Notes under the pieces: generated by a model
What the model saw: the letters and a program-made list of their open reading frames with translations, nothing else
Database searches by the model: none
Told to the model about the DNA's origin: nothing
Shown: positions 1 to 64,000 of the stretch, one piece after another
Numbering within the stretch: the stretch's first letter is position 1
How the letters are laid out: each line of letters begins with the position of its first letter
Virus record (IMG/VR): IMGVR_UViG_3300029305_002995
Span: 32,001-96,000 of that record
Source: a virus
Lineage: Duplodnaviria; Caudoviricetes
Strand: one strand, 5' to 3'
DNA length: 64,000 nt
Program-made: the position numbers and the translations under genes

Positions 1-178
1 GCTTGGCACAGGATTGTCGTATAACAATATAAAGTTACTTAGATTTTCCCTGTTAGCATAGTTTTTCATCGTCATTTCCTACGATTACAATAGCAAACTA
101 CACACCCTATATTTATAGGTTCACAGTATTTTCGATATGTATTACTACATAAAGGAGCTAATTAAAGACCGTTAGTTA
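1..178 (-). mobile_element. Group I intron (5' part; runs off the window) in a probable major tail protein gene
   Basis: 1-150 is nearly identical to the 5' half of RNAP intron 2 (~15252-15405). P1 helix GAGTTAA/TTAGCTC places a U.G pair at the splice site after nt 179. Confidence 0.85.
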
Positions 179-200
179 ACTCATTTTTATTAAAAGCCAT
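179..200 (-). CDS. Exon 1 (MAFNKNE..) of an intron-split gene, probably major tail protein
   Basis: Strong AGGAGG RBS and ATG at 200. The frame stops inside the intron. It lies downstream of the neck genes. Confidence 0.6.
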
Positions 201-252
201 AATTGTTTCCTCCTTAAAAATAATAAAAACCCATGCTAATCAGCATAGGTTT

Positions 253-1122
253 TTAAATCTCTCCTGCCCATTCTAAACGTGTTCTATCCACGCCTTTTAA
301 GCTGGAGAATCCAGAATACGCACCTTGCAAAAGGAGTTCCGCATCCTGTATTTTACCAACACGTTTGATATTATCTAAAAACGCATTGATAGTCATATTA
401 TATATCTTATTATCTCCACATAAACCACACTTTACAGTTAATGCAGAAACTAATGGTTTTAACATACTTTTGTATGGTTGTCTTGATTGAGCCATAGCTT
501 CGTCCCTTGCATCGTCAATTAAATCCATTTTGGTCTTTTCGTTTGCAGGAAGTTCACTATTTCTTTTAAAATAATGTATTTGACGAACTGCATCTACCAT
601 TCTGGTATATACAGCTCTGTCAATTTTTACATCATTTACCACATCATATAATTCTGGTTGCTGTGTTTGGTTGTTGAAAAAACCTTGAAAGTCAGCTAAA
701 TCCAATGGCTCAAACACACCTTCGGCATTTTTCTTTTTTAAAGTTAATGCTAAAGGATTAAAATACATAGCATCTATATCTTCTTGTGACGTTAAATTTG
801 CCAATTCTTGTTTGTATTCTTCGGGATTAGACAACCATTTATCATATAATCGTTTCTTGCTTGAAACTAAATGAGATATAAACTTAATGAATAAATCAAA
901 ATCTTCAATTTGTGTATAATCAATATTTGAATAATCCCAAAGTTGCCACTTAAAATCAGCACCAACACCACAAAGATTATGTACAGCATTAAAATATTTA
1001 CGTTCTCCAAAATCTATGATTTGGTCTATTGTTGGTTGGACAACCATAATTTTAGGAGTAATGAATATATCTTTACCCCTGTAAATTTTCATTTCATCAA
1101 ATTCATACATTACAAAATTCAC
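253..1122 (-). CDS. Phage morphogenesis-region protein (SPbeta yom-like), function unknown
   Basis: 289-aa ORF in the tightly packed late operon. Confidence 0.6.
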   Translation of the reverse strand: MNFVMYEFDEMKIYRGKDIFITPKIMVVQPTIDQIIDFGERKYFNAVHNLCGVGADFKWQLWDYSNIDYTQIEDFDLFIKFISHLVSSKKRLYDKWLSNPEEYKQELANLTSQEDIDAMYFNPLALTLKKKNAEGVFEPLDLADFQGFFNNQTQQPELYDVVNDVKIDRAVYTRMVDAVRQIHYFKRNSELPANEKTKMDLIDDARDEAMAQSRQPYKSMLKPLVSALTVKCGLCGDNKIYNMTINAFLDNIKRVGKIQDAELLLQGAYSGFSSLKGVDRTRLEWAGEI

Positions 1123-1124
1123 AC

Positions 1125-1619
1125 CTATTCATCTTCTCGACACATTGATTTATTAAGGTCTGTACCTTCAAAAATTAATTGTCTATATAAGTAGTCTGAC
1201 TGATATGCACCTTCGATATTTTGAATTAACTTCATTTCACCAATGCCATATCCAGATTGTCCATTGATTTTTTTATCAATTAGCTTAGATAAATAATCAT
1301 TACGGTTATCTGTAACCTTTGGTATATTATCCACAACCATGTGTTTTTGATGTGAAATAACCCAAATCTCAATACGAGGTTTTACAAAAGTCTGGTCTGC
1401 TTCATAGAATGAATGAGGAATTTGTACTTGAATTGTAATGAAAGTACCTGCGGTTTCTAATGTATATGGATTTTGATGGTAAGTAAAAATATGAGTATTA
1501 ATTAATTTTTCTGGTAAAGTTACGGAATCACTATCAATCGCTTGAATGATTTCTGGGTCTTTGATAAATTCTCTGACAATTCTATTTTTGGCAATACCTA
1601 TAATAGAACTATGAGACAT
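1125..1619 (-). CDS. Putative tail completion/terminator protein
   Basis: Size and position after the head-closure-like gene. Confidence 0.45.
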   Translation of the reverse strand: MSHSSIIGIAKNRIVREFIKDPEIIQAIDSDSVTLPEKLINTHIFTYHQNPYTLETAGTFITIQVQIPHSFYEADQTFVKPRIEIWVISHQKHMVVDNIPKVTDNRNDYLSKLIDKKINGQSGYGIGEMKLIQNIEGAYQSDYLYRQLIFEGTDLNKSMCREDE

Positions 1620-1620
1620 A

Positions 1621-2670
1621 TTAAATTAACGACTCGATTCTAATAATCAAATTAGACGAATAATTACCATCTAAATCAGTTAAAACCAATTTAAATTCCT
1701 CATCTATATAGTTATCATTATCGATACCTATTTTAATTTGATTATCTACTTCTTGTACAATTAAATCATCTTGGAAATCACAAACAATTTCCCATTTAGG
1801 AATAATTCCTGTAATCTCTTTGCCATACTTATCATAGAATGTCGCATCAAAAACCTGTAAATCGCCACCAGATTTAATAATCTTAGAATCAAAAGATATA
1901 ACTGATTTAGCAACATACTTTTTATCAGCATTATTTGTTTTTACATCTTTTGGATAGATATAATCGCAAATTCCTAAATCAATTCTATCTGTTTCGCTAT
2001 TAATTACAGTTTGCATCAAAGTTACTTTAACTAAGCCTTTTTTGCCATAAGCATAGCTTGTCGTATCATTCTGTGTTACCACATAAGGCGTAGGGCTTAT
2101 AGGATTTTTATCTAAGAAAAATCTTTGTGGACTACTAATTAAAACTGTATTTTTATCAGCAGGTAAAGTAATCATGTGCTGTGCAGTACCAATAGCAAAC
2201 AGTTTGTTTGGCTGTTCACCAGAGTTATACTGCGTTGAATTAATATTGTGACATGGGTATTCTAAAATCTCTCCATATTTATTTTGCCATTTCAAAATCC
2301 AATTACATAAAGTAAGTTTTCCTTGCCAATGAATATTATCTATATTAAAGGACTCTGTACAAATCCAGTGTTCTTCCATTTCGGAATCGTATAGAATATC
2401 ACCAACATAAACAGGCACATCCATTAAAGTTTGGAACTGTGCAGTAGCACCATTCGCATTAGAAAAAGTCCTATGATAAATACGAATATCTAACGGTTCT
2501 TTTTCGTTATACGATTTGGTTTCTAAATCCCAAACGAATATGCCAGTAGCAAAAGAAGCATCGTCTTTAAATGTTGCTTCTAACATTCGTTTGTTGTTTT
2601 GAATATTTTCATTTCTTAATGAACCACCGCAAAGATTCATTCTTTTATTGAATTTCTCCAATGAAATCAA
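1621..2670 (-). CDS. Putative head closure/neck protein
   Basis: 349 aa, beta-rich, synteny with SPbeta-like late modules. Confidence 0.5.
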   Translation of the reverse strand: MISLEKFNKRMNLCGGSLRNENIQNNKRMLEATFKDDASFATGIFVWDLETKSYNEKEPLDIRIYHRTFSNANGATAQFQTLMDVPVYVGDILYDSEMEEHWICTESFNIDNIHWQGKLTLCNWILKWQNKYGEILEYPCHNINSTQYNSGEQPNKLFAIGTAQHMITLPADKNTVLISSPQRFFLDKNPISPTPYVVTQNDTTSYAYGKKGLVKVTLMQTVINSETDRIDLGICDYIYPKDVKTNNADKKYVAKSVISFDSKIIKSGGDLQVFDATFYDKYGKEITGIIPKWEIVCDFQDDLIVQEVDNQIKIGIDNDNYIDEEFKLVLTDLDGNYSSNLIIRIESLI

Positions 2671-2697
2671 CTACGACACTTCCTTTCTACAATTTTT

Positions 2698-3207
2698 TTA
2701 ACAAAATGATTTTCTTTTTTTATAACCTGTATTCCAAGATTCACTAATTTCTCCGTTTGAAAAGCCACCCCAAGCATAACGACTAATCAGCGTTTCGTTT
2801 TCAGCTAAAAAACGAGTATGCATAGCCATTAAAGAGTTAAGAAAATTCGCAGGAGAAAAAGCATTGAAGTCTACTGAACTTAAACTTGCTTTTAATACAG
2901 AAGGAACTCTAATACAATTAGAATCGATATATTCTAAAACAGCATAATTACTTAAAATATCTATTTCTTCTATAGACAATTCTTCATTAAAACGTTCAAG
3001 TTTATCATTTCTATTATTTAAATTCTTTCTACAAACATGAAATCTTGCAATAGCTGGAACGAGATAATCATGCAACAAATCTTTTACTTCATCCACAGTC
3101 ATAATTGGAATATCATAACTTTGAAACTTCGGTAAAACATTTTCATATATTCTTTCATAAGAAGTAGGCATGATTAACACACCTCCCCTTTTATCCTTGT
3201 TATTCAA
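2698..3207 (-). CDS. Putative head-tail connector (likely start at MPTSY, ~3172)
   Basis: Helical protein two genes after the capsid gene; GGAGGTG RBS before MPTSY. Confidence 0.5.
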   Translation of the reverse strand: MNNKDKRGGVLIMPTSYERIYENVLPKFQSYDIPIMTVDEVKDLLHDYLVPAIARFHVCRKNLNNRNDKLERFNEELSIEEIDILSNYAVLEYIDSNCIRVPSVLKASLSSVDFNAFSPANFLNSLMAMHTRFLAENETLISRYAWGGFSNGEISESWNTGYKKRKSFC

Positions 3208-3799
3208 GGAAGGAAAGTAAATCTAAACCAAGCTGTTTTTCTAATGTTCTAATTACATAAACATCAGAAATATCACCGTTAGCAATTAGGGTTTTAATTT
3301 TATTGTAAACAGTTAATTTCATACTGCTTGGCATTTCTTTAATAGCCGCACAAACTTTAGCTAAATTATTTTTACTGTAACTATCTTTATTCATTACAGT
3401 TTCGTATTTAGCGTATGTACCTTTTAAACCAAGCTTATCAATTACTCTTTCGTCCATCGGTTTCAACCAAAGTTCTTTAAAGTAAGTTTTATATCCTCTC
3501 CACAGATTTTTAATAACTGCAAAGGACATCACTTCTTCATCGTCAACTTTTTTCCAAGAATACATATCTCCAGTAGTGCTATCTTTATAGCTAACATTAG
3601 AAATTAAAGATTTTACAACAATTTCATCAGAATCCTCTAATGGAACAACTTTTTTAGAACTTTCCTGTTTTTCTACATTTTCTTCTTTTACACTTTCATT
3701 AGAAACAGCAGAAGTCATAACTTCATCAGAAACAACTTCTGCTGTGCTTTTAGTTTTGCCTTTAGCCATAACTAAATCCGCCTTTCTTACGCAATTCAA
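3200..3799 (-). CDS. Hypothetical virion-assembly protein (likely start at MAKGK, ~3769)
   Basis: ORF directly after the capsid gene. Confidence 0.55.
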   Translation of the reverse strand: MNCVRKADLVMAKGKTKSTAEVVSDEVMTSAVSNESVKEENVEKQESSKKVVPLEDSDEIVVKSLISNVSYKDSTTGDMYSWKKVDDEEVMSFAVIKNLWRGYKTYFKELWLKPMDERVIDKLGLKGTYAKYETVMNKDSYSKNNLAKVCAAIKEMPSSMKLTVYNKIKTLIANGDISDVYVIRTLEKQLGLDLLSFLE

Positions 3800-3818
3800 A
3801 CTTATAGTAAATTACAGA

Positions 3819-4853
3819 TTATGCAAATCTAAACATACCAAAGTATGCAGGTAACAGCATACCCATACCCATACAGGTCTGAATCTGAACATCTACAGAC
3901 ATATCATTATATTTCTTACCAGTAGTGTCCATATCGGAACGAGTATCACCTACAAATTCAAGTTTAATAGGTTTAGAATCGCCACCCATAACGAAAATCA
4001 TATTATCGTCTAAAGCAAGTTCAAAAGTACCAGATTTTAAGGTCTGTGGGATAATCATCAGTTTGTGACCTTCCCAATCACCAATAGAACCAGTATTAGC
4101 TTTTGCTTCTCTCTGAGAATTTGCAAACATTTTGTCTGGAATGATACCAGCAACTTTACGCAAAGCACCTCTTGTACCTGCCAGAGTCAGTTCACTATAA
4201 CCACCAGCAGCCATAACTTTATCACATAAAGCACCTAAAGCTTCTTCGTCATTACCATTAGCTACAAAGTCCTGTGGAACAGCGTCTGCAACATTCTGGA
4301 ACTGAGCATACAGTCTGTCTTGAATGAATTTGTTAACAGATTTATGGATTTTATCCATCATTTTCTCTAATGGAGTAATACCTAACAAGAAACGTTCAAG
4401 TTCTTCATATACATGGATGTAGAACCATTCTCTTGGTAAGGTAATTTCTGCGCCCATTTCAAATGCCTGTCTATTGGTGTCCCAATGGTTGCCAGCAAAA
4501 GTAGCTACAGACAGTAAACCACCTTCGGAATAGAAAGCAGATTTGTCGCCCAATGCACGATTTTTAACTTCTACGAAAGCTTCAATGAAAGCAGAATTTA
4601 ATACGTTTTCGCTAATGGAAGTATTTACGATTTCTTCCATAATTTCAAACATTACTAAGTTGTTACGTCTGAAAGCCTGATACATAGTCATGCCTTTCAG
4701 ATAGTCTTTATTGATGGTGTCACGCAGGTGTTTTTCTAAGTCTCTAACAGTCAGTTTTTCTTCATCGATGTGACGAGAATATTCACCTCTTGCTAAATCC
4801 AGAGTTAAGTCGTAAACCTGCATATCATTTGCACTAAAATTAGTAATAGCCAT
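3819..4853 (-). CDS. Major capsid protein
   Basis: 344 aa, AGGAGG RBS, order portal-protease-decoration-capsid as in SPbeta-like phages. Confidence 0.8.
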   Translation of the reverse strand: MAITNFSANDMQVYDLTLDLARGEYSRHIDEEKLTVRDLEKHLRDTINKDYLKGMTMYQAFRRNNLVMFEIMEEIVNTSISENVLNSAFIEAFVEVKNRALGDKSAFYSEGGLLSVATFAGNHWDTNRQAFEMGAEITLPREWFYIHVYEELERFLLGITPLEKMMDKIHKSVNKFIQDRLYAQFQNVADAVPQDFVANGNDEEALGALCDKVMAAGGYSELTLAGTRGALRKVAGIIPDKMFANSQREAKANTGSIGDWEGHKLMIIPQTLKSGTFELALDDNMIFVMGGDSKPIKLEFVGDTRSDMDTTGKKYNDMSVDVQIQTCMGMGMLLPAYFGMFRFA

Positions 4854-4872
4854 AACTTTTACCTCCTATCTC

Positions 4873-5439
4873 TTATTTAGCCAAAGAATTAACTTTTACT
4901 TCGTAAATTTCTTTCTGAGAACCGTAAACGTGAGCTTTAGTAACCAAAGAATTGCTTACCATACGTTTTCTCATAATCTGAGCAGACATAACAGCTCCTT
5001 CGGTTTCAGAAGTAGAAGCAACTAATTTACCAGAAGCGTCAATAGTTGCATATACTGGGGTTGCAGTAAAGTCAGCAGTACCAGTAACAGTTTCACGAGA
5101 ATCAGCAGTAAAACCTTCGATAGCAGTACCAAATTCATCAGTTACTTTCATAACATATGCTCTAAATGGTACACCAGCTTCAATAATAAAAATATCTCTA
5201 CGCTGATTGGTAATGCGGCAGGTATCATAATCCCATGCAGGATTGTTAGCAACAACAACTTCTGCACCTTCTTTAGTACCTTTTACAAATTTATAGATGT
5301 TAGATTCACCTTCTGCTAAACCTTCTAAGTAGCCGAAAGTGCCATTCTCAACAGGTTCTTCGCATACAGCATCAAAAATACGTTCTGCAAAATGAACACT
5401 TCTCATATTCACAGACTCAAACACATTGTAAATAGCCAT
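4873..5439 (-). CDS. Head decoration/capsid-associated protein
   Basis: VENG-containing N-terminus, located between protease and capsid genes. Confidence 0.6.
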   Translation of the reverse strand: MAIYNVFESVNMRSVHFAERIFDAVCEEPVENGTFGYLEGLAEGESNIYKFVKGTKEGAEVVVANNPAWDYDTCRITNQRRDIFIIEAGVPFRAYVMKVTDEFGTAIEGFTADSRETVTGTADFTATPVYATIDASGKLVASTSETEGAVMSAQIMRKRMVSNSLVTKAHVYGSQKEIYEVKVNSLAK

Positions 5440-5514
5440 GTTGTTTTCCTCCTTAAAAAATCACATAAAAAAAGACCGCCTAAAGCAGTCAATGTAGTAT
5501 TTAAAATTTATCTT

Positions 5515-7086
5515 TTATTTACTTTTTCTGATATTACCGTATTTGGTCTGAACAAACATATCGCCATTGTCAATATTTTCATCCATAATTCCAAGTACAC
5601 CAGAATTGTTCTGTCTACTAAAATTGGTTTTATGTACTCTATTTTCTTTTACATAAAGCAGAGCGCATTTATTCTCAATTTCTTCAACAGACATTTCAGC
5701 TTTGTTAGCTTTAATAGCGGCAAATTCTTCGTTATTACCTAAATCTAAAGCATAATCAGAAATAATAGCATCTTTACGAGCATTTAATTCAATTTCAGCT
5801 TTTTCTTCTTCTGCTTTAACATAAGCATCATATTTAGGTTTCATTTCTTCAAAATCTGCTTTCACAGTTGCGTAATTAGTCTGTGCTGTTTCCAATTCAT
5901 TTCTAACACCTTCAAGTTCGCCTTGAATTGTTGCATAATTAGTTTCAGCAGTAACCTTTTCTTCTTCTGCGGTAGAGAGTTTTGCATTTACTTCATCTAC
6001 TTTTTCAAAAGCTAACTGTTCAATTTCAGCAATGTGCTTACCGAAATCAAAACTACCTTCTGGAACTTCTGTTCCTTCTTCGTAGTTTACATACTGGATT
6101 TTCTTTCTATTGCCATTAGTAAAGTCAATTTCGGGTTTATCGCCATTGATAGTGAATGGGAAACCATAATGACAGTAATTGTTCTTTCTGTCTACAACAA
6201 TCACTTCGTCATCTTGAATATCCTGCAAATAGAAGCGAGGACAAGTGCCACAACCCCACGCACTTTCCATAACTTCTTGCTGACTCACTAAATTGGAAAT
6301 ATCAGAGAAAAGTTCCATAACAGTCTGTCCAAAGTCTGTAGCTGGCATGATTCCAATACCTCCTTGATTAGATTTTTCATTCACCATCTTGGTGAAAAGA
6401 TTTAAGTTTTCACACAATTCATTTTGCATTTCTTTTACAAAATCTGTCATTGTGAATTGAACTTCAACAGTAGAGTTCATCATAGCTGGTTCATAAGATT
6501 CTCCAAGAATACAAGCAGCTCTAAAAGAAAATCGTGTAAAATGGAATATACCATCTTCATCTTCATAACCGTCATAATCTTCTAAGTCTTTGTCTTGTAA
6601 TTCCATAGAATGATTTTTGATTATATCTCTATCCATAATAGAAGAACTATCTTCAAACATTCTCCACATTAAACCATCTACAACTAAAAATGTACGTTCA
6701 ACTCCATCGTCACATACACGTTGTTCGTAATGAGCATTATTATCTGCGGAACTCATTACAACACCGTATGCTGAACCAACATATTTTTTATAAACGCCAT
6801 TTTCATTTTTTGACAAAATATAATGATGGTCTGAAAAATCTTTCTCACCTAACGAGTCAGCTTTAATAAAGCCCACAATAGGAATATAGCCAAGTGTAGG
6901 AATTGCTTCATCTACAACTTCTTTTTCAAATACACTACCATTAAAATTCTGCCCAAGGTGCATCAACCACACCTTAACTTTAATAAATCTTTTATCTTCA
7001 ACTGCATATTCTTCTGATGTTTTTTCAAACATAACAGGGTAAGATAATGCAGATTTTTTAATTTTAACATCTGACATTGTTATCAC
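5515..7086 (-). CDS. Prohead protease with coiled-coil scaffold C-terminus
   Basis: HLGQNFNGS, HSMEL and ACILG..PAM protease-like motifs followed by a long acidic coiled coil. Confidence 0.8.
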   Translation of the reverse strand: MITMSDVKIKKSALSYPVMFEKTSEEYAVEDKRFIKVKVWLMHLGQNFNGSVFEKEVVDEAIPTLGYIPIVGFIKADSLGEKDFSDHHYILSKNENGVYKKYVGSAYGVVMSSADNNAHYEQRVCDDGVERTFLVVDGLMWRMFEDSSSIMDRDIIKNHSMELQDKDLEDYDGYEDEDGIFHFTRFSFRAACILGESYEPAMMNSTVEVQFTMTDFVKEMQNELCENLNLFTKMVNEKSNQGGIGIMPATDFGQTVMELFSDISNLVSQQEVMESAWGCGTCPRFYLQDIQDDEVIVVDRKNNYCHYGFPFTINGDKPEIDFTNGNRKKIQYVNYEEGTEVPEGSFDFGKHIAEIEQLAFEKVDEVNAKLSTAEEEKVTAETNYATIQGELEGVRNELETAQTNYATVKADFEEMKPKYDAYVKAEEEKAEIELNARKDAIISDYALDLGNNEEFAAIKANKAEMSVEEIENKCALLYVKENRVHKTNFSRQNNSGVLGIMDENIDNGDMFVQTKYGNIRKSK

Positions 7087-7088
7087 CC

Positions 7089-8648
7089 CTATCTGTCATT
7101 CTTTTCATTATCAGCAGTCTTTTGACCTTCTTCTGATAGAGTTTTGCCCTTGTCAGCATTTGTTGGTCTACCAGACTCACTACTGGTTGTTTCGACTGTG
7201 TTTCCGTTATATGAAGATGATAATGGAATGAAATTATTATGATAATCGAATACATCTTTATGAAGAATATAAGAACCTAATACACATGAAGGAGTCATAT
7301 CTAAAGTGGCAAGCCATTTATCAATAACTGTTGCCCCTAATGTGCAAGCTTCTTTATATCGTTTTGACACCGTATCTCTATTGAAAATAGTGGTATCTAA
7401 TAAATAGAATCTGAACTTATATCCTGTTTTATTAAATCTTCTTAGCTTAATATATCTGTTTGCCCAACGTTCTAATTGTCTGTAAACAAAATATATGAAA
7501 CCAGAATCGTTCTCTACAGAAAATGTTACCGCAGTACCAGAAGATGAACCATTAAAATACTCCTTTGTTGCACCAGAAGAATTGTAAATTTCATCTATTG
7601 CGTCCGAAACATTATTACGAGTATTAGTAGAATCTTTAAAGCTAACAGCTTCACCATCAGCACCTAAAGTATGAATGATACCAATGTCGTCACTCATAGC
7701 TTCTCGGTTAATGTGAGCAAAAGCTAATAATGTTTTTGGAGTCAGCAAAGGTTTATCGATTGTAGTTTCATCAATAGGAACTTTAATCATAATCGCTTTA
7801 TAGTTATCTGTTCTGGCAGACTGCAATTTTAATTTTTTATAAGTATCTAAGTCAAAAATATCTCTAATTAACCCGATAAGAATTGGGTAAGGATAAATCC
7901 ATTGACTATTCATTTTTACACAAATTTGTTTATCTGCTGGTGGTAAATACCATCGTTGTCCTTTGTTTTCACAATAATCCATATATGCTTTTTGAACATA
8001 ATCTGGATAAGCAGTTAATTGTTTTGGACTAATTGCAGGTAAATTGATTTTAAAGTTATACAATCCATCTTGAACTTGATATAACTCACATACTTGCAAA
8101 TCCAATTTCTGAATAAAGAAATCAGAACTGCTTTCTACAACTAAGCCACAATATATATCTTGATATGGTAAATAACGTAAAATCTTAGCAAATTCATGTT
8201 TAAGATTCATATTTTCAAATCGTGCTGCTAATGTAGTATAAGACTTTTTAATTGTTTCAGCGTTAACATTTTCTTTTACATCGAATAAATCAATACCCCA
8301 TTGGAATAAACCCATATTGGCATATAACATATTTAATCTATAGTAATGCGGTGACACCCTCATAAGATATTCAGAAGCCCTTAACAAAACACGCCATCCT
8401 ATTTTGGGATTAGCTAAAGCACTATAAACATCTTCAATTTTAATTTCTCCCAAACAACCTGTATCTAATACATTCGTATTGGTACAAATATCTGAAACCA
8501 TCAAACGTCTAAAAGTAGTTAAATCTACTTCTTCATTATTTTTTATAGCATTATTAAAAACATTTTCATCTTTTTCAAAATCTGATTTTGTATAGATAGG
8601 AATATATTTTACTTTCTTCTCTTTAGAAAGTTTTACTTTTGTAGCCAT
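7089..8648 (-). CDS. Portal protein
   Basis: 519 aa directly after terminase; C-terminal GRP motif. Confidence 0.75.
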   Translation of the reverse strand: MATKVKLSKEKKVKYIPIYTKSDFEKDENVFNNAIKNNEEVDLTTFRRLMVSDICTNTNVLDTGCLGEIKIEDVYSALANPKIGWRVLLRASEYLMRVSPHYYRLNMLYANMGLFQWGIDLFDVKENVNAETIKKSYTTLAARFENMNLKHEFAKILRYLPYQDIYCGLVVESSSDFFIQKLDLQVCELYQVQDGLYNFKINLPAISPKQLTAYPDYVQKAYMDYCENKGQRWYLPPADKQICVKMNSQWIYPYPILIGLIRDIFDLDTYKKLKLQSARTDNYKAIMIKVPIDETTIDKPLLTPKTLLAFAHINREAMSDDIGIIHTLGADGEAVSFKDSTNTRNNVSDAIDEIYNSSGATKEYFNGSSSGTAVTFSVENDSGFIYFVYRQLERWANRYIKLRRFNKTGYKFRFYLLDTTIFNRDTVSKRYKEACTLGATVIDKWLATLDMTPSCVLGSYILHKDVFDYHNNFIPLSSSYNGNTVETTSSESGRPTNADKGKTLSEEGQKTADNEKNDR

Positions 8649-8674
8649 TTTTCATCCTCACCCCCTATCTGTTC

Positions 8675-10456
8675 TTAGTACATATTCGGTCTTTTATTAA
8701 TTTTTCTAAACTGATTCACATAATCATTTATATCAAAATCGGTTTTAGGTTTACGCAATAATTCTCTTTCCAATTGACACTGAACCCAATAATTGTAAGC
8801 TAAAGAACTATATCTGTCTTTTCGCATCCCACTTTTTTCAGTGACTTTTACATTCGTACCTTTAATTTCATGTTCAAGACTAATTAATTCATATACCAAC
8901 AATGTAGTTTGAATGAATGGTAATTTATACTGAACCTGTTCGAATGGCATCATTTTACTAAAACCTTTAATCTTTTCTTTTAATATTTCTTCTGCTTCAA
9001 ATTCAGAAACTAAAAGATTGATTTTTCCATTTTGAAAACCTGTTCTAAGTAAAATACACGCTTCGGTATTAAATGTAGCATTAGCCTTAATAGACCAAAT
9101 CACTTGTGGCGCATTTGGCACTTTACAACGTTCAGCCATAACTTTGTCATTACGGCAAGATAAAGCTGGATATACTTCACCTGTTTCTGGGTCAAACATA
9201 TCTTGCATGATAGCATCAGCTACGCCAAGACCAATACCATTCGTATCTAAAACAAGGTCTGTACATTTATATCGTTTATATAATCTGCGAACAATTAATG
9301 CCAATTCTTCTGTTCTTAAACCTTCGAAGTTTTCTAAGTACACAATATTAGAAACATAGCTATCATTATTGGTGGGAATTGCACTATTAATAATAATAGA
9401 ACTTGCGTCATTTTTATTTTTCTTAGAAGCCATAAGCGCAATATCGACCGATAATATACGCCTTTCATTGGTTACTAACTCTGGTATTCTAATACCTTTA
9501 TCTATATCTATTAATGCTGGTGGATAAAATGGTGTTTTTAATTTTCTTCTTTGCGATATATCGTCAAATGAGAAGAAAGCACCATCAGTATCACCATAAA
9601 ATAGACAACCCATTTCAACAGTCCAAGTAACTTCATCAAAGTCATCTTCTGACATTTCATCTTCTACTTGTTCTCTTGAAAGTAATTTTTCAAATACTGA
9701 AATTTGATAAGGTAAACCGCAGATAAAATATTTCTTTGAATCATCTAAGAAATTCACTGTATATGCTTTAGCCTTGTCAAATGACCAGTGCGATTTAAGC
9801 CATGCAGAACTCATATAGATTTCTTTATTTCGTTCTGTTAAATGTTGATATTCTGGTTTACTTAAATACATAGGCTGACGTGGAGCAGTTAAATATTTTC
9901 TAAGTACCGTATCAATAATCTTTTTATCTACCATACGATACTCGTCACATACTAAAACATTTCCTCTAAAACCACGACCTGTATCTGATGCAGTAACTAC
10001 TTTAATCCAAGAACCGTTTTTAAACGCAACGACAGCTTTATTAAGACCTACAGAAGTTTCTTTCATATCTATTTCACGTTTAAGATTTTCTGAACCCCAT
10101 CCGTAGTTCTTAATTAAATCTTCCATAATTTTTTGAAGAACTTCATTGCCTTGTGTTCGAGTTGCTGATGCAACTACAATTTTAGTCTTAGGATATAGAA
10201 TACATCGAACTACACAAAATACCGCAGTTAGATATGTCTTTCCTTGACCCCTTGCGGCAAGATACATTATGTAGTTGTTATGCATCATTGCAAAAATAAG
10301 AATCTTTTGAAATAGTCTTAAATTTATATTTAAATAATCCTTACAAAAACGATGTGGATTTTCTCTGTAAAAACCACACCATTTAGCAACACCTTGTAAA
10401 ATCTTTTGAGATTTTTCTAAAGCAATTTCTTTTTCTGACTTCTTAGGTTTAGCCAT
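8675..10456 (-). CDS. terL: Terminase large subunit
   Basis: Walker A AARGQGKT, Walker B LVCDE, nuclease motifs SVDIA, DTNGIG, KDRYSSL. Confidence 0.92.
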   Translation of the reverse strand: MAKPKKSEKEIALEKSQKILQGVAKWCGFYRENPHRFCKDYLNINLRLFQKILIFAMMHNNYIMYLAARGQGKTYLTAVFCVVRCILYPKTKIVVASATRTQGNEVLQKIMEDLIKNYGWGSENLKREIDMKETSVGLNKAVVAFKNGSWIKVVTASDTGRGFRGNVLVCDEYRMVDKKIIDTVLRKYLTAPRQPMYLSKPEYQHLTERNKEIYMSSAWLKSHWSFDKAKAYTVNFLDDSKKYFICGLPYQISVFEKLLSREQVEDEMSEDDFDEVTWTVEMGCLFYGDTDGAFFSFDDISQRRKLKTPFYPPALIDIDKGIRIPELVTNERRILSVDIALMASKKNKNDASSIIINSAIPTNNDSYVSNIVYLENFEGLRTEELALIVRRLYKRYKCTDLVLDTNGIGLGVADAIMQDMFDPETGEVYPALSCRNDKVMAERCKVPNAPQVIWSIKANATFNTEACILLRTGFQNGKINLLVSEFEAEEILKEKIKGFSKMMPFEQVQYKLPFIQTTLLVYELISLEHEIKGTNVKVTEKSGMRKDRYSSLAYNYWVQCQLERELLRKPKTDFDINDYVNQFRKINKRPNMY

Positions 10457-11468
10457 CTAAATCACCTCCAAACAAAGCGTCAAACAATGCTTCTGAATCA
10501 CCATCTTCTGCTTCGTATTCTGGTTTAGTAACAGAATATTTAGCCATGAAATCATCGTAAGCTTTACATGGTGCATTTTTAATACCCATCATTTTAGATA
10601 AATGACCCTTAAAGAATATATTGATATATTTACCAATACGGTCAACATCCTTAAAATCATCATCCATTTCTGGAATTGGCTCAGTATTTTCCCATTTGTC
10701 AATCAAAGTACCAAAAGTCTGTGTATCAGAAATTGTTTCACCTTTATTTTGTTTAGGTTGCAACTTAGCTGCTTCAAGTTGTTTTAGATAGGTGTGGTTT
10801 AAGTCTTTAGTATCTTCTCCTGCTCTATCAGCTTTTAATAAATCTAACTGAGTACGACAAAGACGTTTAAAAATTTCTTCTTGTGATTTTGTTTCACATT
10901 CATGTCGTGCAATCCAATCTTGGTATTGAGAATAAAGATAAGTATAATCTTCATTACTAAAACCTTTACCAAACATTTTAATTGCCGCTTTTATTTCATC
11001 ATTATGTTTTTTATCATTATCAGTAACAATCAAAAAGTCCTTAGTGTCATCTTTTGATAAACGTTCCATAATTGTGTCATCGTATCTTTTTTCCATATAG
11101 GGATTGATAGCAGTTCGCTTTAGATACGAAGCAATTACAGAACCATTAGCACTATAAGAAGCATCTTCAATAGCTAAATCAAATACTACTTCTGTAAAAT
11201 ATACATCTAATAGCATACACATATGCTCTACAGCCATACGTTTAGGATTTACTGATTCCAATTTTTCATATTGTTTACAAAAATCGTTATATAATTTTTC
11301 AATACATTTTTTACAATAAGGCAGCTTGCCTTTCGCTTTGAATAGTTTACTGCTCGATGAAGTAAAGTCTTTAGTAGTCAAAGCTTTACCACAATGTACA
11401 CAGCACACAACATCCTTGGTGACAAGTGCCTTTTCTGACCTTGGATAAGCCATTGGGAACACCGCCAT
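10449..11468 (-). CDS. Zn-finger protein, putative terminase small subunit-like
   Basis: CxxC..CxxC N-terminus; overlaps the terL start. Confidence 0.55.
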   Translation of the reverse strand: MAVFPMAYPRSEKALVTKDVVCCVHCGKALTTKDFTSSSSKLFKAKGKLPYCKKCIEKLYNDFCKQYEKLESVNPKRMAVEHMCMLLDVYFTEVVFDLAIEDASYSANGSVIASYLKRTAINPYMEKRYDDTIMERLSKDDTKDFLIVTDNDKKHNDEIKAAIKMFGKGFSNEDYTYLYSQYQDWIARHECETKSQEEIFKRLCRTQLDLLKADRAGEDTKDLNHTYLKQLEAAKLQPKQNKGETISDTQTFGTLIDKWENTEPIPEMDDDFKDVDRIGKYINIFFKGHLSKMMGIKNAPCKAYDDFMAKYSVTKPEYEAEDGDSEALFDALFGGDLDG

Positions 11469-11510
11469 TTCTTTACAATAAAAAAAAGACGCTGCAAAAC
11501 GTCTAACAAA

Positions 11511-12875
11511 TTATCTATTTCTAATTGGTGTGTAAATCACATCTGTTAACCCATCTTCATAGTCAAAAACAAATGATTTACACTGTCTTTTAGAATTATA
11601 ACCCTTATCTGCACTCCATTTACTTCTTGCGCTAATGGTAGGAAGTCTTTGGATTCTAATATTGTTTTCTTCTAAAAGTAATTGTTCTGTATGTAAATGT
11701 TGTAGAAACACTTCTACGGTTTCAGCTTGCGACCAATACTGTCTTGCTTCGTCAGCGATTATAGCAGGTAATTTCGCTACTTTACCATCGTGGGCAAAAC
11801 ATAATAAAGTGTTTCCATACAACTGATATTTTCTTGCTTTTGGTGTGCTATCTACCCAGACATTATCATCATGTCTAAACCATGCTTCAATATATTTAGC
11901 CAATTTAAAACCTGTAACTTCATCATGGTTGCCCATAACATAAATTACTTTGACAAATGCTTGCTCTTTTAAAATATCAATAGCCTTAATAGTCATAGCG
12001 CACAATCTTTCATAAGCATCATAATAATGCAGATGATTGTCTTGTGGAGTACCTTTAGTGGTAGTACCACTTAAATTATCTCCATTCAACATATCTCCAC
12101 CAATACAAAAGATTATTTCTTGAAAAGTATAATGAGCTGTTCTGGATAAAACATCTTCAATAACATGAAAGAATAGCTTTTCTGCAATATCACAATTGTA
12201 TTCATTACCCGTAGTCAAAATAGAAGCCTGTAGATTTAAATGTAAATCTGCAATGTCTATTAACAATAGTTTATCACCATTTTTATAATCACTACGATAA
12301 GTTAATTCTGGTAAAGAATATTTTCTATCCAACCTGTCAAAGAAAGAACTAATCTTTTGTAAAGATAAATCTTTTTCTTCTATTGGCTTTATAGTAATAT
12401 AACTTGCATACAAAGTACAAATTCCATCTTGTTTTGAAATAACTTGTCTAATCGTATTTCTTGCACTTACAATTTTCCAGAAATTAGGGTCAAAACCATG
12501 AGCTTGTAGAATATACTCTGGATTTTTAGACTGTTCTTCGTTCATAACAATTAATTTACTACTTGAATAAGAACCATCTTTATTAATCGAAGTTTCAGAA
12601 TAAGACTTTAAATCCATAACAGCATCATTCTGTTTTTCTTTTTGTGATTTAAAATATTCAGCCACAAATGCACCGCCAAAAATTGATGCATTAGCTTTTC
12701 TTAAAGTTTCGGAAGAAACTGGTAAATGATATTGTTCGCAAATTTCATTCCAATCTAAATCAATCACATTGTTTTTCTTATCTTGAATAAGTTGAATACA
12801 TTTTTCGTATTCTTCTGCGGTTAATCCAGACTTTGTAATTTCGTCTAAAAGATTCATTGATATCAGTCCCTTCAC
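11511..12875 (-). CDS. Calcineurin-like metallophosphoesterase
   Basis: DIADLH, GGD, GNHD, AHDG and HLH motifs. Confidence 0.8.
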   Translation of the reverse strand: MKGLISMNLLDEITKSGLTAEEYEKCIQLIQDKKNNVIDLDWNEICEQYHLPVSSETLRKANASIFGGAFVAEYFKSQKEKQNDAVMDLKSYSETSINKDGSYSSSKLIVMNEEQSKNPEYILQAHGFDPNFWKIVSARNTIRQVISKQDGICTLYASYITIKPIEEKDLSLQKISSFFDRLDRKYSLPELTYRSDYKNGDKLLLIDIADLHLNLQASILTTGNEYNCDIAEKLFFHVIEDVLSRTAHYTFQEIIFCIGGDMLNGDNLSGTTTKGTPQDNHLHYYDAYERLCAMTIKAIDILKEQAFVKVIYVMGNHDEVTGFKLAKYIEAWFRHDDNVWVDSTPKARKYQLYGNTLLCFAHDGKVAKLPAIIADEARQYWSQAETVEVFLQHLHTEQLLLEENNIRIQRLPTISARSKWSADKGYNSKRQCKSFVFDYEDGLTDVIYTPIRNR

Positions 12876-12890
12876 TAAAATTCAAATTAT

Positions 12891-12966
12891 TGGAGCTTAT
12901 GACCCGACTCGAACAGGCGACCTGCTGATTACAAATCAGCTGCACTACCAACTGTGCTACACAAGC
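12891..12966 (-). tRNA. tRNA-Thr(TGT)
   Basis: Cloverleaf; GCTGA-TTTGTAA-TCAGC anticodon arm; CCA end. Confidence 0.92.
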
Positions 12967-13038
12967 AAATAAAAAACAGACGCAAGCATAAAAACCTGCG
13001 TCTGTAAGCGTATATCTTAAAACATACACCCCAATTAC

Positions 13039-13113
13039 TGGAGGATATGGCGTGACTTGAACACGCATAAGGCAAATTAACAGTTTGCTGCCTAACCGTT
13101 AGGCTACATATCC
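13039..13113 (-). tRNA. tRNA-Asn(GTT)
   Basis: GCAAA-CTGTTAA-TTTGC arm; CCA end. Confidence 0.9.
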
Positions 13114-13230
13114 ATATAAACCCTACGCCCGAAGAACATTATATTAAATATAACTTGAACTTTTACCGAATCAGCAGAAAGATAGCTAATCAAACCACTT
13201 AAAACGTAAACTTGTCAAATAGAGTAGCAC

Positions 13231-13319
13231 TGGCGCAGAAGGTAGGATTTGAACCCACGGTACGTTGCCGTATCATCAGTTTTCAAGACTGACTCCTTAA
13301 ACCACTCGGACACTTCTGC
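13231..13319 (-). tRNA. tRNA-Ser(TGA)
   Basis: TCAGT-CTTGAAA-ACTGA arm; long variable arm; GCCA end. Confidence 0.92.
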
Positions 13320-13352
13320 GTATTTATCTTTTACAATCTTTCTTTGCTGTAC

Positions 13353-13439
13353 TGGTGGGGATGGTGGGAGTTGAACCCACACGAAGTTTCCCCCAAGGGA
13401 TTTTAAGTCCCTTGTGTCTGCCTATTCCACCACATCCCC
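13353..13439 (-). tRNA. tRNA-Leu(TAA)
   Basis: AGGGA-CTTAAAA-TCCCT arm; long variable arm; ACCA end. Confidence 0.92.
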
Positions 13440-13446
13440 AAATACA

Positions 13447-13524
13447 GGTGGAGGTGGGATTTGAACCCACGTTGTCCAACCAGCCTTAGTAATATAGGAC
13501 GTTTTTCACTAAACTACATCCACC
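13447..13524 (-). ncRNA. tRNA-like element with aberrant, enlarged anticodon region
   Basis: T-arm GTGGG-TTCAAAT-CCCAC and a D-arm are present. GTCC/GGAC closes a 19-nt loop. Bulged acceptor stem, no CCA. Confidence 0.55.
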
Positions 13525-13715
13525 AGATTTGTTGTGGTCAATCTTTCAATCAACCACAACAACAGCAAAGAAAGGCGTGTAAAAAATATGAATGTAAAGA
13601 AAGATGGTTGTCTGGTGCTATTCCAGACAACCAAATATATATAAAACAGCATTTTCCAAGCAAACACAGTTCGCTTAGTAGCTAATGCTGACTTTATAAC
13701 TATAAAATTTTTATT

Positions 13716-14075
13716 TTACAAGAAAGAATTTCCTACCCAACGTTTAGGTTTAGGAAAATCTTTTAAAAGTTTATCTTTGTAATATCGTGTAATAGTAGCT
13801 TTTAGTTTATATCTATCATTTGCAATTATCTCGGTTTGATTCAGATAATCAAAAGAATCACGCTCTGGAAGATAAGTACATTCAAAATTAATACCCTTAT
13901 ACAACTTAATACAAACATCAGTCTTTTTATCTGCGGTTGCCAGAAGTTGTCTAAATGCTTCTCCAAAAGCATCATATATTTTTTCAAGAACAGGAATGGT
14001 AATTCCTAATTCTTTAGCTACAATTCTTACGATTTGCTTTTTATCGTATGTAACTAATTTCTTAGATTTAATCAC
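13716..14075 (-). CDS. HU/IHF-like DNA-binding protein (SPbeta yonN position)
   Basis: KKQIVRIVAKELGI helix pattern and beta-arm region; directly downstream of the RNAP gene. Confidence 0.6.
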   Translation of the reverse strand: MIKSKKLVTYDKKQIVRIVAKELGITIPVLEKIYDAFGEAFRQLLATADKKTDVCIKLYKGINFECTYLPERDSFDYLNQTEIIANDRYKLKATITRYYKDKLLKDFPKPKRWVGNSFL

Positions 14076-14173
14076 ATATATTCACCCTTTACTTAAATTC
14101 ACACTATCTTTAAAAGCAGGAAATAAAACATAGGGTTATTAACTTATTTCCCCAATATAGATATTTCACGATT

Positions 14174-14252
14174 TCAAAAACAACCAGTTTTTTCTGGTCG
14201 TTTTTAGCAGACAATCAAAATCAAAAACAACCAGTTTTTTCTGGCTGTTTTT
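14174..14252. repeat. Tandem pair of 32-bp imperfect palindromes (CAAAAACAACCAG-TTTTTT-CTGGYYGTTTTT)
   Basis: Copies at 14174-14205 and 14221-14252; partial third copy at 20515-20534. Confidence 0.8.
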
Positions 14253-14270
14253 GATAAATTTTTGATAGCG

Positions 14271-15029
14271 TTACAACTGATTTTGTCTATACCTTTGTAC
14301 TCTAAGTCGAGTCATTTCACGCTTATGTTCTATAGCGCAAGCTTCACATCTATGCACTTTATTATCTTTCACATTGGTAGTAAACCATTCACCGCAATCA
14401 ACACACTGAACATCTTTGGTATGCAATTTTAGATTTCCACTTAAATTCTCGTAGATATAATCACCATAACATAACCATAAAATCATTTTATGTTTGCTGT
14501 CTTTAACAACATATAAAAGCTTGACTAATATATCTGCAACTTCTGAATTGGAATATCCAAACTTAGATAATTCAGTTTGAATTTCTTCTACAATTCGTTT
14601 GTATCTTAATTCTTGTTTTAATTGAGAATTTTTAAGAACATCCGCAGAATAACATTTATCCACCTGTGAAGCATTATTAAGAGCAAACTTATATTTATTA
14701 CTCAATTCATAATACTTAACAATTAATGGGTCTGTACTTTCTTTGATTAACTTACCTTTGTCTGTAAAATTCACAATACACTCTATATCTGGATTTCGCA
14801 TAAGCAAAGTGTAATCTATAGGGTTAACTTCAAGTTTTCTAAAATTAATTCTTGGATTAGGAATTATATTTTCAAGCTTATTTACAAAGCTATTATTAAC
14901 TGGAAATACTTGATGTTCTTCTTTGTCTTTAGCATATTTAAAGAAATGCGGTAAATTATTATTTGTGAACACACTAATTTGTGCATCAATATTTTTAGGT
15001 CGTGTTGGTTTATACAATGTCTTAGCATA
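14271..15029 (-). CDS. yonO: YonO-like RNA polymerase, exon 3 (YAKTLYKP... with C-terminal Zn ribbon)
   Basis: Intron ends in G at 15030. Splicing restores FVIDYAKT. C-terminal CxxC..CxxC. Confidence 0.85.
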   Translation of the reverse strand, partial: YAKTLYKPTRPKNIDAQISVFTNNNLPHFFKYAKDKEEHQVFPVNNSFVNKLENIIPNPRINFRKLEVNPIDYTLLMRNPDIECIVNFTDKGKLIKESTDPLIVKYYELSNKYKFALNNASQVDKCYSADVLKNSQLKQELRYKRIVEEIQTELSKFGYSNSEVADILVKLLYVVKDSKHKMILWLCYGDYIYENLSGNLKLHTKDVQCVDCGEWFTTNVKDNKVHRCEACAIEHKREMTRLRVQRYRQNQL

Positions 15030-15419
15030 CTTAATTATACCCTCGGTTTCCCGATATTTATTAGGGGAATAGACTATATCATTACCCTATGTCAATTCAT
15101 AGGCTTATTATTAAGGGATTTCTCCGTAGTTAGCACTTCGATTTGAGGGGTTTTCACCCAGCAAGTATTTCATCTTGCCCCTACTCCTGTTGCTGAATTT
15201 CACAGCCTATGGGATAGTCGTTAGACCTTCAATTATATATCAAATATAATTGCTTGGCACTGGATTGTCATATAACAATATAAAGTTACTTAGATTTTCC
15301 CTGTTAGCATAGTTTTTCATCGTCATTTCCTACGATTACAATAGCAAACTACACACCCTACATTTATAGGTTCACTAACTTATTCGATATGTATTACTAC
15401 ATAAAGCGACTATATTTTA
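15030..15419 (-). mobile_element. Group I intron 2 of RNAP (390 nt, no ORF)
   Basis: Exon ends in U (GAT) with P1 CGAT/GTCG. Core elements GCTAACAGGGAAA, AATCCAGTG, ACGACTA, GATATAGTC. Terminal G. Confidence 0.88.
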
Positions 15420-15722
15420 ATCGATAACAAAATTATTCTCCATACACAACAATTTAATAATATTAATAGCGTTTTGTTTTTCTTCTTCTGTTCCAGAAAT
15501 AAATACTTCACTATTCCATATTTTTGAAATATTGTTACTATATACACCTATATTACCACCTATAAAAGCAGCATTTAAACCATGATAAATAGATTCACTG
15601 TTTAACTGCACTGGCAATGCTTTTTTCATATTGTAGTACAAAGGCACAATATTCTGCATATTACGTTCCGCTACGTTAATTAGCGTCTTATCTGCTACTA
15701 CAAGGGACTTGTCTCCATCCAC
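15420..15722 (-). CDS. yonO: YonO-like RNA polymerase, exon 2 (VDGDK...FVID)
   Basis: 101 codons in frame with exons 1 and 3; carries the second half of the DxDGD motif. Confidence 0.88.
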
Positions 15723-16744
15723 CACGATACTTTACATATCGCAGACTATATCTTAACCATATCTTTTCAGACTTAGGTTCTCAGCACTTCCACATAATGA
15801 ATGTCACATTATATGTACTCTACTTGGTTACTCATATAACACCATTTAAGGTTTTATATTATCCTTTCGATAGTCGTTTGATTTTCGTAAAATAAAAATT
15901 CAATCATTTTATATATTTTTTAATGCTATAATGTTTTTTATACAAAGAATTATTTCTAATTGCTCTATTCAATTGACACCGTACAGTTTCTACGTTATCT
16001 GTATCAGCTACACCAATATCAATTAAATATTGACAACATGGTACAATATAATCAAAACTTTTAACCAACTCTCCATCGTAAAATAAATCAACTGGTGTAC
16101 TACGACCATTTTGTGTTGCAGGTCTACCTTGTTTTATTTTAGACAGCAATTTATCATTTTGGTATTTCTTTGACAATTTATCATTTCCATAATTAGGATT
16201 TTTCTCGCCATGATAATCTGGTCTATTACAATTACTATATCTAACATTATCAGCATGAGTCATCCATTCTAAATTATCTGCTTTAGGATTTGCTCTATTG
16301 TAATCTTTGTGATTTACTTCTGGTAAATTATTTGGATTCGGTACAAAAGCAATGGCAACTAATATATGTACTGCTACGCTACGATAACCGATATTAGGCA
16401 ATCGCAAAGTACACACAATATATCCATCTGCATTATATCTATGTACACACTCTTTTCCATTACAAATAATCTTTCCAAAATTAGATACAGTTAAGTTTAA
16501 TCCTTTATAGCAAATATTTTTATATTGTTCTTGCAATTATAACACCACCTATTTTTTTTATAAAATGATGGATTATTTTTATTTTACGCTTAACACAGGA
16601 TTGCCATAATTAGTTTCCCTGTTAGCACATTACCAAATCGTCATTTCCTACGATTCCAAAAATGTGTAATGTACACCCTATATTTATAGGTTCACTGAGT
16701 TTTATATCTCTATGTTTCCATAGAGTTTGACATTTTTACTGGTC
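15723..16744 (-). mobile_element. Group I intron 1 of RNAP, carrying an HNH homing endonuclease
   Basis: P1 TTTGAT/GTCAAA with U.G at the splice site. P3 CTCAGT/GCTGAG, P7 GACTA/TAGTC, AAGATATAGTC element, terminal G at 15723. Confidence 0.9.
15904..16536 (-). CDS. Intron-encoded HNH homing endonuclease (I-HmuI-like)
   Basis: VHILVAIAFVPNP..VNHKD..N..NLEW...N motif. Confidence 0.9.
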   Translation of the reverse strand: MQEQYKNICYKGLNLTVSNFGKIICNGKECVHRYNADGYIVCTLRLPNIGYRSVAVHILVAIAFVPNPNNLPEVNHKDYNRANPKADNLEWMTHADNVRYSNCNRPDYHGEKNPNYGNDKLSKKYQNDKLLSKIKQGRPATQNGRSTPVDLFYDGELVKSFDYIVPCCQYLIDIGVADTDNVETVRCQLNRAIRNNSLYKKHYSIKKYIK

Positions 16745-18574
16745 ATCAAATTGGAGAACTTTGGAAATTAAATCCTTACAGCTTGTATATAAAGCGTCAG
16801 TACAAAACCATCTTCTAATACTTTGCTGTAATTCTTCATTTTTGTAATAAGCAAGATTTTTTCTAATAGGATGTTCCCTATATAAATGCGGACTTCGCAA
16901 ACAATCTAATTTTTCATTTCTTCTAAACAACCAACAAAACACTTCGCCATCATTCAATAATCCATCTGGATTTTCTATACCCTTAAACCAATACTCACAC
17001 GCCGCATAAAAGTCTGGTAGAATAAAAGTATATTTACCATTGATTTTCAACTTACCTGCTTTAAATCGTTTAATCATACTATCTTTTAATTCTCTAAGAT
17101 AGGATTTTACATATTCATCATTTAACAAATTAGGATATAGTTCAATGGATTTCTGAAATGGTGTTTTATCTAAATTATATGGGGTAACTCCAAATGCTGC
17201 TTTAATTGTATCTACAGAAGAAGTTAAATTTTTTAACGTACAAATAGAATCGTTAGCAATCTTTAAGATTTCTTCATCAGATATATCAGTCAAGCTCTGG
17301 AGCATCTGATAATTAATTGTTGCATTTTTAATTCTATCTTCTTCTGGATTAGTAAAACCTGCTGTACAACCATATCGTTTATATAATTCTTTATAGTTAT
17401 CCCAAGAATCGTAATATTTCCAGAGTTTAAATTGACTTTTCGTAAAGATAACTTCAATATCTTCTTCTATTACATTATGTTCTTGACCATAAATATCTTT
17501 AATTACTGGCGAACAATTATTTTCAATAATGAACTCTCTGAAATTAAACACTCCAAGTAAGCCTTTAACCCAAGGTAAACGAACCATACGATTTTTACCC
17601 ATCTTAGGCAACATCATACCTGCACCATCTGTATGTGTAATTACAACATTATTAGATACTCTGTTAATTGAATAATCCACATCATCTACTAAATCGAAAG
17701 TACCAAACACTTCGGTTTCAAAATCATCAATCACTATTGTTTTATCGATATTAAATTCTTCCCATACGTCAGTAGCGGAATTTGCCAAAGCAAGATAAGC
17801 TAAATGCTTATTTGGATTATTTCCACCTCTACGATTAATTTCATCTACAGTCAAACCACACATAATTGTTTTTTCATGCTGTTTCCAAATAGATTCTTTT
17901 ATAAAAACAACTTTCTTGGTTCTAATTTGTCCAGCAGATGAAGTAAAATAGATATATTTTTCGCCTTCAAATTCAAAGCCATGATATATCAAATCTTTAA
18001 TAATATCGAAATAATACACTTGAATTACCATGAAATCTTTACATAATTCATCTTGTTTTGCTTGAATAGTTCTGGTAAACGAAGATTCAAAAACAGAAAT
18101 AATATCATCATTTGAAATTTCATTTTCTCTAACTTTACGAATATGATGTTTTCCTTTGGATTTAATATTAGCTTCAACCTTGACAGATAACAGTTTTAGT
18201 AGAGCTTCTTCTACGTTGTGAATTGCATTAGTTTTTACTGACATTAAATCTCTGAGCTTTTTATATTTCTTTGCCCAGAACACAACATCTTCATTTCCAC
18301 CCCATAAAGCATAGTCAAATTTATCTTTAACAATATCGCTAAAGTCATTTTCATCTAAACCATATAGATTTAACTTTTTCTCAATTTCTTTATATCCAAC
18401 TATGATACGCTTAACTTCACCATTAGATTTTGTAATATAGCCACCTTTTTTAATTTGATTCTTTTCTTCTCGTAAAGTGTGAATCTTTTTATGTAGCCTT
18501 GCTTCTTTGTTGGTGTAAAAATAGCCTGTATCTATAGAATATATTTGTAATTGGCGGTCTAACAACGCTATCAC
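16745..18574 (-). CDS. yonO: YonO-like single-subunit DNA-dependent RNA polymerase, exon 1 (spliced product ~963 aa)
   Basis: SSAGQIR, HTDGAG, RLPWVKG, RSPH motifs; QFD joins exon 2 to give QFDVDGD. Confidence 0.88.
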
Positions 18575-18635
18575 CCACCTTTATTTACATTCATGTAATT
18601 ACAACCTTATTATCTTACGCTTAAATAAAAATATT

Positions 18636-18830
18636 TTAGTTATCAAACAATTCATTTTCAAACACACTAAAATACGAATTTACATAATCACGATACGACT
18701 TTGTATCTTTAAATCCAGATTTAAAAATTCGTCTATCTTCTGGAGGGTAAAAATCTTCTTCTGATAATTCGTAAAAATTACTTAAATGACTTATACCATT
18801 GTCTTGTTGAGGAACACACATACCATACAC
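18636..18830 (-). CDS. Small hypothetical protein
   Basis: GGAGG RBS; lies between the HTH gene and RNAP. Confidence 0.5.
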   Translation of the reverse strand: MYGMCVPQQDNGISHLSNFYELSEEDFYPPEDRRIFKSGFKDTKSYRDYVNSYFSVFENELFDN

Positions 18831-18854
18831 CCTCCTTCCTGCTACTTAACTTAT

Positions 18855-19703
18855 TCATTTAATTTTTCTAATCTTATTATTAACTTCATCCAAATAATAC
18901 TCATGTCCACTTGCCAATAGATATTGTCCTTCACGTTTATAAGTATTTGCGAACACTGTATAATCAGTGCGGTATTTGTCTTGATATTTAATCCTTGGTA
19001 AAGTTTTATAGTAAATTAAATTTAATTCTACCAAAGCATCAATAGCCAAATTAAGTGTCCTTTTAGTAATATTAAGCTTTTCAGCAATATCTTTTAAAAA
19101 ACCACAATATGCTTCTGGATTATTTTGTTTTCGTTTATCGATTGCATATTCTAAATTATGTGTGTTATCTACATTTAGCTCTTGTACAGTCAACAAATTC
19201 CTTCTTTTGAAGATTGACATTCTTAAATAAGCAAACACAAGCAAAATAGCTTCTGTATTATTAAAATCAGAATATTGTCCATAATCTAAAATACGTTGAA
19301 CTTCATCTATGTAAATCAAAGCAAATCTTGAAGCACATTCATCCATTAACTTTTTAGAATCTATTGAGACTTCAAAACAATAAGCATTAGAATCCAAACC
19401 AGAATCATCATAGGTCAAGAAATCATAAAACTGTTTATAATAAATAAAGAGATTTCTAATATTGTTGTTAATTCCCTTTGCACATCTGTTTGGAACATGA
19501 CCTAACCACTTCACAATAAAGTCAATATTACATAATACTTTTTCATTTCTACCCAGATAACACAATAAAAAAGTCAGTAATCCAATTCGTTTTTCAGACA
19601 TTCTACCATCTAAAATAATAGATTCTGGAATCGCAAAATAGAAATTTTGATTTTTTTCTAATTTTTTTGGATTCAAATATTCAAATTTTTTATTTTCAGT
19701 CAT
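18855..19703 (-). CDS. Winged-HTH DNA-binding protein (replication initiator-like or regulator)
   Basis: C-terminal LKDIAEKLNITKRTLNLAIDALVELNLI HTH. Confidence 0.55.
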   Translation of the reverse strand: MTENKKFEYLNPKKLEKNQNFYFAIPESIILDGRMSEKRIGLLTFLLCYLGRNEKVLCNIDFIVKWLGHVPNRCAKGINNNIRNLFIYYKQFYDFLTYDDSGLDSNAYCFEVSIDSKKLMDECASRFALIYIDEVQRILDYGQYSDFNNTEAILLVFAYLRMSIFKRRNLLTVQELNVDNTHNLEYAIDKRKQNNPEAYCGFLKDIAEKLNITKRTLNLAIDALVELNLIYYKTLPRIKYQDKYRTDYTVFANTYKREGQYLLASGHEYYLDEVNNKIRKIK

Positions 19704-19764
19704 ATCCTATTCCCTTATTTTTACAATTCACTATTTTCAGCAGCTAATTTTTCAAAATTCAAAT

Positions 19765-19898
19765 TCAAAAATATACAGTTAACGTACACGATTGGCATTT
19801 ATAGGGGTAGAAAAATCAAATCGTGTACAAAATCCGTATCGTTTTTTAACTTCTATATATAATATATAATAGAAATATATATAAAATACTTAAAGCAC
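19765..19898 (-). repeat. Left copy of a ~133-bp inverted repeat (partner at 35211-35342)
   Basis: Reverse complement aligns with 35211-35342; internal GTACACGATT/AATCGTGTAC palindrome and TA-rich tract. Confidence 0.85.
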
Positions 19899-21218
19899 AC
19901 TTTTTTTCACTACCTGCTGAAAAGTACAAATTCTATAAGCTATCTCATACGTTATTTTCATGCTAAAACACTTTATACGAATTATCTTTTTATGTAAATA
20001 TCTCTTTGATACTGAATAACTTTATTTTAAATTAATATTTTCTGAAATATTAGCTTTAGAAAAATATTATTTTCTTGGGATTAAGTCATACCTGCACTAT
20101 CTTTTGTCTTTATATGGTGTTTTAGATTTATTTGCGTTTTAGCTTATAACCTTATTATCCTACTATTAGTTTTAAATAGTAAGGTTTTGTTCAATAATGA
20201 CTTATACCTTTACTATCTATGCAATATATTACCATATTTTTATTAGTTTGTCAATAGGCTAAGATAATAAAGTTATAAGTTATTTTCTTGTTTATTTTGG
20301 TATGGATTTTAGATTTTTATAGTTCGATTTTAATTTTGGTGATTTTGTTTATTTTGCACAAATATGGCTTTTAGTTGGACATTATTTGAAATTTGATTTA
20401 TTTGTGTTTGATTTTATAGTTCATCACATTTTTTATATGGTTTTAGGGTGTTTTATCACATTTTTCTAATATATATTTTATTGTTACATTTTTTGTACTT
20501 TTTTATTTTCATTTAGTTTTTTCTGGCTGTTTTTAAAAATGGTAATCCATTGTCAAAATTGATTGAAATTTTTGGGAATTGTAAATTTTAAGATAAATTT
20601 TTCTGGTTCTTTTCTAATACTGCAAGCGTATGTTCTGAATTACTAAAAATTAGATTTTAGTAAAAAAACAGGGTGGGTTCATTTTTAGGTTTTTCATGGG
20701 TGAGCAATAGCTCGTATAGTATGATATTGGCTGTAAAATAGAGGTATATGCGGATATATATGAGGGTGATTTTTAAAAAATTTGAATATGGGGTGGTATG
20801 GGAATTAGGTGAAATAAGAGTAAATTAAAGGTTTGGATTTGGACTATTTAAAGGTTGGTTGGTATAAATTTAAGATAGATTTAAGGTAAGTTTATAGGAT
20901 AGTTGTAGGGTGATTTTGGGTTAGATTTGGGGTGGATTTGTGTGTTAAAAAGGTTGTATATAGGGTTATTTATAGGGCGATTGTAGGATGAATGTAGAAT
21001 AAAACTATGACAAAATTAAGTAAGAAATTAATACAAGAATTACTGGTTTATTTTAGGGGTATGTATAGGTGTGTATGTGGTATGGGTTTTAGGATGTGTG
21101 ATTAGATAGACCAGACAAGACTTCGGCTCGTGGCACTTTCGTGTGTTAAAGTGTAAATACGCCCTACCTGCTCCGTTCATATTCCAATTTGAAAAAGCCT
21201 CAAAAAATCAAATTGAAA

Positions 21219-21232
21219 AGAACATACGTTCT
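21219..21232. promoter_or_regulatory. Gram-positive SOS (LexA/DinR) box
   Basis: AGAAC-ATAC-GTTCT. Confidence 0.6.
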
Positions 21233-21752
21233 TAGAAGATTTTTCGATTGTTAAAGCTATATCAATATTGTTAAATGATTATCAATTAACCTCCCGCTAT
21301 TGGACTGAACCTTAGTTTATCAGCTAAACACAAAAAGGAGAAAAATCAAGCGTGTAAAGGTATCTTACTTTACACCGAAAAATCCAACGTAAAGTTTACT
21401 TTACATTTTCAAATATACTAATACAGTATACTTTCTCCCAAAAATCACTTTTTCTCCCTCTCAAAAAACCTCTCAAAAAACCTCCTAAAAAACCGCATAA
21501 CTAAGCGAAAAAACAATATTTTTCCATTTTCAAAAACGCTTAAAAAAAGCCTAAAAATATATGTTTTCTTCTTATATCCCTTATATCCCTTTTTTTCTTC
21601 CTATATCCTCTTCCCTTCTTCCTAATCACATTTCATTATAATTCTATCGTATTCCATTTACTTATATTTTTCCTTCTCCCTCCCTCCTATCCTCCCTTTT
21701 TGTACAAATTGCACAAAATTTCAAAAATCATAAAAAATTGCTCAAAACTCTA

Positions 21753-21781
21753 TTTACATACTGCAATCATTATGTTACAAT
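21753..21781 (+). promoter_or_regulatory. SigA-type promoter of the first early cassette
   Basis: TTTACA-17-TACAAT with extended TG. Similar TTGACW-17-TATAMT/TATTAT promoters start at 23720, 24579, 25475, 26601, 27157, 27787, 28288, 28808, 29671, 30214, 31705, 35420, 35842, 37662. Confidence 0.75.
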
Positions 21782-21868
21782 AAAATCGTACCAAACAGGT
21801 ACAAACAACAAACATTAAGCAAGTAAACAAAACAACAAACAACACAAATCAAAAAGGAGTACAAAACT

Positions 21869-22762
21869 ATGATGAACACTAACACTACTAACATCAATTC
21901 CATCCTCAACACCAACAAATCCAAAAAGCATGCTTGCGGTCATTGTCAGTGTTGCAACAAAGTCACTGACTTCCTCGCACTTCCAATGAAAGACCGTGGC
22001 GGCAGAAACGCATATCTTTGTGAAGAGTGCACTTCTAAAGTCTTTGACTATTGCGACGAAAACAGCTCTATCTACGGCGTTGAAAAAGTCCATCCATACA
22101 CTTTCAGCATTGAGCTTGAAGTATCAGCACACACCGACACGGCAAGCCTTGAACTTTCCCACATTGATTACTTGCCAACTTCTGACTGCACTGTTGAATG
22201 TGAATTCAAAAGCCCAATTTACAACGGTTTTAACGCTCTTTCCAAACACGCCACCCAAACTATCGCCATGTTATTAGATGACAATGAAATTGAAATGGAC
22301 TGGACTTGTGGAACTCATTTCAACGTTGGCGTAAACGGTAAAATCAATGAATACAGTATAGCATACATCGCAAGATACTATCGTGATTTGTTTATTCCAT
22401 TAAGCAACGCCATGAAAGAGCATCCAATTACTACTGAGCGCATCTATGGCAGAAACTTCTCGACATGGGCTGAACCTTGCAACGCATATACTTATCCTTA
22501 TGAACATTGCAACTTTATTAATATTCAGCATACTACCCACATCGAGCATAGACTCTGCAAGTATGTTACTGGCGAACAATACGCTGAATGTATGAGATAC
22601 TGTCGCAAGCTTACCGAGATTATCATCAACAACTTTGTTGACTACCTTACCGTAGAAATCAAAGATACTAACAGATACCCAGACCGTGAAAGTTATCTGA
22701 AACATAAAGCAGAAGTAACTGCAAAAAAACTTGTAAACGAGTTTTTAAAAAGAGCGAGATAG
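21869..22762 (+). CDS. Putative amidoligase (COOH-NH2 ligase family)
   Basis: SIELE, SDCT..EFKSP, TCGTHFN and IEHR motifs. Confidence 0.75.
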   Translation: MMNTNTTNINSILNTNKSKKHACGHCQCCNKVTDFLALPMKDRGGRNAYLCEECTSKVFDYCDENSSIYGVEKVHPYTFSIELEVSAHTDTASLELSHIDYLPTSDCTVECEFKSPIYNGFNALSKHATQTIAMLLDDNEIEMDWTCGTHFNVGVNGKINEYSIAYIARYYRDLFIPLSNAMKEHPITTERIYGRNFSTWAEPCNAYTYPYEHCNFINIQHTTHIEHRLCKYVTGEQYAECMRYCRKLTEIIINNFVDYLTVEIKDTNRYPDRESYLKHKAEVTAKKLVNEFLKRAR

Positions 22763-22911
22763 TAAGGTTATAAGTTAAAAGGGCGAGAGTAAAATCTCGC
22801 CCGATACCTAAAACAAACATTTTCAAAAATAATCAAAAATTACACAAATTTTCAAAAACATCTTAAAATTTTATCAACTTTCAAAAATCACAAAAAAAAG
22901 GAGATAATACC

Positions 22912-23241
22912 ATGAAAAAAATGACTTTGACTGCATCTGATATGAAAAAAATCCTTCTTAAAAAATTAGCAGATGAAAACACATATTTCACTGAATCTGA
23001 TATTCTCTTTTATCAAACTTCGCCGCAACGATATAAAATTATCATTAAAGACTATGAACATATTGTTTTTATCCTTAATATATTTAATGATGAAGAAGAT
23101 GACGCAGAACTCATTGCAGTATGGCGAAAAGATAAAGACCGCACAAATAAAAATTTGATTATCTTAGAAGAACATCACGAAAACAAAGTTATAGAATCTG
23201 TGTTGAAACAACTTGGATATTATATCGGTACACGCTTTTAA
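22912..23241 (+). CDS. Hypothetical early protein
   Basis: AGGAG RBS; followed by a GAGTC hairpin terminator. Confidence 0.7.
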   Translation: MKKMTLTASDMKKILLKKLADENTYFTESDILFYQTSPQRYKIIIKDYEHIVFILNIFNDEEDDAELIAVWRKDKDRTNKNLIILEEHHENKVIESVLKQLGYYIGTRF

Positions 23242-23804
23242 TAGTTTTATAGAGAGTCTGGAAACAGACTCTTTTTTTTATGCTTTTTTCTTTACACAAA
23301 AAAGCTGCATTTTCAAAAACGTTAAGTTTTTGTATTTTTAATGTTTTCAAAAATAGTTGTTTTTGATACTATTTTCAAAAACGCTCAAATATTGTATTGT
23401 TAAAAAATTATCACTTTATCCGAAAATCATAATATAATTACTTAAAAAATCCAAACTGTTACAAAACGACCCTACAATACGATACAATCAATTTTAATCC
23501 TTTTAACCTATAACAATATACACTATACCGCAAAAATGCCTTACAGAAGCTCTCAGACGCTACAAATCAATTTTAATATAATAAGAAAATAAACAGTTAA
23601 ACAAAACAGAAAAATTCTAAACTTGCAACTAACTTACAACTAACTTGCATTTTCAAAAACTAAATTTTATTGCAGAAAATTTTAGAAAATAAATAATCAA
23701 AGAAAATTCAAAAAAACACTTGACAAAACAAATTCAATAAGCTATAATCTAATCAAACAAGAACATAAACAAAACGACAAACAACAAAACAGGAGGAAAC
23801 AAAA

Positions 23805-24086
23805 ATGAAGAAAAACATAATAAAATATACTTGCATTAACTGCAAATATTTTAATGCGTGCGGAGACGAAGAACGCACAGAACCATGCAAAGGAAAAATC
23901 CCCGCAATAATAAAGTACAAACACCACGCAGAACCAGAAACAATAAAAGAATTAAACCTCGAAGCAGTTTACAGAAACAACTCTTTCGCCTATCGTGGAA
24001 TGAGTTATGAAGAATTTGTAAAACTGGAACTTACCAAAATTCAGAAAGATTTAGAAAATGGCGTTTTGCTTTGGTATGAAGCATAA
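23805..24086 (+). CDS. Hypothetical early protein (Cys cluster)
   Basis: Own promoter and AGGAGG RBS. Confidence 0.7.
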   Translation: MKKNIIKYTCINCKYFNACGDEERTEPCKGKIPAIIKYKHHAEPETIKELNLEAVYRNNSFAYRGMSYEEFVKLELTKIQKDLENGVLLWYEA

Positions 24087-24108
24087 ACAACTAACAGGAG
24101 GAAAAACC

Positions 24109-24222
24109 ATGAAGCAGAAAATCAGAAATTTCGTAAACTATATTCTTGTAGAATCCGCTTTTGTAGCTGTCAGCTTGTCAATGATTTTTGTTCTTTTGGA
24201 AAGAACTTGTGCAAGATATTAA
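24109..24222 (+). CDS. 37-aa hydrophobic peptide (not in ORF track)
   Basis: AGGAGG RBS; MKQKIRNFVNYILVESAFVAVSLSMIFVLLERTCARY. Confidence 0.6.
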   Translation: MKQKIRNFVNYILVESAFVAVSLSMIFVLLERTCARY

Positions 24223-24254
24223 AAGAAAGTAAAGTTATAATTTATATATAATTA

Positions 24255-24282
24255 AGGGAGTCGAAAGACTCCCTTTCTTTTA
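24255..24282 (+). terminator. GGGAGTC-GAAA-GACTCCC intrinsic terminator (repeated family)
   Basis: Related hairpins near 23253, 25144, 26427, 27010, 27639 (inverted), 28595, 29570, 31508 (inverted). Confidence 0.8.
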
Positions 24283-24652
24283 TACCCTACACAGAAAAAT
24301 TGTATTTTCAAAAACACTTGATTTTTGATACTATTTTCAAAAACGTTAAGTTTTTGTATTTGTATATTTTTAGATATGGAATTTTTCTGCTTAAACCTTA
24401 AATTTCAAATTTACAACAAAATTGAATTTTTGAAAACTGGAACAACTTGTATCTGGAATTATCTGAACATCTGGAACAATTTTTGACGATATTCAAAAAT
24501 ATTAAATTTTTGATGACGTTTTCAAAAACACTAATCTATTGCAGAAAATAATTATTTTAATAAAATTTAATTCACCTATTGACATAATGCAATCATTACA
24601 CTATAATATAATTAAAGACAAAACAAACAACGACCCACAGGAGGAAAAACAA

Positions 24653-24904
24653 ATGGAGAAAATAAACCTTGCTCATGTAGTAGAAAAATTCTTAATGGAG
24701 AAAAAATGCCACTTTGATGATATTTATCAAGGCTTTGCAGATTGCCTTGTATGTATTAAAATTACTGGTGACTGGAAGCATGACCATTTAAGAACTAAAA
24801 TCTTACTCGAAGAAAACTTTAATGTACTTTTACATAAAGAAGATGCAGAACCATCTGAAGAAGATTTTTATACCGCAGTGCATACTTTTATGATTAAAGA
24901 TTGA
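24653..24904 (+). CDS. Hypothetical early protein (start corrected to MEKINL)
   Basis: The promoter lies inside the longer ORF call; AGGAGG RBS precedes 24653. Confidence 0.7.
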   Translation: MEKINLAHVVEKFLMEKKCHFDDIYQGFADCLVCIKITGDWKHDHLRTKILLEENFNVLLHKEDAEPSEEDFYTAVHTFMIKD

Positions 24905-24915
24905 GAGGAAGAATA

Positions 24916-25134
24916 ATGATGTTTCCATATAAAAATTACAAAGTGGAATTTTCCTATTATTCCGAAACCAAAAAGAAAAGAATAACGGAGTCAGAATATT
25001 ACGGATGCGAATACAGCGCGCAAAATGCTGTCAATCGTTGTAGAGTTGACTATCAAAATTATAAAGATTTAAGGATTGAATCAGTTTATTTTGAAAATTA
25101 TACTGCATGGGAATTTACAGATGCTTGGGAATAA
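24916..25134 (+). CDS. Hypothetical early protein
   Basis: GAGG RBS; terminator follows. Confidence 0.65.
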   Translation: MMFPYKNYKVEFSYYSETKKKRITESEYYGCEYSAQNAVNRCRVDYQNYKDLRIESVYFENYTAWEFTDAWE

Positions 25135-25557
25135 ATAAAAATCAGAGAGTCAGAAATGACTCTCTTTTTTATTGCGATTTTACTTTTACAACTAACCAGC
25201 GTTTTCAAAAATTCAAAGAAATTGTAATAATCAAGATAAAACAAATTAAGTCAATTTTTGAAAACACAATACTTTTGTGCGGCTTGTTTCTGTATATATT
25301 TGTTTTTGAACATGGAATTTTTTTATTTTATTACAATTTAACTTAATTTTCAAAAATACTACTTTCCTGTCAACAGCTGTATGATAATAATATGACAACA
25401 AAAAATCAACATTTCTAAAAACATTTTTCTTTTGTCTAAGAAAATAAATATAAAAATAAATTTTCAATAACTACTTGACATAATAATATTATTATGTTAT
25501 AATCAAATCAGAAAATAAACAACACAACAAACAATATAAAACAAAGGAGTTAAAACT

Positions 25558-26415
25558 ATGACAAAAGAAAAATTCAATATCTATGAAGAAATTACAAACA
25601 GAATTATTAAACAGCTTGAAGCAGGAACTATTCCATGGCACAAACCATGGTCTGGAGTAGCTACTGGAGCATTTAACAGAGTTTCCAAAAAACCTTATAG
25701 CCTGTTGAATCAAATGCTTTTACAGCACGAGGGAGAATATGCTACTTTCAAACAGTGGAGCGCACTTGGCGGCAAAATCAAAAAAGGCGAAAAATCCGAA
25801 ATTGTTGTTTTCTGGAAAATCCTTGAATCTGAAAAAGTAAATGATAAAGGCGAAAAGGAGAAACAGATTATTCCTATGCTTAGATATTATAGCGTTTTTC
25901 ATATCTCACAAATTGAAGGCGTAGAACCTATCTCAAAACCACAGGTACAGCACGAACCAATTAAAGAAGGCGAAGAAATTAAAAACAATTATAAAGCAAG
26001 AGAAAATTTGACTATTAACGAAATCGTGACAAATAGAGCCTTTTACAACCCATCTGGTGACTATATCGAAGTACCATGCAAAGAGCAGTATTCAGATATT
26101 GCAGAATTTTACAGCACATTATTCCATGAGATGACTCACAGCACAGGACACAAAGACAGGTTAAACAGATTAGATAAAACCGCACGCTTTGGGAATAATG
26201 AATATAGTAAAGAGGAACTTGTAGCTGAAATCGGAGCTTGTAGCTTAATCAATATGATTGGCTTGGAATCTCCAAAAACTTTTAATAATAGTGCTTCATA
26301 TATCCAGAGTTGGCTCAAAGTATTGAAAGATGATAGTAAATTCATTGTATCTGCAAGTAGTAAAGCAGAAAAAGCGGTTAAATATATCTTAGGTGAACAG
26401 CTTGTAACAGAATAA
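25558..26415 (+). CDS. ardC: ArdC-like ssDNA-binding antirestriction protein with zincin-like domain
   Basis: IPWHKPW, Y..LN, ATFKQW, KKGEK, HEMTHSTGH, YSKEELVAE, YIQSW motifs. Confidence 0.9.
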   Translation: MTKEKFNIYEEITNRIIKQLEAGTIPWHKPWSGVATGAFNRVSKKPYSLLNQMLLQHEGEYATFKQWSALGGKIKKGEKSEIVVFWKILESEKVNDKGEKEKQIIPMLRYYSVFHISQIEGVEPISKPQVQHEPIKEGEEIKNNYKARENLTINEIVTNRAFYNPSGDYIEVPCKEQYSDIAEFYSTLFHEMTHSTGHKDRLNRLDKTARFGNNEYSKEELVAEIGACSLINMIGLESPKTFNNSASYIQSWLKVLKDDSKFIVSASSKAEKAVKYILGEQLVTE

Positions 26416-26668
26416 AAAAATATACTGAGGACTCGAAAGAGTCCTCTTTTTTTGCTATTACACAAAATCAGTATTTTTAGAAACGATGATTTTTTGCATT
26501 TTTTCTTATCACAAGAAAAGTCAATTTTTGAAAATCCTATCAAATTGCAATATACCATTTTTTGAGAAAATAATTATTTTAATAACTCTTATATTTTGTA
26601 TTGACTCTTGAAAAACATAGTGCTATAATATAGTTAAGGATAAAAAATAAATTATAGGAGGTTTATTT

Positions 26669-26995
26669 ATGAATAACGAGCAGAAAATTATGAGTATACT
26701 TGATTTAATTATGGAACGCCTTGATAAAATAGAAAGTAGATTTGATAATCTGGAAAATAGATTTGATAGATTTGAAATTGACGTAAACAAGCGTTTTAAT
26801 GACCTTGAGTCTAACATGGACAAACAATTTGCAGAGGTTAAACGATGTTTAGCAGATGTCGCAGAAGGAATCAACGCTACTATTTTACATTCAGCACAAG
26901 ATACACAAGTATTAAATAAACGAATTGACGAAATAGAAAAAATTGCAATTATCGCATTAAAAGAAGCAAGCCTCGCAAAATATAGGAATATCTAA
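26669..26995 (+). CDS. Coiled-coil heptad-repeat protein
   Basis: RLDKIESRFDNLENRFDRFE repeats; own promoter and terminator. Confidence 0.7.
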   Translation: MNNEQKIMSILDLIMERLDKIESRFDNLENRFDRFEIDVNKRFNDLESNMDKQFAEVKRCLADVAEGINATILHSAQDTQVLNKRIDEIEKIAIIALKEASLAKYRNI

Positions 26996-27241
26996 AATAC
27001 ACATTAAAAAGAGTCTGGAAACAGGCTCTTTTTTTATACGCTTTTTATCTTTACAAGTTATTAAGATTTTTGAAAATGGAATTTTTTCGCTTTCAAAAAT
27101 AGAATGTATTCAAAAACATCTGGAAAATAAATATTAAAATAAATTGGATTTTACTATTGACATACTACAATAGTTATGTTATTATATACTCAAACAAGGA
27201 CATAAACAAAACGACAAACAACAAAATAGGAGGAAAACAAA

Positions 27242-27631
27242 ATGAAAATCAATGTAATGACTCTTACCAATGGCGAACTTAAAAAAATTGAAATCGAAAA
27301 CAATTTATCCAGTTTACAGAATCTCGTAGGCGGTTATATTGAAATCCCTTGCTTGTCTGAAAGATTGACCGCTCAAAAAATTATCACCATTATCAATGAA
27401 GAAGGAAAATTTTTAGATTTGACTCCCGAAATTGCTTGTGTTTATGATGGTAAACTCCATGATATAGTTTTTGGTACGGTTATCTTTGCAAGTACAGACT
27501 ATGAAGGAAATACACTGGGACTTAATACAGAACAGATGGAATATATCAAAAATGAACTTAGAAATGATGCTATTGTTCATTTAAGAAACAGAAATAAAAC
27601 GTATATGCTGAAAGTATTACAGTTTGAATAA
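27242..27631 (+). CDS. DUF3846-like protein
   Basis: LQNLVGGYIE, NEEGK and G.V motifs. Confidence 0.75.
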   Translation: MKINVMTLTNGELKKIEIENNLSSLQNLVGGYIEIPCLSERLTAQKIITIINEEGKFLDLTPEIACVYDGKLHDIVFGTVIFASTDYEGNTLGLNTEQMEYIKNELRNDAIVHLRNRNKTYMLKVLQFE

Positions 27632-27820
27632 AAAAATTAGGGAGTCTTTCGACTCCCTTTTTTTATTTACAATTTTACAGATTATTTGTATTTTTGAAAA
27701 CAGAAACTTTTTGCTTTTATTTTAATTAATATCAAAATAATAGTATTTTTGAAAATAGACATAATTTGTAAATTTCCCTCACCTGCTTGACAACGTGACT
27801 TTTAGTTGATATAATTAAAA

Positions 27821-27950
27821 TACAAAGACAGCATTTAATTCCTTTTGATTTGTGCTAATGTTGTTTGTTGTTGTTATTTTCTTCAAATTAAAAGCTATTT
27901 CTTTTCCTGTTGTCTTTGTATTTGGCGGTGCTTACGGCATCGCCTTTTTT
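27821..27950 (+). ncRNA. Candidate trans-acting antisense sRNA occupying its own cassette
   Basis: TTGACA-17-TATAAT promoter (27787-27815), no ORF. Stem 27821-27833/27908-27920 closes a U-rich loop complementary to early-gene leaders. GC-rich terminator at 27924-27950. Confidence 0.75.
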
Positions 27951-28379
27951 ATTACAATGTTTTACAAGCCGTCTAAAAGCCTTTATAAAGCGTTTTAATA
28001 CACGTATAGTAACTTAATCAATAAATAATACAAAATAGATTTTAGACATATTACAGAAGCGGAAAAATGATTTTAGACTATATGATATATTCAAATATGA
28101 TAATTAGAATAAAATCCAACTTCAATCAGATTAAAACAAGATAGCAGCGTTTTTGAAAAAGCAAAGAATTTGTATTTTAACAAAAACAAAAAACTTGAAT
28201 TTTTGAAAACACTATTTTATTGCAAATAAGATTAGATAATTAGATGATAAGCAAAGAAATGAATTTTAATTTATTTGATAAAACTACTTGACATATTGCA
28301 TTTAATATGCTATAATGTAGATGGTAGATAAGCTACTAACAACAAACAAAACATAAAAGCACAAAAGGAGAAATGAATT

Positions 28380-28583
28380 ATGAAAATCAATGTAGGTTAC
28401 AAAAAGAATGAATGGTTAGCTGTATATGTTACTGCTGATGGCGAAAGAGAATTTGCAATTTGCAATACATATGAAGAAGCGGAAAAAGAAATTAACCGTT
28501 TAAGAAATTGTGGTATTTGTATTATTGGAACTATGACAACAAGATTTTATAATCATTATGTAGAGGAAATTATTGATAAATAA
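28380..28583 (+). CDS. Hypothetical early protein
   Basis: Complete promoter-leader-gene-terminator cassette. Confidence 0.7.
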   Translation: MKINVGYKKNEWLAVYVTADGEREFAICNTYEEAEKEINRLRNCGICIIGTMTTRFYNHYVEEIIDK

Positions 28584-28895
28584 CAAATCAAATCAAGGGA
28601 GTCGAAAGACTCCCTTTCTTATTTGCGCTACTGGACAATTTATTAGTATTTTTGAAAACGTCACTTCCCTGCTCTAATTTCAGAATAGCAATAAAATTCC
28701 GTTTTTAACAATACAATTTTTTTGCTTGGAACAAAATAATATAATATTTGAAAACACTTTTCTTTTGTCTAAGATAGTAAATATAAAAATAATTTTTATA
28801 AAACTACTTGACATACTTTAATTATTATGCTATACTCTAATCATAGAAAATAAACACACAAACAAACCACAAATCAATTAAAAGGAGAAGAAATT

Positions 28896-29564
28896 ATGAT
28901 TAGTAGTGAAAAGATTCTTGAAATGCTGAATAATGGCAACTATGAAGAACTAAAAGAACTTTGTAAACGTGATATGGTGTCTAAAAGCTTAAAAGCAAAT
29001 GGCGGCACAAATGCAAACAAACAGCTTAAAGCGTTTGAAAAATTTTTGAAACTATCACAGAAACAGCCCAAAGAATTAGAACGTATCGTTCATTTTGATA
29101 TGGTAAAAGGCGACGAAGCAAAAGCATTGTGCAAAGAAGGTCTTTCCGCTTTGTTTATTATTCCTTCTTGTCCATTTTATAAAAATATCGAGAGTGTTCC
29201 AATGACTGGACAGGCAAAGCTCGGTAGTATTGCAGATTCAATGAATACAAAATTTGATTTTACTATTGAAAATGCAGTTATTGATTTTGCTATGAAATAC
29301 GCAAAAACAAATACTGCGGACAAACGTTTTAGAAACTTATATCTTCCAAACGGTGCTTTGTTCGACATTGAACTTATCAAAGAAGTTGTAAACGTTCTCG
29401 GAGATTGTGAAGTGTATGGAGTTGATAACGGAAACAGAACTTTAATTAGTCCAATCCTTTTACAATCTAATAATGGATATGCTCTTGTTTGTCCTCGAAA
29501 AAATACAGAGCAGGACAAAGAAAAATGTAAAACCTATGATGATTATAAAAACATGATGGAATAA
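28896..29564 (+). CDS. Hypothetical early protein
   Basis: Complete cassette. Confidence 0.75.
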   Translation: MISSEKILEMLNNGNYEELKELCKRDMVSKSLKANGGTNANKQLKAFEKFLKLSQKQPKELERIVHFDMVKGDEAKALCKEGLSALFIIPSCPFYKNIESVPMTGQAKLGSIADSMNTKFDFTIENAVIDFAMKYAKTNTADKRFRNLYLPNGALFDIELIKEVVNVLGDCEVYGVDNGNRTLISPILLQSNNGYALVCPRKNTEQDKEKCKTYDDYKNMME

Positions 29565-29772
29565 AAAGTGGGAGTCTGGTAACAGACTCCCTTATTTAAC
29601 ATTAAACAAAATATTAGTGTTTTCAAAAACATTAAGAAAATAATAATTTCGATAAAACAGTAAAAAATATTTGACAAACTGGAAAAATTATGTTATAATA
29701 CAAATGCAATAAGGAAGTAAACACAACAACAAACTATACTTATTGCAAAATACGAAAGGAGGTACTTGCTTT

Positions 29773-29946
29773 ATGGTTAAAATCGTGCAAAAACAAGATG
29801 GTTATTATATCCTCGAAGCACAAATTGATGGCTTAACTATCGTTAAAGGCTTGATGGATGCAGACAAACCATTAGAAAAAATTGCAAAAGAACCTAAAGC
29901 AGATGGATTTTATTTACATATTCCAGACGAAATAATTTGTAAATAA
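29773..29946 (+). CDS. Small hypothetical protein (start corrected to MVKIV)
   Basis: AAAGGAGG RBS. Confidence 0.6.
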   Translation: MVKIVQKQDGYYILEAQIDGLTIVKGLMDADKPLEKIAKEPKADGFYLHIPDEIICK

Positions 29947-30292
29947 ATGAAGTCGGAGGGAATTTATTCTGACTGCCAATACATAATAAATTCCCTCTTG
30001 TACCTTATTCAATCAATGATGTGTAATACAATATGTAAATGCAATTCACGGAATAAATTATAAATAGAACCTTATTTTTTAGAAGAAAATAAAATAGAAG
30101 AAGAAAAGCGAAAAGGATTGATTTTCAAATATCAGTCCTTTTTGTTTTGTACAAAAATATCATGTTTTTGAAAATACATATAATATTATTTAGTAAATAT
30201 ATACACAAACTACTTGACAACATGATTTCAGTATGTTATAATACAGTCAAGAAAATAAACACAAATGCAAACAACATGAAAGGATTGATATT

Positions 30293-30775
30293 ATGTTATA
30301 CTGTGCTTATGGTAGTAATATGAACTTGGAACAAATGGCTTATAGATGCCCTAACTCAAAAATTGTAGGGACTGGACAAATTAAAAATTATCAGTTAGTA
30401 TTTAATATGTGTGCAGATATTATTAAAAGCGACAATGCGGAAAATTTTGTTCCAGTTGTTCTCTGGGAAATCGCAGAAGAAGATTGGGAAAGATTGGATA
30501 TTTACGAAGGTTATCCACATTTCTATACAAAAGAAGTTGTTACAGTATCTTGCGGAAAAAACAATGTAGAAGCTATCGTATATGTTATGATAGACGATAA
30601 CAAAGGTATTGAGCCGCCTATGTATGATTACTTTATGGGTATTTTAGCAGGATATACGGAAAATAATATCAACACAAAACCGCTGTATGATGCTTTGAAA
30701 CATTCACAAGAACATAAAACAGTACATTCTAAATATGTATATGGAAGATTATCTAAGAAACTTAATAGACGATAA
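30293..30775 (+). CDS. Gamma-glutamylcyclotransferase (AIG2-like)
   Basis: YCAYGSNMN..QM..RCP and LDIYEGYP motifs. Confidence 0.88.
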   Translation: MLYCAYGSNMNLEQMAYRCPNSKIVGTGQIKNYQLVFNMCADIIKSDNAENFVPVVLWEIAEEDWERLDIYEGYPHFYTKEVVTVSCGKNNVEAIVYVMIDDNKGIEPPMYDYFMGILAGYTENNINTKPLYDALKHSQEHKTVHSKYVYGRLSKKLNRR

Positions 30776-30789
30776 ATATATATATTTTA

Positions 30790-31062
30790 ATGGAGGAAAA
30801 TAATATGAAAAAATGGTGTCTTATTGACGAAGCAAGAAATATTATGGATTTATTTGTATACGACAACAAAGATTTAGCTATTGCCGATGCAGAGAATTTA
30901 TGGAGTCGTTTGACAAATTCTGATAAAATGCAAAGAACAATGTTTCTTGTAGGTTTATGTAATGTAGAACAAAACGAAGATGGTAAATGGGATTTTGCAG
31001 AAAATAAATATGGGCTTATTGATTGTGATATTTATGAAGTAGCAAAAAATTTTATAGAATAA
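30790..31062 (+). CDS. Hypothetical protein
   Basis: ORF in operon with GGCT. Confidence 0.6.
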   Translation: MEENNMKKWCLIDEARNIMDLFVYDNKDLAIADAENLWSRLTNSDKMQRTMFLVGLCNVEQNEDGKWDFAENKYGLIDCDIYEVAKNFIE

Positions 31063-31091
31063 ATATATTTTGTAATACAAAGGATGATGCG

Positions 31092-31484
31092 ATGAAAAAG
31101 AAAACAATGCAGACATATAAAAATTATGTTTGCCCTAAATGCTTTAATATTCTGACTCAATGTAATTGTGATAAGTTGTCTGATAAACTCATTTATATCG
31201 ATGTAGGTATTCAAGAGCATATTAAAATCCTAAATGCCAAAGGTTATAAAACGCTATTTTGTTGCGAGTCTCATTATGAAAGAAATGATTTGCAATTATA
31301 TATTTCCTTTGCCTATCAGCATTATCATTTAGGCGAACTACCGCATGGTTTTAAACGTTCTGCAGATGGAAGGAATATAGAATATATCTTTAATTCAAAG
31401 CTATCCAGAGACGCTTACAGCCAATGTAAAAACGATGTATTAAAAGAACTATTAGAATGGTGCAAAGCCTTGCCGAATTTATAA
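31092..31484 (+). CDS. Hypothetical protein (LNAKGYKTLFCCESH motif)
   Basis: ORF followed by a GAGTC terminator. Confidence 0.6.
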   Translation: MKKKTMQTYKNYVCPKCFNILTQCNCDKLSDKLIYIDVGIQEHIKILNAKGYKTLFCCESHYERNDLQLYISFAYQHYHLGELPHGFKRSADGRNIEYIFNSKLSRDAYSQCKNDVLKELLEWCKALPNL

Positions 31485-31792
31485 TAAAAACATTAAAGAG
31501 GATTAAAAGGGAGTCTTTCGACTCTCTTTTTTTATTTACAATAAAATAGCATTTTTGAAAACAAATATTTATTGTTATTCCCTACTCTGACAAAATATAA
31601 TTATTTTTGAAAATATAATTAAGCTGCCATAACAGAAAAATCTTATATTTGAAAATGCTAAGAAAATAAATATTAAAATAATCAATTTTTTCTTTCAAAA
31701 ATCCTTGACATAATGAATGTATTGTGTTATACTATAATCAAACAAAGGAAATAAATAAAACAACAAACAATGTATCAAAAGGAGAATGAATT

Positions 31793-32407
31793 ATGATTAC
31801 ACTGAATCAGCTTAATTGTTCCAGATGTTATCGTTTTGTAGATAACAATTTGAAATCTTATAAAGTGGAATGTATTCGCTTTTATAAAGAAAATAAGGTT
31901 GTAATTCAAGTTGATAATGGTTGGTTGACTGTTAGAAAACAGGGATGGACAGTTGATTTGAAATCTCTTGACCTTCCTATTTCTGAAATCAAAGCTAAAA
32001 GAAAAGAAAAACTGGATGGCAATGAAGTTTTCTATATGAGCCTTGGGACTGAAAAATACGGTTCTGAAAAGATTTGTGTACTTTATATTCCTGCTGATAT
32101 GTTAGGAATTAAATTTGCAGAATATAAAAAACAGTCTGATTATGTACAGGCTATCTATACAGGCGAACAGGGAATCTATATTGAAAAATTTGTAGGTACT
32201 TTGAATTGTAAATTGCGATTTCTTAGAGAAGAATATGCAAGATATTATAAAAAAGTTGACGAATATGCTTTGATGGTTACTAAAGAAGAAGTTTTCGATG
32301 AATTTTTCAATAAATTGGTAGAACTTAAAGAAGCTATCAAAGCAGAACAAAAACGTGTTTACAATTTAACTGTTGAAGAAGCAGTAAAAGAAATGAAAGA
32401 GGTGTAA
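31793..32407 (+). CDS. Hypothetical early protein
   Basis: Promoter, leader and RBS. Confidence 0.7.
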   Translation: MITLNQLNCSRCYRFVDNNLKSYKVECIRFYKENKVVIQVDNGWLTVRKQGWTVDLKSLDLPISEIKAKRKEKLDGNEVFYMSLGTEKYGSEKICVLYIPADMLGIKFAEYKKQSDYVQAIYTGEQGIYIEKFVGTLNCKLRFLREEYARYYKKVDEYALMVTKEEVFDEFFNKLVELKEAIKAEQKRVYNLTVEEAVKEMKEV

Positions 32408-32410
32408 TGT

Positions 32411-32743
32411 ATGACAGATAAAGTATATAAAACTGCTTGTACTTTCGGTTTTGACGAAGAACTGGAAAGGCTTGAAAAAGATTTGTTATCTGTTAAATAT
32501 GTTCAAAGTGTAGATTTTGACATTGATGGTTTTTACGACAATATCAATTATATTATCACTATTTTCAAGTATGCAATTCCAGTGACTTTGAAAAATTATT
32601 TTGAAGTTAGACGCACAATGTTAAAAGAAGTGCTTGTGATTATGGGAAAACATGGTTTGTCAAAAACTGGTGATGCTATCGAAGATTACGGAGAGCATTA
32701 TTATATTGTACGCAGTTATAATCCAGACAATAATGCAGAATAA
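32411..32743 (+). CDS. Hypothetical protein
   Basis: GAGGTG RBS, closely coupled to the upstream gene. Confidence 0.65.
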   Translation: MTDKVYKTACTFGFDEELERLEKDLLSVKYVQSVDFDIDGFYDNINYIITIFKYAIPVTLKNYFEVRRTMLKEVLVIMGKHGLSKTGDAIEDYGEHYYIVRSYNPDNNAE

Positions 32744-32756
32744 GGAGTGAAATATA

Positions 32757-33191
32757 ATGACATATATTTCTATGTTGCATGGTGGCACTGATAGTCAGTA
32801 TCACAGAAGCCCTATTATTATCCATGATGGAATGTGGTATTGTGCAGAATTTCAGACTGTTGAGCAGTTGGATTTCTTTGCTAAAACTTTAGGTTTTACC
32901 TATGAATTAACCGAAGAAGAAAAATGGATGAATACTAAAAAAGTATATCAAAAATACAGAATGAGCCATGATATTAAAACGGCAGATAAACGCTTTTGGA
33001 CTTTTGAAGATTTGCCAGATGGAGTAAAACCTATTAAAGCATTATCTAATAGACATATCGTTACTTGCTATTATATCAATACTGGCGATTGTATTGTGAT
33101 TTACAGACCGAATCCAAACGCTAAAGAAGTTTATAAACCATTAAGCCTCACAGAACATATTAACCATCAAAAGATTTACGGTAGCTATTAA
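32757..33191 (+). CDS. Hypothetical protein
   Basis: AGGAG RBS. Confidence 0.65.
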   Translation: MTYISMLHGGTDSQYHRSPIIIHDGMWYCAEFQTVEQLDFFAKTLGFTYELTEEEKWMNTKKVYQKYRMSHDIKTADKRFWTFEDLPDGVKPIKALSNRHIVTCYYINTGDCIVIYRPNPNAKEVYKPLSLTEHINHQKIYGSY

Positions 33192-33205
33192 GGAGAATAA
33201 TTACA

Positions 33206-33331
33206 ATGAAAAGAAAATATATGTATCTTTTAGAAAGAATTAGGGATTGTTCTGATTGGGAAAAAGGCATGAGAATTTGGGCAGATTCTCCTTGTACTGG
33301 ATGGAGAATTGTTAAAAAAATTAGAGTATAA
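33206..33331 (+). CDS. 41-aa hypothetical protein (not in ORF track)
   Basis: AGGAG RBS; fills the gap in the operon. Confidence 0.55.
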   Translation: MKRKYMYLLERIRDCSDWEKGMRIWADSPCTGWRIVKKIRV

Positions 33332-33354
33332 AAGAATTATTTTAAGCGGAGGAC

Positions 33355-33879
33355 TTGAGTATGTGTAATTTTGATGAAGTAATTGCAAAGAGCATTGAAT
33401 TGCATAATGCAATCAATAAGCTTAATGATGAATCTAAGGTTCTCAATTCTATTATCGCAGAGAAGAGAGAAGCAAAGAAGCAAGACATTATGAATGACTT
33501 GCAGAGGTATATCGATATTATGACAAAGCTTGATATTAAGGTTGTTGAGTTTAAGACCAATAGTTTTATGTACTACAATGAAATGAATCGCAGACTTGGC
33601 ATTAAGATTCGCAGATGGAGTCAAGGTGTTCAAATTGATTTGGGTTGTTGTTCTACTGTCATGAACGGTTTTTATACATTCCACTCTATTGGTCATGTAG
33701 CTGCTGGACTTAGACATGAAGATATTATGAATGGTTTTTGTGAAAAGTGGGATGACATTAAGAAAGGCATGGACACTTTCTTTGCTAAAGAAATTGAAAA
33801 GATTTTGGAAGATAGAAAAGCAAAGGCAATTAAAGAAAGAGAATGTGCTATTAGCAAATTGACCTCAATTAGCAGATAA
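33355..33879 (+). CDS. Hypothetical protein
   Basis: GGAGG RBS. Confidence 0.65.
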   Translation: MSMCNFDEVIAKSIELHNAINKLNDESKVLNSIIAEKREAKKQDIMNDLQRYIDIMTKLDIKVVEFKTNSFMYYNEMNRRLGIKIRRWSQGVQIDLGCCSTVMNGFYTFHSIGHVAAGLRHEDIMNGFCEKWDDIKKGMDTFFAKEIEKILEDRKAKAIKERECAISKLTSISR

Positions 33880-33894
33880 GTGGAGGATTGAAAC

Positions 33895-34065
33895 ATGTTT
33901 GAAACTAAGAAAGATATATATAACGAACTGACAAAGCTTTTGACAGACTATGAGAATCCTATGGATGTAGAAGATTATGATGATATTGATTGGGAAGCAG
34001 AACTTTATGAAATGTTGGTAAAGATTCAAAACAGATGGGAAGATACCATCACGGCAGACATTTAA
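33895..34065 (+). CDS. 56-aa acidic protein (not in ORF track)
   Basis: GGAGG RBS; MFETKKDIYNEL...DVEDYDDIDWEAELYE. Confidence 0.6.
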   Translation: MFETKKDIYNELTKLLTDYENPMDVEDYDDIDWEAELYEMLVKIQNRWEDTITADI

Positions 34066-34094
34066 AAATGTAATTTTAAACGGAGGATTTAATT

Positions 34095-34289
34095 ATGAGT
34101 GAAACAGTAAGAATTTGGCTTGAAGAACTTTATAAAAATGAGATTGAAGAAATCAAAGGAACTATTGAAAACGAGCATATTTGGGAACTTGGATATGATG
34201 GAGAAGAGCCGAATCCGCATACAGAAAATATCGAAGTGCTGAAAGAATATATCGAAGTGCTTGAAGAGAAGTTGGCTGAACTGAATTAA
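34095..34289 (+). CDS. 64-aa very acidic protein
   Basis: GGAGG RBS; Glu-rich. Confidence 0.65.
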   Translation: MSETVRIWLEELYKNEIEEIKGTIENEHIWELGYDGEEPNPHTENIEVLKEYIEVLEEKLAELN

Positions 34290-34317
34290 AAGGATAATTT
34301 TATAGGGAGGGGCAAAC

Positions 34318-34554
34318 ATGGAAAATAATGAAAGAATGTACTATGCAGGAGTCGATATGACAGATTGGGATTTTTCTTTTAAGGAAGATGACCCTAAATT
34401 TATCTACAAGGCATTTATGGCAGTATGCAACTTTGCGGAAGAATTTTCTGGTTGTGTCGGTTGCCCGTTGAGAGATAAATTGTGTTTCTCTAAGCACGGG
34501 CATATGTTTTGGGGTAAGGTTCATAGAGAATTGACAGATGTGAATCTAAGATAA
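34318..34554 (+). CDS. Small Cys-containing protein
   Basis: GGAGG RBS; CVGCPL motif. Confidence 0.6.
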   Translation: MENNERMYYAGVDMTDWDFSFKEDDPKFIYKAFMAVCNFAEEFSGCVGCPLRDKLCFSKHGHMFWGKVHRELTDVNLR

Positions 34555-34579
34555 AATGACGATTTTATAAGGAGATTTA

Positions 34580-34765
34580 GTGATTATGAAAAGGATTTTT
34601 CGTGATACAGAATCCAATGAACTAATTACAGAGCAGGAACTAAAAAATGAATTTCTATATTATTGTAAACATCTAAGTAACGACCCAAGAACTTTTGAAC
34701 AGTATATTAAAGACTGTACAAGTAAAAACGGATTTTTAGAGGAAGTTAAAAATACAACTAAATAA
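34580..34765 (+). CDS. Small hypothetical protein
   Basis: AGGAG RBS; terminator follows. Confidence 0.6.
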   Translation: MIMKRIFRDTESNELITEQELKNEFLYYCKHLSNDPRTFEQYIKDCTSKNGFLEEVKNTTK

Positions 34766-35210
34766 ACAAATTAAGGGAAGTAACATCAATTTTACTTCCC
34801 TTTTACTTCCCTATTTTTTATACAGAAAATTAACATTTTTGAAAACAATCATAATATTAAAATGGCTGCTTAAATACGAATTGTAAAATAATGTAAACGT
34901 ATATGAATTTTATTTAATCATCCCCAAACCGTCTATAAGCCATTTTAAGACAGTTTATAGATTCAATGACAGGTTATCTATCTAACCACCTAAAAATAGA
35001 AAATAGACCTATTACAGAAGCGGATATAAGCAAATATACATATTAGATATATGGATATTGTTTGTAGGAATATTTATTTTCCAAAAAACTATCTGAAACA
35101 AAGTCTTTGTAAATAAATCAGATATTGCAGGTAAACTTAATTTTTGAAAACAGTTATTTCATGTAAATGCCATTCTTCCCCATCGTCAACTGGAAATTAA
35201 ATTTTTTATG

Positions 35211-35342
35211 GTGCTTTAAGTATTTTATATATCTCTTATTATTATATATATAGAAGTTAAAAAACGTTACAGATACTGTACACGATTGGGTATCTGACAG
35301 TTAAAAATAGCTATTTTGTGTACGTTATCTGTATATTTTTGA
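35211..35342 (+). repeat. Right copy of the ~133-bp inverted repeat (partner at 19765-19898)
   Basis: GTGCTTTAAGTATTTTATATAT...TAGAAGTTAAAAAACG...GTACACGATT...GTGTACGTTA..TGTATATTTTTGA shared. Confidence 0.85.
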
Positions 35343-35505
35343 TTTTTTGACTTTTTCGAAAATAGTTGTTTCACTGGAAGATATGGAAATAATTGTAATT
35401 AGTGGCATTTAGAATCAGTTTGACAAGCTGAAAATTATAGTTTATAATTAAAAAAAGAGAATTTTTTAAGCAAAACATAAAAATTTTCAAAAATGAGGTG
35501 TTTTT

Positions 35506-35778
35506 GTGGCATATTTGAAAGTTGAAGAATCAAAAATGAAAGAAAAAATTCAAAGAACTACTATGAATACAACGATTGAAAAAGAACTTTTAGGTGCATT
35601 TAAGGCAAAATGTAGAACGAGTGGAATCCCAATGAATATGATTCTTGAAATTTTCATGCGTCAGTTTATCAATGACGAAGTTGTATTAAAATTTGCTAAT
35701 AATCGTTTGACTTTGGGTGTGGATGAATTAAATAATTCTGAGTTAAAAGAATTTGAATCTAAAGAAGAAATTAAATAG
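35506..35778 (+). CDS. Ribbon-helix-helix DNA-binding protein
   Basis: RTTMNTTIEKELLGAFKAKC...MNMILEIFMRQF pattern. Confidence 0.65.
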   Translation: MAYLKVEESKMKEKIQRTTMNTTIEKELLGAFKAKCRTSGIPMNMILEIFMRQFINDEVVLKFANNRLTLGVDELNNSELKEFESKEEIK

Positions 35779-35919
35779 TTTGATTTTTGAAAAGAGTGGA
35801 AATTGTATTTCTGCTCTTTTATTTTTTTTGCTAAAATTTCCTTGACAAAGTATAATGATTGTGTTATACTGCATTTAGAAAGTAAATAAAACAATAAACG
35901 AGATTGAGGTGATAATAAA

Positions 35920-36630
35920 ATGAGAAATCAAACTGACTTAAACAAAGTCAAAGATATGGCTAATATATTCTCAAATATGGACGTTGTTGCTTCGGATTGT
36001 TCTTTTGTTGTACAGCATCCAATCTATGAATATCCCGTTGTGGCTGTGGGCTTTTCTGACTATGACAATGGGGTTCAGATAGTTAATATCTTAGAGAGCG
36101 AAGAAAACTTAAATAAAGCAAGGCAGGCTACACGAGAAACGATTGCTAAAGCAGAAGATATTTTTTCTGTTTATTTTGTTATTCGCAAATCTTATCGTAT
36201 GACCTTTTTAAAGTATATTCATAGTTATTTGTCTTTAGAAGATTTTAGCAAGTTGTTAAATTATGCTTGGATTTCTTCTGAGAATCCAAATACAGATGTT
36301 AATGTAAATATCCGTACTGTTTTATCATGGTTCAAAAAGGCTGATAAGAAACAGTTAATGAATGAAGAAGATTATGAAGTTTACAATAATCTTCCAGAAT
36401 ATGTAACATTATATCGTGGTGTAGGTATTAAATCCAAAAGAAAAGGATTATCTTGGACAGACGATATTGAGATTGCGAAATGGTTTGCAAATCGTTTTCA
36501 GTCTAATGGATATATTTTAACTGCTAAAGTGCATAAATCAAAAATTCTTGCATACTTTAGTGATAGAAACGAATCTGAATACATTGTTGATGTGTATAGT
36601 ATTGATGTAGAACGATTGGAGGTGGAATAA
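35920..36630 (+). CDS. Protein with ADP-ribosyltransferase-like C-terminal domain
   Basis: LYRG, LSWT and ESEYIV match the R-S-E ART pattern. Confidence 0.5.
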   Translation: MRNQTDLNKVKDMANIFSNMDVVASDCSFVVQHPIYEYPVVAVGFSDYDNGVQIVNILESEENLNKARQATRETIAKAEDIFSVYFVIRKSYRMTFLKYIHSYLSLEDFSKLLNYAWISSENPNTDVNVNIRTVLSWFKKADKKQLMNEEDYEVYNNLPEYVTLYRGVGIKSKRKGLSWTDDIEIAKWFANRFQSNGYILTAKVHKSKILAYFSDRNESEYIVDVYSIDVERLEVE

Positions 36631-36631
36631 A

Positions 36632-37414
36632 ATGAGTAATGCTGTGATGCCTATTGCTAATTCTAATAATATTGTGCCTTTAATGGTAGTCTGCGAAGAA
36701 GGAACAGGCAAGCGGAAAAAGAATGGCGAATTGAAAAAAACAAAAAGCAATAAAGTTGCAGGAAAAGATGCAGAAGTGTATGCTTTTCGTAGTGATAAAG
36801 AAATTAATGCTATGTTAGATGTATTGAATCAGCACATTTATACTGCACCTAATCCAGAGAAACGTAAGATTGCTTGTAGGAATAAACTGCTGTTTAAGAT
36901 TGGTATTAATATCGGTTTAAGAGCAAGCGACCTTAGAACATTAAAGTTTAGTTTTTTCTTTGACCAGAATCCAGATGGAACTTTAGAATTTAAGGAATAT
37001 TACAAATTGCTACCTAAAAAAACACAGGCTTATAAAAAGTACGTTACTGTATATTTTAACTCTGCTGTAAAGCAAGCTGTATTGGAATATCTTAATGAAT
37101 ATCCAATGGATAGTTTAGACGATTATTTGTTCTTCTCCCGTGAAGGTGGAGCAATTAAAGTTGAAACGATGTGGACTATCATTAAGTCAACTGCTAAAGA
37201 AGCAGGAATTAGGCAGAATATCGGCTCTCATTCATTAAGAAAATCTTTTGGTTATCACGCTTTTCATTCGGCAGAAGATAAAAACAAAGCTTTAGTAATG
37301 TTACAGCAAATCTTTAACCATAGTAACGCTTTGGTTACTATGCGATATATCGGAATTTTAGGTGATGAAATGGCTGATATGTTTAATAGTATTGACTTAG
37401 GTTTTGAAGAATAG
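36632..37414 (+). CDS. Tyrosine recombinase (mainly the catalytic domain)
   Basis: GLRASDL, HSLRK, FNHS, TMRYIG. Confidence 0.88.
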   Translation: MSNAVMPIANSNNIVPLMVVCEEGTGKRKKNGELKKTKSNKVAGKDAEVYAFRSDKEINAMLDVLNQHIYTAPNPEKRKIACRNKLLFKIGINIGLRASDLRTLKFSFFFDQNPDGTLEFKEYYKLLPKKTQAYKKYVTVYFNSAVKQAVLEYLNEYPMDSLDDYLFFSREGGAIKVETMWTIIKSTAKEAGIRQNIGSHSLRKSFGYHAFHSAEDKNKALVMLQQIFNHSNALVTMRYIGILGDEMADMFNSIDLGFEE

Positions 37415-37613
37415 AGGTGTTGCAATGTTTGATTTGTGTGGCGTTTTTACCTTGTTGTTGGGTTTATATAGCTTTGTGGACGAATTGTTTACCGTTCCTA
37501 TATCTAAATCAAAACACTTTGATACAGATGGATACATTAAAGATATTAAGAATGGTATGACTTCTAAAGAACAATTCCATAAAAGGAGGTCTGGAAGATA
37601 TTGGGTGGAATAA
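37404..37613 (+). CDS. Small membrane protein
   Basis: Hydrophobic N-terminus; GAGGTG RBS. Confidence 0.5.
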   Translation: MKNRGVAMFDLCGVFTLLLGLYSFVDELFTVPISKSKHFDTDGYIKDIKNGMTSKEQFHKRRSGRYWVE

Positions 37614-37765
37614 TTGAACACACTAAGAAAATAAATATTTCAATAAATTTCAGAAAACCCCTTGACATAGCAAAATCATTATGCTATACTATAATCACAG
37701 GAAGAAAGTAAGTATTCCGATAAACAATAACAAACACAAAAGTAAATCAAAAGGAGAAATGAATT

Positions 37766-39136
37766 ATGTTGGAAAAAGCTACTATCCCTATGAACGCAAG
37801 TCAGATTAAAAAAATGGTACTCGCAGATAAACTTGATTTTAACCATGTTGTACAGCGTGGTTTGACTTGGGAAACTGCAAGAAAGTCCAAGTTTATCCAT
37901 AGTATGATTGAGGGTTATCCATTCCCTTCTGTTTATGCAAAACGTGAAGTGTCCGAAGAAAACAAATCTAATAAACGATATATTGTTCTGGATGGCAAAC
38001 AGCGTCTGACTACTGTTAAACAGTATTTGAATGATGAATTTAAACTGAGTGTCGTTGAACCTATCACTTATTTTGACGAGACTGTAAACGAAGAAGTTAC
38101 AGTTGATATTTCTGGAAAACTGTTTAGCGAACTTCCAGAATCCTTGCAGAATGTTTTGAACACTGTTTCCTTTACTGTTGTTTATTATGACAATTTGACC
38201 AAAGAACAGGAACGTGAAATGTTTAAGAGACTTAATGCAGGTAAACCGCTGTCCTCTAAATCCAGACTGCTTGCTTCTTGTCGTGATATTGAACGTATGC
38301 TTGACATTGGTTCTCACCCACTGTTTGGCGAACTGCTGACTGACAAAGCAAGAGAGCATAAGAGTCAGGTTACTATCGTTATGAAAGCATGGTTGATGCT
38401 GTATGACGATATTGGACACACTTCTTTTGCAGGTAAAGACTTTAGCAATGTAATGGAAACTACTGAAATTGCTGACAAACAGAAAATTGAACTGCACAAT
38501 GTATTTAGTATGATTATGGATATGCACAATATTCTGATTGGACAGAAAGAAAAGAAAGTTGCTAAAAAACTTTACACTGAAACTCACATGATTTCCCTTG
38601 TACCATTTATTAAAAAAGCTATGGATGATGGTATTGGAGCAGAAATGCTTGTAGACTGGCTCATTAGCTTCTTTGGTGTATCTGGTCGTGTAGCAAGTGT
38701 AGATAGAGACTATAATATGTCTTGTTCTTCTGGTTCTGCCAAAAACTCTAATATCGTAACCAGACATGATGCACTTGAAAAAAGCTATGAAGAATTTTTC
38801 GCTGATTTTAATGCAGAAGTTGAAGGAACTGACGATGTAGAAGATATTGACGAAGTTGAAGAAGTAATGGAAGAAACTATTGAGAATGATACTGTTGAAG
38901 AAGAATCCTCTTTTGAGGATTCTTCCGACAACACCGAAGAATTTATTGAAGATTCTGTTGAAGAAGTGGTTAATGTTAATGAAAACTCAGAAGTAGTAAA
39001 TGATATGACTCTTGAAGAAATTCTCGGAGATGTAACCATTGAAGGTGTAACTGATACAGTCGAAGAACATGATATTGCCGAAGAATCAGTTGTAGAAATT
39101 AAAAGCGAAGTAAACAACGAAGAAACCGAAATGTAA
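37766..39136 (+). CDS. DUF262 (ParB/Srx-fold) protein with a long acidic tail
   Basis: QRGLTW, FIHSMIEGYPFP, VLDGKQRL, F.RLN.G motifs. Confidence 0.8.
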   Translation: MLEKATIPMNASQIKKMVLADKLDFNHVVQRGLTWETARKSKFIHSMIEGYPFPSVYAKREVSEENKSNKRYIVLDGKQRLTTVKQYLNDEFKLSVVEPITYFDETVNEEVTVDISGKLFSELPESLQNVLNTVSFTVVYYDNLTKEQEREMFKRLNAGKPLSSKSRLLASCRDIERMLDIGSHPLFGELLTDKAREHKSQVTIVMKAWLMLYDDIGHTSFAGKDFSNVMETTEIADKQKIELHNVFSMIMDMHNILIGQKEKKVAKKLYTETHMISLVPFIKKAMDDGIGAEMLVDWLISFFGVSGRVASVDRDYNMSCSSGSAKNSNIVTRHDALEKSYEEFFADFNAEVEGTDDVEDIDEVEEVMEETIENDTVEEESSFEDSSDNTEEFIEDSVEEVVNVNENSEVVNDMTLEEILGDVTIEGVTDTVEEHDIAEESVVEIKSEVNNEETEM

Positions 39137-39310
39137 TATATAATCATGTCCAATAAAATGGGTGGGAACTTTCCCACCCACAAACTTATTCAGAAAACAA
39201 ATATATTGATAACCCTTCTTCTTATTTTATATTTCTTCTTGCCATGACAGTAAGGTTATGCTATAATGTACATAAACAAAACCATAAACTGTTTTGAAAG
39301 GAGAAACACA

Positions 39311-40246
39311 ATGAAAAGCTATAAGGAATTTGCCGATTCTATTGCGGTAGAAGGTACTGCAAGAGCTATTCGTGCTTTTGGTAAACGCATTGGTGATTTT
39401 AATTTTGAAACTTGTACGCAAAAAGACCTTGAAGAACTAATTATCAATGCCAGACCACAGAACGAAAGAGAACTTGACCGCTTTGTATATTCGGTTGAAT
39501 TGTATGCCAGATTTAACGAGGATGCTGAATTATTTAACAAAACGAAAACTATTGATAGAACTGCTTTGTGGCAAAGAGCCAAACACAATATTCCTGCTAA
39601 ATTCTTATCTCACAAAGACTATTTGCAGTTATTAGAAGATATGGAACGTTTGGAAGAATACAACGTTGATTATAAGGTTCTAATGATGAAAAGTGTTTAT
39701 GAGGGTGTATATAATGATGATTTAAGCGTCATTAAGAATCTTAAAGCATCTGATATTAATGAAAATATCTTAACTCTTAGACCCGATAATGGAGAACCGT
39801 ATGAATTGTCAGTATCTTTAAAATTGGCTAATGAATTAAAAGAATTTAGTAAGGTTCAGATTTTTGAACGTAAAAATTCTCGTTGTGAATTTACTGTTCC
39901 TGCTACTGGTGTGTCACATGATGCTTGCTTTAAATTTGAATTAAGAAAAGACAAACCATTGGAAGAACTTTTTAGATTCTCTGTATATAGAGTATTGCGT
40001 GACGCTACCAAAAAGTATTGTGGTCGTAGTATTTTACCTTCGCAGATTTATATCAGCGGTATTGTATATCGTATTAAAATTAAACTGCAAGAAAAAGGAT
40101 TAACTATGGAAGATGCTTTTGGTGATATGAGAACACACAAAGCTGCTTCTGATGTTGTTAAGGCAGAATTGGCTCGTAGTCATTACGATGTAACTTTCCA
40201 CGCTTTCAAACATACTGTTAAAAGTCATTACAAAATCTTTGACTAA
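39311..40246 (+). CDS. mrpR: MrpR/YopR-like repressor (degenerate tyrosine-recombinase fold)
   Basis: VYEGV....SVIKNL and LPSQIYISGIVYR resemble SPbeta YopR as recalled. It follows a recombinase and a ParB-fold gene as in yopP-yopQ-yopR. Start MKSYK after an AAGGAG RBS. Confidence 0.65.
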   Translation: MKSYKEFADSIAVEGTARAIRAFGKRIGDFNFETCTQKDLEELIINARPQNERELDRFVYSVELYARFNEDAELFNKTKTIDRTALWQRAKHNIPAKFLSHKDYLQLLEDMERLEEYNVDYKVLMMKSVYEGVYNDDLSVIKNLKASDINENILTLRPDNGEPYELSVSLKLANELKEFSKVQIFERKNSRCEFTVPATGVSHDACFKFELRKDKPLEELFRFSVYRVLRDATKKYCGRSILPSQIYISGIVYRIKIKLQEKGLTMEDAFGDMRTHKAASDVVKAELARSHYDVTFHAFKHTVKSHYKIFD

Positions 40247-40255
40247 AACATAAAG

Positions 40256-40513
40256 GTGGTCGCTATGCCTAAGTCCTCTGACAAGAAATTAGAATATAAT
40301 CGAGAGTATCGAAAACGTACAGGATATGCTTCACAGCATAAATACAATCAAGAGAATACTATTCCATTTTCTTTTCGTATGATGAAAAATACCGAACAAG
40401 ATATTATTGATAAGTTAAATTCTGTACCAAGTAAAGCAGGATATATTAAGCAATTAATTCGTGACGATATTGCAAAGGAAAAAATTACACAATTAAATAA
40501 TGATGAACAATAG
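40256..40513 (+). CDS. Small DNA-binding (RHH-like) protein
   Basis: QDIIDKLNSVPSKAGYIKQLIRDDI. Confidence 0.6.
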   Translation: MVAMPKSSDKKLEYNREYRKRTGYASQHKYNQENTIPFSFRMMKNTEQDIIDKLNSVPSKAGYIKQLIRDDIAKEKITQLNNDEQ

Positions 40514-40596
40514 TTGACATACCACATTTATGATGTTATTATTTTCATGTGACACAAATTTTGCCATAGAAAACAATGTAGTAAAATAGAATAAAT

Positions 40597-40610
40597 AGAA
40601 CAAATGTTCT
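40597..40610. promoter_or_regulatory. SOS (LexA/DinR) box next to a TTGTAA-17-TAGAAT promoter
   Basis: AGAAC-AAAT-GTTCT. Confidence 0.7.
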
Positions 40611-40671
40611 TTTTTATATTGTAAAATGTTTTAAACTATGGTAGAATACAATTACAAAATAAAATAACACA

Positions 40672-40775
40672 TAAAAAAACTCCACGAAGCCCCGTCTCGC
40701 AAACGAACTTCATGGAGTACACAAGAAAGATTAACTTTGCATAAAATTATGTAAAGTTAAAGGAAAATATGTGCA
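40672..40775 (-). ncRNA. Candidate cis-antisense RNA over the leader of the 40829 gene
   Basis: Minus-strand TTTACA-17-TACTAT promoter (40809-40781), two hairpins, terminal U-tract. Confidence 0.55.
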
Positions 40776-40828
40776 TTTATATAGTATCATATATTTTCCT
40801 TCTTGTAAAGAAAGAAAGGGAGATTTTT

Positions 40829-41200
40829 ATGACAAATCAAGAACGTTTATTAGCTTTAAACTATGTATTAGATGAACAGTTTAAAATTCTAAGAAATGTA
40901 CTTTCACACATTACTTTCAAACAATTTAATGTAAGTGTGTATTTGAATAATAGTCAAAACATTCTTCTTGCCAGAATGAATGAACCCAATGCAATTAATA
41001 TGGTACTAAATAAAGAAACTTTTAGTGTGGACGATACTGATATTTGGATTCGTAAAGCCAATGGTTCTCAGAGTTGTATATTACATATTCCCTACTCTAC
41101 TATTGAGAATTGTATGGTTAGACGATATAGAGGAAATTATTACTCTATTTCTATGACTTTACATAATGGTATCTATTATGAATTGGATGTGGAATTTTAA
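40829..41200 (+). CDS. Hypothetical protein, probably SOS-controlled (start corrected to MTNQE)
   Basis: GGGAG RBS before 40829. Confidence 0.65.
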   Translation: MTNQERLLALNYVLDEQFKILRNVLSHITFKQFNVSVYLNNSQNILLARMNEPNAINMVLNKETFSVDDTDIWIRKANGSQSCILHIPYSTIENCMVRRYRGNYYSISMTLHNGIYYELDVEF

Positions 41201-41320
41201 GGTGCTGTAATGCACCTTAAATCTATTTTTAATATAGTAAGGTTGTAAATTGTCTTATATCTAAAATTTCGATTTTAAGGTATTGTAGGCGGTCTGGAAA
41301 AGTTTCAAGGTGGTGAAATT

Positions 41321-41608
41321 ATGGCAACAATAAATGATTTAATGCAAGTGTATTCTGTTTCTGTAGAAATTTTCGATGGTATTAATCGACAGTTTAATCA
41401 GATGCAAGCTCCAAGACTTGTAATTCAAAATGACTTTTTATCATTGGTACAGCAAGCAGCTAATACACTTTCGCCTATTCGTATTATAATGAGTCGGTCT
41501 GTTCCTATTTGGGATAATTTTGAAAATCGACAACGTACTATTGAAAATAAAATAGTCTTTAAGAATAATGCGTTTTTGTCGGCTTATGCTAATTATCCAG
41601 ATGAATAA
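41321..41608 (+). CDS. Hypothetical protein
   Basis: GGTG RBS. Confidence 0.6.
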   Translation: MATINDLMQVYSVSVEIFDGINRQFNQMQAPRLVIQNDFLSLVQQAANTLSPIRIIMSRSVPIWDNFENRQRTIENKIVFKNNAFLSAYANYPDE

Positions 41609-41657
41609 ACAAGAAAATAACTCCAAAAATTAATTTGAAAAATTTCAAAAAAAGGTG

Positions 41658-41686
41658 TTGACAACATCAAAACGATGTGATATACT
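41658..41686 (+). promoter_or_regulatory. SigA-type promoter of the tRNA/ncRNA operon
   Basis: TTGACA-17-TATACT. Confidence 0.75.
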
Positions 41687-41901
41687 AAGGACAGTAAATC
41701 GAACAGATTTACTTCACAACTTTATTTCAGATAATAAGGTTATGAGTTCGGCATTATTAACTCCTTTCGTATATTGTGTCAGTTTAATGGCAGTTGTAAA
41801 ACAGGTAGTAAGTTTTAAATAATGGCAGGTTTAAAACACGATAAGTTAAACTGATACAATAAACAATTATTAAGAAAATAAAGTTGTAATCTGTCTAATA
41901 T

Positions 41902-41987
41902 GGTGGAGTGGTGGAATAGGCAGACACCACGGACTTAAAATCCGTTGCTTCAAAGGCGTGAGGGTTCAAATCCCTTCTCCACCACCA
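41902..41987 (+). tRNA. tRNA-Leu(TAA)
   Basis: ACGGA-CTTAAAA-TCCGT arm; ACCA end. Confidence 0.92.
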
Positions 41988-42107
41988 TAAGCGATAATCA
42001 AAAATGGCATGGTGAATAGTTTCGCTTTGTTGTTCAAACAATTATCTTATAGAAAAATAAGACTGCGAATAAAAATGTGGCTCAACAGGTTATCGCTTAT
42101 ATTATAT

Positions 42108-42195
42108 GGGGAAATGGCTGAGTGGTTGAAAGCAGTTGCCTACTAAGCAACCAAGTGTAACAGCTTCGGGGGTTCGAATCCCTCTTTCCCCGCCA
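42108..42195 (+). tRNA. tRNA-Ser(ACT), unusual A34
   Basis: GTTGC-CTACTAA-GCAAC arm; long variable arm; GCCA end. Confidence 0.85.
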
Positions 42196-42344
42196 ACTAT
42201 CAGATTAAATAATGTGGTCTGATGCGTGAAATGGTTTTTTGTTTGTTGTGCGACTTTGAAATCTCCTTTTCAAAAAATAATCTTCATAGGTGTTACCTGT
42301 TGATATAATGGGTTGGATGAATAAAGACGCCCTCCTTTTTAAAT

Positions 42345-42421
42345 GTGCCTTTAGCTCAGTTGGTCAGAGCGGCAAACTCATAATTTGCGGGTCTACAGTT
42401 CGAACCTGTAAAGGCGCACCA
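42345..42421 (+). tRNA. tRNA-Met/Ile2(CAT)
   Basis: GCAAA-CTCATAA-TTTGC arm; ACCA end. Confidence 0.9.
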
Positions 42422-42548
42422 TTGGAATATTAAATTCCAACTTTTTTCAAAGTGTTTTTTCTTCTAAAAAACATTTTAGTCTCCTAATCTTCTTTATTTT
42501 TTTATCCTATCTATTTTTTGCTTGTATTTAATAGTGCAAGCAAAATAT

Positions 42549-42622
42549 GTTCCGTTAGTTTAATGGTAAAAACAACTGCTTATCAATCAGTAGTGATGTT
42601 GGTTCGAGTCCAATGCGGAATA
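42549..42622 (+). tRNA. tRNA with ATC anticodon (Asp-like, A34; possibly degenerate)
   Basis: Cloverleaf with loop TTATCAA; one anticodon-stem mismatch; no encoded CCA. Confidence 0.6.
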
Positions 42623-42629
42623 ATATCTT

Positions 42630-43015
42630 AAAGATAAGATGATACACAAAATCGTTTAGACTAACGAGGTTAGCTTGGTTAATAAGATTCTGACGAGAAT
42701 TTGTTCCCAAGAAGTTTATCTTTAACTGCAAGATAAACAAGTCTGGAAGATTCATTAAAAGGACGTTTGGTTTATGCGTGTAGGTGTACAACTACAATAA
42801 ACTATTTTCGGGCTTACGGAAAATTAAAATGACAGAGCCATTAGCATACAATGATTGCGAAAAGAACGCTGGTTTAGCAAGAAAACCACAGTATGTATCT
42901 TGCATTGATGATAATTTTGGGTGTGACACGATAAGTGTTTAGCAAGATTCAGAGCCTTGCTGATAATGGGAGTGTCAAAGTATCTGGACAGTGGAAGTAA
43001 AGATGCTAAGAGACA
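42630..43015 (+). ncRNA. Candidate large structured ncRNA in the tRNA cluster
   Basis: No credible ORF; many nested helices (GTTTATCT/AGATAAAC, TGGTTT/AAACCA, AGCAAG/CTTGCT, TGACAC/GTGTCA). Confidence 0.45.
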
Positions 43016-43022
43016 ATAATAT

Positions 43023-43102
43023 GAGTAGATATGTAAGTGGTTGACATACAATCCTTTTATTTCGTTAAGCGGATTGCGTAGGTTCGAATCCTACTCTACT
43101 CG
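43023..43102 (+). ncRNA. tRNA-like element with a 16-nt anticodon loop
   Basis: Perfect acceptor GAGTAGA/TCTACTC and T-arm GTAGG-TTCGAAT-CCTAC; AATCC/GGATT closes an oversized loop. Confidence 0.6.
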
Positions 43103-43313
43103 GTCGAATATAGATAGTCAGAGTGTACATAATGGCTATTTTGCAAGCGGAAAATTTTCAAAAAGACAATAAAATAGTTGTTTTATGTGATTTTTTGCAG
43201 TTTACGATTTTGCCCAAATTCACTTAGCAGTATCTATTATTGCTATTTCAAAATTAGTAATCTAAAAACGTTTGCAAACAGTGTCCCTGTTACTGCTACT
43301 ACAGGGTGTACAA

Positions 43314-43397
43314 GGGGATATGTCGGAATTGGCAGACGAGGTAGACTCAAAATCTATTGCTTTATGCGTGTGGGTTCAAGTCCCACTATCCCCACCA
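43314..43397 (+). tRNA. tRNA-Leu(CAA)
   Basis: GTAGA-CTCAAAA-TCTAT arm; ACCA end. Confidence 0.92.
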
Positions 43398-43561
43398 ATA
43401 CGATAGGCTTACCAATTAGTCACCTCTCTTCTTTTTATGTTTTGTTGTGTTTTTTATGGGTTTTGGCGTTATTGGTTTTTTGTTTTTCATTTTTCAGATT
43501 AATCTCCTTTTAAATATAATTTCTGCTTGTTTGATATATTTAATTGATAAGTCTATCGTAT
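43398..43561 (+). ncRNA. Stem-closed inter-tRNA RNA with anti-SD/anti-leader loop
   Basis: 21-bp stem ATACGATAGGCTTACCAATTA/TAATTGATAAGTCTATCGTAT; loop contains CACCTC and ATCTCCTTTT. Confidence 0.6.
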
Positions 43562-43570
43562 TTATTATAT

Positions 43571-43647
43571 GCGGTATTAATGTTCAATGGTTAGCATATC
43601 AGCCTTCCAAGCTGAGAGTGAGGGTTCGAGTCCCTTATACCGCTCCA
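43571..43647 (+). tRNA. tRNA-Gly(TCC)
   Basis: TCAGC-CTTCCAA-GCTGA arm; TCCA end. Confidence 0.9.
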
Positions 43648-43932
43648 GATTCAATTTAGTTGAATTAACACGATGGTTATATCTTTAATCATGCGTAGTG
43701 TACTCGCAAGGGTACTGAGCCTGTCGAATCAGCAGGAGAAAAATTGGTTCATTATGCGCCCATTTAGTAAAACAACTGTGTGTTGTGTGATTGTTTTACT
43801 AAAATTAGCAAAAAGGTTAAGGGTTTTCCTTTTTGCAATCTTCGTTATAATAATTACTGTTCCTTAAAAGTAATAACGTTATTATAAATGGATTAAGAAA
43901 ACCCACTCCGTTTAAGGTGGTGAAATAAAAAA

Positions 43933-44123
43933 ATGGAACATAAGCATTTAGCTAAAGTAAGACCAATCGGAAAATTTTTGGTGTATGCGGTGGTTTAGGT
44001 GAATATTTTAATATCGACCCAACATGGATTAGATTAGGTTGGTGTGCTAGTGTGGTTCTGTGTGGTGTTGGTATTGTTGCTTATCTTGTAGCTGCATTGG
44101 TAATGCCAGAATGTGATAAATAA
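43933..44123 (+). pseudogene. pspC: PspC-domain membrane protein with a 1-nt frameshift
   Basis: MEHKHLAK, then in the -1 frame KTNRKIFGVCGGLGEYFNIDPTWIRL...YLVAALVMP. Confidence 0.7.
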
Positions 44124-44147
44124 ATAGTGCAAGGTGGTAAGGTTATA

Positions 44148-44267
44148 ATGTTTAGTAAAGAACTTGTTGTAATGATGTTGGAAAGTCGTGCAGAAAAACT
44201 TTCTAAGAATCCAGACAATAATAAATTGCTTGCAAAAGTAAAACGTAGAATTAAAAAATTAAAATAA
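44148..44267 (+). CDS. 39-aa basic peptide (not in ORF track)
   Basis: MFSKELVVMMLESRAEKLSKNPDNNKLLAKVKRRIKKLK; ends immediately before a tRNA. Confidence 0.5.
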   Translation: MFSKELVVMMLESRAEKLSKNPDNNKLLAKVKRRIKKLK

Positions 44268-44351
44268 GTCGATATGCTGGAATTGGCAGACAAAACAGAT
44301 TTAGAATCTGTTGCTTTATGCGTAAGGGTTCGAGTCCCTTTATCGACACCA
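44268..44351 (+). tRNA. tRNA-Leu(TAG)
   Basis: ACAGA-TTTAGAA-TCTGT arm; ACCA end. Confidence 0.9.
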
Positions 44352-44545
44352 TAATGTTGTCTTAATATATGCAAATAACATTAATATTAAAAAACAAAAG
44401 TCGTATCTTGTTCGGAAATAAAAATGTCAAATGCACACTTTTCTTTGTTCTATTAAGGCAATGTTAGGGTGGTTGTGGGGACTCCATCAGCACATAAATA
44501 AGTCCCTAAACAGAACATTTTATTATTTTAAGGAGGTAGATTCCG

Positions 44546-45682
44546 ATGGTGAAGAAAATTATTTCTTCTATGGTAGCAATTGCAATGATGCTTTCTATGA
44601 GTATTTCTGCTTTTGCTACCGATACTGTTGTATTCGGTGGCAATTCTAAAGTTGTAAACGATACTCCAGTATCTACAATTACTTTTGAAGATGTATACAT
44701 CTTCGATAAAGAAATGAACGTAAAAACCAATGCCATTGTAAAAGGTGAAGCATACGAAAATCTTGTTGCAGGAGATATTCTGATGTTCCCTATGAATGGC
44801 GTACAGGCTGTCAATGGAGAATACAAAGTAGATAAGGATTGGAAAATTAAAGTTACCAATTCTCGCTTTGTAGAAAATGCAGAGTTCTTCTATGACGAAA
44901 AAAATGTTGTTCCAGATGCTACTGGTGACGTTTCTGGTTCTTATGTAAAAATTACCTTGTCTGATAATTTTAACTCTTATGAAGCTGACTATGCTACTTT
45001 TGAGTTCTTTGTTTATGACAAAAATGAACCAGAACAGAAAACCGCTATTCAGTCTGTAAAATATAAATTTGCAGATTACGCAGAAGTAGAACTGGACGAG
45101 TTCGATGTAAATACTATTGTTTCTTTGGAAAAAAATACTGTTTACACTCTTGCTGATGGCGTAAAATCCGCTAATGTTATGTTTGATATGGATGGTTTGA
45201 ATATTGTTGTTCGTATGTATGAAGATGAAGAATATCTTGTAAAAGAACATTCTGTTGAATACAATAAAGAACTGTCTATCAAATATGACACTGATATTGA
45301 AGTGATTACCATTGATAGCAACATTGATATTTATGATATTCTATTTGAATCTAAAAAAGACGACAAAGCTATTTATGTAGTAGATGGTGATGAACTTGTT
45401 CTTGTAGAAACAGAATACGTTGAAAAATACGAATTGAATAAAGGCGAATATACCTTGATTAAAGGTTATGTTGTAGAGAATGTAACTGATGCAGAATGGG
45501 TGGTTCTGGATGCAGATGTAGAAATTGCAGTTAAAGAACCAGAGGTAGAAAAACCAGTTGAAACTCCTTCTGTTGATGTGAAACCAAATCCAGAAACTGG
45601 TGCTGGCAATGTAGTTAGTGTAGCTACTGCTATGGCTGTTATGTCTGTAATTGGTTTAGGCGTACTATCCTCTAAAAGATAG
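44546..45682 (+). CDS. Secreted, cell-wall-anchored protein (NPETG sorting signal)
   Basis: Signal peptide ending SAFA; C-terminal NPETG, hydrophobic helix and KR. Confidence 0.8.
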   Translation: MVKKIISSMVAIAMMLSMSISAFATDTVVFGGNSKVVNDTPVSTITFEDVYIFDKEMNVKTNAIVKGEAYENLVAGDILMFPMNGVQAVNGEYKVDKDWKIKVTNSRFVENAEFFYDEKNVVPDATGDVSGSYVKITLSDNFNSYEADYATFEFFVYDKNEPEQKTAIQSVKYKFADYAEVELDEFDVNTIVSLEKNTVYTLADGVKSANVMFDMDGLNIVVRMYEDEEYLVKEHSVEYNKELSIKYDTDIEVITIDSNIDIYDILFESKKDDKAIYVVDGDELVLVETEYVEKYELNKGEYTLIKGYVVENVTDAEWVVLDADVEIAVKEPEVEKPVETPSVDVKPNPETGAGNVVSVATAMAVMSVIGLGVLSSKR

Positions 45683-45742
45683 TTCAATAAAAGTCAGCTT
45701 AGATTATTTGTGTGGAGCATTTATCTAAGCTGACGCAAATAT

Positions 45743-45816
45743 TGAGCATTAGTGTAATGGTAGCACAACACACTTTGACTGTGTTCGAGGTGGTTCAAGT
45801 CCACCATGCTCAGCCA
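45743..45816 (+). tRNA. tRNA-Gln(TTG)
   Basis: ACACA-CTTTGAC-TGTGT arm; GCCA end. Confidence 0.9.
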
Positions 45817-46070
45817 ATAACATCTATCTTTCAGTAGCGACACCTCTTTCAGAAACAGGCTGAAAGCTGTACCTATTCGGGAAGGTGGCAGGAAGAAACC
45901 AGCTTTTTAATTTGATAGCAGTCTCCTATTTAATTGCTTTTGTGTTTTCAGTTGTGGTTATGTGGATATTGAGGTAGTGACACATAACCACAACGCACAC
46001 ACGATAATAGGACTTTAAATAAATAGGTTAGCGTGGTTGTTAAACCGCGCATTTCCCATATATAAATTTT

Positions 46071-46727
46071 TTGGAAGGAATGGAACAAATGAATGTTACA
46101 GAAAACACGATGTTTGAACAACATTTAAATTCTGAATTTTATCCTAATACATTGATTAAGATGGTTAGTGTAGACGACACTGAAACACTATTGTCATACA
46201 GCACTTTAATTAATCATTTGTTTGCAAGTAAAGAAAAATCATTTGAAAATATTAAACGTCTTGAAATCTATACTAAAGGCGATAATTTAGAAAAACTACT
46301 GTGTGGAATTGCTCCTTTATGGAAAGAGCATGAAAGCAAAGAACTATTTGAAAAATATTATCGTTTAAGTGAAATGATGCGATGCTTGTACTGTAATCAA
46401 TTTGAAGAAGATACTGGTGAACCTGCTTATATTTTCTTGGATATTGAAAATGAACCAGAAAAGTTAATTGCAACATGGCAAGGTAAACTTGTAGGACATG
46501 ATGAAGAAAATAATGAATTATATGAAGATTCATTTAGCTATCGTCCTGCTACTATTGAAGAACGTGGTATTTTGGATTTAATTCAAGATATTGTTAAAGT
46601 AGAATTGCCAGAAAAATTTATTGTTGTACACGAAGATAATATTACTTTAGGTGGTTGTAAAAATCTATATAGTCATATTGCTGCTATTGGTTTCCCGCCT
46701 CATATTGTAAATATTAATGCAGAGTAA
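46071..46727 (+). CDS. Hypothetical protein
   Basis: 218-aa ORF. Confidence 0.65.
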   Translation: MEGMEQMNVTENTMFEQHLNSEFYPNTLIKMVSVDDTETLLSYSTLINHLFASKEKSFENIKRLEIYTKGDNLEKLLCGIAPLWKEHESKELFEKYYRLSEMMRCLYCNQFEEDTGEPAYIFLDIENEPEKLIATWQGKLVGHDEENNELYEDSFSYRPATIEERGILDLIQDIVKVELPEKFIVVHEDNITLGGCKNLYSHIAAIGFPPHIVNINAE

Positions 46728-46740
46728 GTGAGTTGGTTAA

Positions 46741-47271
46741 ATGGTTAAAACTATCGAAGGAAAAGTTAATAACTTGTTCGATTATAGTATGAATCTTGTT
46801 GTATGTCCTGTTGGATTAAATGGTTATAACCAAAAAGGATTTTCTGGTTACATAGGTCATAATTATCCACATATTGAAAAAGAATTATTGAAATATGTTG
46901 CCTATCGTCAAAAACATAATAAAGGACTTGTTTTCGGAACAAATCAATATGTTCCAATAGATATTTGGTCTTTAATTATGTGTGATACTTTGAAAAACGA
47001 AACTATTTCTTGTTACGATACTAAATATTGCTATGTTGTTAATATGTTTTGCCAGACTAAAAACAGCGAAGGGTTTAACGTAGACATGAAAGCAATTAAG
47101 ACAGCTTTTATAGATGTTAAAACAAAGGCTGAAAAAGGTAATCATAAAAATATTGCCATCCTCTATAGTAGACGAGAATACGGTGGTATTTCAATCCAAG
47201 AAGTAGTGACGATTGCGGAAAAGATATTTAATAATTCTAATCTTAATGTTACTGTAATTCAGTGTGATTAA
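46741..47271 (+). CDS. Macrodomain-like protein
   Basis: IEG..NLFD, G..G....I...YP, VVNMFCQ, IAI...GG pattern (degenerate). Confidence 0.55.
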   Translation: MVKTIEGKVNNLFDYSMNLVVCPVGLNGYNQKGFSGYIGHNYPHIEKELLKYVAYRQKHNKGLVFGTNQYVPIDIWSLIMCDTLKNETISCYDTKYCYVVNMFCQTKNSEGFNVDMKAIKTAFIDVKTKAEKGNHKNIAILYSRREYGGISIQEVVTIAEKIFNNSNLNVTVIQCD

Positions 47272-47320
47272 GATATAGATAAATTCACGCTGACAGTTAG
47301 TTTTAATTGTCAGCGTTTTT

Positions 47321-47932
47321 TTGAAAGGTGTCAAAATGGAAAAACAAAAAGAAGTAAAAAAACGTAAAAAAAGAAATGAATTATATAATGCTCCTTTAAC
47401 CGATAATCAAAGAAAACTTGTTGAAGATAATTATAAATTAATTCAAGGTTATGCACGTTGGCGCAATATCAATCTTAGTGACTATCATGGTTTGTTAGCT
47501 ATTGGTCTGTGTAATGCGGCAAAGTTATATAATCCAGAAAAAGGGTCTTTTTCTTCTATCGCTTATTATTGTATGGACAATGAATTTGGACATTACAATA
47601 CAAAAACAAAAACACAAAAACGTAATAATGGAGAATCAGATTGGTCATACAATAATATAGACAAAAAGAGCGAAGAAGAATACATTAATATTCTTACAGA
47701 TAAAACTTTCGATACTCTATGGATTGAAATGGAGTTGAAAGATACATTAGAAAAATTTATCCAATTATTCCCAAAACAAAGATACAGAGAAATTATTCAG
47801 TTACGTTGTTTAGGGTATAATTTGGACGAGATTGCCATTATGTACGGCTATAAAGACAGAAGAAATATCGATTATTATATGAAAGAGATTAGAAAAAAAT
47901 GGCGTGAATATCGTTCAAAAGATAGTAAATAA
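47321..47932 (+). CDS. Phage sigma-70-like factor
   Basis: QRKLVEDNYKLI, IGLCNAAKLYNPEKGSFSSIAY (region 2), C-terminal HTH. Confidence 0.8.
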   Translation: MKGVKMEKQKEVKKRKKRNELYNAPLTDNQRKLVEDNYKLIQGYARWRNINLSDYHGLLAIGLCNAAKLYNPEKGSFSSIAYYCMDNEFGHYNTKTKTQKRNNGESDWSYNNIDKKSEEEYINILTDKTFDTLWIEMELKDTLEKFIQLFPKQRYREIIQLRCLGYNLDEIAIMYGYKDRRNIDYYMKEIRKKWREYRSKDSK

Positions 47933-48007
47933 CATAATAAAACTATTGACATATATGGATAAATATGATATACTATATATAGTTAGTAAGGTTATATGTT
48001 ATTATGA

Positions 48008-48346
48008 TTGGGGTCAACAATGAAAAAATATTTGTTAAAATGTATTATGTGTGGTTTGTTGATTGGATTAACTGTAATTGTAATCGAACACTGTTCAATT
48101 ACAAAGGATAGGTTAACTAACAATACTTTTTCTTCTTTTGAAGAAAGTAAGGTTGTAACTCATATCCCTAAACAAACAACTTCTATTGAGTCCGTTAGTT
48201 TTGCTGTTAATGGATTGGTTTATGACAATAAAACACAGTTTTTATATGAAGTGTACGAATTGGAGCAAGGGTTAATCTATAAACCATATATTCAAAATAA
48301 TCATTTTTGCAGATATGTAGATGAAAAGATAATTGAGGTTGTGTAA
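48008..48346 (+). CDS. Membrane-anchored hypothetical protein
   Basis: N-terminal hydrophobic segment. Confidence 0.55.
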   Translation: MGSTMKKYLLKCIMCGLLIGLTVIVIEHCSITKDRLTNNTFSSFEESKVVTHIPKQTTSIESVSFAVNGLVYDNKTQFLYEVYELEQGLIYKPYIQNNHFCRYVDEKIIEVV

Positions 48347-49502
48347 AATGGTCGTTAGAAAAGAGAGACAATTTTTGTGCTTCTACCTTGATGATGGTTC
48401 TGTAGTTAAATATGATTTTGCTCAACGTCGTTGCATTGGTAAAAGTGGTCGTGTAGTAAATCAATTAAATGGTCAATTAAAAGGAATTACGATTACTGAC
48501 GTTATTAGTAGTTGTGAAGATGTGAATTATGGTAGATTTTTGGAATTTCTACAAAGAAGCCATTATGGTGGCGGTATTAGTAATATCGGTTCAATCTTAA
48601 AAGAAGTAAATAATTTTGCAAATTACGAACAATTATTTTCTGCTGGTATTGGTCTGCAAATTATTAAAGATGCCAATAACAGATTTTTCAAATATTCTAT
48701 TAATGAAATTCCAAAAGCATTAATTAAATTGTTAAAAGAATATCCAGAGATTAAATTAGATAATTATTTTTTGGATTTTTTTAAACAACATCAAGACAAT
48801 ACTCTATCCGCTTATAATCAAGAATATATTAGTTTGACAAAAGAAGATATTACATTAATTCTTAAAAGTGGCTATTCTCAGAATTACTATTCATCAACAA
48901 GTCCAAGAATTTTCTATGTTAATCTGTTTTTAGATTTTGGATATACAATCAAGGGTTTAATGAATTACATGGATTATTTAAAAACCTTTGAAGGATTAGA
49001 TGATATGCTATGGAATATCAGAGAAATATATGACTACGCAAGATTAATGAATATGCTAAGTCTTAAATTCGACAAATATCCACGACATTTTTTAACTACA
49101 CATAAAATTGCTTCACGAAATTATAATCGTATGAAACAGTATTATGATGAAAAACAGTTTGAAAAAAGAATTGACAAGAGATTAGAACGTACATTTGGTG
49201 AATATCGATTCTATTATCCAGAAAGTACACAAGCTATCAAAGACGAAGCTGCTTCAATGAACAATTGTGTTGCATCGTATATTGACAAGGTAATTAAAGG
49301 TGAATGTCATATTCTATTTTTACGCTATAAAGAAAAACCAGACGAAAGCCTTGTAACTATTGAATTGAGGAATAACCGTATAGTACAGGCACTTCAAAAG
49401 TACAATCATCCATTAACCGCAGAGCAAAGAGAGGTTGTGGATAGATATAATAAATGGCTTGAAAATAAAGCTAAAGGACAAAATGAAAGCGAGGACGAAT
49501 AA
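48333..49502 (+). CDS. PcfJ-like domain protein
   Basis: IKDEAASMNNCVASY, LVTIE, IVQ motifs. Confidence 0.7.
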   Translation: MRLCKMVVRKERQFLCFYLDDGSVVKYDFAQRRCIGKSGRVVNQLNGQLKGITITDVISSCEDVNYGRFLEFLQRSHYGGGISNIGSILKEVNNFANYEQLFSAGIGLQIIKDANNRFFKYSINEIPKALIKLLKEYPEIKLDNYFLDFFKQHQDNTLSAYNQEYISLTKEDITLILKSGYSQNYYSSTSPRIFYVNLFLDFGYTIKGLMNYMDYLKTFEGLDDMLWNIREIYDYARLMNMLSLKFDKYPRHFLTTHKIASRNYNRMKQYYDEKQFEKRIDKRLERTFGEYRFYYPESTQAIKDEAASMNNCVASYIDKVIKGECHILFLRYKEKPDESLVTIELRNNRIVQALQKYNHPLTAEQREVVDRYNKWLENKAKGQNESEDE

Positions 49503-50138
49503 ATGAACTCTATGAATCTTAAACAAGGCGATTTAATTGAACTGACTGTTGATATGGGTATGGTTACAGCAGGTCAAATTTGCGAAGTAGTAAACGTATC
49601 TGATGCAGGTGTTGTTTCTTTCCAGTGCGATAAAGGTTTTGGTGTGGTGTCTGATGATGAAGTACAGAAATACTTCAAACGATATGAAAAACCAGTTGAA
49701 CCAGAAACTTATTCTGTAGATGGTGAATTTGTTGATGATATTCTGAGAGGTGCAAACATTCAGATTATTACTGTGTTTAATAAATGTACCATTGTAGCTT
49801 GTCAGTTGGAAAATGGTTATGTGATTGTTGAGTCTTGTTCTTGTGTTGACCCACGAAATTATTCTGTAGAAGTTGGTATTGAGGAATGTATGAAAAAAAT
49901 TGTAGATAAAGTTTACGAACTTGAAGCATACGTTCTTTCCGAAGAATTAATTGAAGAAGATGAAAAATATGCAAATATGATTGAACAGGTCAAGGATAAT
50001 TATGTTGAAGTTAATGGAACTGTAGAATTTGAAGATTGTCCATGTTGTTGCGAATGTCCTTGCTGTGGCTGCGAAGCAGACAATTGTGATAATTGTGACT
50101 GTGAACCAAATGCCGATTGCGACTGGTGTAATAAATAG
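49503..50138 (+). CDS. Gp49-like family protein with Cys-rich tail
   Basis: TIVACQLENGYVIVE.CSCVDP.NY..EVG. Confidence 0.65.
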   Translation: MNSMNLKQGDLIELTVDMGMVTAGQICEVVNVSDAGVVSFQCDKGFGVVSDDEVQKYFKRYEKPVEPETYSVDGEFVDDILRGANIQIITVFNKCTIVACQLENGYVIVESCSCVDPRNYSVEVGIEECMKKIVDKVYELEAYVLSEELIEEDEKYANMIEQVKDNYVEVNGTVEFEDCPCCCECPCCGCEADNCDNCDCEPNADCDWCNK

Positions 50139-50217
50139 TTTAAGAAAGTAAAGTTATAATGGGGAGTTTGTATTAAACTCCCCTACTTCATAAAAACTAA
50201 TTTTATGGGTGATTTAA

Positions 50218-50403
50218 ATGGCTCAGAAACCTAATAAATGTGTAAATTGTGGGGTGCATCCTCAGTGGCATGGTGCAGATTATAATATTGTTTTTGAAGA
50301 TGCAATGGCTACGGCATTAGTGTGTCCTTACTGCCAAAAACGTACTCAATGGCATAAAACCATTGAAGAAGTGGAAAAAGAATGGAATGAAATCAATGTT
50401 TAA
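50218..50403 (+). CDS. Small Zn-ribbon (Lar-like) protein
   Basis: CxxCG..CPxC...WN. Confidence 0.55.
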   Translation: MAQKPNKCVNCGVHPQWHGADYNIVFEDAMATALVCPYCQKRTQWHKTIEEVEKEWNEINV

Positions 50404-50544
50404 TAATCTACAAAAGTTCTTTGCAACTATTTTTAATTTAAGTGTAATTAAACAGTCTTTTTTTGTTATGTTGGTTGTTTTGTTAATACTGGTACTTTTG
50501 TGGTTAAAGCATTGTTGGAGCAAATATTTTGAAGGTGATAACTA

Positions 50545-50766
50545 ATGGAACAATGTAAATATAGGCTACCTTGCGGTTATTGCGAAAGAATCAACAACCA
50601 GTGTAAACTTCTGACAAAAAATAGCAACAAGCAAAATGACAATAACTGTAATCATAGATGGATGTTTTCACACGATAATCCAAGTGGTGGTTATATCTAT
50701 GTGTGTGCAAATTGTGATTTAGTTTGTATTTTTCCAGAGAAAGTTCAGCAAATTATAAAGATGTAA
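50545..50766 (+). CDS. Small Cys-rich protein
   Basis: Several Cys/His pairs. Confidence 0.55.
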   Translation: MEQCKYRLPCGYCERINNQCKLLTKNSNKQNDNNCNHRWMFSHDNPSGGYIYVCANCDLVCIFPEKVQQIIKM

Positions 50767-50781
50767 AGAGGTGATATTATA

Positions 50782-51312
50782 ATGATTAAATTTGTAGCTA
50801 AATATTTAAGCAAAACAGTCATCAGACTAATTGTGCCAGTTCTTTGCTTGAGTATTGGTATTGGTGTGTTTTGGGCAGGAACAAAAGCGAGAGTAGAAAA
50901 TTATGAAAAAAATCTTAACGCCGCATTGACTTCTGCTGAAATTCAGACCAAAGCAAAACAACAATTGCTCGGAAAATTAAATGTTCTGATTAAAGAGTTG
51001 GATAAACAGGAATACGAAACAATTGAAGAAATCATTGAGGTTGCTCAAATTACTGATGCTGATTTCAAAGAAATCAAAAATGTTGTAGATGCCGTTGTAG
51101 ATAATTATCCAGAATTAGCTAATATGGAAGAATATCAAGTATTAACTAATGATTTACTTTCCGTTGAAGAAAAACTGGATTATGTTGAAGCTAATTACGA
51201 AAATTGGTTAGTGTATTATAAAGAGTTTACTTCTAATCCACTTAGAAAATTTGCTTTAAAAACACTTGGTTATGAAGTAGTTGAATTTGAAGATACTGTA
51301 AAAGGAGATTAA
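50782..51312 (+). CDS. lemA: LemA-like protein
   Basis: N-terminal TM helix; YPEL....Y..L...L..VE...Y. Confidence 0.7.
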   Translation: MIKFVAKYLSKTVIRLIVPVLCLSIGIGVFWAGTKARVENYEKNLNAALTSAEIQTKAKQQLLGKLNVLIKELDKQEYETIEEIIEVAQITDADFKEIKNVVDAVVDNYPELANMEEYQVLTNDLLSVEEKLDYVEANYENWLVYYKEFTSNPLRKFALKTLGYEVVEFEDTVKGD

Positions 51313-51317
51313 CTGTT

Positions 51318-51821
51318 ATGATGATTACTAAAGGTGAAAGAATTGTACTGAAAAAGATTTTTGGCTCACTTAATGCCGTTGGTGAAGTATATGAAGTTGC
51401 ACACTTCACCGAAGATTCTGTAGTTATCAGAACTTCTAATACTAAAATCGCAGTAGCTTCTATTAGCTTTAAAGATTTTGATGAATACTTTATTCGTGAA
51501 GCTGTAGATACTTCTTGGAGCAAATGGATTACCGTTGGCGAAGCAAATAATTTAATCGGTTATTACAAAACCAATGGCAAGAAAGTGGTATTCAAAACTG
51601 TTGCAGGTATCAAAGCAATGGCTACCTGTTGCAAAGAAGATACTTTCAATCTTGGTACTGGCGTTATGCTTGCTTATCAGCGTTGTTTGCTGAAAGAAAT
51701 GAAAATGAAACGTCAAGAGATTCTTAAAAAGATTGACGATGATTATAAAGCTTTACATAGTGTTGAATCTGAAATTAAAGAACAGAAAGATATGCTTAAA
51801 CGTATGTTGAGAGGTGCTTAA
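51318..51821 (+). CDS. Hypothetical phage protein
   Basis: A.CC.ED.FN...G..LA..R motif. Confidence 0.6.
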   Translation: MMITKGERIVLKKIFGSLNAVGEVYEVAHFTEDSVVIRTSNTKIAVASISFKDFDEYFIREAVDTSWSKWITVGEANNLIGYYKTNGKKVVFKTVAGIKAMATCCKEDTFNLGTGVMLAYQRCLLKEMKMKRQEILKKIDDDYKALHSVESEIKEQKDMLKRMLRGA

Positions 51822-53025
51822 TATGGCAATCTATTTAGATAATGCCGCAACTACTCCAATTGACCCTCGAATTTTAGAAGTTATGCTACCCTATTTAACA
51901 AACAAGTGGTATAATCCTTCTTCTTTATATAGCAAATCCGTTCAGATTCAAGAAGATGTAGAATTAGCAAGACAAACTGTTTTAGATTGTATTGGTGGTA
52001 CAGGCAAAGGACAGATTTACTTTACTTCTGGAGGAAGTGAAGCAAATTGTATGGCAATTCAAGGTTTCAGAAAACAATGTATTGCTGATTATTATTTTCC
52101 TGTAATTATTAAATCTACTATAGAACATAAATCTATTGTAGATTGTGTGGAAGATAGTCAACACAATCATTATCTTGCACCTGTTGACGAAGAAGGTTTT
52201 GTTAATATTGACGTTTTGGAAAATATTATTTCAAGCATACTTGAATCAAATGCAGATAATGAATTGATTCCTCAAAAAATTCTTGTGTCTATTCAAATGG
52301 CTAATAATGAAATTGGTACTATTCAAAATATTCGTGCTATTTCTCAGATGGTACATAAATATAAAGATGTAGTTCTTCATGTCGATGCAGTACAGGCATT
52401 AGGGCATATTCCTATTGACGTTAAATATTTGGGAATCGATATGCTTTCTGCAAGTGGTCATAAAATTGGTTGTCCTAAAGGCATTGGCTTTTTATATGTA
52501 AAAAATAGAATCAAAATTAAACCAATCATTTATGGTAGTCAAATGGATGGTATGCGTGGTGGAACTGAAAATGTTCCTTATATTATTGGTATGGCAAAAG
52601 CTATTAAGCTCTGCAAGAATAACATGATTAAAAATGAAGCACGTTTAACCACTGTAAGAGATTACTTGATTACTTTGTTAGAAGATAAATTTGGTTGTAA
52701 AGTAAATGGTAGCAAAGTTGCAAGGCTATCTAACAATATTAATGTTACTTTTCCGCATAAATACATGACAGGCGAATCTTTGTTGTATGCTTTAGACACC
52801 GCAGGTATTTATGTTGGAACTGGTTCTTCTTGTAATAGTCATAGTGTTAAACCATCTTATGTATTAAAGGCAATTGGTTTAACAGATGAAGAATGTGCAA
52901 GAACTATCCGTATCACTTTGTCTGCTGATACCACAATTGACGATGCAAATAAAGTGGGATTAGAAATCAGAAAAGCGTTACGAATTATGGAAAAATGTGC
53001 AGGTGAAAGTTTAGATGAACTTTAA
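51814..53025 (+). CDS. iscS: Cysteine desulfurase (IscS/NifS family)
   Basis: IYLDNAATTP, FTSGGSEAN, NNEIGT, SGHK, GTENV, GSSCNS. Confidence 0.93.
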   Translation: MLNMAIYLDNAATTPIDPRILEVMLPYLTNKWYNPSSLYSKSVQIQEDVELARQTVLDCIGGTGKGQIYFTSGGSEANCMAIQGFRKQCIADYYFPVIIKSTIEHKSIVDCVEDSQHNHYLAPVDEEGFVNIDVLENIISSILESNADNELIPQKILVSIQMANNEIGTIQNIRAISQMVHKYKDVVLHVDAVQALGHIPIDVKYLGIDMLSASGHKIGCPKGIGFLYVKNRIKIKPIIYGSQMDGMRGGTENVPYIIGMAKAIKLCKNNMIKNEARLTTVRDYLITLLEDKFGCKVNGSKVARLSNNINVTFPHKYMTGESLLYALDTAGIYVGTGSSCNSHSVKPSYVLKAIGLTDEECARTIRITLSADTTIDDANKVGLEIRKALRIMEKCAGESLDEL

Positions 53026-53362
53026 ATATGTTAGAAATAAAGCTGAATATTTGTTATTTGTAGAACAAAGAAAATCCAGTTTTGACTATTTACATGATTG
53101 GGAAGATTTCTTTGGTATTCGATATTATCAAGATAGCGAACATTTAGCTGATATTACTGTTTGTCCACCAGACTATCCAGCTTTTATTTATTGCAATTTT
53201 ATTGATACAAAACCCAAATTCCCTGTTAGAAGCATCGACTTTCTACCTGTTAGTCAGATTATAAATAGTAAATATAAAAATTGGTGTCATAATCTTAATA
53301 TGGTTATCAATGATAATATTTTAGTAGATGGCGTTCAAACTTTAACCAATCAAAAAGAGTAA
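53015..53362 (+). CDS. Hypothetical protein
   Basis: ORF overlapping the iscS stop. Confidence 0.55.
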   Translation: MNFKYVRNKAEYLLFVEQRKSSFDYLHDWEDFFGIRYYQDSEHLADITVCPPDYPAFIYCNFIDTKPKFPVRSIDFLPVSQIINSKYKNWCHNLNMVINDNILVDGVQTLTNQKE

Positions 53363-53410
53363 AAGTTTAATAAATTCGGTACGAATAATTAGATATTTTA
53401 GAGGTGTAAT

Positions 53411-53917
53411 ATGAAAATAACAGCTGAATATAAAGGAAAGCAAGTGACGTTTGATGTTCCAGACGAAACGCTGGACAAACTAATCGAAGAGCCGAAGAAA
53501 AAGACTGGTTGGGAGAAGCCAGTATGGGGGCAAACCTACTGGTTTATCGATGAGCTTGGAGAAGTCGAGGGCAAGGATTGGAAAGACGATGAATTAGACG
53601 AGAAGAGATACGCTTGTGGTAACTGCTTCACCTCTAAGGAACTCGCTGAAAACATCGCTCGTTACCAGTCACTTGACCTCAGAATCAGACGCAGAATCGC
53701 TGAAATTTGTGAGCCTGTGGATTGGAAGAGTAGGACGTGGAAATCTGACATTGTGTATATCCACGAAGAAGGTAGACTTGTTTGTGGAGATACGATGACC
53801 GCCCAATCTGCATCGTGGTGCTGCGACACTAAAGAACACGCTAAACAAATCATCGAAGAATTCAAAGACGAACTGACTTGGTACTTTACCGAATTCAAAG
53901 ACAGGATGGATGGATAG
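53411..53917 (+). CDS. Hypothetical phage protein with atypical, GC-richer codons
   Basis: GAGGTG RBS; GNCF...E.A motif. Confidence 0.7.
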   Translation: MKITAEYKGKQVTFDVPDETLDKLIEEPKKKTGWEKPVWGQTYWFIDELGEVEGKDWKDDELDEKRYACGNCFTSKELAENIARYQSLDLRIRRRIAEICEPVDWKSRTWKSDIVYIHEEGRLVCGDTMTAQSASWCCDTKEHAKQIIEEFKDELTWYFTEFKDRMDG

Positions 53918-54037
53918 TATGAAACTAATTATAGTTTTTGCAAGTATCGCTTTAGCAGTAGCTTGTTTTTCTTGCATTATAGATGATTGTATTGATATGA
54001 TTATCGATTTTGTAAAGGAAATCAGAAAGGATAAATA

Positions 54038-54736
54038 ATGAAAACGTCTGAATTATTTAAAACAGAATTAGATTATATTAAAATTGACATTTTAAAAGAG
54101 ATTACAAAACGTACTTTAGATGATGCACCATCTTGTTTTAAGGTTATTCCTGCTTCAAGTAGCGGAAAATATCATCCAATGTATGCTATTAAACGTGGTA
54201 GTGAATTTAATGGTTTGGTAGACGCAGGTGGATTAGTTTTACATACAAAAGCTGCTGTAAATATTGCTCATAGTGTTATGCAAACTAAGTATTTTGACGA
54301 TGTTTTATACAATTTCTTTAATAGAGCAGTTAGTTTAGATGGTATTGCAAAAGTTAAAGCAGTGTATATGGATATTGTTTATGCTGCTTTACTCTGTCAC
54401 GATACACAGAAACCAGATGATACTCCACAACACAACACTCGTTTCGACCATCCTATTGAAGCTGTAAAAGCATGGCTTAAAAATGCAAACATAGTATTGG
54501 ATGAATATTATCCTTTGGGTTCTTCTGAAAAAGAACGTAAAAGAATTGACCTTGTAAATGTTGTAGCGCGTTGTATTGGTAGTCACATGGGCGAATGGAA
54601 TAAATCTAATTATTCTGATGTTGTGTTGCCTACTCCTGCTGATTCGCTTGCTCAGTTTGTTCATCTGTGTGACTTCCTCGCTTCAAGACGATTTTTAGAA
54701 TTTGACTTTAGAGCATTTGCAGAAGTAGGTAGATAA
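54038..54736 (+). CDS. HD-domain phosphohydrolase
   Basis: PASSSGKYHP, GGLVLHT, LCHD, SHMGEW, HLCD. Confidence 0.8.
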   Translation: MKTSELFKTELDYIKIDILKEITKRTLDDAPSCFKVIPASSSGKYHPMYAIKRGSEFNGLVDAGGLVLHTKAAVNIAHSVMQTKYFDDVLYNFFNRAVSLDGIAKVKAVYMDIVYAALLCHDTQKPDDTPQHNTRFDHPIEAVKAWLKNANIVLDEYYPLGSSEKERKRIDLVNVVARCIGSHMGEWNKSNYSDVVLPTPADSLAQFVHLCDFLASRRFLEFDFRAFAEVGR

Positions 54737-54906
54737 TATGAATAAGTATTTACTATTATGGTTTATTGGAAATATTCTATTAATCATAGGTTGTATAATG
54801 TTATTCCAGAGTGTTGAGTTTTTCTTTACTGCTACAACCACTTATTTCTGTTTATGTATCGGTATGTTATGTTTGTGTATTGTGTTTTTCAAAGGATGTA
54901 AATGAT

Positions 54907-55347
54907 ATGTATTATAGAATCAAAAATGAAATCAAAGAAGCCATGAAAAATAAAGATAATCTTAAAAAGGACTGTCTTAGAATGGTTTTGGATAGAGCAA
55001 AAAATATTTTAAAAGAAAAGAATCCATTGGATGTTCCAGAAGTGATTCCGAATGAAATTATTGAGCAATCTGTGCAAAAAGAGATTAAGCAATATAACCA
55101 AACTATTGATAGTTTGAAAGGCAATGAATTGTGTGATTTGTATAGCGAAACTCAGTATAAAATGGGAATTTTATCCACCTATCTTCCTAAGATGATGACA
55201 TCAGAAGAAGTAGACAGAGCAGTTTACAATATTCTTTCTGGTGGTGCTTATGATTCTCTTGGCTTAAAAATGAAAGCGTGTATGTCTGCATTAAAAGGTA
55301 AAGCAGATAATAAAGTTATTAAAACTGCTGTAGAGAAATACAAGTAG
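54907..55347 (+). CDS. GatB/YqeY-domain protein (start corrected to MYYRIK)
   Basis: IKEAMKNKD, YLPKMM, LKGKAD. Confidence 0.8.
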   Translation: MYYRIKNEIKEAMKNKDNLKKDCLRMVLDRAKNILKEKNPLDVPEVIPNEIIEQSVQKEIKQYNQTIDSLKGNELCDLYSETQYKMGILSTYLPKMMTSEEVDRAVYNILSGGAYDSLGLKMKACMSALKGKADNKVIKTAVEKYK

Positions 55348-55374
55348 TAAGTAAGGTTGTGAGGTGTTTGTATT

Positions 55375-57639
55375 ATGCGAGTGTTGCTTTTATTTAGAGG
55401 TAGTCCCGCTTGTGGTAAATCTACTTTTATTGAACAGCATGGTCTAAAACCATATACATTGTGTGCTGATGATATTAGACTTCTTTGTGCAAGCCCTACT
55501 TTGCAGGTTGATGGTGGTTACGGTATTAGTCAGTCCAATGATAAAGTAGTATGGAATACCCTATTTAATATCTTAGAAACCCGTATGCAGAATGGTGAAT
55601 TTACCGTTATTGATGCAACAAATTCTAAAACCGTTGAAATGAATCGTTATAAAGAATTAGCACAGCATTATCGTTATAGAATCTACTGTATTGATATGAC
55701 TGATATTCCTATCGATGAAGTCAAACGTAGAAATTATAATCGTGAGCCGATGAAACGTGTTCCAGATGAAGTAATCGACAAAATGTATTCTCGTTTTGCT
55801 ACACAGCAGATTCCCGCAGGTATTAAGGTGTTGAAACCAGATGAAATAGACCAGATTTACTATAGATTTACAGACTTATCTCAATATGAAAATGTGTATG
55901 TAGTTGGTGATATTCATGGTTGTTATACTGCTTTGAAACAATTAATGGAGTCTTGCGGTGGTTTAAAAGACGAAGATTGTTGGATTTTCTGTGGAGATTA
56001 TGTTGATAGAGGTGTTGAAAATGTTGAAACTATGCAGTTTTTACATAGCCTAATCAACAAAAAGAATGTTATTTTTCTCGAAGGTAATCACGAAAGATGT
56101 CTTTGGGATTATGGTAACGATGTGATTTCTAAGTCTAAGGAGTTTGAGTTTGTGACTAAACCACAATTAATCAAAGGTGGTTTTAGCAGAAAACAAGCAA
56201 GAGAATTTTATCGCAAACTTGGACAGTGTTGTTATTTCAAATATCATAATCAGTTATACTTTGCAAATCATGGTGGCGTTAGTAATATGCCTGCAAATCC
56301 TTTGTTTATTCCATCAGAACAAATGATTGAAGGTGTGGGCAGATATGATGATGTAGATAAAGTAGATATTGCTTGGAGTGATAATTTTAAAGCAAAAAAT
56401 GTTTCAGCTATTCAGATTCATGGTCATCGGAATACTGCTAACTCTCCTATTTGGTCTACTCCATACTCTTATAATTTAGAAGGTTCTGTTGAATTTGGTG
56501 GAATGTTACGTTGTGTTCGTTTAACTCTGCTTAGTTCTTATCCTGTTCCAATTGCTGTACAGAATGATGTGTATAAAACAGAAGAAGAAATTCAAGAATC
56601 TAATATCACCAAAGAAAATATAGATACTTCTATTTATAGCTTAGTTGAGACTATGAGAAGTCATAAGTATATTCGTGAGAATAGATTTGGTAATATTTCT
56701 GCTTTTAATTTTACCAAACAAGCTTTCCAGAAAGATATTTGGGATAAGACTACTGTAAAAGCAAGAGGTTTATTCATTAACACCAAAGACTATAAAGTAG
56801 TTGCCAGAGGTTATGAGAAGTTCTGGAACATTAATCAGATGCCAGAAACTAAGATTGCAAATCTTAAATTTAAGCTTCAATTCCCTGTTCAAGCTTATGT
56901 AAAAGAAAATGGTTTTCTTGGTATTGTGAGTTGGGATGTCGATAATGATGATTTATTCATTTGTAGTAAATCTACGCCTGTTGGCGAATATTCTAACTAC
57001 ATGAAAAATGCTCTGTATTCTTGTTATGATGCAAATACAATTAGTCAAATGAAGGAATATATTAAAGAAAATAATGTATCTTTTGTATTTGAATGTTGTG
57101 ACGCACAGAATGACCCACATATTATTGAATATCCAGAGACTAAAGTAGTTCTTTTGGATATAATTAATAATGATATTGAGTTTGGTAAATTACCATATTA
57201 TGAATTAAAAGCATTAGCAAGACATTTAGGATTGCAGGTTAAAATCCACGCTTATACTCTTGATTCTTGGGAACAATTCTATGCTTGGTATTGTGAAGTA
57301 ACAGAAGAAGATTATAAATTCAATGATAAATATATTGAAGGGTTTGTAATTGAAGATTCTGTTGGTTATATGACTAAGTTAAAACTTGCCTACTATAATA
57401 AATGGAAACATTTAAGAAGTGTTGCACAAGCAATTATTAAATACGGTCATTACAAATATACTGGTAGTTTGAACGATAGTATCAGCAATGAATTTCATGG
57501 TTGGTGCAAGAGTAAATTCACTAATCTTTCCAGAGAAGAACGTGAAGCATTAAGTAAATTATACTATTGTAATGTTATTCAAATCAGAAATCAGTTCTTT
57601 GAAGATATGACTAATAAAACAGAAATAGAAGGTGAATAA
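55375..57639 (+). CDS. Polynucleotide kinase - metallophosphatase - RNA ligase fusion (RNA repair)
   Basis: GSPACGKST/DATN kinase; GDIHG, GDYVDRG, GNHE phosphatase; KENG and EGFV ligase motifs. Confidence 0.88.
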   Translation: MRVLLLFRGSPACGKSTFIEQHGLKPYTLCADDIRLLCASPTLQVDGGYGISQSNDKVVWNTLFNILETRMQNGEFTVIDATNSKTVEMNRYKELAQHYRYRIYCIDMTDIPIDEVKRRNYNREPMKRVPDEVIDKMYSRFATQQIPAGIKVLKPDEIDQIYYRFTDLSQYENVYVVGDIHGCYTALKQLMESCGGLKDEDCWIFCGDYVDRGVENVETMQFLHSLINKKNVIFLEGNHERCLWDYGNDVISKSKEFEFVTKPQLIKGGFSRKQAREFYRKLGQCCYFKYHNQLYFANHGGVSNMPANPLFIPSEQMIEGVGRYDDVDKVDIAWSDNFKAKNVSAIQIHGHRNTANSPIWSTPYSYNLEGSVEFGGMLRCVRLTLLSSYPVPIAVQNDVYKTEEEIQESNITKENIDTSIYSLVETMRSHKYIRENRFGNISAFNFTKQAFQKDIWDKTTVKARGLFINTKDYKVVARGYEKFWNINQMPETKIANLKFKLQFPVQAYVKENGFLGIVSWDVDNDDLFICSKSTPVGEYSNYMKNALYSCYDANTISQMKEYIKENNVSFVFECCDAQNDPHIIEYPETKVVLLDIINNDIEFGKLPYYELKALARHLGLQVKIHAYTLDSWEQFYAWYCEVTEEDYKFNDKYIEGFVIEDSVGYMTKLKLAYYNKWKHLRSVAQAIIKYGHYKYTGSLNDSISNEFHGWCKSKFTNLSREEREALSKLYYCNVIQIRNQFFEDMTNKTEIEGE

Positions 57640-58066
57640 AATGCATCAAGTATATAGAGTATATGATAGATTATCAAATAAATGGCTTAGTCCATTTGAA
57701 GTTTGCGAATTACCAAACGGTGATTTGTGTAGTTTGAAAAAAACATTGTTTGGCAATTATAAAATGAAATTGCTTGCGGATAGTCAATATATTCGTCATA
57801 GATGTACTGGTAATGTAGATAGAAATAGAAAGTTAGTCTATGAAGGAGATATTTGTTGTCACGTTTCTAATGTTACTGGTATTATTACTTATCTTACTGA
57901 GTTATCCAGTTTTGTTTTGTTAGACCATAAAACAACCCAATATTTCCACCTTCCAGAGCAAGTATATAAAGACATTACTGTTATTGCCAATGTGTGCGAT
58001 AATCCAGAGATTGCAGAACGTGAATTAACTACTTCTGAAAATAATAACGAGGATAATGATGACTAA
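57632..58066 (+). CDS. YopX family protein
   Basis: CTG..D....VYEGDI...VIANV.DNPE. Confidence 0.75.
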   Translation: MNKMHQVYRVYDRLSNKWLSPFEVCELPNGDLCSLKKTLFGNYKMKLLADSQYIRHRCTGNVDRNRKLVYEGDICCHVSNVTGIITYLTELSSFVLLDHKTTQYFHLPEQVYKDITVIANVCDNPEIAERELTTSENNNEDNDD

Positions 58067-58952
58067 TACAAATCTAAAGGATTCAATTAAAAATTTTGTC
58101 AAGGTAAATCGAGCAGTTATAGCCAAACAAATTAAACATTTACAAGAAACCTATTATATTTACCCTACTGTAGCCATTCTTTGCAATTTTAACAATTCTT
58201 CTTCTGTCGCTTATATGAATAGTATCATTAAAGCTTGTGAAAATACAGACTTAGAATATTCTATTATTCATATTGAAGATAGAAGTGAATTAGATGTAAT
58301 TGAAATTATCAAAAGATTGAATAACGATAATAATCTTCATGGTATTATTGTTACCTTACCTTTGTCTAAACAATTCAATACACGCAGAGTGCTTAATACT
58401 ATCGACCCATTAAAAGATATTGACTGCGTGACCGATGTAAATATTGGTAAATTATTTACTGGAAAACCTCGTTATTATCCATGCACTCCAATGGCTATTG
58501 TAAATTGGCTTGTAGATTCCAATGTGCGTCTTAGCGGAATGAATATTGTTGTTGTTGGTAGAAGTGATATTGTTGGTAAACCTTTAGCTACCATACTAAC
58601 ACAAAAAGATGCTACAGTTACCTTGTGTCATTCCAAAACACAGGGTTTACAAGGTATTTGTAAAGATGCAGATATTGTAATTACTGCAATTGGACAGCCC
58701 AAAATGTTAACTACGGATTATTTTACTCTAAACACCCTAATTATCGATGCAGGTATTAATGTATTGGAAGATGGTAGTATCTGTGGCGATGTAGATTACG
58801 ACAATGTTAAAAATATTGAAGGTGTGACCCTTACTCCTGTTCCAAATGGTATTGGTAGAATTACCACTTCGATGGTAGTAGAAAATTGTGTATTAGCTGC
58901 TCAAAAGCAGATAGATAAACGGTTACTTCAAATTGCTTTAGGTGATATTTAA
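58056..58952 (+). CDS. folD: Methylenetetrahydrofolate dehydrogenase/cyclohydrolase
   Basis: KDIDC, PCTP, GRSDIVGKP, TVTLCHS, GDVD, TPVPNGIG. Confidence 0.9.
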   Translation: MMTNTNLKDSIKNFVKVNRAVIAKQIKHLQETYYIYPTVAILCNFNNSSSVAYMNSIIKACENTDLEYSIIHIEDRSELDVIEIIKRLNNDNNLHGIIVTLPLSKQFNTRRVLNTIDPLKDIDCVTDVNIGKLFTGKPRYYPCTPMAIVNWLVDSNVRLSGMNIVVVGRSDIVGKPLATILTQKDATVTLCHSKTQGLQGICKDADIVITAIGQPKMLTTDYFTLNTLIIDAGINVLEDGSICGDVDYDNVKNIEGVTLTPVPNGIGRITTSMVVENCVLAAQKQIDKRLLQIALGDI

Positions 58953-59265
58953 TATGAAAGAATTTCTTCCAAAAGACGCTACAGATGAAGTTGTAGATTT
59001 TATTGAAAAACGATTTTCTAAAGATAGCGATTGGTTAAATGGTAATTGCTATTACTTCGCATTGATTCTTAAAACAAGGTTTCCTAAAGGTAAAATCTAT
59101 TATGATACGATTGAAGGACATTTTGTTTTAAGATACGAAGGTAAGTATTATGACTGGCTTGGTGAATATACGCCTGTTAAACGTTCTGCTGTAAAACAGT
59201 GGAGCAGAATGGGTAGCGTTGACCCATATTTAAGAGATATTATCAAAAGAGATTGCTTAATGTAA
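58942..59265 (+). CDS. Hypothetical protein
   Basis: GNCYYFA..L...H motif. Confidence 0.6.
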   Translation: MIFNMKEFLPKDATDEVVDFIEKRFSKDSDWLNGNCYYFALILKTRFPKGKIYYDTIEGHFVLRYEGKYYDWLGEYTPVKRSAVKQWSRMGSVDPYLRDIIKRDCLM

Positions 59266-59269
59266 AGAG

Positions 59270-59710
59270 GTGATTAAAATGAAACAGGAAATTCAGTTCT
59301 ATCTTGCAGGAGGTATGAGTGGTTTGACACTTGAAGGACAAACTAAATGGAGGAATCAAGTACAAGATGCTATTAAATTTAGTGATTATGACCTTGTAAA
59401 AACTCCTAAATTCTTTGACCCTACCACTAAATATTCTATTTTTGAAAACTATCATAAATCCGAGCGTGAAGTTTTTGAGTATGATGTTAGAAACTTAAAA
59501 TGGTCTGATGTGGTTATTGTAAACTTCAACGTTCCGAGTTCTATTGGTACTGCTATGGAACTTATGTGTGCAAAAGAAAATGGTATTCCAGTTATTGGAT
59601 TAAATAAAGATGGAAATACTTTACATCCTTGGCTTGAAGAATGTACGACCAGAATGTGTACTTCTATGCAGGAACTTGTAGATTATGCCGTTCATTATTT
59701 CTTACAGTAA
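59270..59710 (+). CDS. Nucleoside 2-deoxyribosyltransferase-like protein
   Basis: YLAGGM, D...SDVVIV, SIGTAMEL. Confidence 0.8.
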   Translation: MIKMKQEIQFYLAGGMSGLTLEGQTKWRNQVQDAIKFSDYDLVKTPKFFDPTTKYSIFENYHKSEREVFEYDVRNLKWSDVVIVNFNVPSSIGTAMELMCAKENGIPVIGLNKDGNTLHPWLEECTTRMCTSMQELVDYAVHYFLQ

Positions 59711-59846
59711 TAAATATTTTAAGAAAATAAGGTTATCAGCTATTGACTAAATGAAAATTTTGGTGTATAATTAATTTATGATAATAAGGTTGTACGCTAA
59801 TATAGCCTTAATTATACAAAGACAAAATAAGGAGTGAAAACCAATT

Positions 59847-61019
59847 ATGGCAGATAAAAAAGTAATTGAAAAATCCGATTGGATTAGTGACTTTACTTTG
59901 GTAGGTAAACCAAATATCACTGATTTTACTTTCAAGTTGAATGAACGTAGCAATGAATCTAACTATGTATATAATAGTTTGAATCTCGGTGTAAATTGTG
60001 GTGAACGTTATGGTACTGTTTATGCAGAAATGATGGGTGGCTACAGCGATAAACCAGATGCAAACAATGTAATCTATGCTCATGGTAAAAAAGATGATGG
60101 TTCTGATGATTTTAGTAAACAGATTGTAGTTAATTGGGAAGATAGATTTGACCCAGATGTATTAGATGAAATTGGCGAACTTTCCTTTATTACCGTAGGT
60201 CTTGAAAAGACTTCTAAAAGTAAGAAAACATTTTACAATAAATTCCTTAGTGCATTTGATGCTATCGAATATATTGAAAAATGTTTAACTAAAGATATGA
60301 CTATCTATGTTCGTGGTAATTTGAAATATTCTTCTTATAAAGGCAAAACCCAGATTCGTAAAAATATTACCAATATTGTTCTGAGTGAAGCAGAAGAAAA
60401 AGACTATCGTGCTACTTTCCGTCAGTCTGTTCTTTATGACAAAACTTCTGCAAGTCTGAAAAACATTGATAAAACTAAAAGCGTTATGTTTGTCGATGGC
60501 AGAGTTTTGGACTATGTAAAAGAAATGAATGGCGTTGAAGTAAAAGGACAGTTCCCATTCCCTTGTCAGTTTGAGTGGGAAATGGACTTCACCAACGAAG
60601 CACAGTGTAGAGCTGTTGTAGATAAAGTATTCAAAGTTAAAAAAGATGTAAATCAGATGACTTTTGAAGGTATCTTTGTTGAAGGTGGAGCAAGTGTAGC
60701 TATTGACTACGAAAAAGATGTTCCAGATGAAATTAAAGAACTTGTAGAAGCCAATGTTTATACCAAAGAGCAGGCTATTGAAGCTTGTACTGCAAAAGGC
60801 AATCGTGAACAGCGTATGATTCTAAAACGACCATATATTAAATTGGTTGGCGAAGAGAAAATGCCTGTACTACAGCGTTTTGAAGCTAAATACAAAGAAG
60901 ATGATTTGTATTTGGATTATGTATATGCAAATGATGGTGATGATATTGAAGTAGATACTACCAATGTTGAATCTACTAATATCGATTCCGATGATATGTC
61001 TTGGATGGACAATTTGTAA
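59847..61019 (+). CDS. Putative ssDNA-binding replication protein (SPbeta yorF-like position)
   Basis: OB-like segments and acidic C-tail; first gene after a TTGACT-17-TATAAT promoter. Confidence 0.55.
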   Translation: MADKKVIEKSDWISDFTLVGKPNITDFTFKLNERSNESNYVYNSLNLGVNCGERYGTVYAEMMGGYSDKPDANNVIYAHGKKDDGSDDFSKQIVVNWEDRFDPDVLDEIGELSFITVGLEKTSKSKKTFYNKFLSAFDAIEYIEKCLTKDMTIYVRGNLKYSSYKGKTQIRKNITNIVLSEAEEKDYRATFRQSVLYDKTSASLKNIDKTKSVMFVDGRVLDYVKEMNGVEVKGQFPFPCQFEWEMDFTNEAQCRAVVDKVFKVKKDVNQMTFEGIFVEGGASVAIDYEKDVPDEIKELVEANVYTKEQAIEACTAKGNREQRMILKRPYIKLVGEEKMPVLQRFEAKYKEDDLYLDYVYANDGDDIEVDTTNVESTNIDSDDMSWMDNL

Positions 61020-61096
61020 ACGGCAAAGAAAATAAGGTTATAATTTCTAAAGGCGAGGTTGTCCCCCTCGCCTATTAACCTAAAGGAGTGTAAAAG

Positions 61097-62242
61097 ATGG
61101 CTTTTAAGTTCGGAAAGAAAAACGAAATTAAAATTGACCCTTTGAAATATAATTTAGCATTAATTGGTGAAAGTGGTATTGGTAAAACCACAATTATCAA
61201 AGAATATGTAGAAAAATTAGCTGGTGAAGATGGTTATATGTTCCTTGAAATGGGCAAAGAAGATGGTGCAGATGCTATCCAAGGTATTAATGCTTTGAAT
61301 TGTCCAGAATGGGACGCTGATTATGACGAAACAACTAATAGCATTGGTTTTAATACATTTGTTGAAGATGTAATGGACAATCGTTCTACTGACTGGAAAG
61401 ACCTTAAAGTAGTAGTTGTAGATACTATGGATGAACTGTTTGCTATTGCAGAGCCAGAAGTAGTATCTATGCATAATAGAGAAAATCCAAATAAACGTGT
61501 TAAAAGTATTAAAGCTGCTTTTGGTGGATTCCAAGGCGGTGAAGAAAAAGCAGTTGAAATTGTATTGGATAGATTGTGGTCTTTGAAAAAAGTTGGTGTT
61601 TCTTTTATTGTCATCGGACACACTAAAACCAGAAACGTTGTTGACCCTGTAACTGGTGAAGATTACTTGCAGTTAACCACCAATATGCCACAGAGATACT
61701 TTAATGCAATTAAAACCAAAGTTCATTTCCTTGGTGTAGCTGCTATCGATAGAGAAATTGTATCTGTAAAAACTGGCAAGAAGAATGTTGTTACTGGCGA
61801 AGCGGTTAAAAAAGGTGTTGTCAAGGGCGAAACTCGCAAGATTACCTTTAGAGACGATAACTTTGTTATCGATAGTAAATCTCGATTCTCTGATATTGTA
61901 GAAAGTATCCCTATGGATTGCGATTTACTTATTAAAGCTATTACTGATGCTATTGCTAATGAACAGAAGAAGTCTGGTATGAGTATGGCTGATATGCAGG
62001 AAAAACAGAAAAAAGAAGAAGAAAATAGATTAGCTCAGATTGCTAAAAAAGAAGAAGAACGTAAAAAAGCAGAAGAACTTAATGAAGTGGTAAGTAAAAT
62101 CGTAACTTTCTTTACTGAAAATAAGTCCAATCTCGAAGTAATTAGACCAATTCTTGCTAAATGTAAGGAGCTTGGTTATGCTAATCCAAAAGAAATTGAC
62201 AACATCGAAGATGCACAGGTTGTATTTGAAATGTGTAAATAG
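61097..62242 (+). CDS. AAA ATPase (Sak4/YorG-like)
   Basis: GESGIGKT, VVVDT, IGH. Confidence 0.8.
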   Translation: MAFKFGKKNEIKIDPLKYNLALIGESGIGKTTIIKEYVEKLAGEDGYMFLEMGKEDGADAIQGINALNCPEWDADYDETTNSIGFNTFVEDVMDNRSTDWKDLKVVVVDTMDELFAIAEPEVVSMHNRENPNKRVKSIKAAFGGFQGGEEKAVEIVLDRLWSLKKVGVSFIVIGHTKTRNVVDPVTGEDYLQLTTNMPQRYFNAIKTKVHFLGVAAIDREIVSVKTGKKNVVTGEAVKKGVVKGETRKITFRDDNFVIDSKSRFSDIVESIPMDCDLLIKAITDAIANEQKKSGMSMADMQEKQKKEEENRLAQIAKKEEERKKAEELNEVVSKIVTFFTENKSNLEVIRPILAKCKELGYANPKEIDNIEDAQVVFEMCK

Positions 62243-62319
62243 TTTTAGGTTAATGTTTTGCTATCTGCTTGTAATCTATACACGTTACAAGCAGATAGCA
62301 ACAAAAAGAGGTAGATAAC

Positions 62320-62907
62320 ATGGCAAGACAATTAAAACAGTATTCGTTGTTTGGTGATGCTATCGAACAGGATGAAAATAAGAAAACCAAAAAAAAACCT
62401 GTTAAAATGACAGAAGAAGAAAAGAAAGAGTTTGATGAATTGTATCAATATGTTCGCATTGAATTGTTAGGATATAAAGATAATAATAAACTAATGAAAC
62501 AATCTATTCTTCGACTTAAAGGATTGAAAAATGGACAGTATATGGTAAATCGTTCTAATTCCATTGAGTTTCCATGCGATTATTCTTATAAATCTTGGTT
62601 AGTAACCTTTAAGGCTGTATCACAAAAAATCAAATATGGATTGCAACATAATACCTTTACTGATGAACTGCATCAAATCAATTATATGATAAAAATTGCA
62701 GAATCTAAAATTAATGAAATTTGTTTGGCTATGCAACGTGCAGAAAAACAAAAACAATTGAATGAAGAAATGGCTAAAACTCTTGACAGTATGGAAGAAA
62801 TTCAGAAAAGACAAGAATTTCGTCAAACTATTACAGACAATAGACGTAAGCAAAATGAAGAACGTAAACCAGACTTTGTTCAAAAGAAATACAAACATTT
62901 GTGGTAG
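62320..62907 (+). CDS. Hypothetical replication-module protein
   Basis: Lies between the ATPase and helicase genes. Confidence 0.6.
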   Translation: MARQLKQYSLFGDAIEQDENKKTKKKPVKMTEEEKKEFDELYQYVRIELLGYKDNNKLMKQSILRLKGLKNGQYMVNRSNSIEFPCDYSYKSWLVTFKAVSQKIKYGLQHNTFTDELHQINYMIKIAESKINEICLAMQRAEKQKQLNEEMAKTLDSMEEIQKRQEFRQTITDNRRKQNEERKPDFVQKKYKHLW

Positions 62908-62916
62908 GTGTTTGAA

Positions 62917-64000
62917 ATGGCTGAAAAAAATGTAAAGCAACCTTTACAAAATGCTAATCAGTCTACTACTACTGAATATTCAGAGAATACAATTAAGACT
63001 CTGAAACAAATCCTTGACTATAAAAAAGCAGCAGAAGCAAACATTGTTGCTATTATATATAAAAAGCCAGATGTTTTATATAATATCAATTTAGTAGTTC
63101 AAGACTTCCATCATAATGAATGGCGTACATTTTTTCAAATTGCCTATGGTGTTATTATTATCGAAGGAAAGGCTTCTTTAGATGATATTACGATTGGTTT
63201 CTATCTTGAAAAACATCCAGAATTGAAAATCAATTATGAAAAATACGGTAGTTATGAAACAATAGATAAAGCCACTACTTATATTAGAGAAGAAAATCTT
63301 GATGGCTATGTTATTGAATTAAAAAAATGGAAAGTTATTATTGAACTTTGCAAATCTGGTTTCCCTGTTGATAAACGATTAAAAGATTATATAGATATGT
63401 CCGAAGAAGAAGTTTATAAAGAGTATGAGTTGCTAATTAATCATATCTTTGCTAATTCTTCACAGGATATTAAAAGTTATAATGCTTTTGATGGAATGAG
63501 TGATTTTGTTGAAGAACTAAATACAGGCTCTCAAACAGGAATAGACTTGTACAATGCTGAATTATTAACAGATGAAATCGGTGGCTTTAATCTAAATGGA
63601 CATATTTATGGGTTAGGTGCAGGCTCTGGTGTAGGTAAATCTACAATGGCGTTTAACTATCTTGTTCCTTCTGCAATGGAAAATAAAGAACCAATTGTTT
63701 TTATTATTAATGAAGAAGATGAACGTAAAATTAAAAAAGAGCTATTAATATGGGTGGCTAATAATATTTTTAAATTTAATCTTCAAAAGAAAACGTTGCG
63801 TGATGGTCATTTTACACCAGAAGTTTTAAAACAATTACATGAGTGTGCCAAATGGATTGAAGATAAAAAAGAAGAACAGTTTTTAACTATTATTCCATTA
63901 GAGCGTTATTCGGTTAATCTTGCTGTAAAAATTATAAAAAAATATGCTACGCTTGGTGTTCGTATTTTTGTTTTAGATACGTTAAAAGAAAGTTTCGATG
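62917..64000 (+). CDS. DnaB-like replicative helicase (runs off the window)
   Basis: Open frame from ATG 62917 with GAGSGVGKST, INEE and VLDTLK. Confidence 0.8.
   Translation, partial: MAEKNVKQPLQNANQSTTTEYSENTIKTLKQILDYKKAAEANIVAIIYKKPDVLYNINLVVQDFHHNEWRTFFQIAYGVIIIEGKASLDDITIGFYLEKHPELKINYEKYGSYETIDKATTYIREENLDGYVIELKKWKVIIELCKSGFPVDKRLKDYIDMSEEEVYKEYELLINHIFANSSQDIKSYNAFDGMSDFVEELNTGSQTGIDLYNAELLTDEIGGFNLNGHIYGLGAGSGVGKSTMAFNYLVPSAMENKEPIVFIINEEDERKIKKELLIWVANNIFKFNLQKKTLRDGHFTPEVLKQLHECAKWIEDKKEEQFLTIIPLERYSVNLAVKIIKKYATLGVRIFVLDTLKESFD

Follow-up and report, generated by a model that had tools for sequence, protein, structure and literature searches.

A conserved phage RNA predicted to silence the early genes of an SPbeta-like gut phage as a class

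We describe an RNA gene in an uncultured SPbeta-like gut phage whose product is likely a trans-acting, GcvB-like antisense RNA that lowers translation across the whole class of early cassette genes of the same phage. The gene lies at positions 27787–27952 of the analysed DNA, a stretch of 64,000 nucleotides (positions 32,001 to 96,000 of IMG/VR record IMGVR_UViG_3300029305_002995; hereafter the window), and is, judged by its sequence, a real, conserved non-coding RNA gene. This one RNA probably turns down the whole early gene set; its transcription and stability, pairing in vivo, the sign of its effect and its timing are what we infer. An earlier note on this DNA had proposed a multi-target antisense RNA directed against the shared leader of the early genes, which is now supported by conservation in five phages and by a target ranking led by early cassette leaders.

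The phage and its early gene cassettes

The phage is represented by a 111-kb linear record that is about 81% complete. Its assignment as SPbeta-like is based on a YonO-like single-subunit polymerase (16736–18574; Pfam RdRP) and on the YonG and YonJ families carried by relatives. Related contigs from ruminant gut and faecal samples were binned mostly with Lachnospiraceae and other Clostridia, binning being no proof of host. Between 21.7 and 38 kb of the window, genes are arranged as cassettes of promoter, leader, gene and terminator, with near-consensus sigma-A promoters and A/C-rich leaders. The cassettes encode ArdC, DUF3846, GGACT and GmrSD-type proteins and a probable amidoligase, a cargo typical of early anti-host genes. 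The amidoligase label of the earlier note drew no match in Pfam, PHROG or PDB, but is backed by Amidoligase_2 clusters of the ESM Atlas (cosine 0.96, TM 0.67).

Several other features were observed in and around the array. Long inverted repeats (19765–19898 and 35211–35342) flank it, a tyrosine recombinase gene at 36632–37414 looks intact, and a second integrase-family gene lies beyond the window. The near-palindrome TTTT(C/G)AAAA occurs 29 times in 19700–35400 (15.7 kb) compared with nine times in the other 48 kb and is a possible protein-binding site; relatives carry a similar spacer word. A gene-free stretch of 1.7 kb (20000–21700) changes from G/T-rich to C/A-rich near 21150, as do corresponding stretches in L209, L210 and L217, and is a candidate origin or genome end. 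A hairpin-rich stretch (29947–30030) follows the 57-aa gene (29773) ahead of the next terminator.

The array varies between assemblies. In four of them (L030, L031, L032, and L034), a 5.4-kb deletion (window 21834–27212) fuses the first leader to the DUF3846 leader via a 10-nt overlap and takes out a run of cassettes that begins with the amidoligase-like gene, includes ArdC and ends with a 108-aa gene; the best-matching target stretch of the RNA is lost with them. The junction is undeleted in L033, L035, and L036. The leader repeats probably act as recombination points, and the RNA gene stays identical in the four deletion assemblies.

A structured RNA gene without a credible open reading frame

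The unit consists of a consensus promoter, a structured RNA of about 130 nt and a terminator, with no credible gene (Table 1). Promoter (TTGACA-17 bp-TATAAT, 27787–27815) and terminator (hairpin 27924–27944, U-run to 27952) were confirmed as the earlier note had described them. Most cassette promoters have an A-tract, but the RNA promoter has none immediately 5' of its -35 element. Between 8 and 40 kb of the window it is the sole promoter with no SD-led open reading frame downstream. Further along, consensus promoters at 40514 and 41658 also have no obvious SD-led gene; the latter precedes a tRNA cluster. The description of the unit as ORF-less stands in that no credible gene is present, although a 48-codon GTG frame (27852–27998) exists, which lacks an SD, crosses the terminator and is unconserved. 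The unit has general features of trans-encoded base-pairing sRNAs, namely its own promoter, an intrinsic terminator and no conserved open reading frame. An Rfam scan of the RNA returned no family at gathering score and weak terminator-type matches alone at E<=10.

The predicted fold (z -6.1; matched by none of 200 shuffles) comprises a closing stem, an inner 11-bp stem (27841–27851 with 27885–27895), a 33-nt apical loop and the terminator. The closing stem, previously given as 13 bp, measures 16 bp in the DNA and about 13 bp if the transcript starts near 27821, the start expected from promoter spacing. An open loop of about 75 nt, as formerly drawn, is contradicted by the inner stem, which holds the anti-SD arm: opening this arm would cost 6.4 kcal/mol compared with 0.5–1.5 kcal/mol for the G/U loop (0.5 for 27861–27874). 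Each of the three stems contains one non-Watson-Crick pair, in every case a G.U on the plus strand, as selection acting on the plus-strand RNA would predict.

Table 1 Features of the RNA gene and its predicted targets (window coordinates; energies in kcal/mol)
Feature	Position	Strand	Remarks
Terminator of upstream DUF3846 cassette	27640–27665	+	insulates RNA gene
Sigma-A-type promoter	27787–27815	+	TTGACA-17 bp-TATAAT, perfect -35 and -10, extended -10 TG
Predicted small RNA, ~130 nt	27821–27952	+	5' end deduced from promoter spacing
Closing stem P1, 5' arm	27818–27833	+	
Anti-SD arm	27839–27852	+	27841–27851 paired within inner stem P2
Apical G/U-rich loop, 33 nt	27852–27884	+	27859–27874 seed against ACA-rich leader repeat; 27874–27883 against 5'-end leader motif
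Inner stem P2, 3' arm	27885–27895	+	one G.U pair; not seen in five homologs
Closing stem P1, 3' arm	27908–27923	+	one G.U pair
Intrinsic terminator, directly 3' of P1	27924–27952	+	hairpin 27924–27944, U-run to 27952
Predicted target: GmrSD/DUF262 gene leader	37697–37768	+	-21.8, rank 1; SD covered
Predicted target: ArdC-like gene leader	25510–25560	+	-21.7
Predicted target: amidoligase-like gene leader	21790–21871	+	-20.8; SD covered
Predicted target: GGACT/AIG2-like gene leader	30249–30295	+	-19.5
Predicted target: 67-aa gene leader	28323–28382	+	-19.4; SD covered
Predicted target: DUF3846 gene leader	27192–27244	+	-19.3; not significant vs shuffles
Predicted target: 93-aa gene leader	23755–23807	+	-19.1; not significant vs shuffles
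Predicted target: leader of 204-aa operon head	31740–31795	+	-17.8
Weaker predicted target: 236-aa gene leader	35877–35922	+	-16.4
Weaker predicted target: 222-aa gene leader	28843–28898	+	-15.5
Weaker predicted target: 83-aa gene leader	24614–24655	+	-14.3
Weaker predicted target: 57-aa gene leader	29706–29775	+	-13.8

Predicted pairing with early leaders

The complementarity that had first drawn attention to the unit was reproduced. Positions 27859–27872 are the exact reverse complement of 21831–21844 in the amidoligase leader, 27839–27852 pair with 21845–21859 with one bulged A and one terminal G.U, and the further loop matches at 37744, 31774, 25510 and 30250 are all present; the account of the amidoligase duplex needs correction in that six RNA bases (27853–27858) are looped out between the two paired segments. 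Read as its reverse complement, the RNA resembles a colinear leader from 5' end to ATG, which makes an origin from an inverted leader copy plausible.

Interaction energies were computed with an RNAup-like in-house script that includes opening costs, on sequence that is very A/U-rich. When 104 phage start regions were ranked by accessibility-corrected energy, the nine best-ranked regions were all promoter-proximal early leaders, as were 12 of the best 14 (early region versus rest, p=4e-6). An energy of -17 kcal/mol was reached by 8 of 13 promoter-proximal early leaders, but by none of the remaining 91 phage genes and by none of the 170 start regions taken from Lachnospiraceae, the best of which reached -15.9 kcal/mol (246 kb from two MAGs, possibly not the host). 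Against dinucleotide shuffles of the RNA core, the control that the earlier note had proposed, eight cassette leaders passed (p<=0.01), whereas significance was not reached by five others or by the non-cassette controls; the 26669 leader is not among the predicted targets. An unbiased scan of the 18.5-kb early region identified the RNA at 27787–27952 as the best anti-leader window (z 9.3). The proposed geometry, in which the SD itself is covered, holds for some targets (computed duplexes reach the SD at start regions 21869, 28380, 37766 and 28896), but most predicted duplexes lie on the ACA-rich stretch upstream, spanning about -48 to -20, 5' of the SD.

The window RNA is further matched to motifs of its own phage. 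It has 6.2 complementary 8-mers per own leader versus 0.1–4.0 with the leaders of relatives, and the elements of relatives have 0.1–3.1 per window-phage leader. The SD-proximal motif matched by the window RNA occurs in 4 of 13 own leaders and in none of 122 leaders of relatives, the 5'-end motif in 7 of 13 and 1 of 122, respectively, and the motif matched by the homologs in none of the 13 window-phage leaders, all of these private motifs having been chosen after inspection of the data. This own-phage preference was not seen among the five homologs.

Probable homologs in phages with ACA-rich leaders

Identical copies of the RNA are present in seven other assemblies, and exact-pattern and BLAST searches with the RNA recovered identical copies alone; a search of annotated phages gave no relative. 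Relatives were gathered via a winged-helix marker gene that adjoins the array, and their early strands were scanned for the window most complementary to their own leaders. This anti-leader scan revealed stand-alone units in L240, L246, and L258, and a pattern scan added L272 (identical in L274 and L294) and L282, both from phages of the marker set. All five units sit in cassette arrays with ACA-rich leaders and, like the window unit, no more than about 2.4 kb 3' of a gene homologous to DUF3846. Each combines a consensus promoter, a closing stem of 13–16 bp immediately followed by a terminator, an anti-SD arm and GUU repeats. Anti-SD arm and GUU repeats are thus present in six of six RNAs, from phages whose marker proteins are 33–64% identical to that of the window phage. 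Many other relatives yielded no element in the anti-leader or model scans.

The closing stems differ in sequence among the relatives, yet each beats shuffled controls at <=2/1000. Two-sided changes were counted in 12 of 22 pairs, five of them closing-stem pairs, in six sequences with an alignment fitted to the model and L303 left out; a plain MAFFT alignment misplaces the closing stem of the window RNA. The covariation that the earlier note had suggested looking for is hence seen as compensatory changes in the closing stems of five relatives. With a model built without the window, the unit is the best match in 64 kb (42.2 bits, E 5e-6). Two false matches to gene ends with terminators score 41 and 48.5 elsewhere, so that homology rests on synteny and architecture, on which grounds the five units are probable homologs of the window RNA. 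Model matches in L303, L305, and L306 were rejected as gene ends plus terminators. Matches of a degenerate pattern in metagenomes (L113, L132, L182, L136, and L142) are similar by construction, lack a cassette array and were not counted.

The anti-leader segments of the window RNA and of three homologs beat shuffles on their own leaders (z -5.8 to -6.9), and segments pair with the leaders of other ACA-leader phages about as well as with their own. In L240, L246, L258, L294, and L282, the RNA promoter directly follows the upstream stop codon with no intervening terminator, and the homolog RNA may therefore also form the 3' end of the upstream mRNA. Distant gut phages with ArdC and DUF262 contain other ORF-less promoter units (L025 at 9156 and 10891, L019 at 9153, L027 at 268, L028 at 10180, and L029 at 10137), which are purine-rich and unlike the window RNA.

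Anti-leader elements in phages with purine-rich leaders

A second group of relatives (L209, L210, L242, L247, L243, L254, L257, L260, and L248) has purine-rich leaders and few promoters; ACA density is 0.01–0.02 per nt in these leaders versus 0.05–0.08 in the ACA class. In these phages, the first transcript opens with a long 5' leader, within which a C/U-rich stretch scores best as anti-leader window (z 9–13); L209 has a 15-nt word in common with the window RNA at the anti-SD arm. Cross-pairing between the classes is block-diagonal: for C/U elements, values are -13.5 to -18.5 with purine leaders and -8.7 to -12.7 with leaders of the ACA class, and it is the latter that G/U elements prefer. The purine-class elements can also pair in cis with the leader of the first gene (P 0.5–0.76); they are thus not clean evidence for action in trans and may be attenuators.

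In a quick tree of the YonO polymerase, with partial rows for L240 and L254, the two leader classes are interleaved, with L209 and L210 as the closest neighbours of the window phage; this pattern suggests a block-wise exchange of early modules between phages. Because modules may swap whole, the match between element and leader is not countable as many independent events. Seed and targets may change together: matching is seen by class and specifically for the window RNA, though across few independent lineages and with possible exchange of modules. G.U-versus-A.C counts (53:32 in the ACA class, 151:118 overall) provide a weak test for selection at the RNA level.

The purine-class phages differ in other respects. 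Pistol and twister ribozymes lie between the early genes of L209, L242, L243, L248, L254, L257, and L260 (Rfam; minus strand, 1–10000), and these ribozyme-type relatives, to which L210 was assigned by eye only, appear to have one long early transcript instead of one promoter per gene. Hammerhead-like repeats between their early genes were likewise noted by eye, as were a twister-like motif right 3' of the purine-class element, which was not called by Rfam, and a boxA-like word (an rRNA-type antitermination signal) ahead of the early transcript, 5' of the anti-leader, in L209, L210, L242, L243, and L260 and at the first promoter of L240. No early-gene ribozymes were found in the window or L246.

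Proposed mechanism and alternative explanations

We propose that host sigma-A polymerase would transcribe the RNA from its own promoter and that the end-to-end stem, backed by covariation, together with the terminator would yield a stable RNA that accumulates. Its open G/U loop, by computed complementarity and accessibility, would seed on the unstructured ACA-rich leader repeat; at some targets (computed for 21869, 28380, 37766, and 28896), pairing would open the inner stem and spread over the SD. By analogy to GcvB, masking of the ACA enhancer, and sometimes of the SD, would block 30S entry and perhaps hasten mRNA decay (PMC3879156). Since the RNA and its targets are driven by one class of promoter, early anti-host proteins would be made in a short burst and their synthesis then shut down.

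The same pairing and repression could instead have its main job in a resident state (prophage or carrier), where the RNA would quiet leaky cassettes and block the early genes of superinfecting relatives. This explanation overlaps with ours in mechanism and differs in role. It draws on the two integrase-family genes of the phage, on distant relatives classed as proviruses, on phage antisense RNAs known in such roles (c4, sar, STnc6030), and on the ability of the segments to pair with leaders of other ACA-leader phages. However, a prophage state, repressor and attachment site are hypothetical for the window phage, and its RNA fits motifs private to the leaders of this very phage, which makes this explanation rather unlikely. 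Within the repression mechanism as such, we give timing during infection about two thirds of the weight and a role in the resident phage the remaining third. In Firmicutes, pairing by FasX, RoxS and VR-RNA protects or activates mRNAs, and a G/U loop that matches a motif at the extreme 5' end of several leaders, in duplexes that mostly end before the SD, might similarly shield early mRNAs from RNase J or direct a stabilising cut. We consider such an activating role improbable, as the anti-SD arm is kept in all six RNAs, the leaders are unstructured and therefore offer nothing to unmask, and masking of ACA repeats, which enhance translation, is repressive (PMC3879156).

It is still less probable that the unit is a non-functional inverted leader copy whose similarity is maintained by DNA recombination or gene conversion. 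Leader repeats do recombine, as the 5.4-kb deletion with its 10-nt leader overlap in four assemblies illustrates, the reverse complement is a colinear leader and the wobble test is weak; yet promoter, closing stem and terminator are retained with compensatory changes in six phages of such divergence, and each phage has a single copy, always in sense orientation behind a promoter. The loop is a low-complexity G/U repeat and a host-targeting phage sRNA exists (PreS), so the RNA might act as a decoy, capturing a host protein with affinity for G/U-rich single strands, or might target mainly host mRNAs. The failure of all 170 stand-in host start regions to reach -17 kcal/mol, with the caveat on their two MAGs given above, and a loop that follows the composition of the phage's own leaders across relatives render this very unlikely. 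That the unit serves as a small mRNA encoding a 48-aa hydrophobic peptide (27852–27998), or that its minus strand is the leader of a 10-codon peptide, is hardly credible. An open, hydrophobic GTG frame and a minus strand that finishes with an SD-like word plus ATG speak for such readings, but the GTG has no preceding SD, the frame runs across the terminator, has no Pfam match and is skipped by gene callers, no comparable frame exists in the five homologs, and the minus strand has no near-consensus promoter. A type I toxin-antitoxin antitoxin was rejected, as there is no overlapping minus-strand gene and the complementarity is spread over many leaders.

Comparison with known regulatory RNAs

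RsaE/RoxS, FsrA and LhrC of Firmicutes cover the generic SD of several targets with exposed C-rich loops. The window RNA resembles them in having a pyrimidine-rich segment that would cover the SDs of multiple targets, but this anti-SD arm pairs imperfectly, with a U facing G, and part of it is hidden; specificity would come from the upstream leader repeat. A closer likeness is to GcvB, a multi-target trans-acting RNA whose unstructured G/U-rich seed silences ACA translation enhancers (PMC3879156); such CA/ACA-rich enhancers lie in or near ribosome-binding sites, and the window RNA has both the low-cost G/U seed (27861–27874, 0.5 kcal/mol) and ACA-rich targets next to the ribosome-binding site. 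GcvB, however, is a host, Hfq-dependent regulator of amino-acid genes, whereas the window RNA is phage-encoded with its own early genes as predicted targets, and has in addition a closed-end stem and an anti-SD arm. The Rfam model of GcvB gave no match to it, either at gathering score or at E<=10.

Among phage RNAs, c4 (P1/P7), sar (P22), and OOP and aQ (lambda) likewise are phage-encoded, block translation of phage genes and steer development (PMC8198154, PMC12197685). Each of them acts on one operon (icd-ant, ant, cII and Q, respectively), mostly at the same locus, whereas about ten dispersed transcription units are predicted targets here. Identity with c4, which matures from the operon under its control, was rejected, as there is no Rfam c4 match, the unit is a stand-alone promoter-terminator unit, and its predicted targets are dispersed cassettes and not an icd-ant leader. 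PreS (lambda) and VpdS (Vibrio cholerae prophage) are also phage-encoded multi-target base-pairing sRNAs (10.1101/2024.10.31.621285), but PreS is Hfq-dependent and targets mainly host genes, whereas the best predicted targets of the window RNA are phage early leaders. Described phage antisense RNAs thus act on single operons or on host genes. In mainly openly accessible literature searched by text, as distinct from the sequences in large catalogues of unnamed viral RNA motifs (e.g., PMC10690425), we found no paper on an RNA directed against a whole early-leader class.

Biological significance

How phages shut off early genes that have very strong host-type promoters is only partly understood, and in Herelleviridae early genes continue to be transcribed late in infection (PMC10383478). 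If our proposal is true, a single RNA that silences the whole early class at translation would be a simple answer to early shut-off. We tentatively extend it to a possible whole-class switch run by SPbeta-like gut phages, with a leader "address" and one RNA that is rewritten when the address changes. This design, held equally tentatively, might span two widely differing layouts, one with a promoter per gene and a stand-alone RNA, and one with a long transcript cut by self-cleaving ribozymes and the anti-leader in its 5' piece. If such a switch is true, RNA-based immunity against relatives that share the address is also conceivable, and the antisense RNA and its targets, if they act as we propose, would offer a compact pair of leader and anti-leader with which to control genes in gut Clostridia.

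Follow-up and report, generated by a model that had tools for sequence, protein, structure and literature searches.

A phage tRNA operon whose structured spacers may be released as anti-Shine-Dalgarno small RNAs

Why do phage genomes retain tRNA clusters in which the spacers are long and some tRNAs are odd? The question is raised by a tRNA operon in a 64,000-nt stretch of viral DNA (the window; positions 32,001 to 96,000 of IMG/VR record IMGVR_UViG_3300029305_002995), where the odd tRNAs are Ser-ACU, Asp-AUC and a pseudo-tRNA, and it bears on the role of ROOL-type RNAs beside phage tRNA clusters. If the tRNAs double as cutting signals, such clusters would be regulatory loci and degenerate tRNAs would gain a reason to persist. 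The original prediction for this locus was that tRNAs punctuate a bank of small RNAs (sRNAs) that shut off named early genes. The single promoter, the structured spacers, the exposed anti-Shine-Dalgarno (anti-SD) sequences and the design seen in relatives agree with such a bank, but the guiding of spacers to named early genes does not, since that pairing is at chance level. We lean modestly toward the reading that strong transcription of the locus yields a non-coding polycistron whose spacers would be released as broad anti-SD sRNAs that block translation. If so, phages in Gram-positive hosts would have an RNA-only route to gene silencing. Our literature search, limited to open-access papers, found no description of such a tRNA-spacer anti-SD array.

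Judged by its gene content, the source phage is SPbeta-like and temperate. With the core gene list of PMC10516654 as reference, we found mrpR, a yopQ-like and yopP-like core module and a single-subunit RNA polymerase. The tRNA operon lies directly downstream of an SPbeta-type MrpR lysogeny module (36632..40246; features given here are on the plus strand), recognized by Pfam matches and containing a tyrosine-recombinase-like gene (36632-37414, Phage_integrase), a GmrSD_N gene (37766-39136, GmrSD_N) and a gene for a 311-aa MrpR-like repressor (39311-40246). The repressor was assigned through MrpR_C_cat, precomputed on identical copies; when we searched the 311-aa protein against Pfam ourselves, nothing matched. 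Motif comparison located TAAGGTTAT at 41735..41743, with a second copy within the mrpR promoter spacer, and we regard the operon copy as a candidate repressor operator.

The operon begins with a near-consensus sigma-A promoter at 41658..41686 (TTGACA-17-TATACT with an extended -10, an 11/12 match), the top-scoring site between 41 and 46.3 kb. There are 20 such promoters in the whole genome, this one included, and the majority are in the early arm. When the cluster was scanned for terminators, none was predicted. The layout shows a single strong promoter whose transcripts would run through tRNAs and structured spacers alike. Downstream of it are tRNA-Leu(UAA) (41902..41987), a tRNA-Ser with an unusual ACU anticodon (42108..42195), tRNA-Met(CAU) (42345..42421), a tRNA-Asp with an unusual AUC anticodon (42548..42623), tRNA-Leu(CAA) (43314..43397), tRNA-Gly(UCC) (43571..43647) and tRNA-Leu(UAG) (44268..44351), and the cluster continues downstream with tRNA-Gln(UUG) (45743..45816). 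The element at 43023..43102 scores 40.5 bits with the Rfam tRNA model, folds with an enlarged anticodon loop and is probably a pseudo-tRNA. Two other genes lie in the cluster, a frameshifted PspC-domain gene (43933..44123; PF04024, E 8e-22) and a 39-aa ORF that belongs to no family (44148..44267).

Most spacers in this operon are more structured than expected, with folding z-scores of -3 to -7 in six of the seven short modules tested. Four terminal stem clamps had been predicted. Those of 41988..42099 (12 bp, p<0.01; fold z -5.0) and 43398..43561 (22 nt, 91%; z -3.5) exceeded all 100 shuffles, and the spacer at 44352..44467 is also stem-closed (z -3.0). The multi-hairpin spacer at 43140..43278 is well folded (z -3.9), but its 10-bp clamp is not exceptional (p=0.11). 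Its clamp also begins 37 nt past the tRNA-like gene, whereas the other three start, as predicted for spacers adjoining a tRNA, at the first base after CCA. Clamped spacers stop before an A/U-rich linker. A fifth clamp, absent from the earlier account, closes a 5' leader cassette at 41716..41887 (clamp p<0.01; z -4.6), which also holds an internal 19-bp stem (41769-87/41846-64). Searches of 41600-46100 with Rfam models for tmRNA, C4, ROOL, GOLLD and other families gave no credible match. Nor did we find CRISPR-like direct repeats between guides; every multi-copy repeat family consists of tRNA parts, and each clamp is unique.

Clamping and anti-SD sequence coincide less often than had been proposed. 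Among the four clamps originally described, those at 41987, 43139 and 44353 enclose no anti-SD, and only the 43398 cassette does, with CACCUC (43421), a U/G-rich tract and CUCCUUU (43504) in its loop. Together with the leader cassette, where the anti-SD CUCCUUUC at 41761 is unpaired in the centroid structure and has CAU 6 nt upstream, this makes only two modules with both features. Elsewhere, anti-SD cores lie in unclamped spacers. The weakly structured spacer at 42196..42344 (z -1.3) has a U/G-rich tract and two cores (42263 and 42332), the first overlapping the DNA motif TTTTCAAAAA. The spacer at 42422..42547 (z -7.2) consists of three hairpins and a single-stranded pyrimidine tract of 38 nt, in which CUCCUA lies at 42481 with an unpaired probability of 0.93 and CAU 6 nt upstream; on the predicted fold, it is the best sRNA-like module of the locus. 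The 400-nt spacer at 42624..43022 is structured (z -2.5) and has neither an anti-SD nor an Rfam family.

Enrichment of CTCCT/CACCTC in the spacers, which the original prediction had named as a check, was borne out. Against dinucleotide shuffles, six cores were observed where 1.23 were expected with the 5-mer set (p=0.0015) and 0.58 with the 6-mer set (0 of 2000 shuffles), both motif sets having been picked after the data were seen. Genome-wide, eight cores fall in 2,096 nt of spacers, compared with two in 12,814 nt of other non-coding DNA and 23 in 91,654 nt of coding DNA; the remainder of the genome predicts 0.33-0.53 for the spacers. The late tRNA cluster has none. Core unpaired probability was 0.57-0.93 at five of six sites. 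Two cores have CAU at anti-start spacing, and across the clade 6 of 18 cores are preceded by CAU at a distance of 4-9 nt (p=4e-4, post hoc). When 10,907 windows of the genome were ranked by their pairing with start regions, three of the five best fell in this tRNA cluster.

RNase P and 3' tRNA maturation excise inter-tRNA spacers. In our favored reading, these host activities would free each spacer, the 12-22-bp clamps could double as RNase III sites, and clamps or terminal hairpins may stabilize the freed pieces. The exposed CUCCU/CACCUC core and U-rich tail, sometimes with an anti-AUG, would then pair with the SD region and its A-rich upstream flank, and the pairing would block 30S loading in the manner of RsaE/RoxS and P1 C4. 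Such repressors would be broad, with many targets rather than one guide per gene, and host or competitor mRNAs would be as likely targets as those of the phage itself. Clamped spacers that have no anti-SD may be scaffolds or another kind of RNA. Because the modules are short, their ends are predicted and the five-base core can be mutated, the idea is cheap to test.

Several known RNAs resemble parts of this scheme. The C4 RNA of P1 and P7 is a temperate-phage RNA whose precursor is cut by host RNase P (PMC5320573, PMC12197685). Our locus shares with it a temperate phage, a link to lysogeny or immunity and variable loops on a fixed scaffold, RNase P release being a prediction here, and its anti-SD loops can be likened to C4 loops that mask a ribosome-binding site together with bases upstream of it. 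However, C4 folds into one tRNA-like structure of 77 nt and its target, ant, is known, whereas here real tRNAs would separate several unrelated folds. The Rfam C4 covariance model had no match at E<=10 in 41600-46100, and we found no C4-type pairing with the ribosome-binding site of one defined phage antirepressor, own-genome targets being at chance. C-rich sRNAs of the RsaE/RoxS type bind the SD of many mRNAs in Firmicutes (PMC6158497) and resemble the spacers in their unpaired, enriched C-rich motifs, in motif duplication and in the Gram-positive setting, but they are chromosomal, separately transcribed and conserved in sequence, unlike phage tRNA spacers; an Rfam search for RsaE homology gave no match. 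E. coli 3'ETS-leuZ (Lalaouna 2015) is a functional RNA from a tRNA precursor (PMC8166272), and the same review states that stable internal tRNA spacers had not been reported to date. Our spacers likewise sit within a tRNA precursor, their excision being predicted, but 3'ETS-leuZ is one external spacer that sponges sRNAs via Hfq, whereas here there is an array of internal spacers with anti-SD cores.

Do the spacers single out the phage's own genes? The original prediction had them silencing ardC and the genes at 29773, 22912, 26669, 35506, 28380 and 51318, either in lysogeny or when early expression gives way to middle expression. All eight antisense matches it listed are present in the DNA, five of them exact (12/12, 12/12, 10/10, 14/14 and 14/14) and those with ardC, 26637 and 35471 gapped; ardC itself was confirmed by Pfam ArdcN and MPTase-PolyVal. 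We scored own-genome targets in three ways (loose duplex energy, local alignment and tight duplex) against nulls in which the anti-SD core was held fixed or the start regions of foreign phages were used. Pairing of the six sites in 41750-44470 with own-genome genes was at chance level (per-site p 0.03-0.99, core-fixed Fisher p=0.12). Start regions of other phages scored equally well or better at most of the six sites, with no own-genome preference, and the same spacer windows paired equally well with non-early genes. The claim that the matches pick out specific phage genes therefore fails on this comparison. Gene 51318, moreover, lies outside the early cassettes, and positions 41770-41777, the 3' half of the match with ardC, are buried in the internal 19-bp stem. 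In favor of guides to early genes, the A/C content of early leaders reaches 0.93, compared with 0.50 elsewhere, which lets U/G-rich loops pair with them; most per-site p values are below 0.5, shuffles that keep composition are blind to selection on composition, and a genuine anti-early sRNA occurs in the same genome. With the relatives' result below also against it, we consider this reading unlikely. Host targets were sought in 301 genomes from the family of one MAG, a single candidate host family, and none was significant; two reverse-complement patterns gave three and two scattered 2-mismatch matches there, the first equal to its control (3 vs 3).

Other phages inform the question through position rather than homology. 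The relatives include an abundant gut clade of roughly 430 members. In IMG/VR and cultured phages, the window's spacers have no homologs except identical strain copies, and the modules of relatives share their position but are analogous, not orthologous. Their syntenic loci have conserved stems enclosing variable loops. Compensatory changes occur in 27 of 113 stem pairs (0 of 500 shuffles), much of the covariation in two closing stems being due to one divergent sequence. In all 14 loop-bearing copies, CUCCUUUC is retained inside the conserved stem while the neighboring 5' bases vary, and two types (G003 and G006) share a stem around unrelated loops, each with CAU and anti-SD. The more distant phage L119 has four anti-SD clusters in its tRNA spacers (0.8 expected, p=0.008), while anti-SD spacers are few or absent in relatives L114/L116, L111, L141, C55 and L091. 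RNAs of the ROOL and GOLLD families are known near phage tRNA islands (PMC12286853), and in six relatives a ROOL RNA (288-308 bits) sits at the syntenic position, directly 5' of the anti-SD cassette; the window has neither family, its 400-nt spacer matching none. Co-variation of loops with early leaders had been named as a check; the relatives' loops showed no significant own-genome target (Fisher p=0.11). The promoter pattern that we applied to relatives picked out only 1-3 early genes. What looked like a long duplex between the loop of G007 and that phage's own 210-aa early gene was rejected (p=0.43-0.58), and a G006 loop match at p=0.033 rose to p=0.18 in the tight-duplex test.

The exchange of loops on a constant stem between close relatives suggests a wider, more tentative idea, which we put forward as possible though doubtful: in SPbeta-like phages the tRNA operon may be a polycistronic sRNA platform, from which the host's tRNA-processing enzymes would free several stem-clamped antisense RNAs whose swappable loops are aimed at start regions of hosts or rival phages. 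Engineered tRNA-guide arrays would then have a natural counterpart, which relatives would express together with the ROOL nanocage RNA.

The spacers might instead be processing scaffolds or fossils, scraps of inverted promoter-leader DNA whose stems aid tRNA folding and maturation while the pieces are degraded and the motifs stay idle. Three clamps without anti-SD would suit this, as would TTTTCAAAAA, present in two spacers and with 29 of its 33 copies in early-region non-coding DNA. Operons of this kind also gather debris, here a broken pspC and in relatives HNH genes and a 23S fragment, and stems form extended acceptor helices around relatives' tRNAs. Capture, however, is not expected to be always antisense or to leave the core unpaired, the longest exact source in the genome is only 12-16 nt, and 14 relatives keep the core unchanged although the loop bases around it vary. 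We judge it fairly improbable.

The cores CUCCUUUC and CACCUC resemble the Firmicute 16S tail, and rather than silencing mRNAs they could be decoys that titrate a nuclease or binding protein acting on the anti-SD, or that sponge G-rich host RNAs as 3'ETS-leuZ does. The triple occurrence of the motif in one L119 loop and the failure to find a specific target would fit, as would a known toxin that removes the 16S anti-SD (PMC12274833). The 16S tail has neither anti-AUG triplets spaced as for an SD nor U-rich tails complementary to leaders, and we think decoys very unlikely. Still more remote, to the point of being barely credible, are tiny minus-strand genes served by the SD-like motifs. Four SD and start pairs do exist (4, 9, 14 and 24 codons), yet no good minus-strand promoter was found, the 24-aa ORF has a 13-nt SD spacing and no family, and in relatives indels of 1 and 4 nt disrupt the corresponding frame but spare the core. 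This alternative had been raised with the original prediction for the 24-codon ORF, and these features count against it.

Self-targeting is better supported for two RNAs that lie beyond the predicted interval than for the spacers within it. A stand-alone stem-closed sRNA at 27787..27950 (fold z -7.4), which has a dedicated promoter and a terminator hairpin, is antisense to A/C-rich leaders common to early genes and served as our internal positive control. Its pairing ranked first of 10,907 windows; in other tests it scored z -3.7 core-fixed and p=0.008-0.04, with p=0.22 in the tight-duplex test. The trailer after tRNA-Gln (45817..46070) has two anti-SD cores (45841 and 45923), mostly paired, and its segment 45922-45960 matches the leaders of genes 37766 and 28380 (p=0.005 by block-shuffle, p 0.1-0.24 core-fixed). 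Predicted pairing supports silencing of early cassettes in this phage itself only by the sRNA at 27787 and, weakly, by the trailer site at 45922.

The tRNA operon with structured spacers at 41750-44470 is a real, non-random feature, with a promoter, a set gene order, stable folds, an excess of anti-SD motifs (CUCCU/CACCUC, here called cores) and a design conserved in relatives. The phage record that holds it is 111 kb (GC 32%; the window is its bases 32001-96000), and its capsid protein distantly resembles its counterparts in phiCD211 and in SPbeta-like phages. A fragment of a single-subunit RNA polymerase with an RdRP domain (16736-18565) is followed by the early arm (21.8-36 kb), in which successive cassettes have a sigma-A promoter and an A/C-rich leader apiece, and then by an integrase-like/GmrSD_N/MrpR run (36632-40246). 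The SPbeta core genes include mrpR, yopQ and yopP, and MrpR was shown to be the master repressor (PMC10516654). Three small genes separate the repressor module from the downstream tRNA cluster, whose sigma-A promoter (41658, 11/12 match) is of the early type; no terminator was predicted across the cluster. It comprises seven tRNAs, a tRNA-like element at 43023, a frameshifted pspC and a 39-aa ORF, and continues with tRNA-Gln beyond a 378-aa gene. The early-type promoter and a TAAGGTTAT motif at 41735, common to the mrpR promoter, would be consistent with control by the repressor and with lytic expression. TAA(G/A)GTTA, a candidate MrpR operator, occurs in non-coding DNA near promoters at 22763, 24230, 39251, 40752, 41735, 44138, 47987, 50149, 59728 and 61033; one of these copies lies between -35 and -10 in the mrpR promoter.

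The suspected enrichment of anti-SD motifs in the spacers held up, with six cores against 1.23 or 0.58 expected. When the trailer after tRNA-Gln was included, 8 cores fell in 2,096 nt versus 2 in 12,814 nt of non-coding DNA elsewhere; the late tRNA cluster has none. At five of the six sites the core is predicted to be accessible (unpaired probability 0.57-0.93), and clade-wide CAU stands 4-9 nt 5' of the core in 6 of 18 cases (p = 4e-4, post hoc). That these motifs serve as decoys is, in our view, very improbable. Long terminal stems, or clamps, had been proposed to close several spacers. Those at 43398/43561 and 41988/42099 exceed every shuffle, as does one at 41716/41887 that had been overlooked, while that at 43140/43278 does not (p = 0.11), despite the good overall fold of its spacer, 43139-43278 (z -3.9). 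The remaining fold z-scores are -4.6 for the leader and -5.0, -1.3, -7.2, -3.5 and -3.0 for the spacers starting at 41988, 42196, 42422, 43398 and 44352. In three spacers the clamp starts at the first base past CCA, and an A/U-rich linker ending in AT precedes most tRNAs. Clamp and core come together only in the leader and 43398-43561; the spacers at 41988, 43139 and 44352 lack a core. It is unlikely that the spacers are inert scaffolds or fossils.

All the antisense matches quoted in the original prediction are present in the sequence. Because the SD complement matches some gene among at least 100 by chance, we held the core fixed and shuffled the flanks. Against this null, targeting of the named early genes by the six sites was not borne out (tight duplex p = 0.03-0.74, Fisher p = 0.12; loose duplex energy p = 0.09-0.99; local alignment p = 0.08-0.85). 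At most sites, other phages' start regions did as well as or better than those of the phage's own genome, and the relatives' loops had no significant match among own-genome targets. In favour of the predicted targeting, composition-preserving nulls are blind to selection for a U/G-rich tail, and the A/C content of early leaders reaches 93%. The windows at 43411, 45921 and 42471 hold ranks 3-5 of 10,907 for pairing to early leaders; since 43411 and 42471 pair equally well with non-early genes, these two are generic mirror images of start regions. We consider it quite unlikely that the spacers shut off the named targets. The tests are able to detect a self-targeting RNA, since two of the three were passed (z -3.7; p = 0.008-0.04; tight test p = 0.22) by a stand-alone stem-closed sRNA at 27787-27950 (+ strand; own promoter, 14-bp clamp, terminator hairpin). 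Antisense to the common early leaders of 21869, 28380, 31793 and 37766 and rank 1 of the 10,907 windows against early leaders, it is statistically the genome's best self-targeting candidate. Rank 2 genome-wide is a U/G-rich intergenic tract at 50404-50544 (+) that has no anti-SD motif and no significant fold (z 0.4).

Beyond identical strain copies, no homologs of the window's spacers were found in IMG/VR or among cultured phages. Relatives with about 50 common genes (capsid 63%, MrpR 36%) retain a layout in which mrpR and a small gene are followed by promoters, then a non-coding block and then the tRNAs. That block consists, in one clade, of ROOL (288-308 bits, six loci) and, after it, a ~460-nt structured RNA with no Rfam family and compensatory change at 27 of 113 pairs. 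This RNA (L099:9248-9703 and 14 other loci; alignment A2, strong covariation) also occurs without ROOL at loci L114 and L116. Within this RNA, a stem-enclosed loop carries CUCCUUUC in 14 of 14 loop-bearing copies, with variable adjoining 5' bases, and a divergent member has a bare hairpin in its place. A second stem (21 bp) bears loops, mostly without a core, that are wholly different between near-identical phages. In another clade a long stem carries one or the other of two loops, which are unrelated to each other; both contain CAU and an anti-SD motif. The tRNA spacers of phage L119 have four anti-SD clusters (p = 0.008); other relatives have few or no anti-SD spacers. Clamped spacer RNAs with exchangeable loops might act as guides, a reading we think less likely than not. 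In the relatives' conserved loop, 1-nt and 4-nt indels disrupt the minus-strand frame, so it is scarcely credible that the motifs belong to minus-strand peptides; the window's four minus-strand ORFs have only 4-24 codons and no good promoter.

Maturation of tRNAs releases inter-tRNA spacers. We lean slightly towards a mechanism in which the spacers would persist after release and use the core and a U-rich tail to repress the translation of several mRNAs. C4 RNA is processed by RNase P and covers an RBS (PMC5320573, PMC12197685), and RsaE/RoxS binds SD sequences through unpaired C-rich motifs (PMC6158497); the spacers may work in a similar manner to both, without being members of either family. 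3'ETS-leuZ is a functional tRNA spacer, as PMC8166272 relates of Lalaouna 2015. We found no description of such an array in a phage tRNA operon in the open-access literature searched.

The 400-nt spacer at 42624-43022, structured and in the operon position of the relatives' large RNAs, belongs to no Rfam family, and none of the fetched loci contains a homolog. Ser-ACU (42108-42195) and Asp-AUC (42548-42623) have A34 anticodons, a pseudo-tRNA lies at 43023-43102, and in the ROOL clade the first tRNA also has an aberrant anticodon loop; the odd tRNAs and the pseudo-tRNA may be retained as processing signals. A TTTTCAAAAA motif (19.7-36 kb, 42267, 43155), probably a protein-binding site, has 29 of its 33 genomic copies in early-region non-coding DNA and two in tRNA spacers (42267, 43155). 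The PspC-domain gene in the operon (43933-44123) is frameshifted at an A/T run. The 378-aa protein inside the cluster (44546-45682) looks secreted, with an NPETG sorting-type motif; its homologs are at 25-29%, and a Clostridia-like chromosomal contig (L093) carries at least one of them.

In relatives (L040:10050-10320, L119:3980-4190, G424:C55) the operon is preceded by two or three sigma-A promoters in tandem, some followed by boxA-like CTTGAGAA/CTTGACAA, resembling an rRNA operon leader. Only one relative was found in a bacterial assembly, a MAG whose genes read as Lachnospiraceae-like. The related 160-kb phage contig G424:C55 (ends L162, L169) terminates within the tRNA array beside an apparent 23S rRNA 3' fragment, which could be either integration at a tRNA next to an rRNA operon or a mis-join. 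HNH/NUMOD-type ORFs lie between tRNAs at positions that vary among the close relatives L099, L103, L120 and L139.
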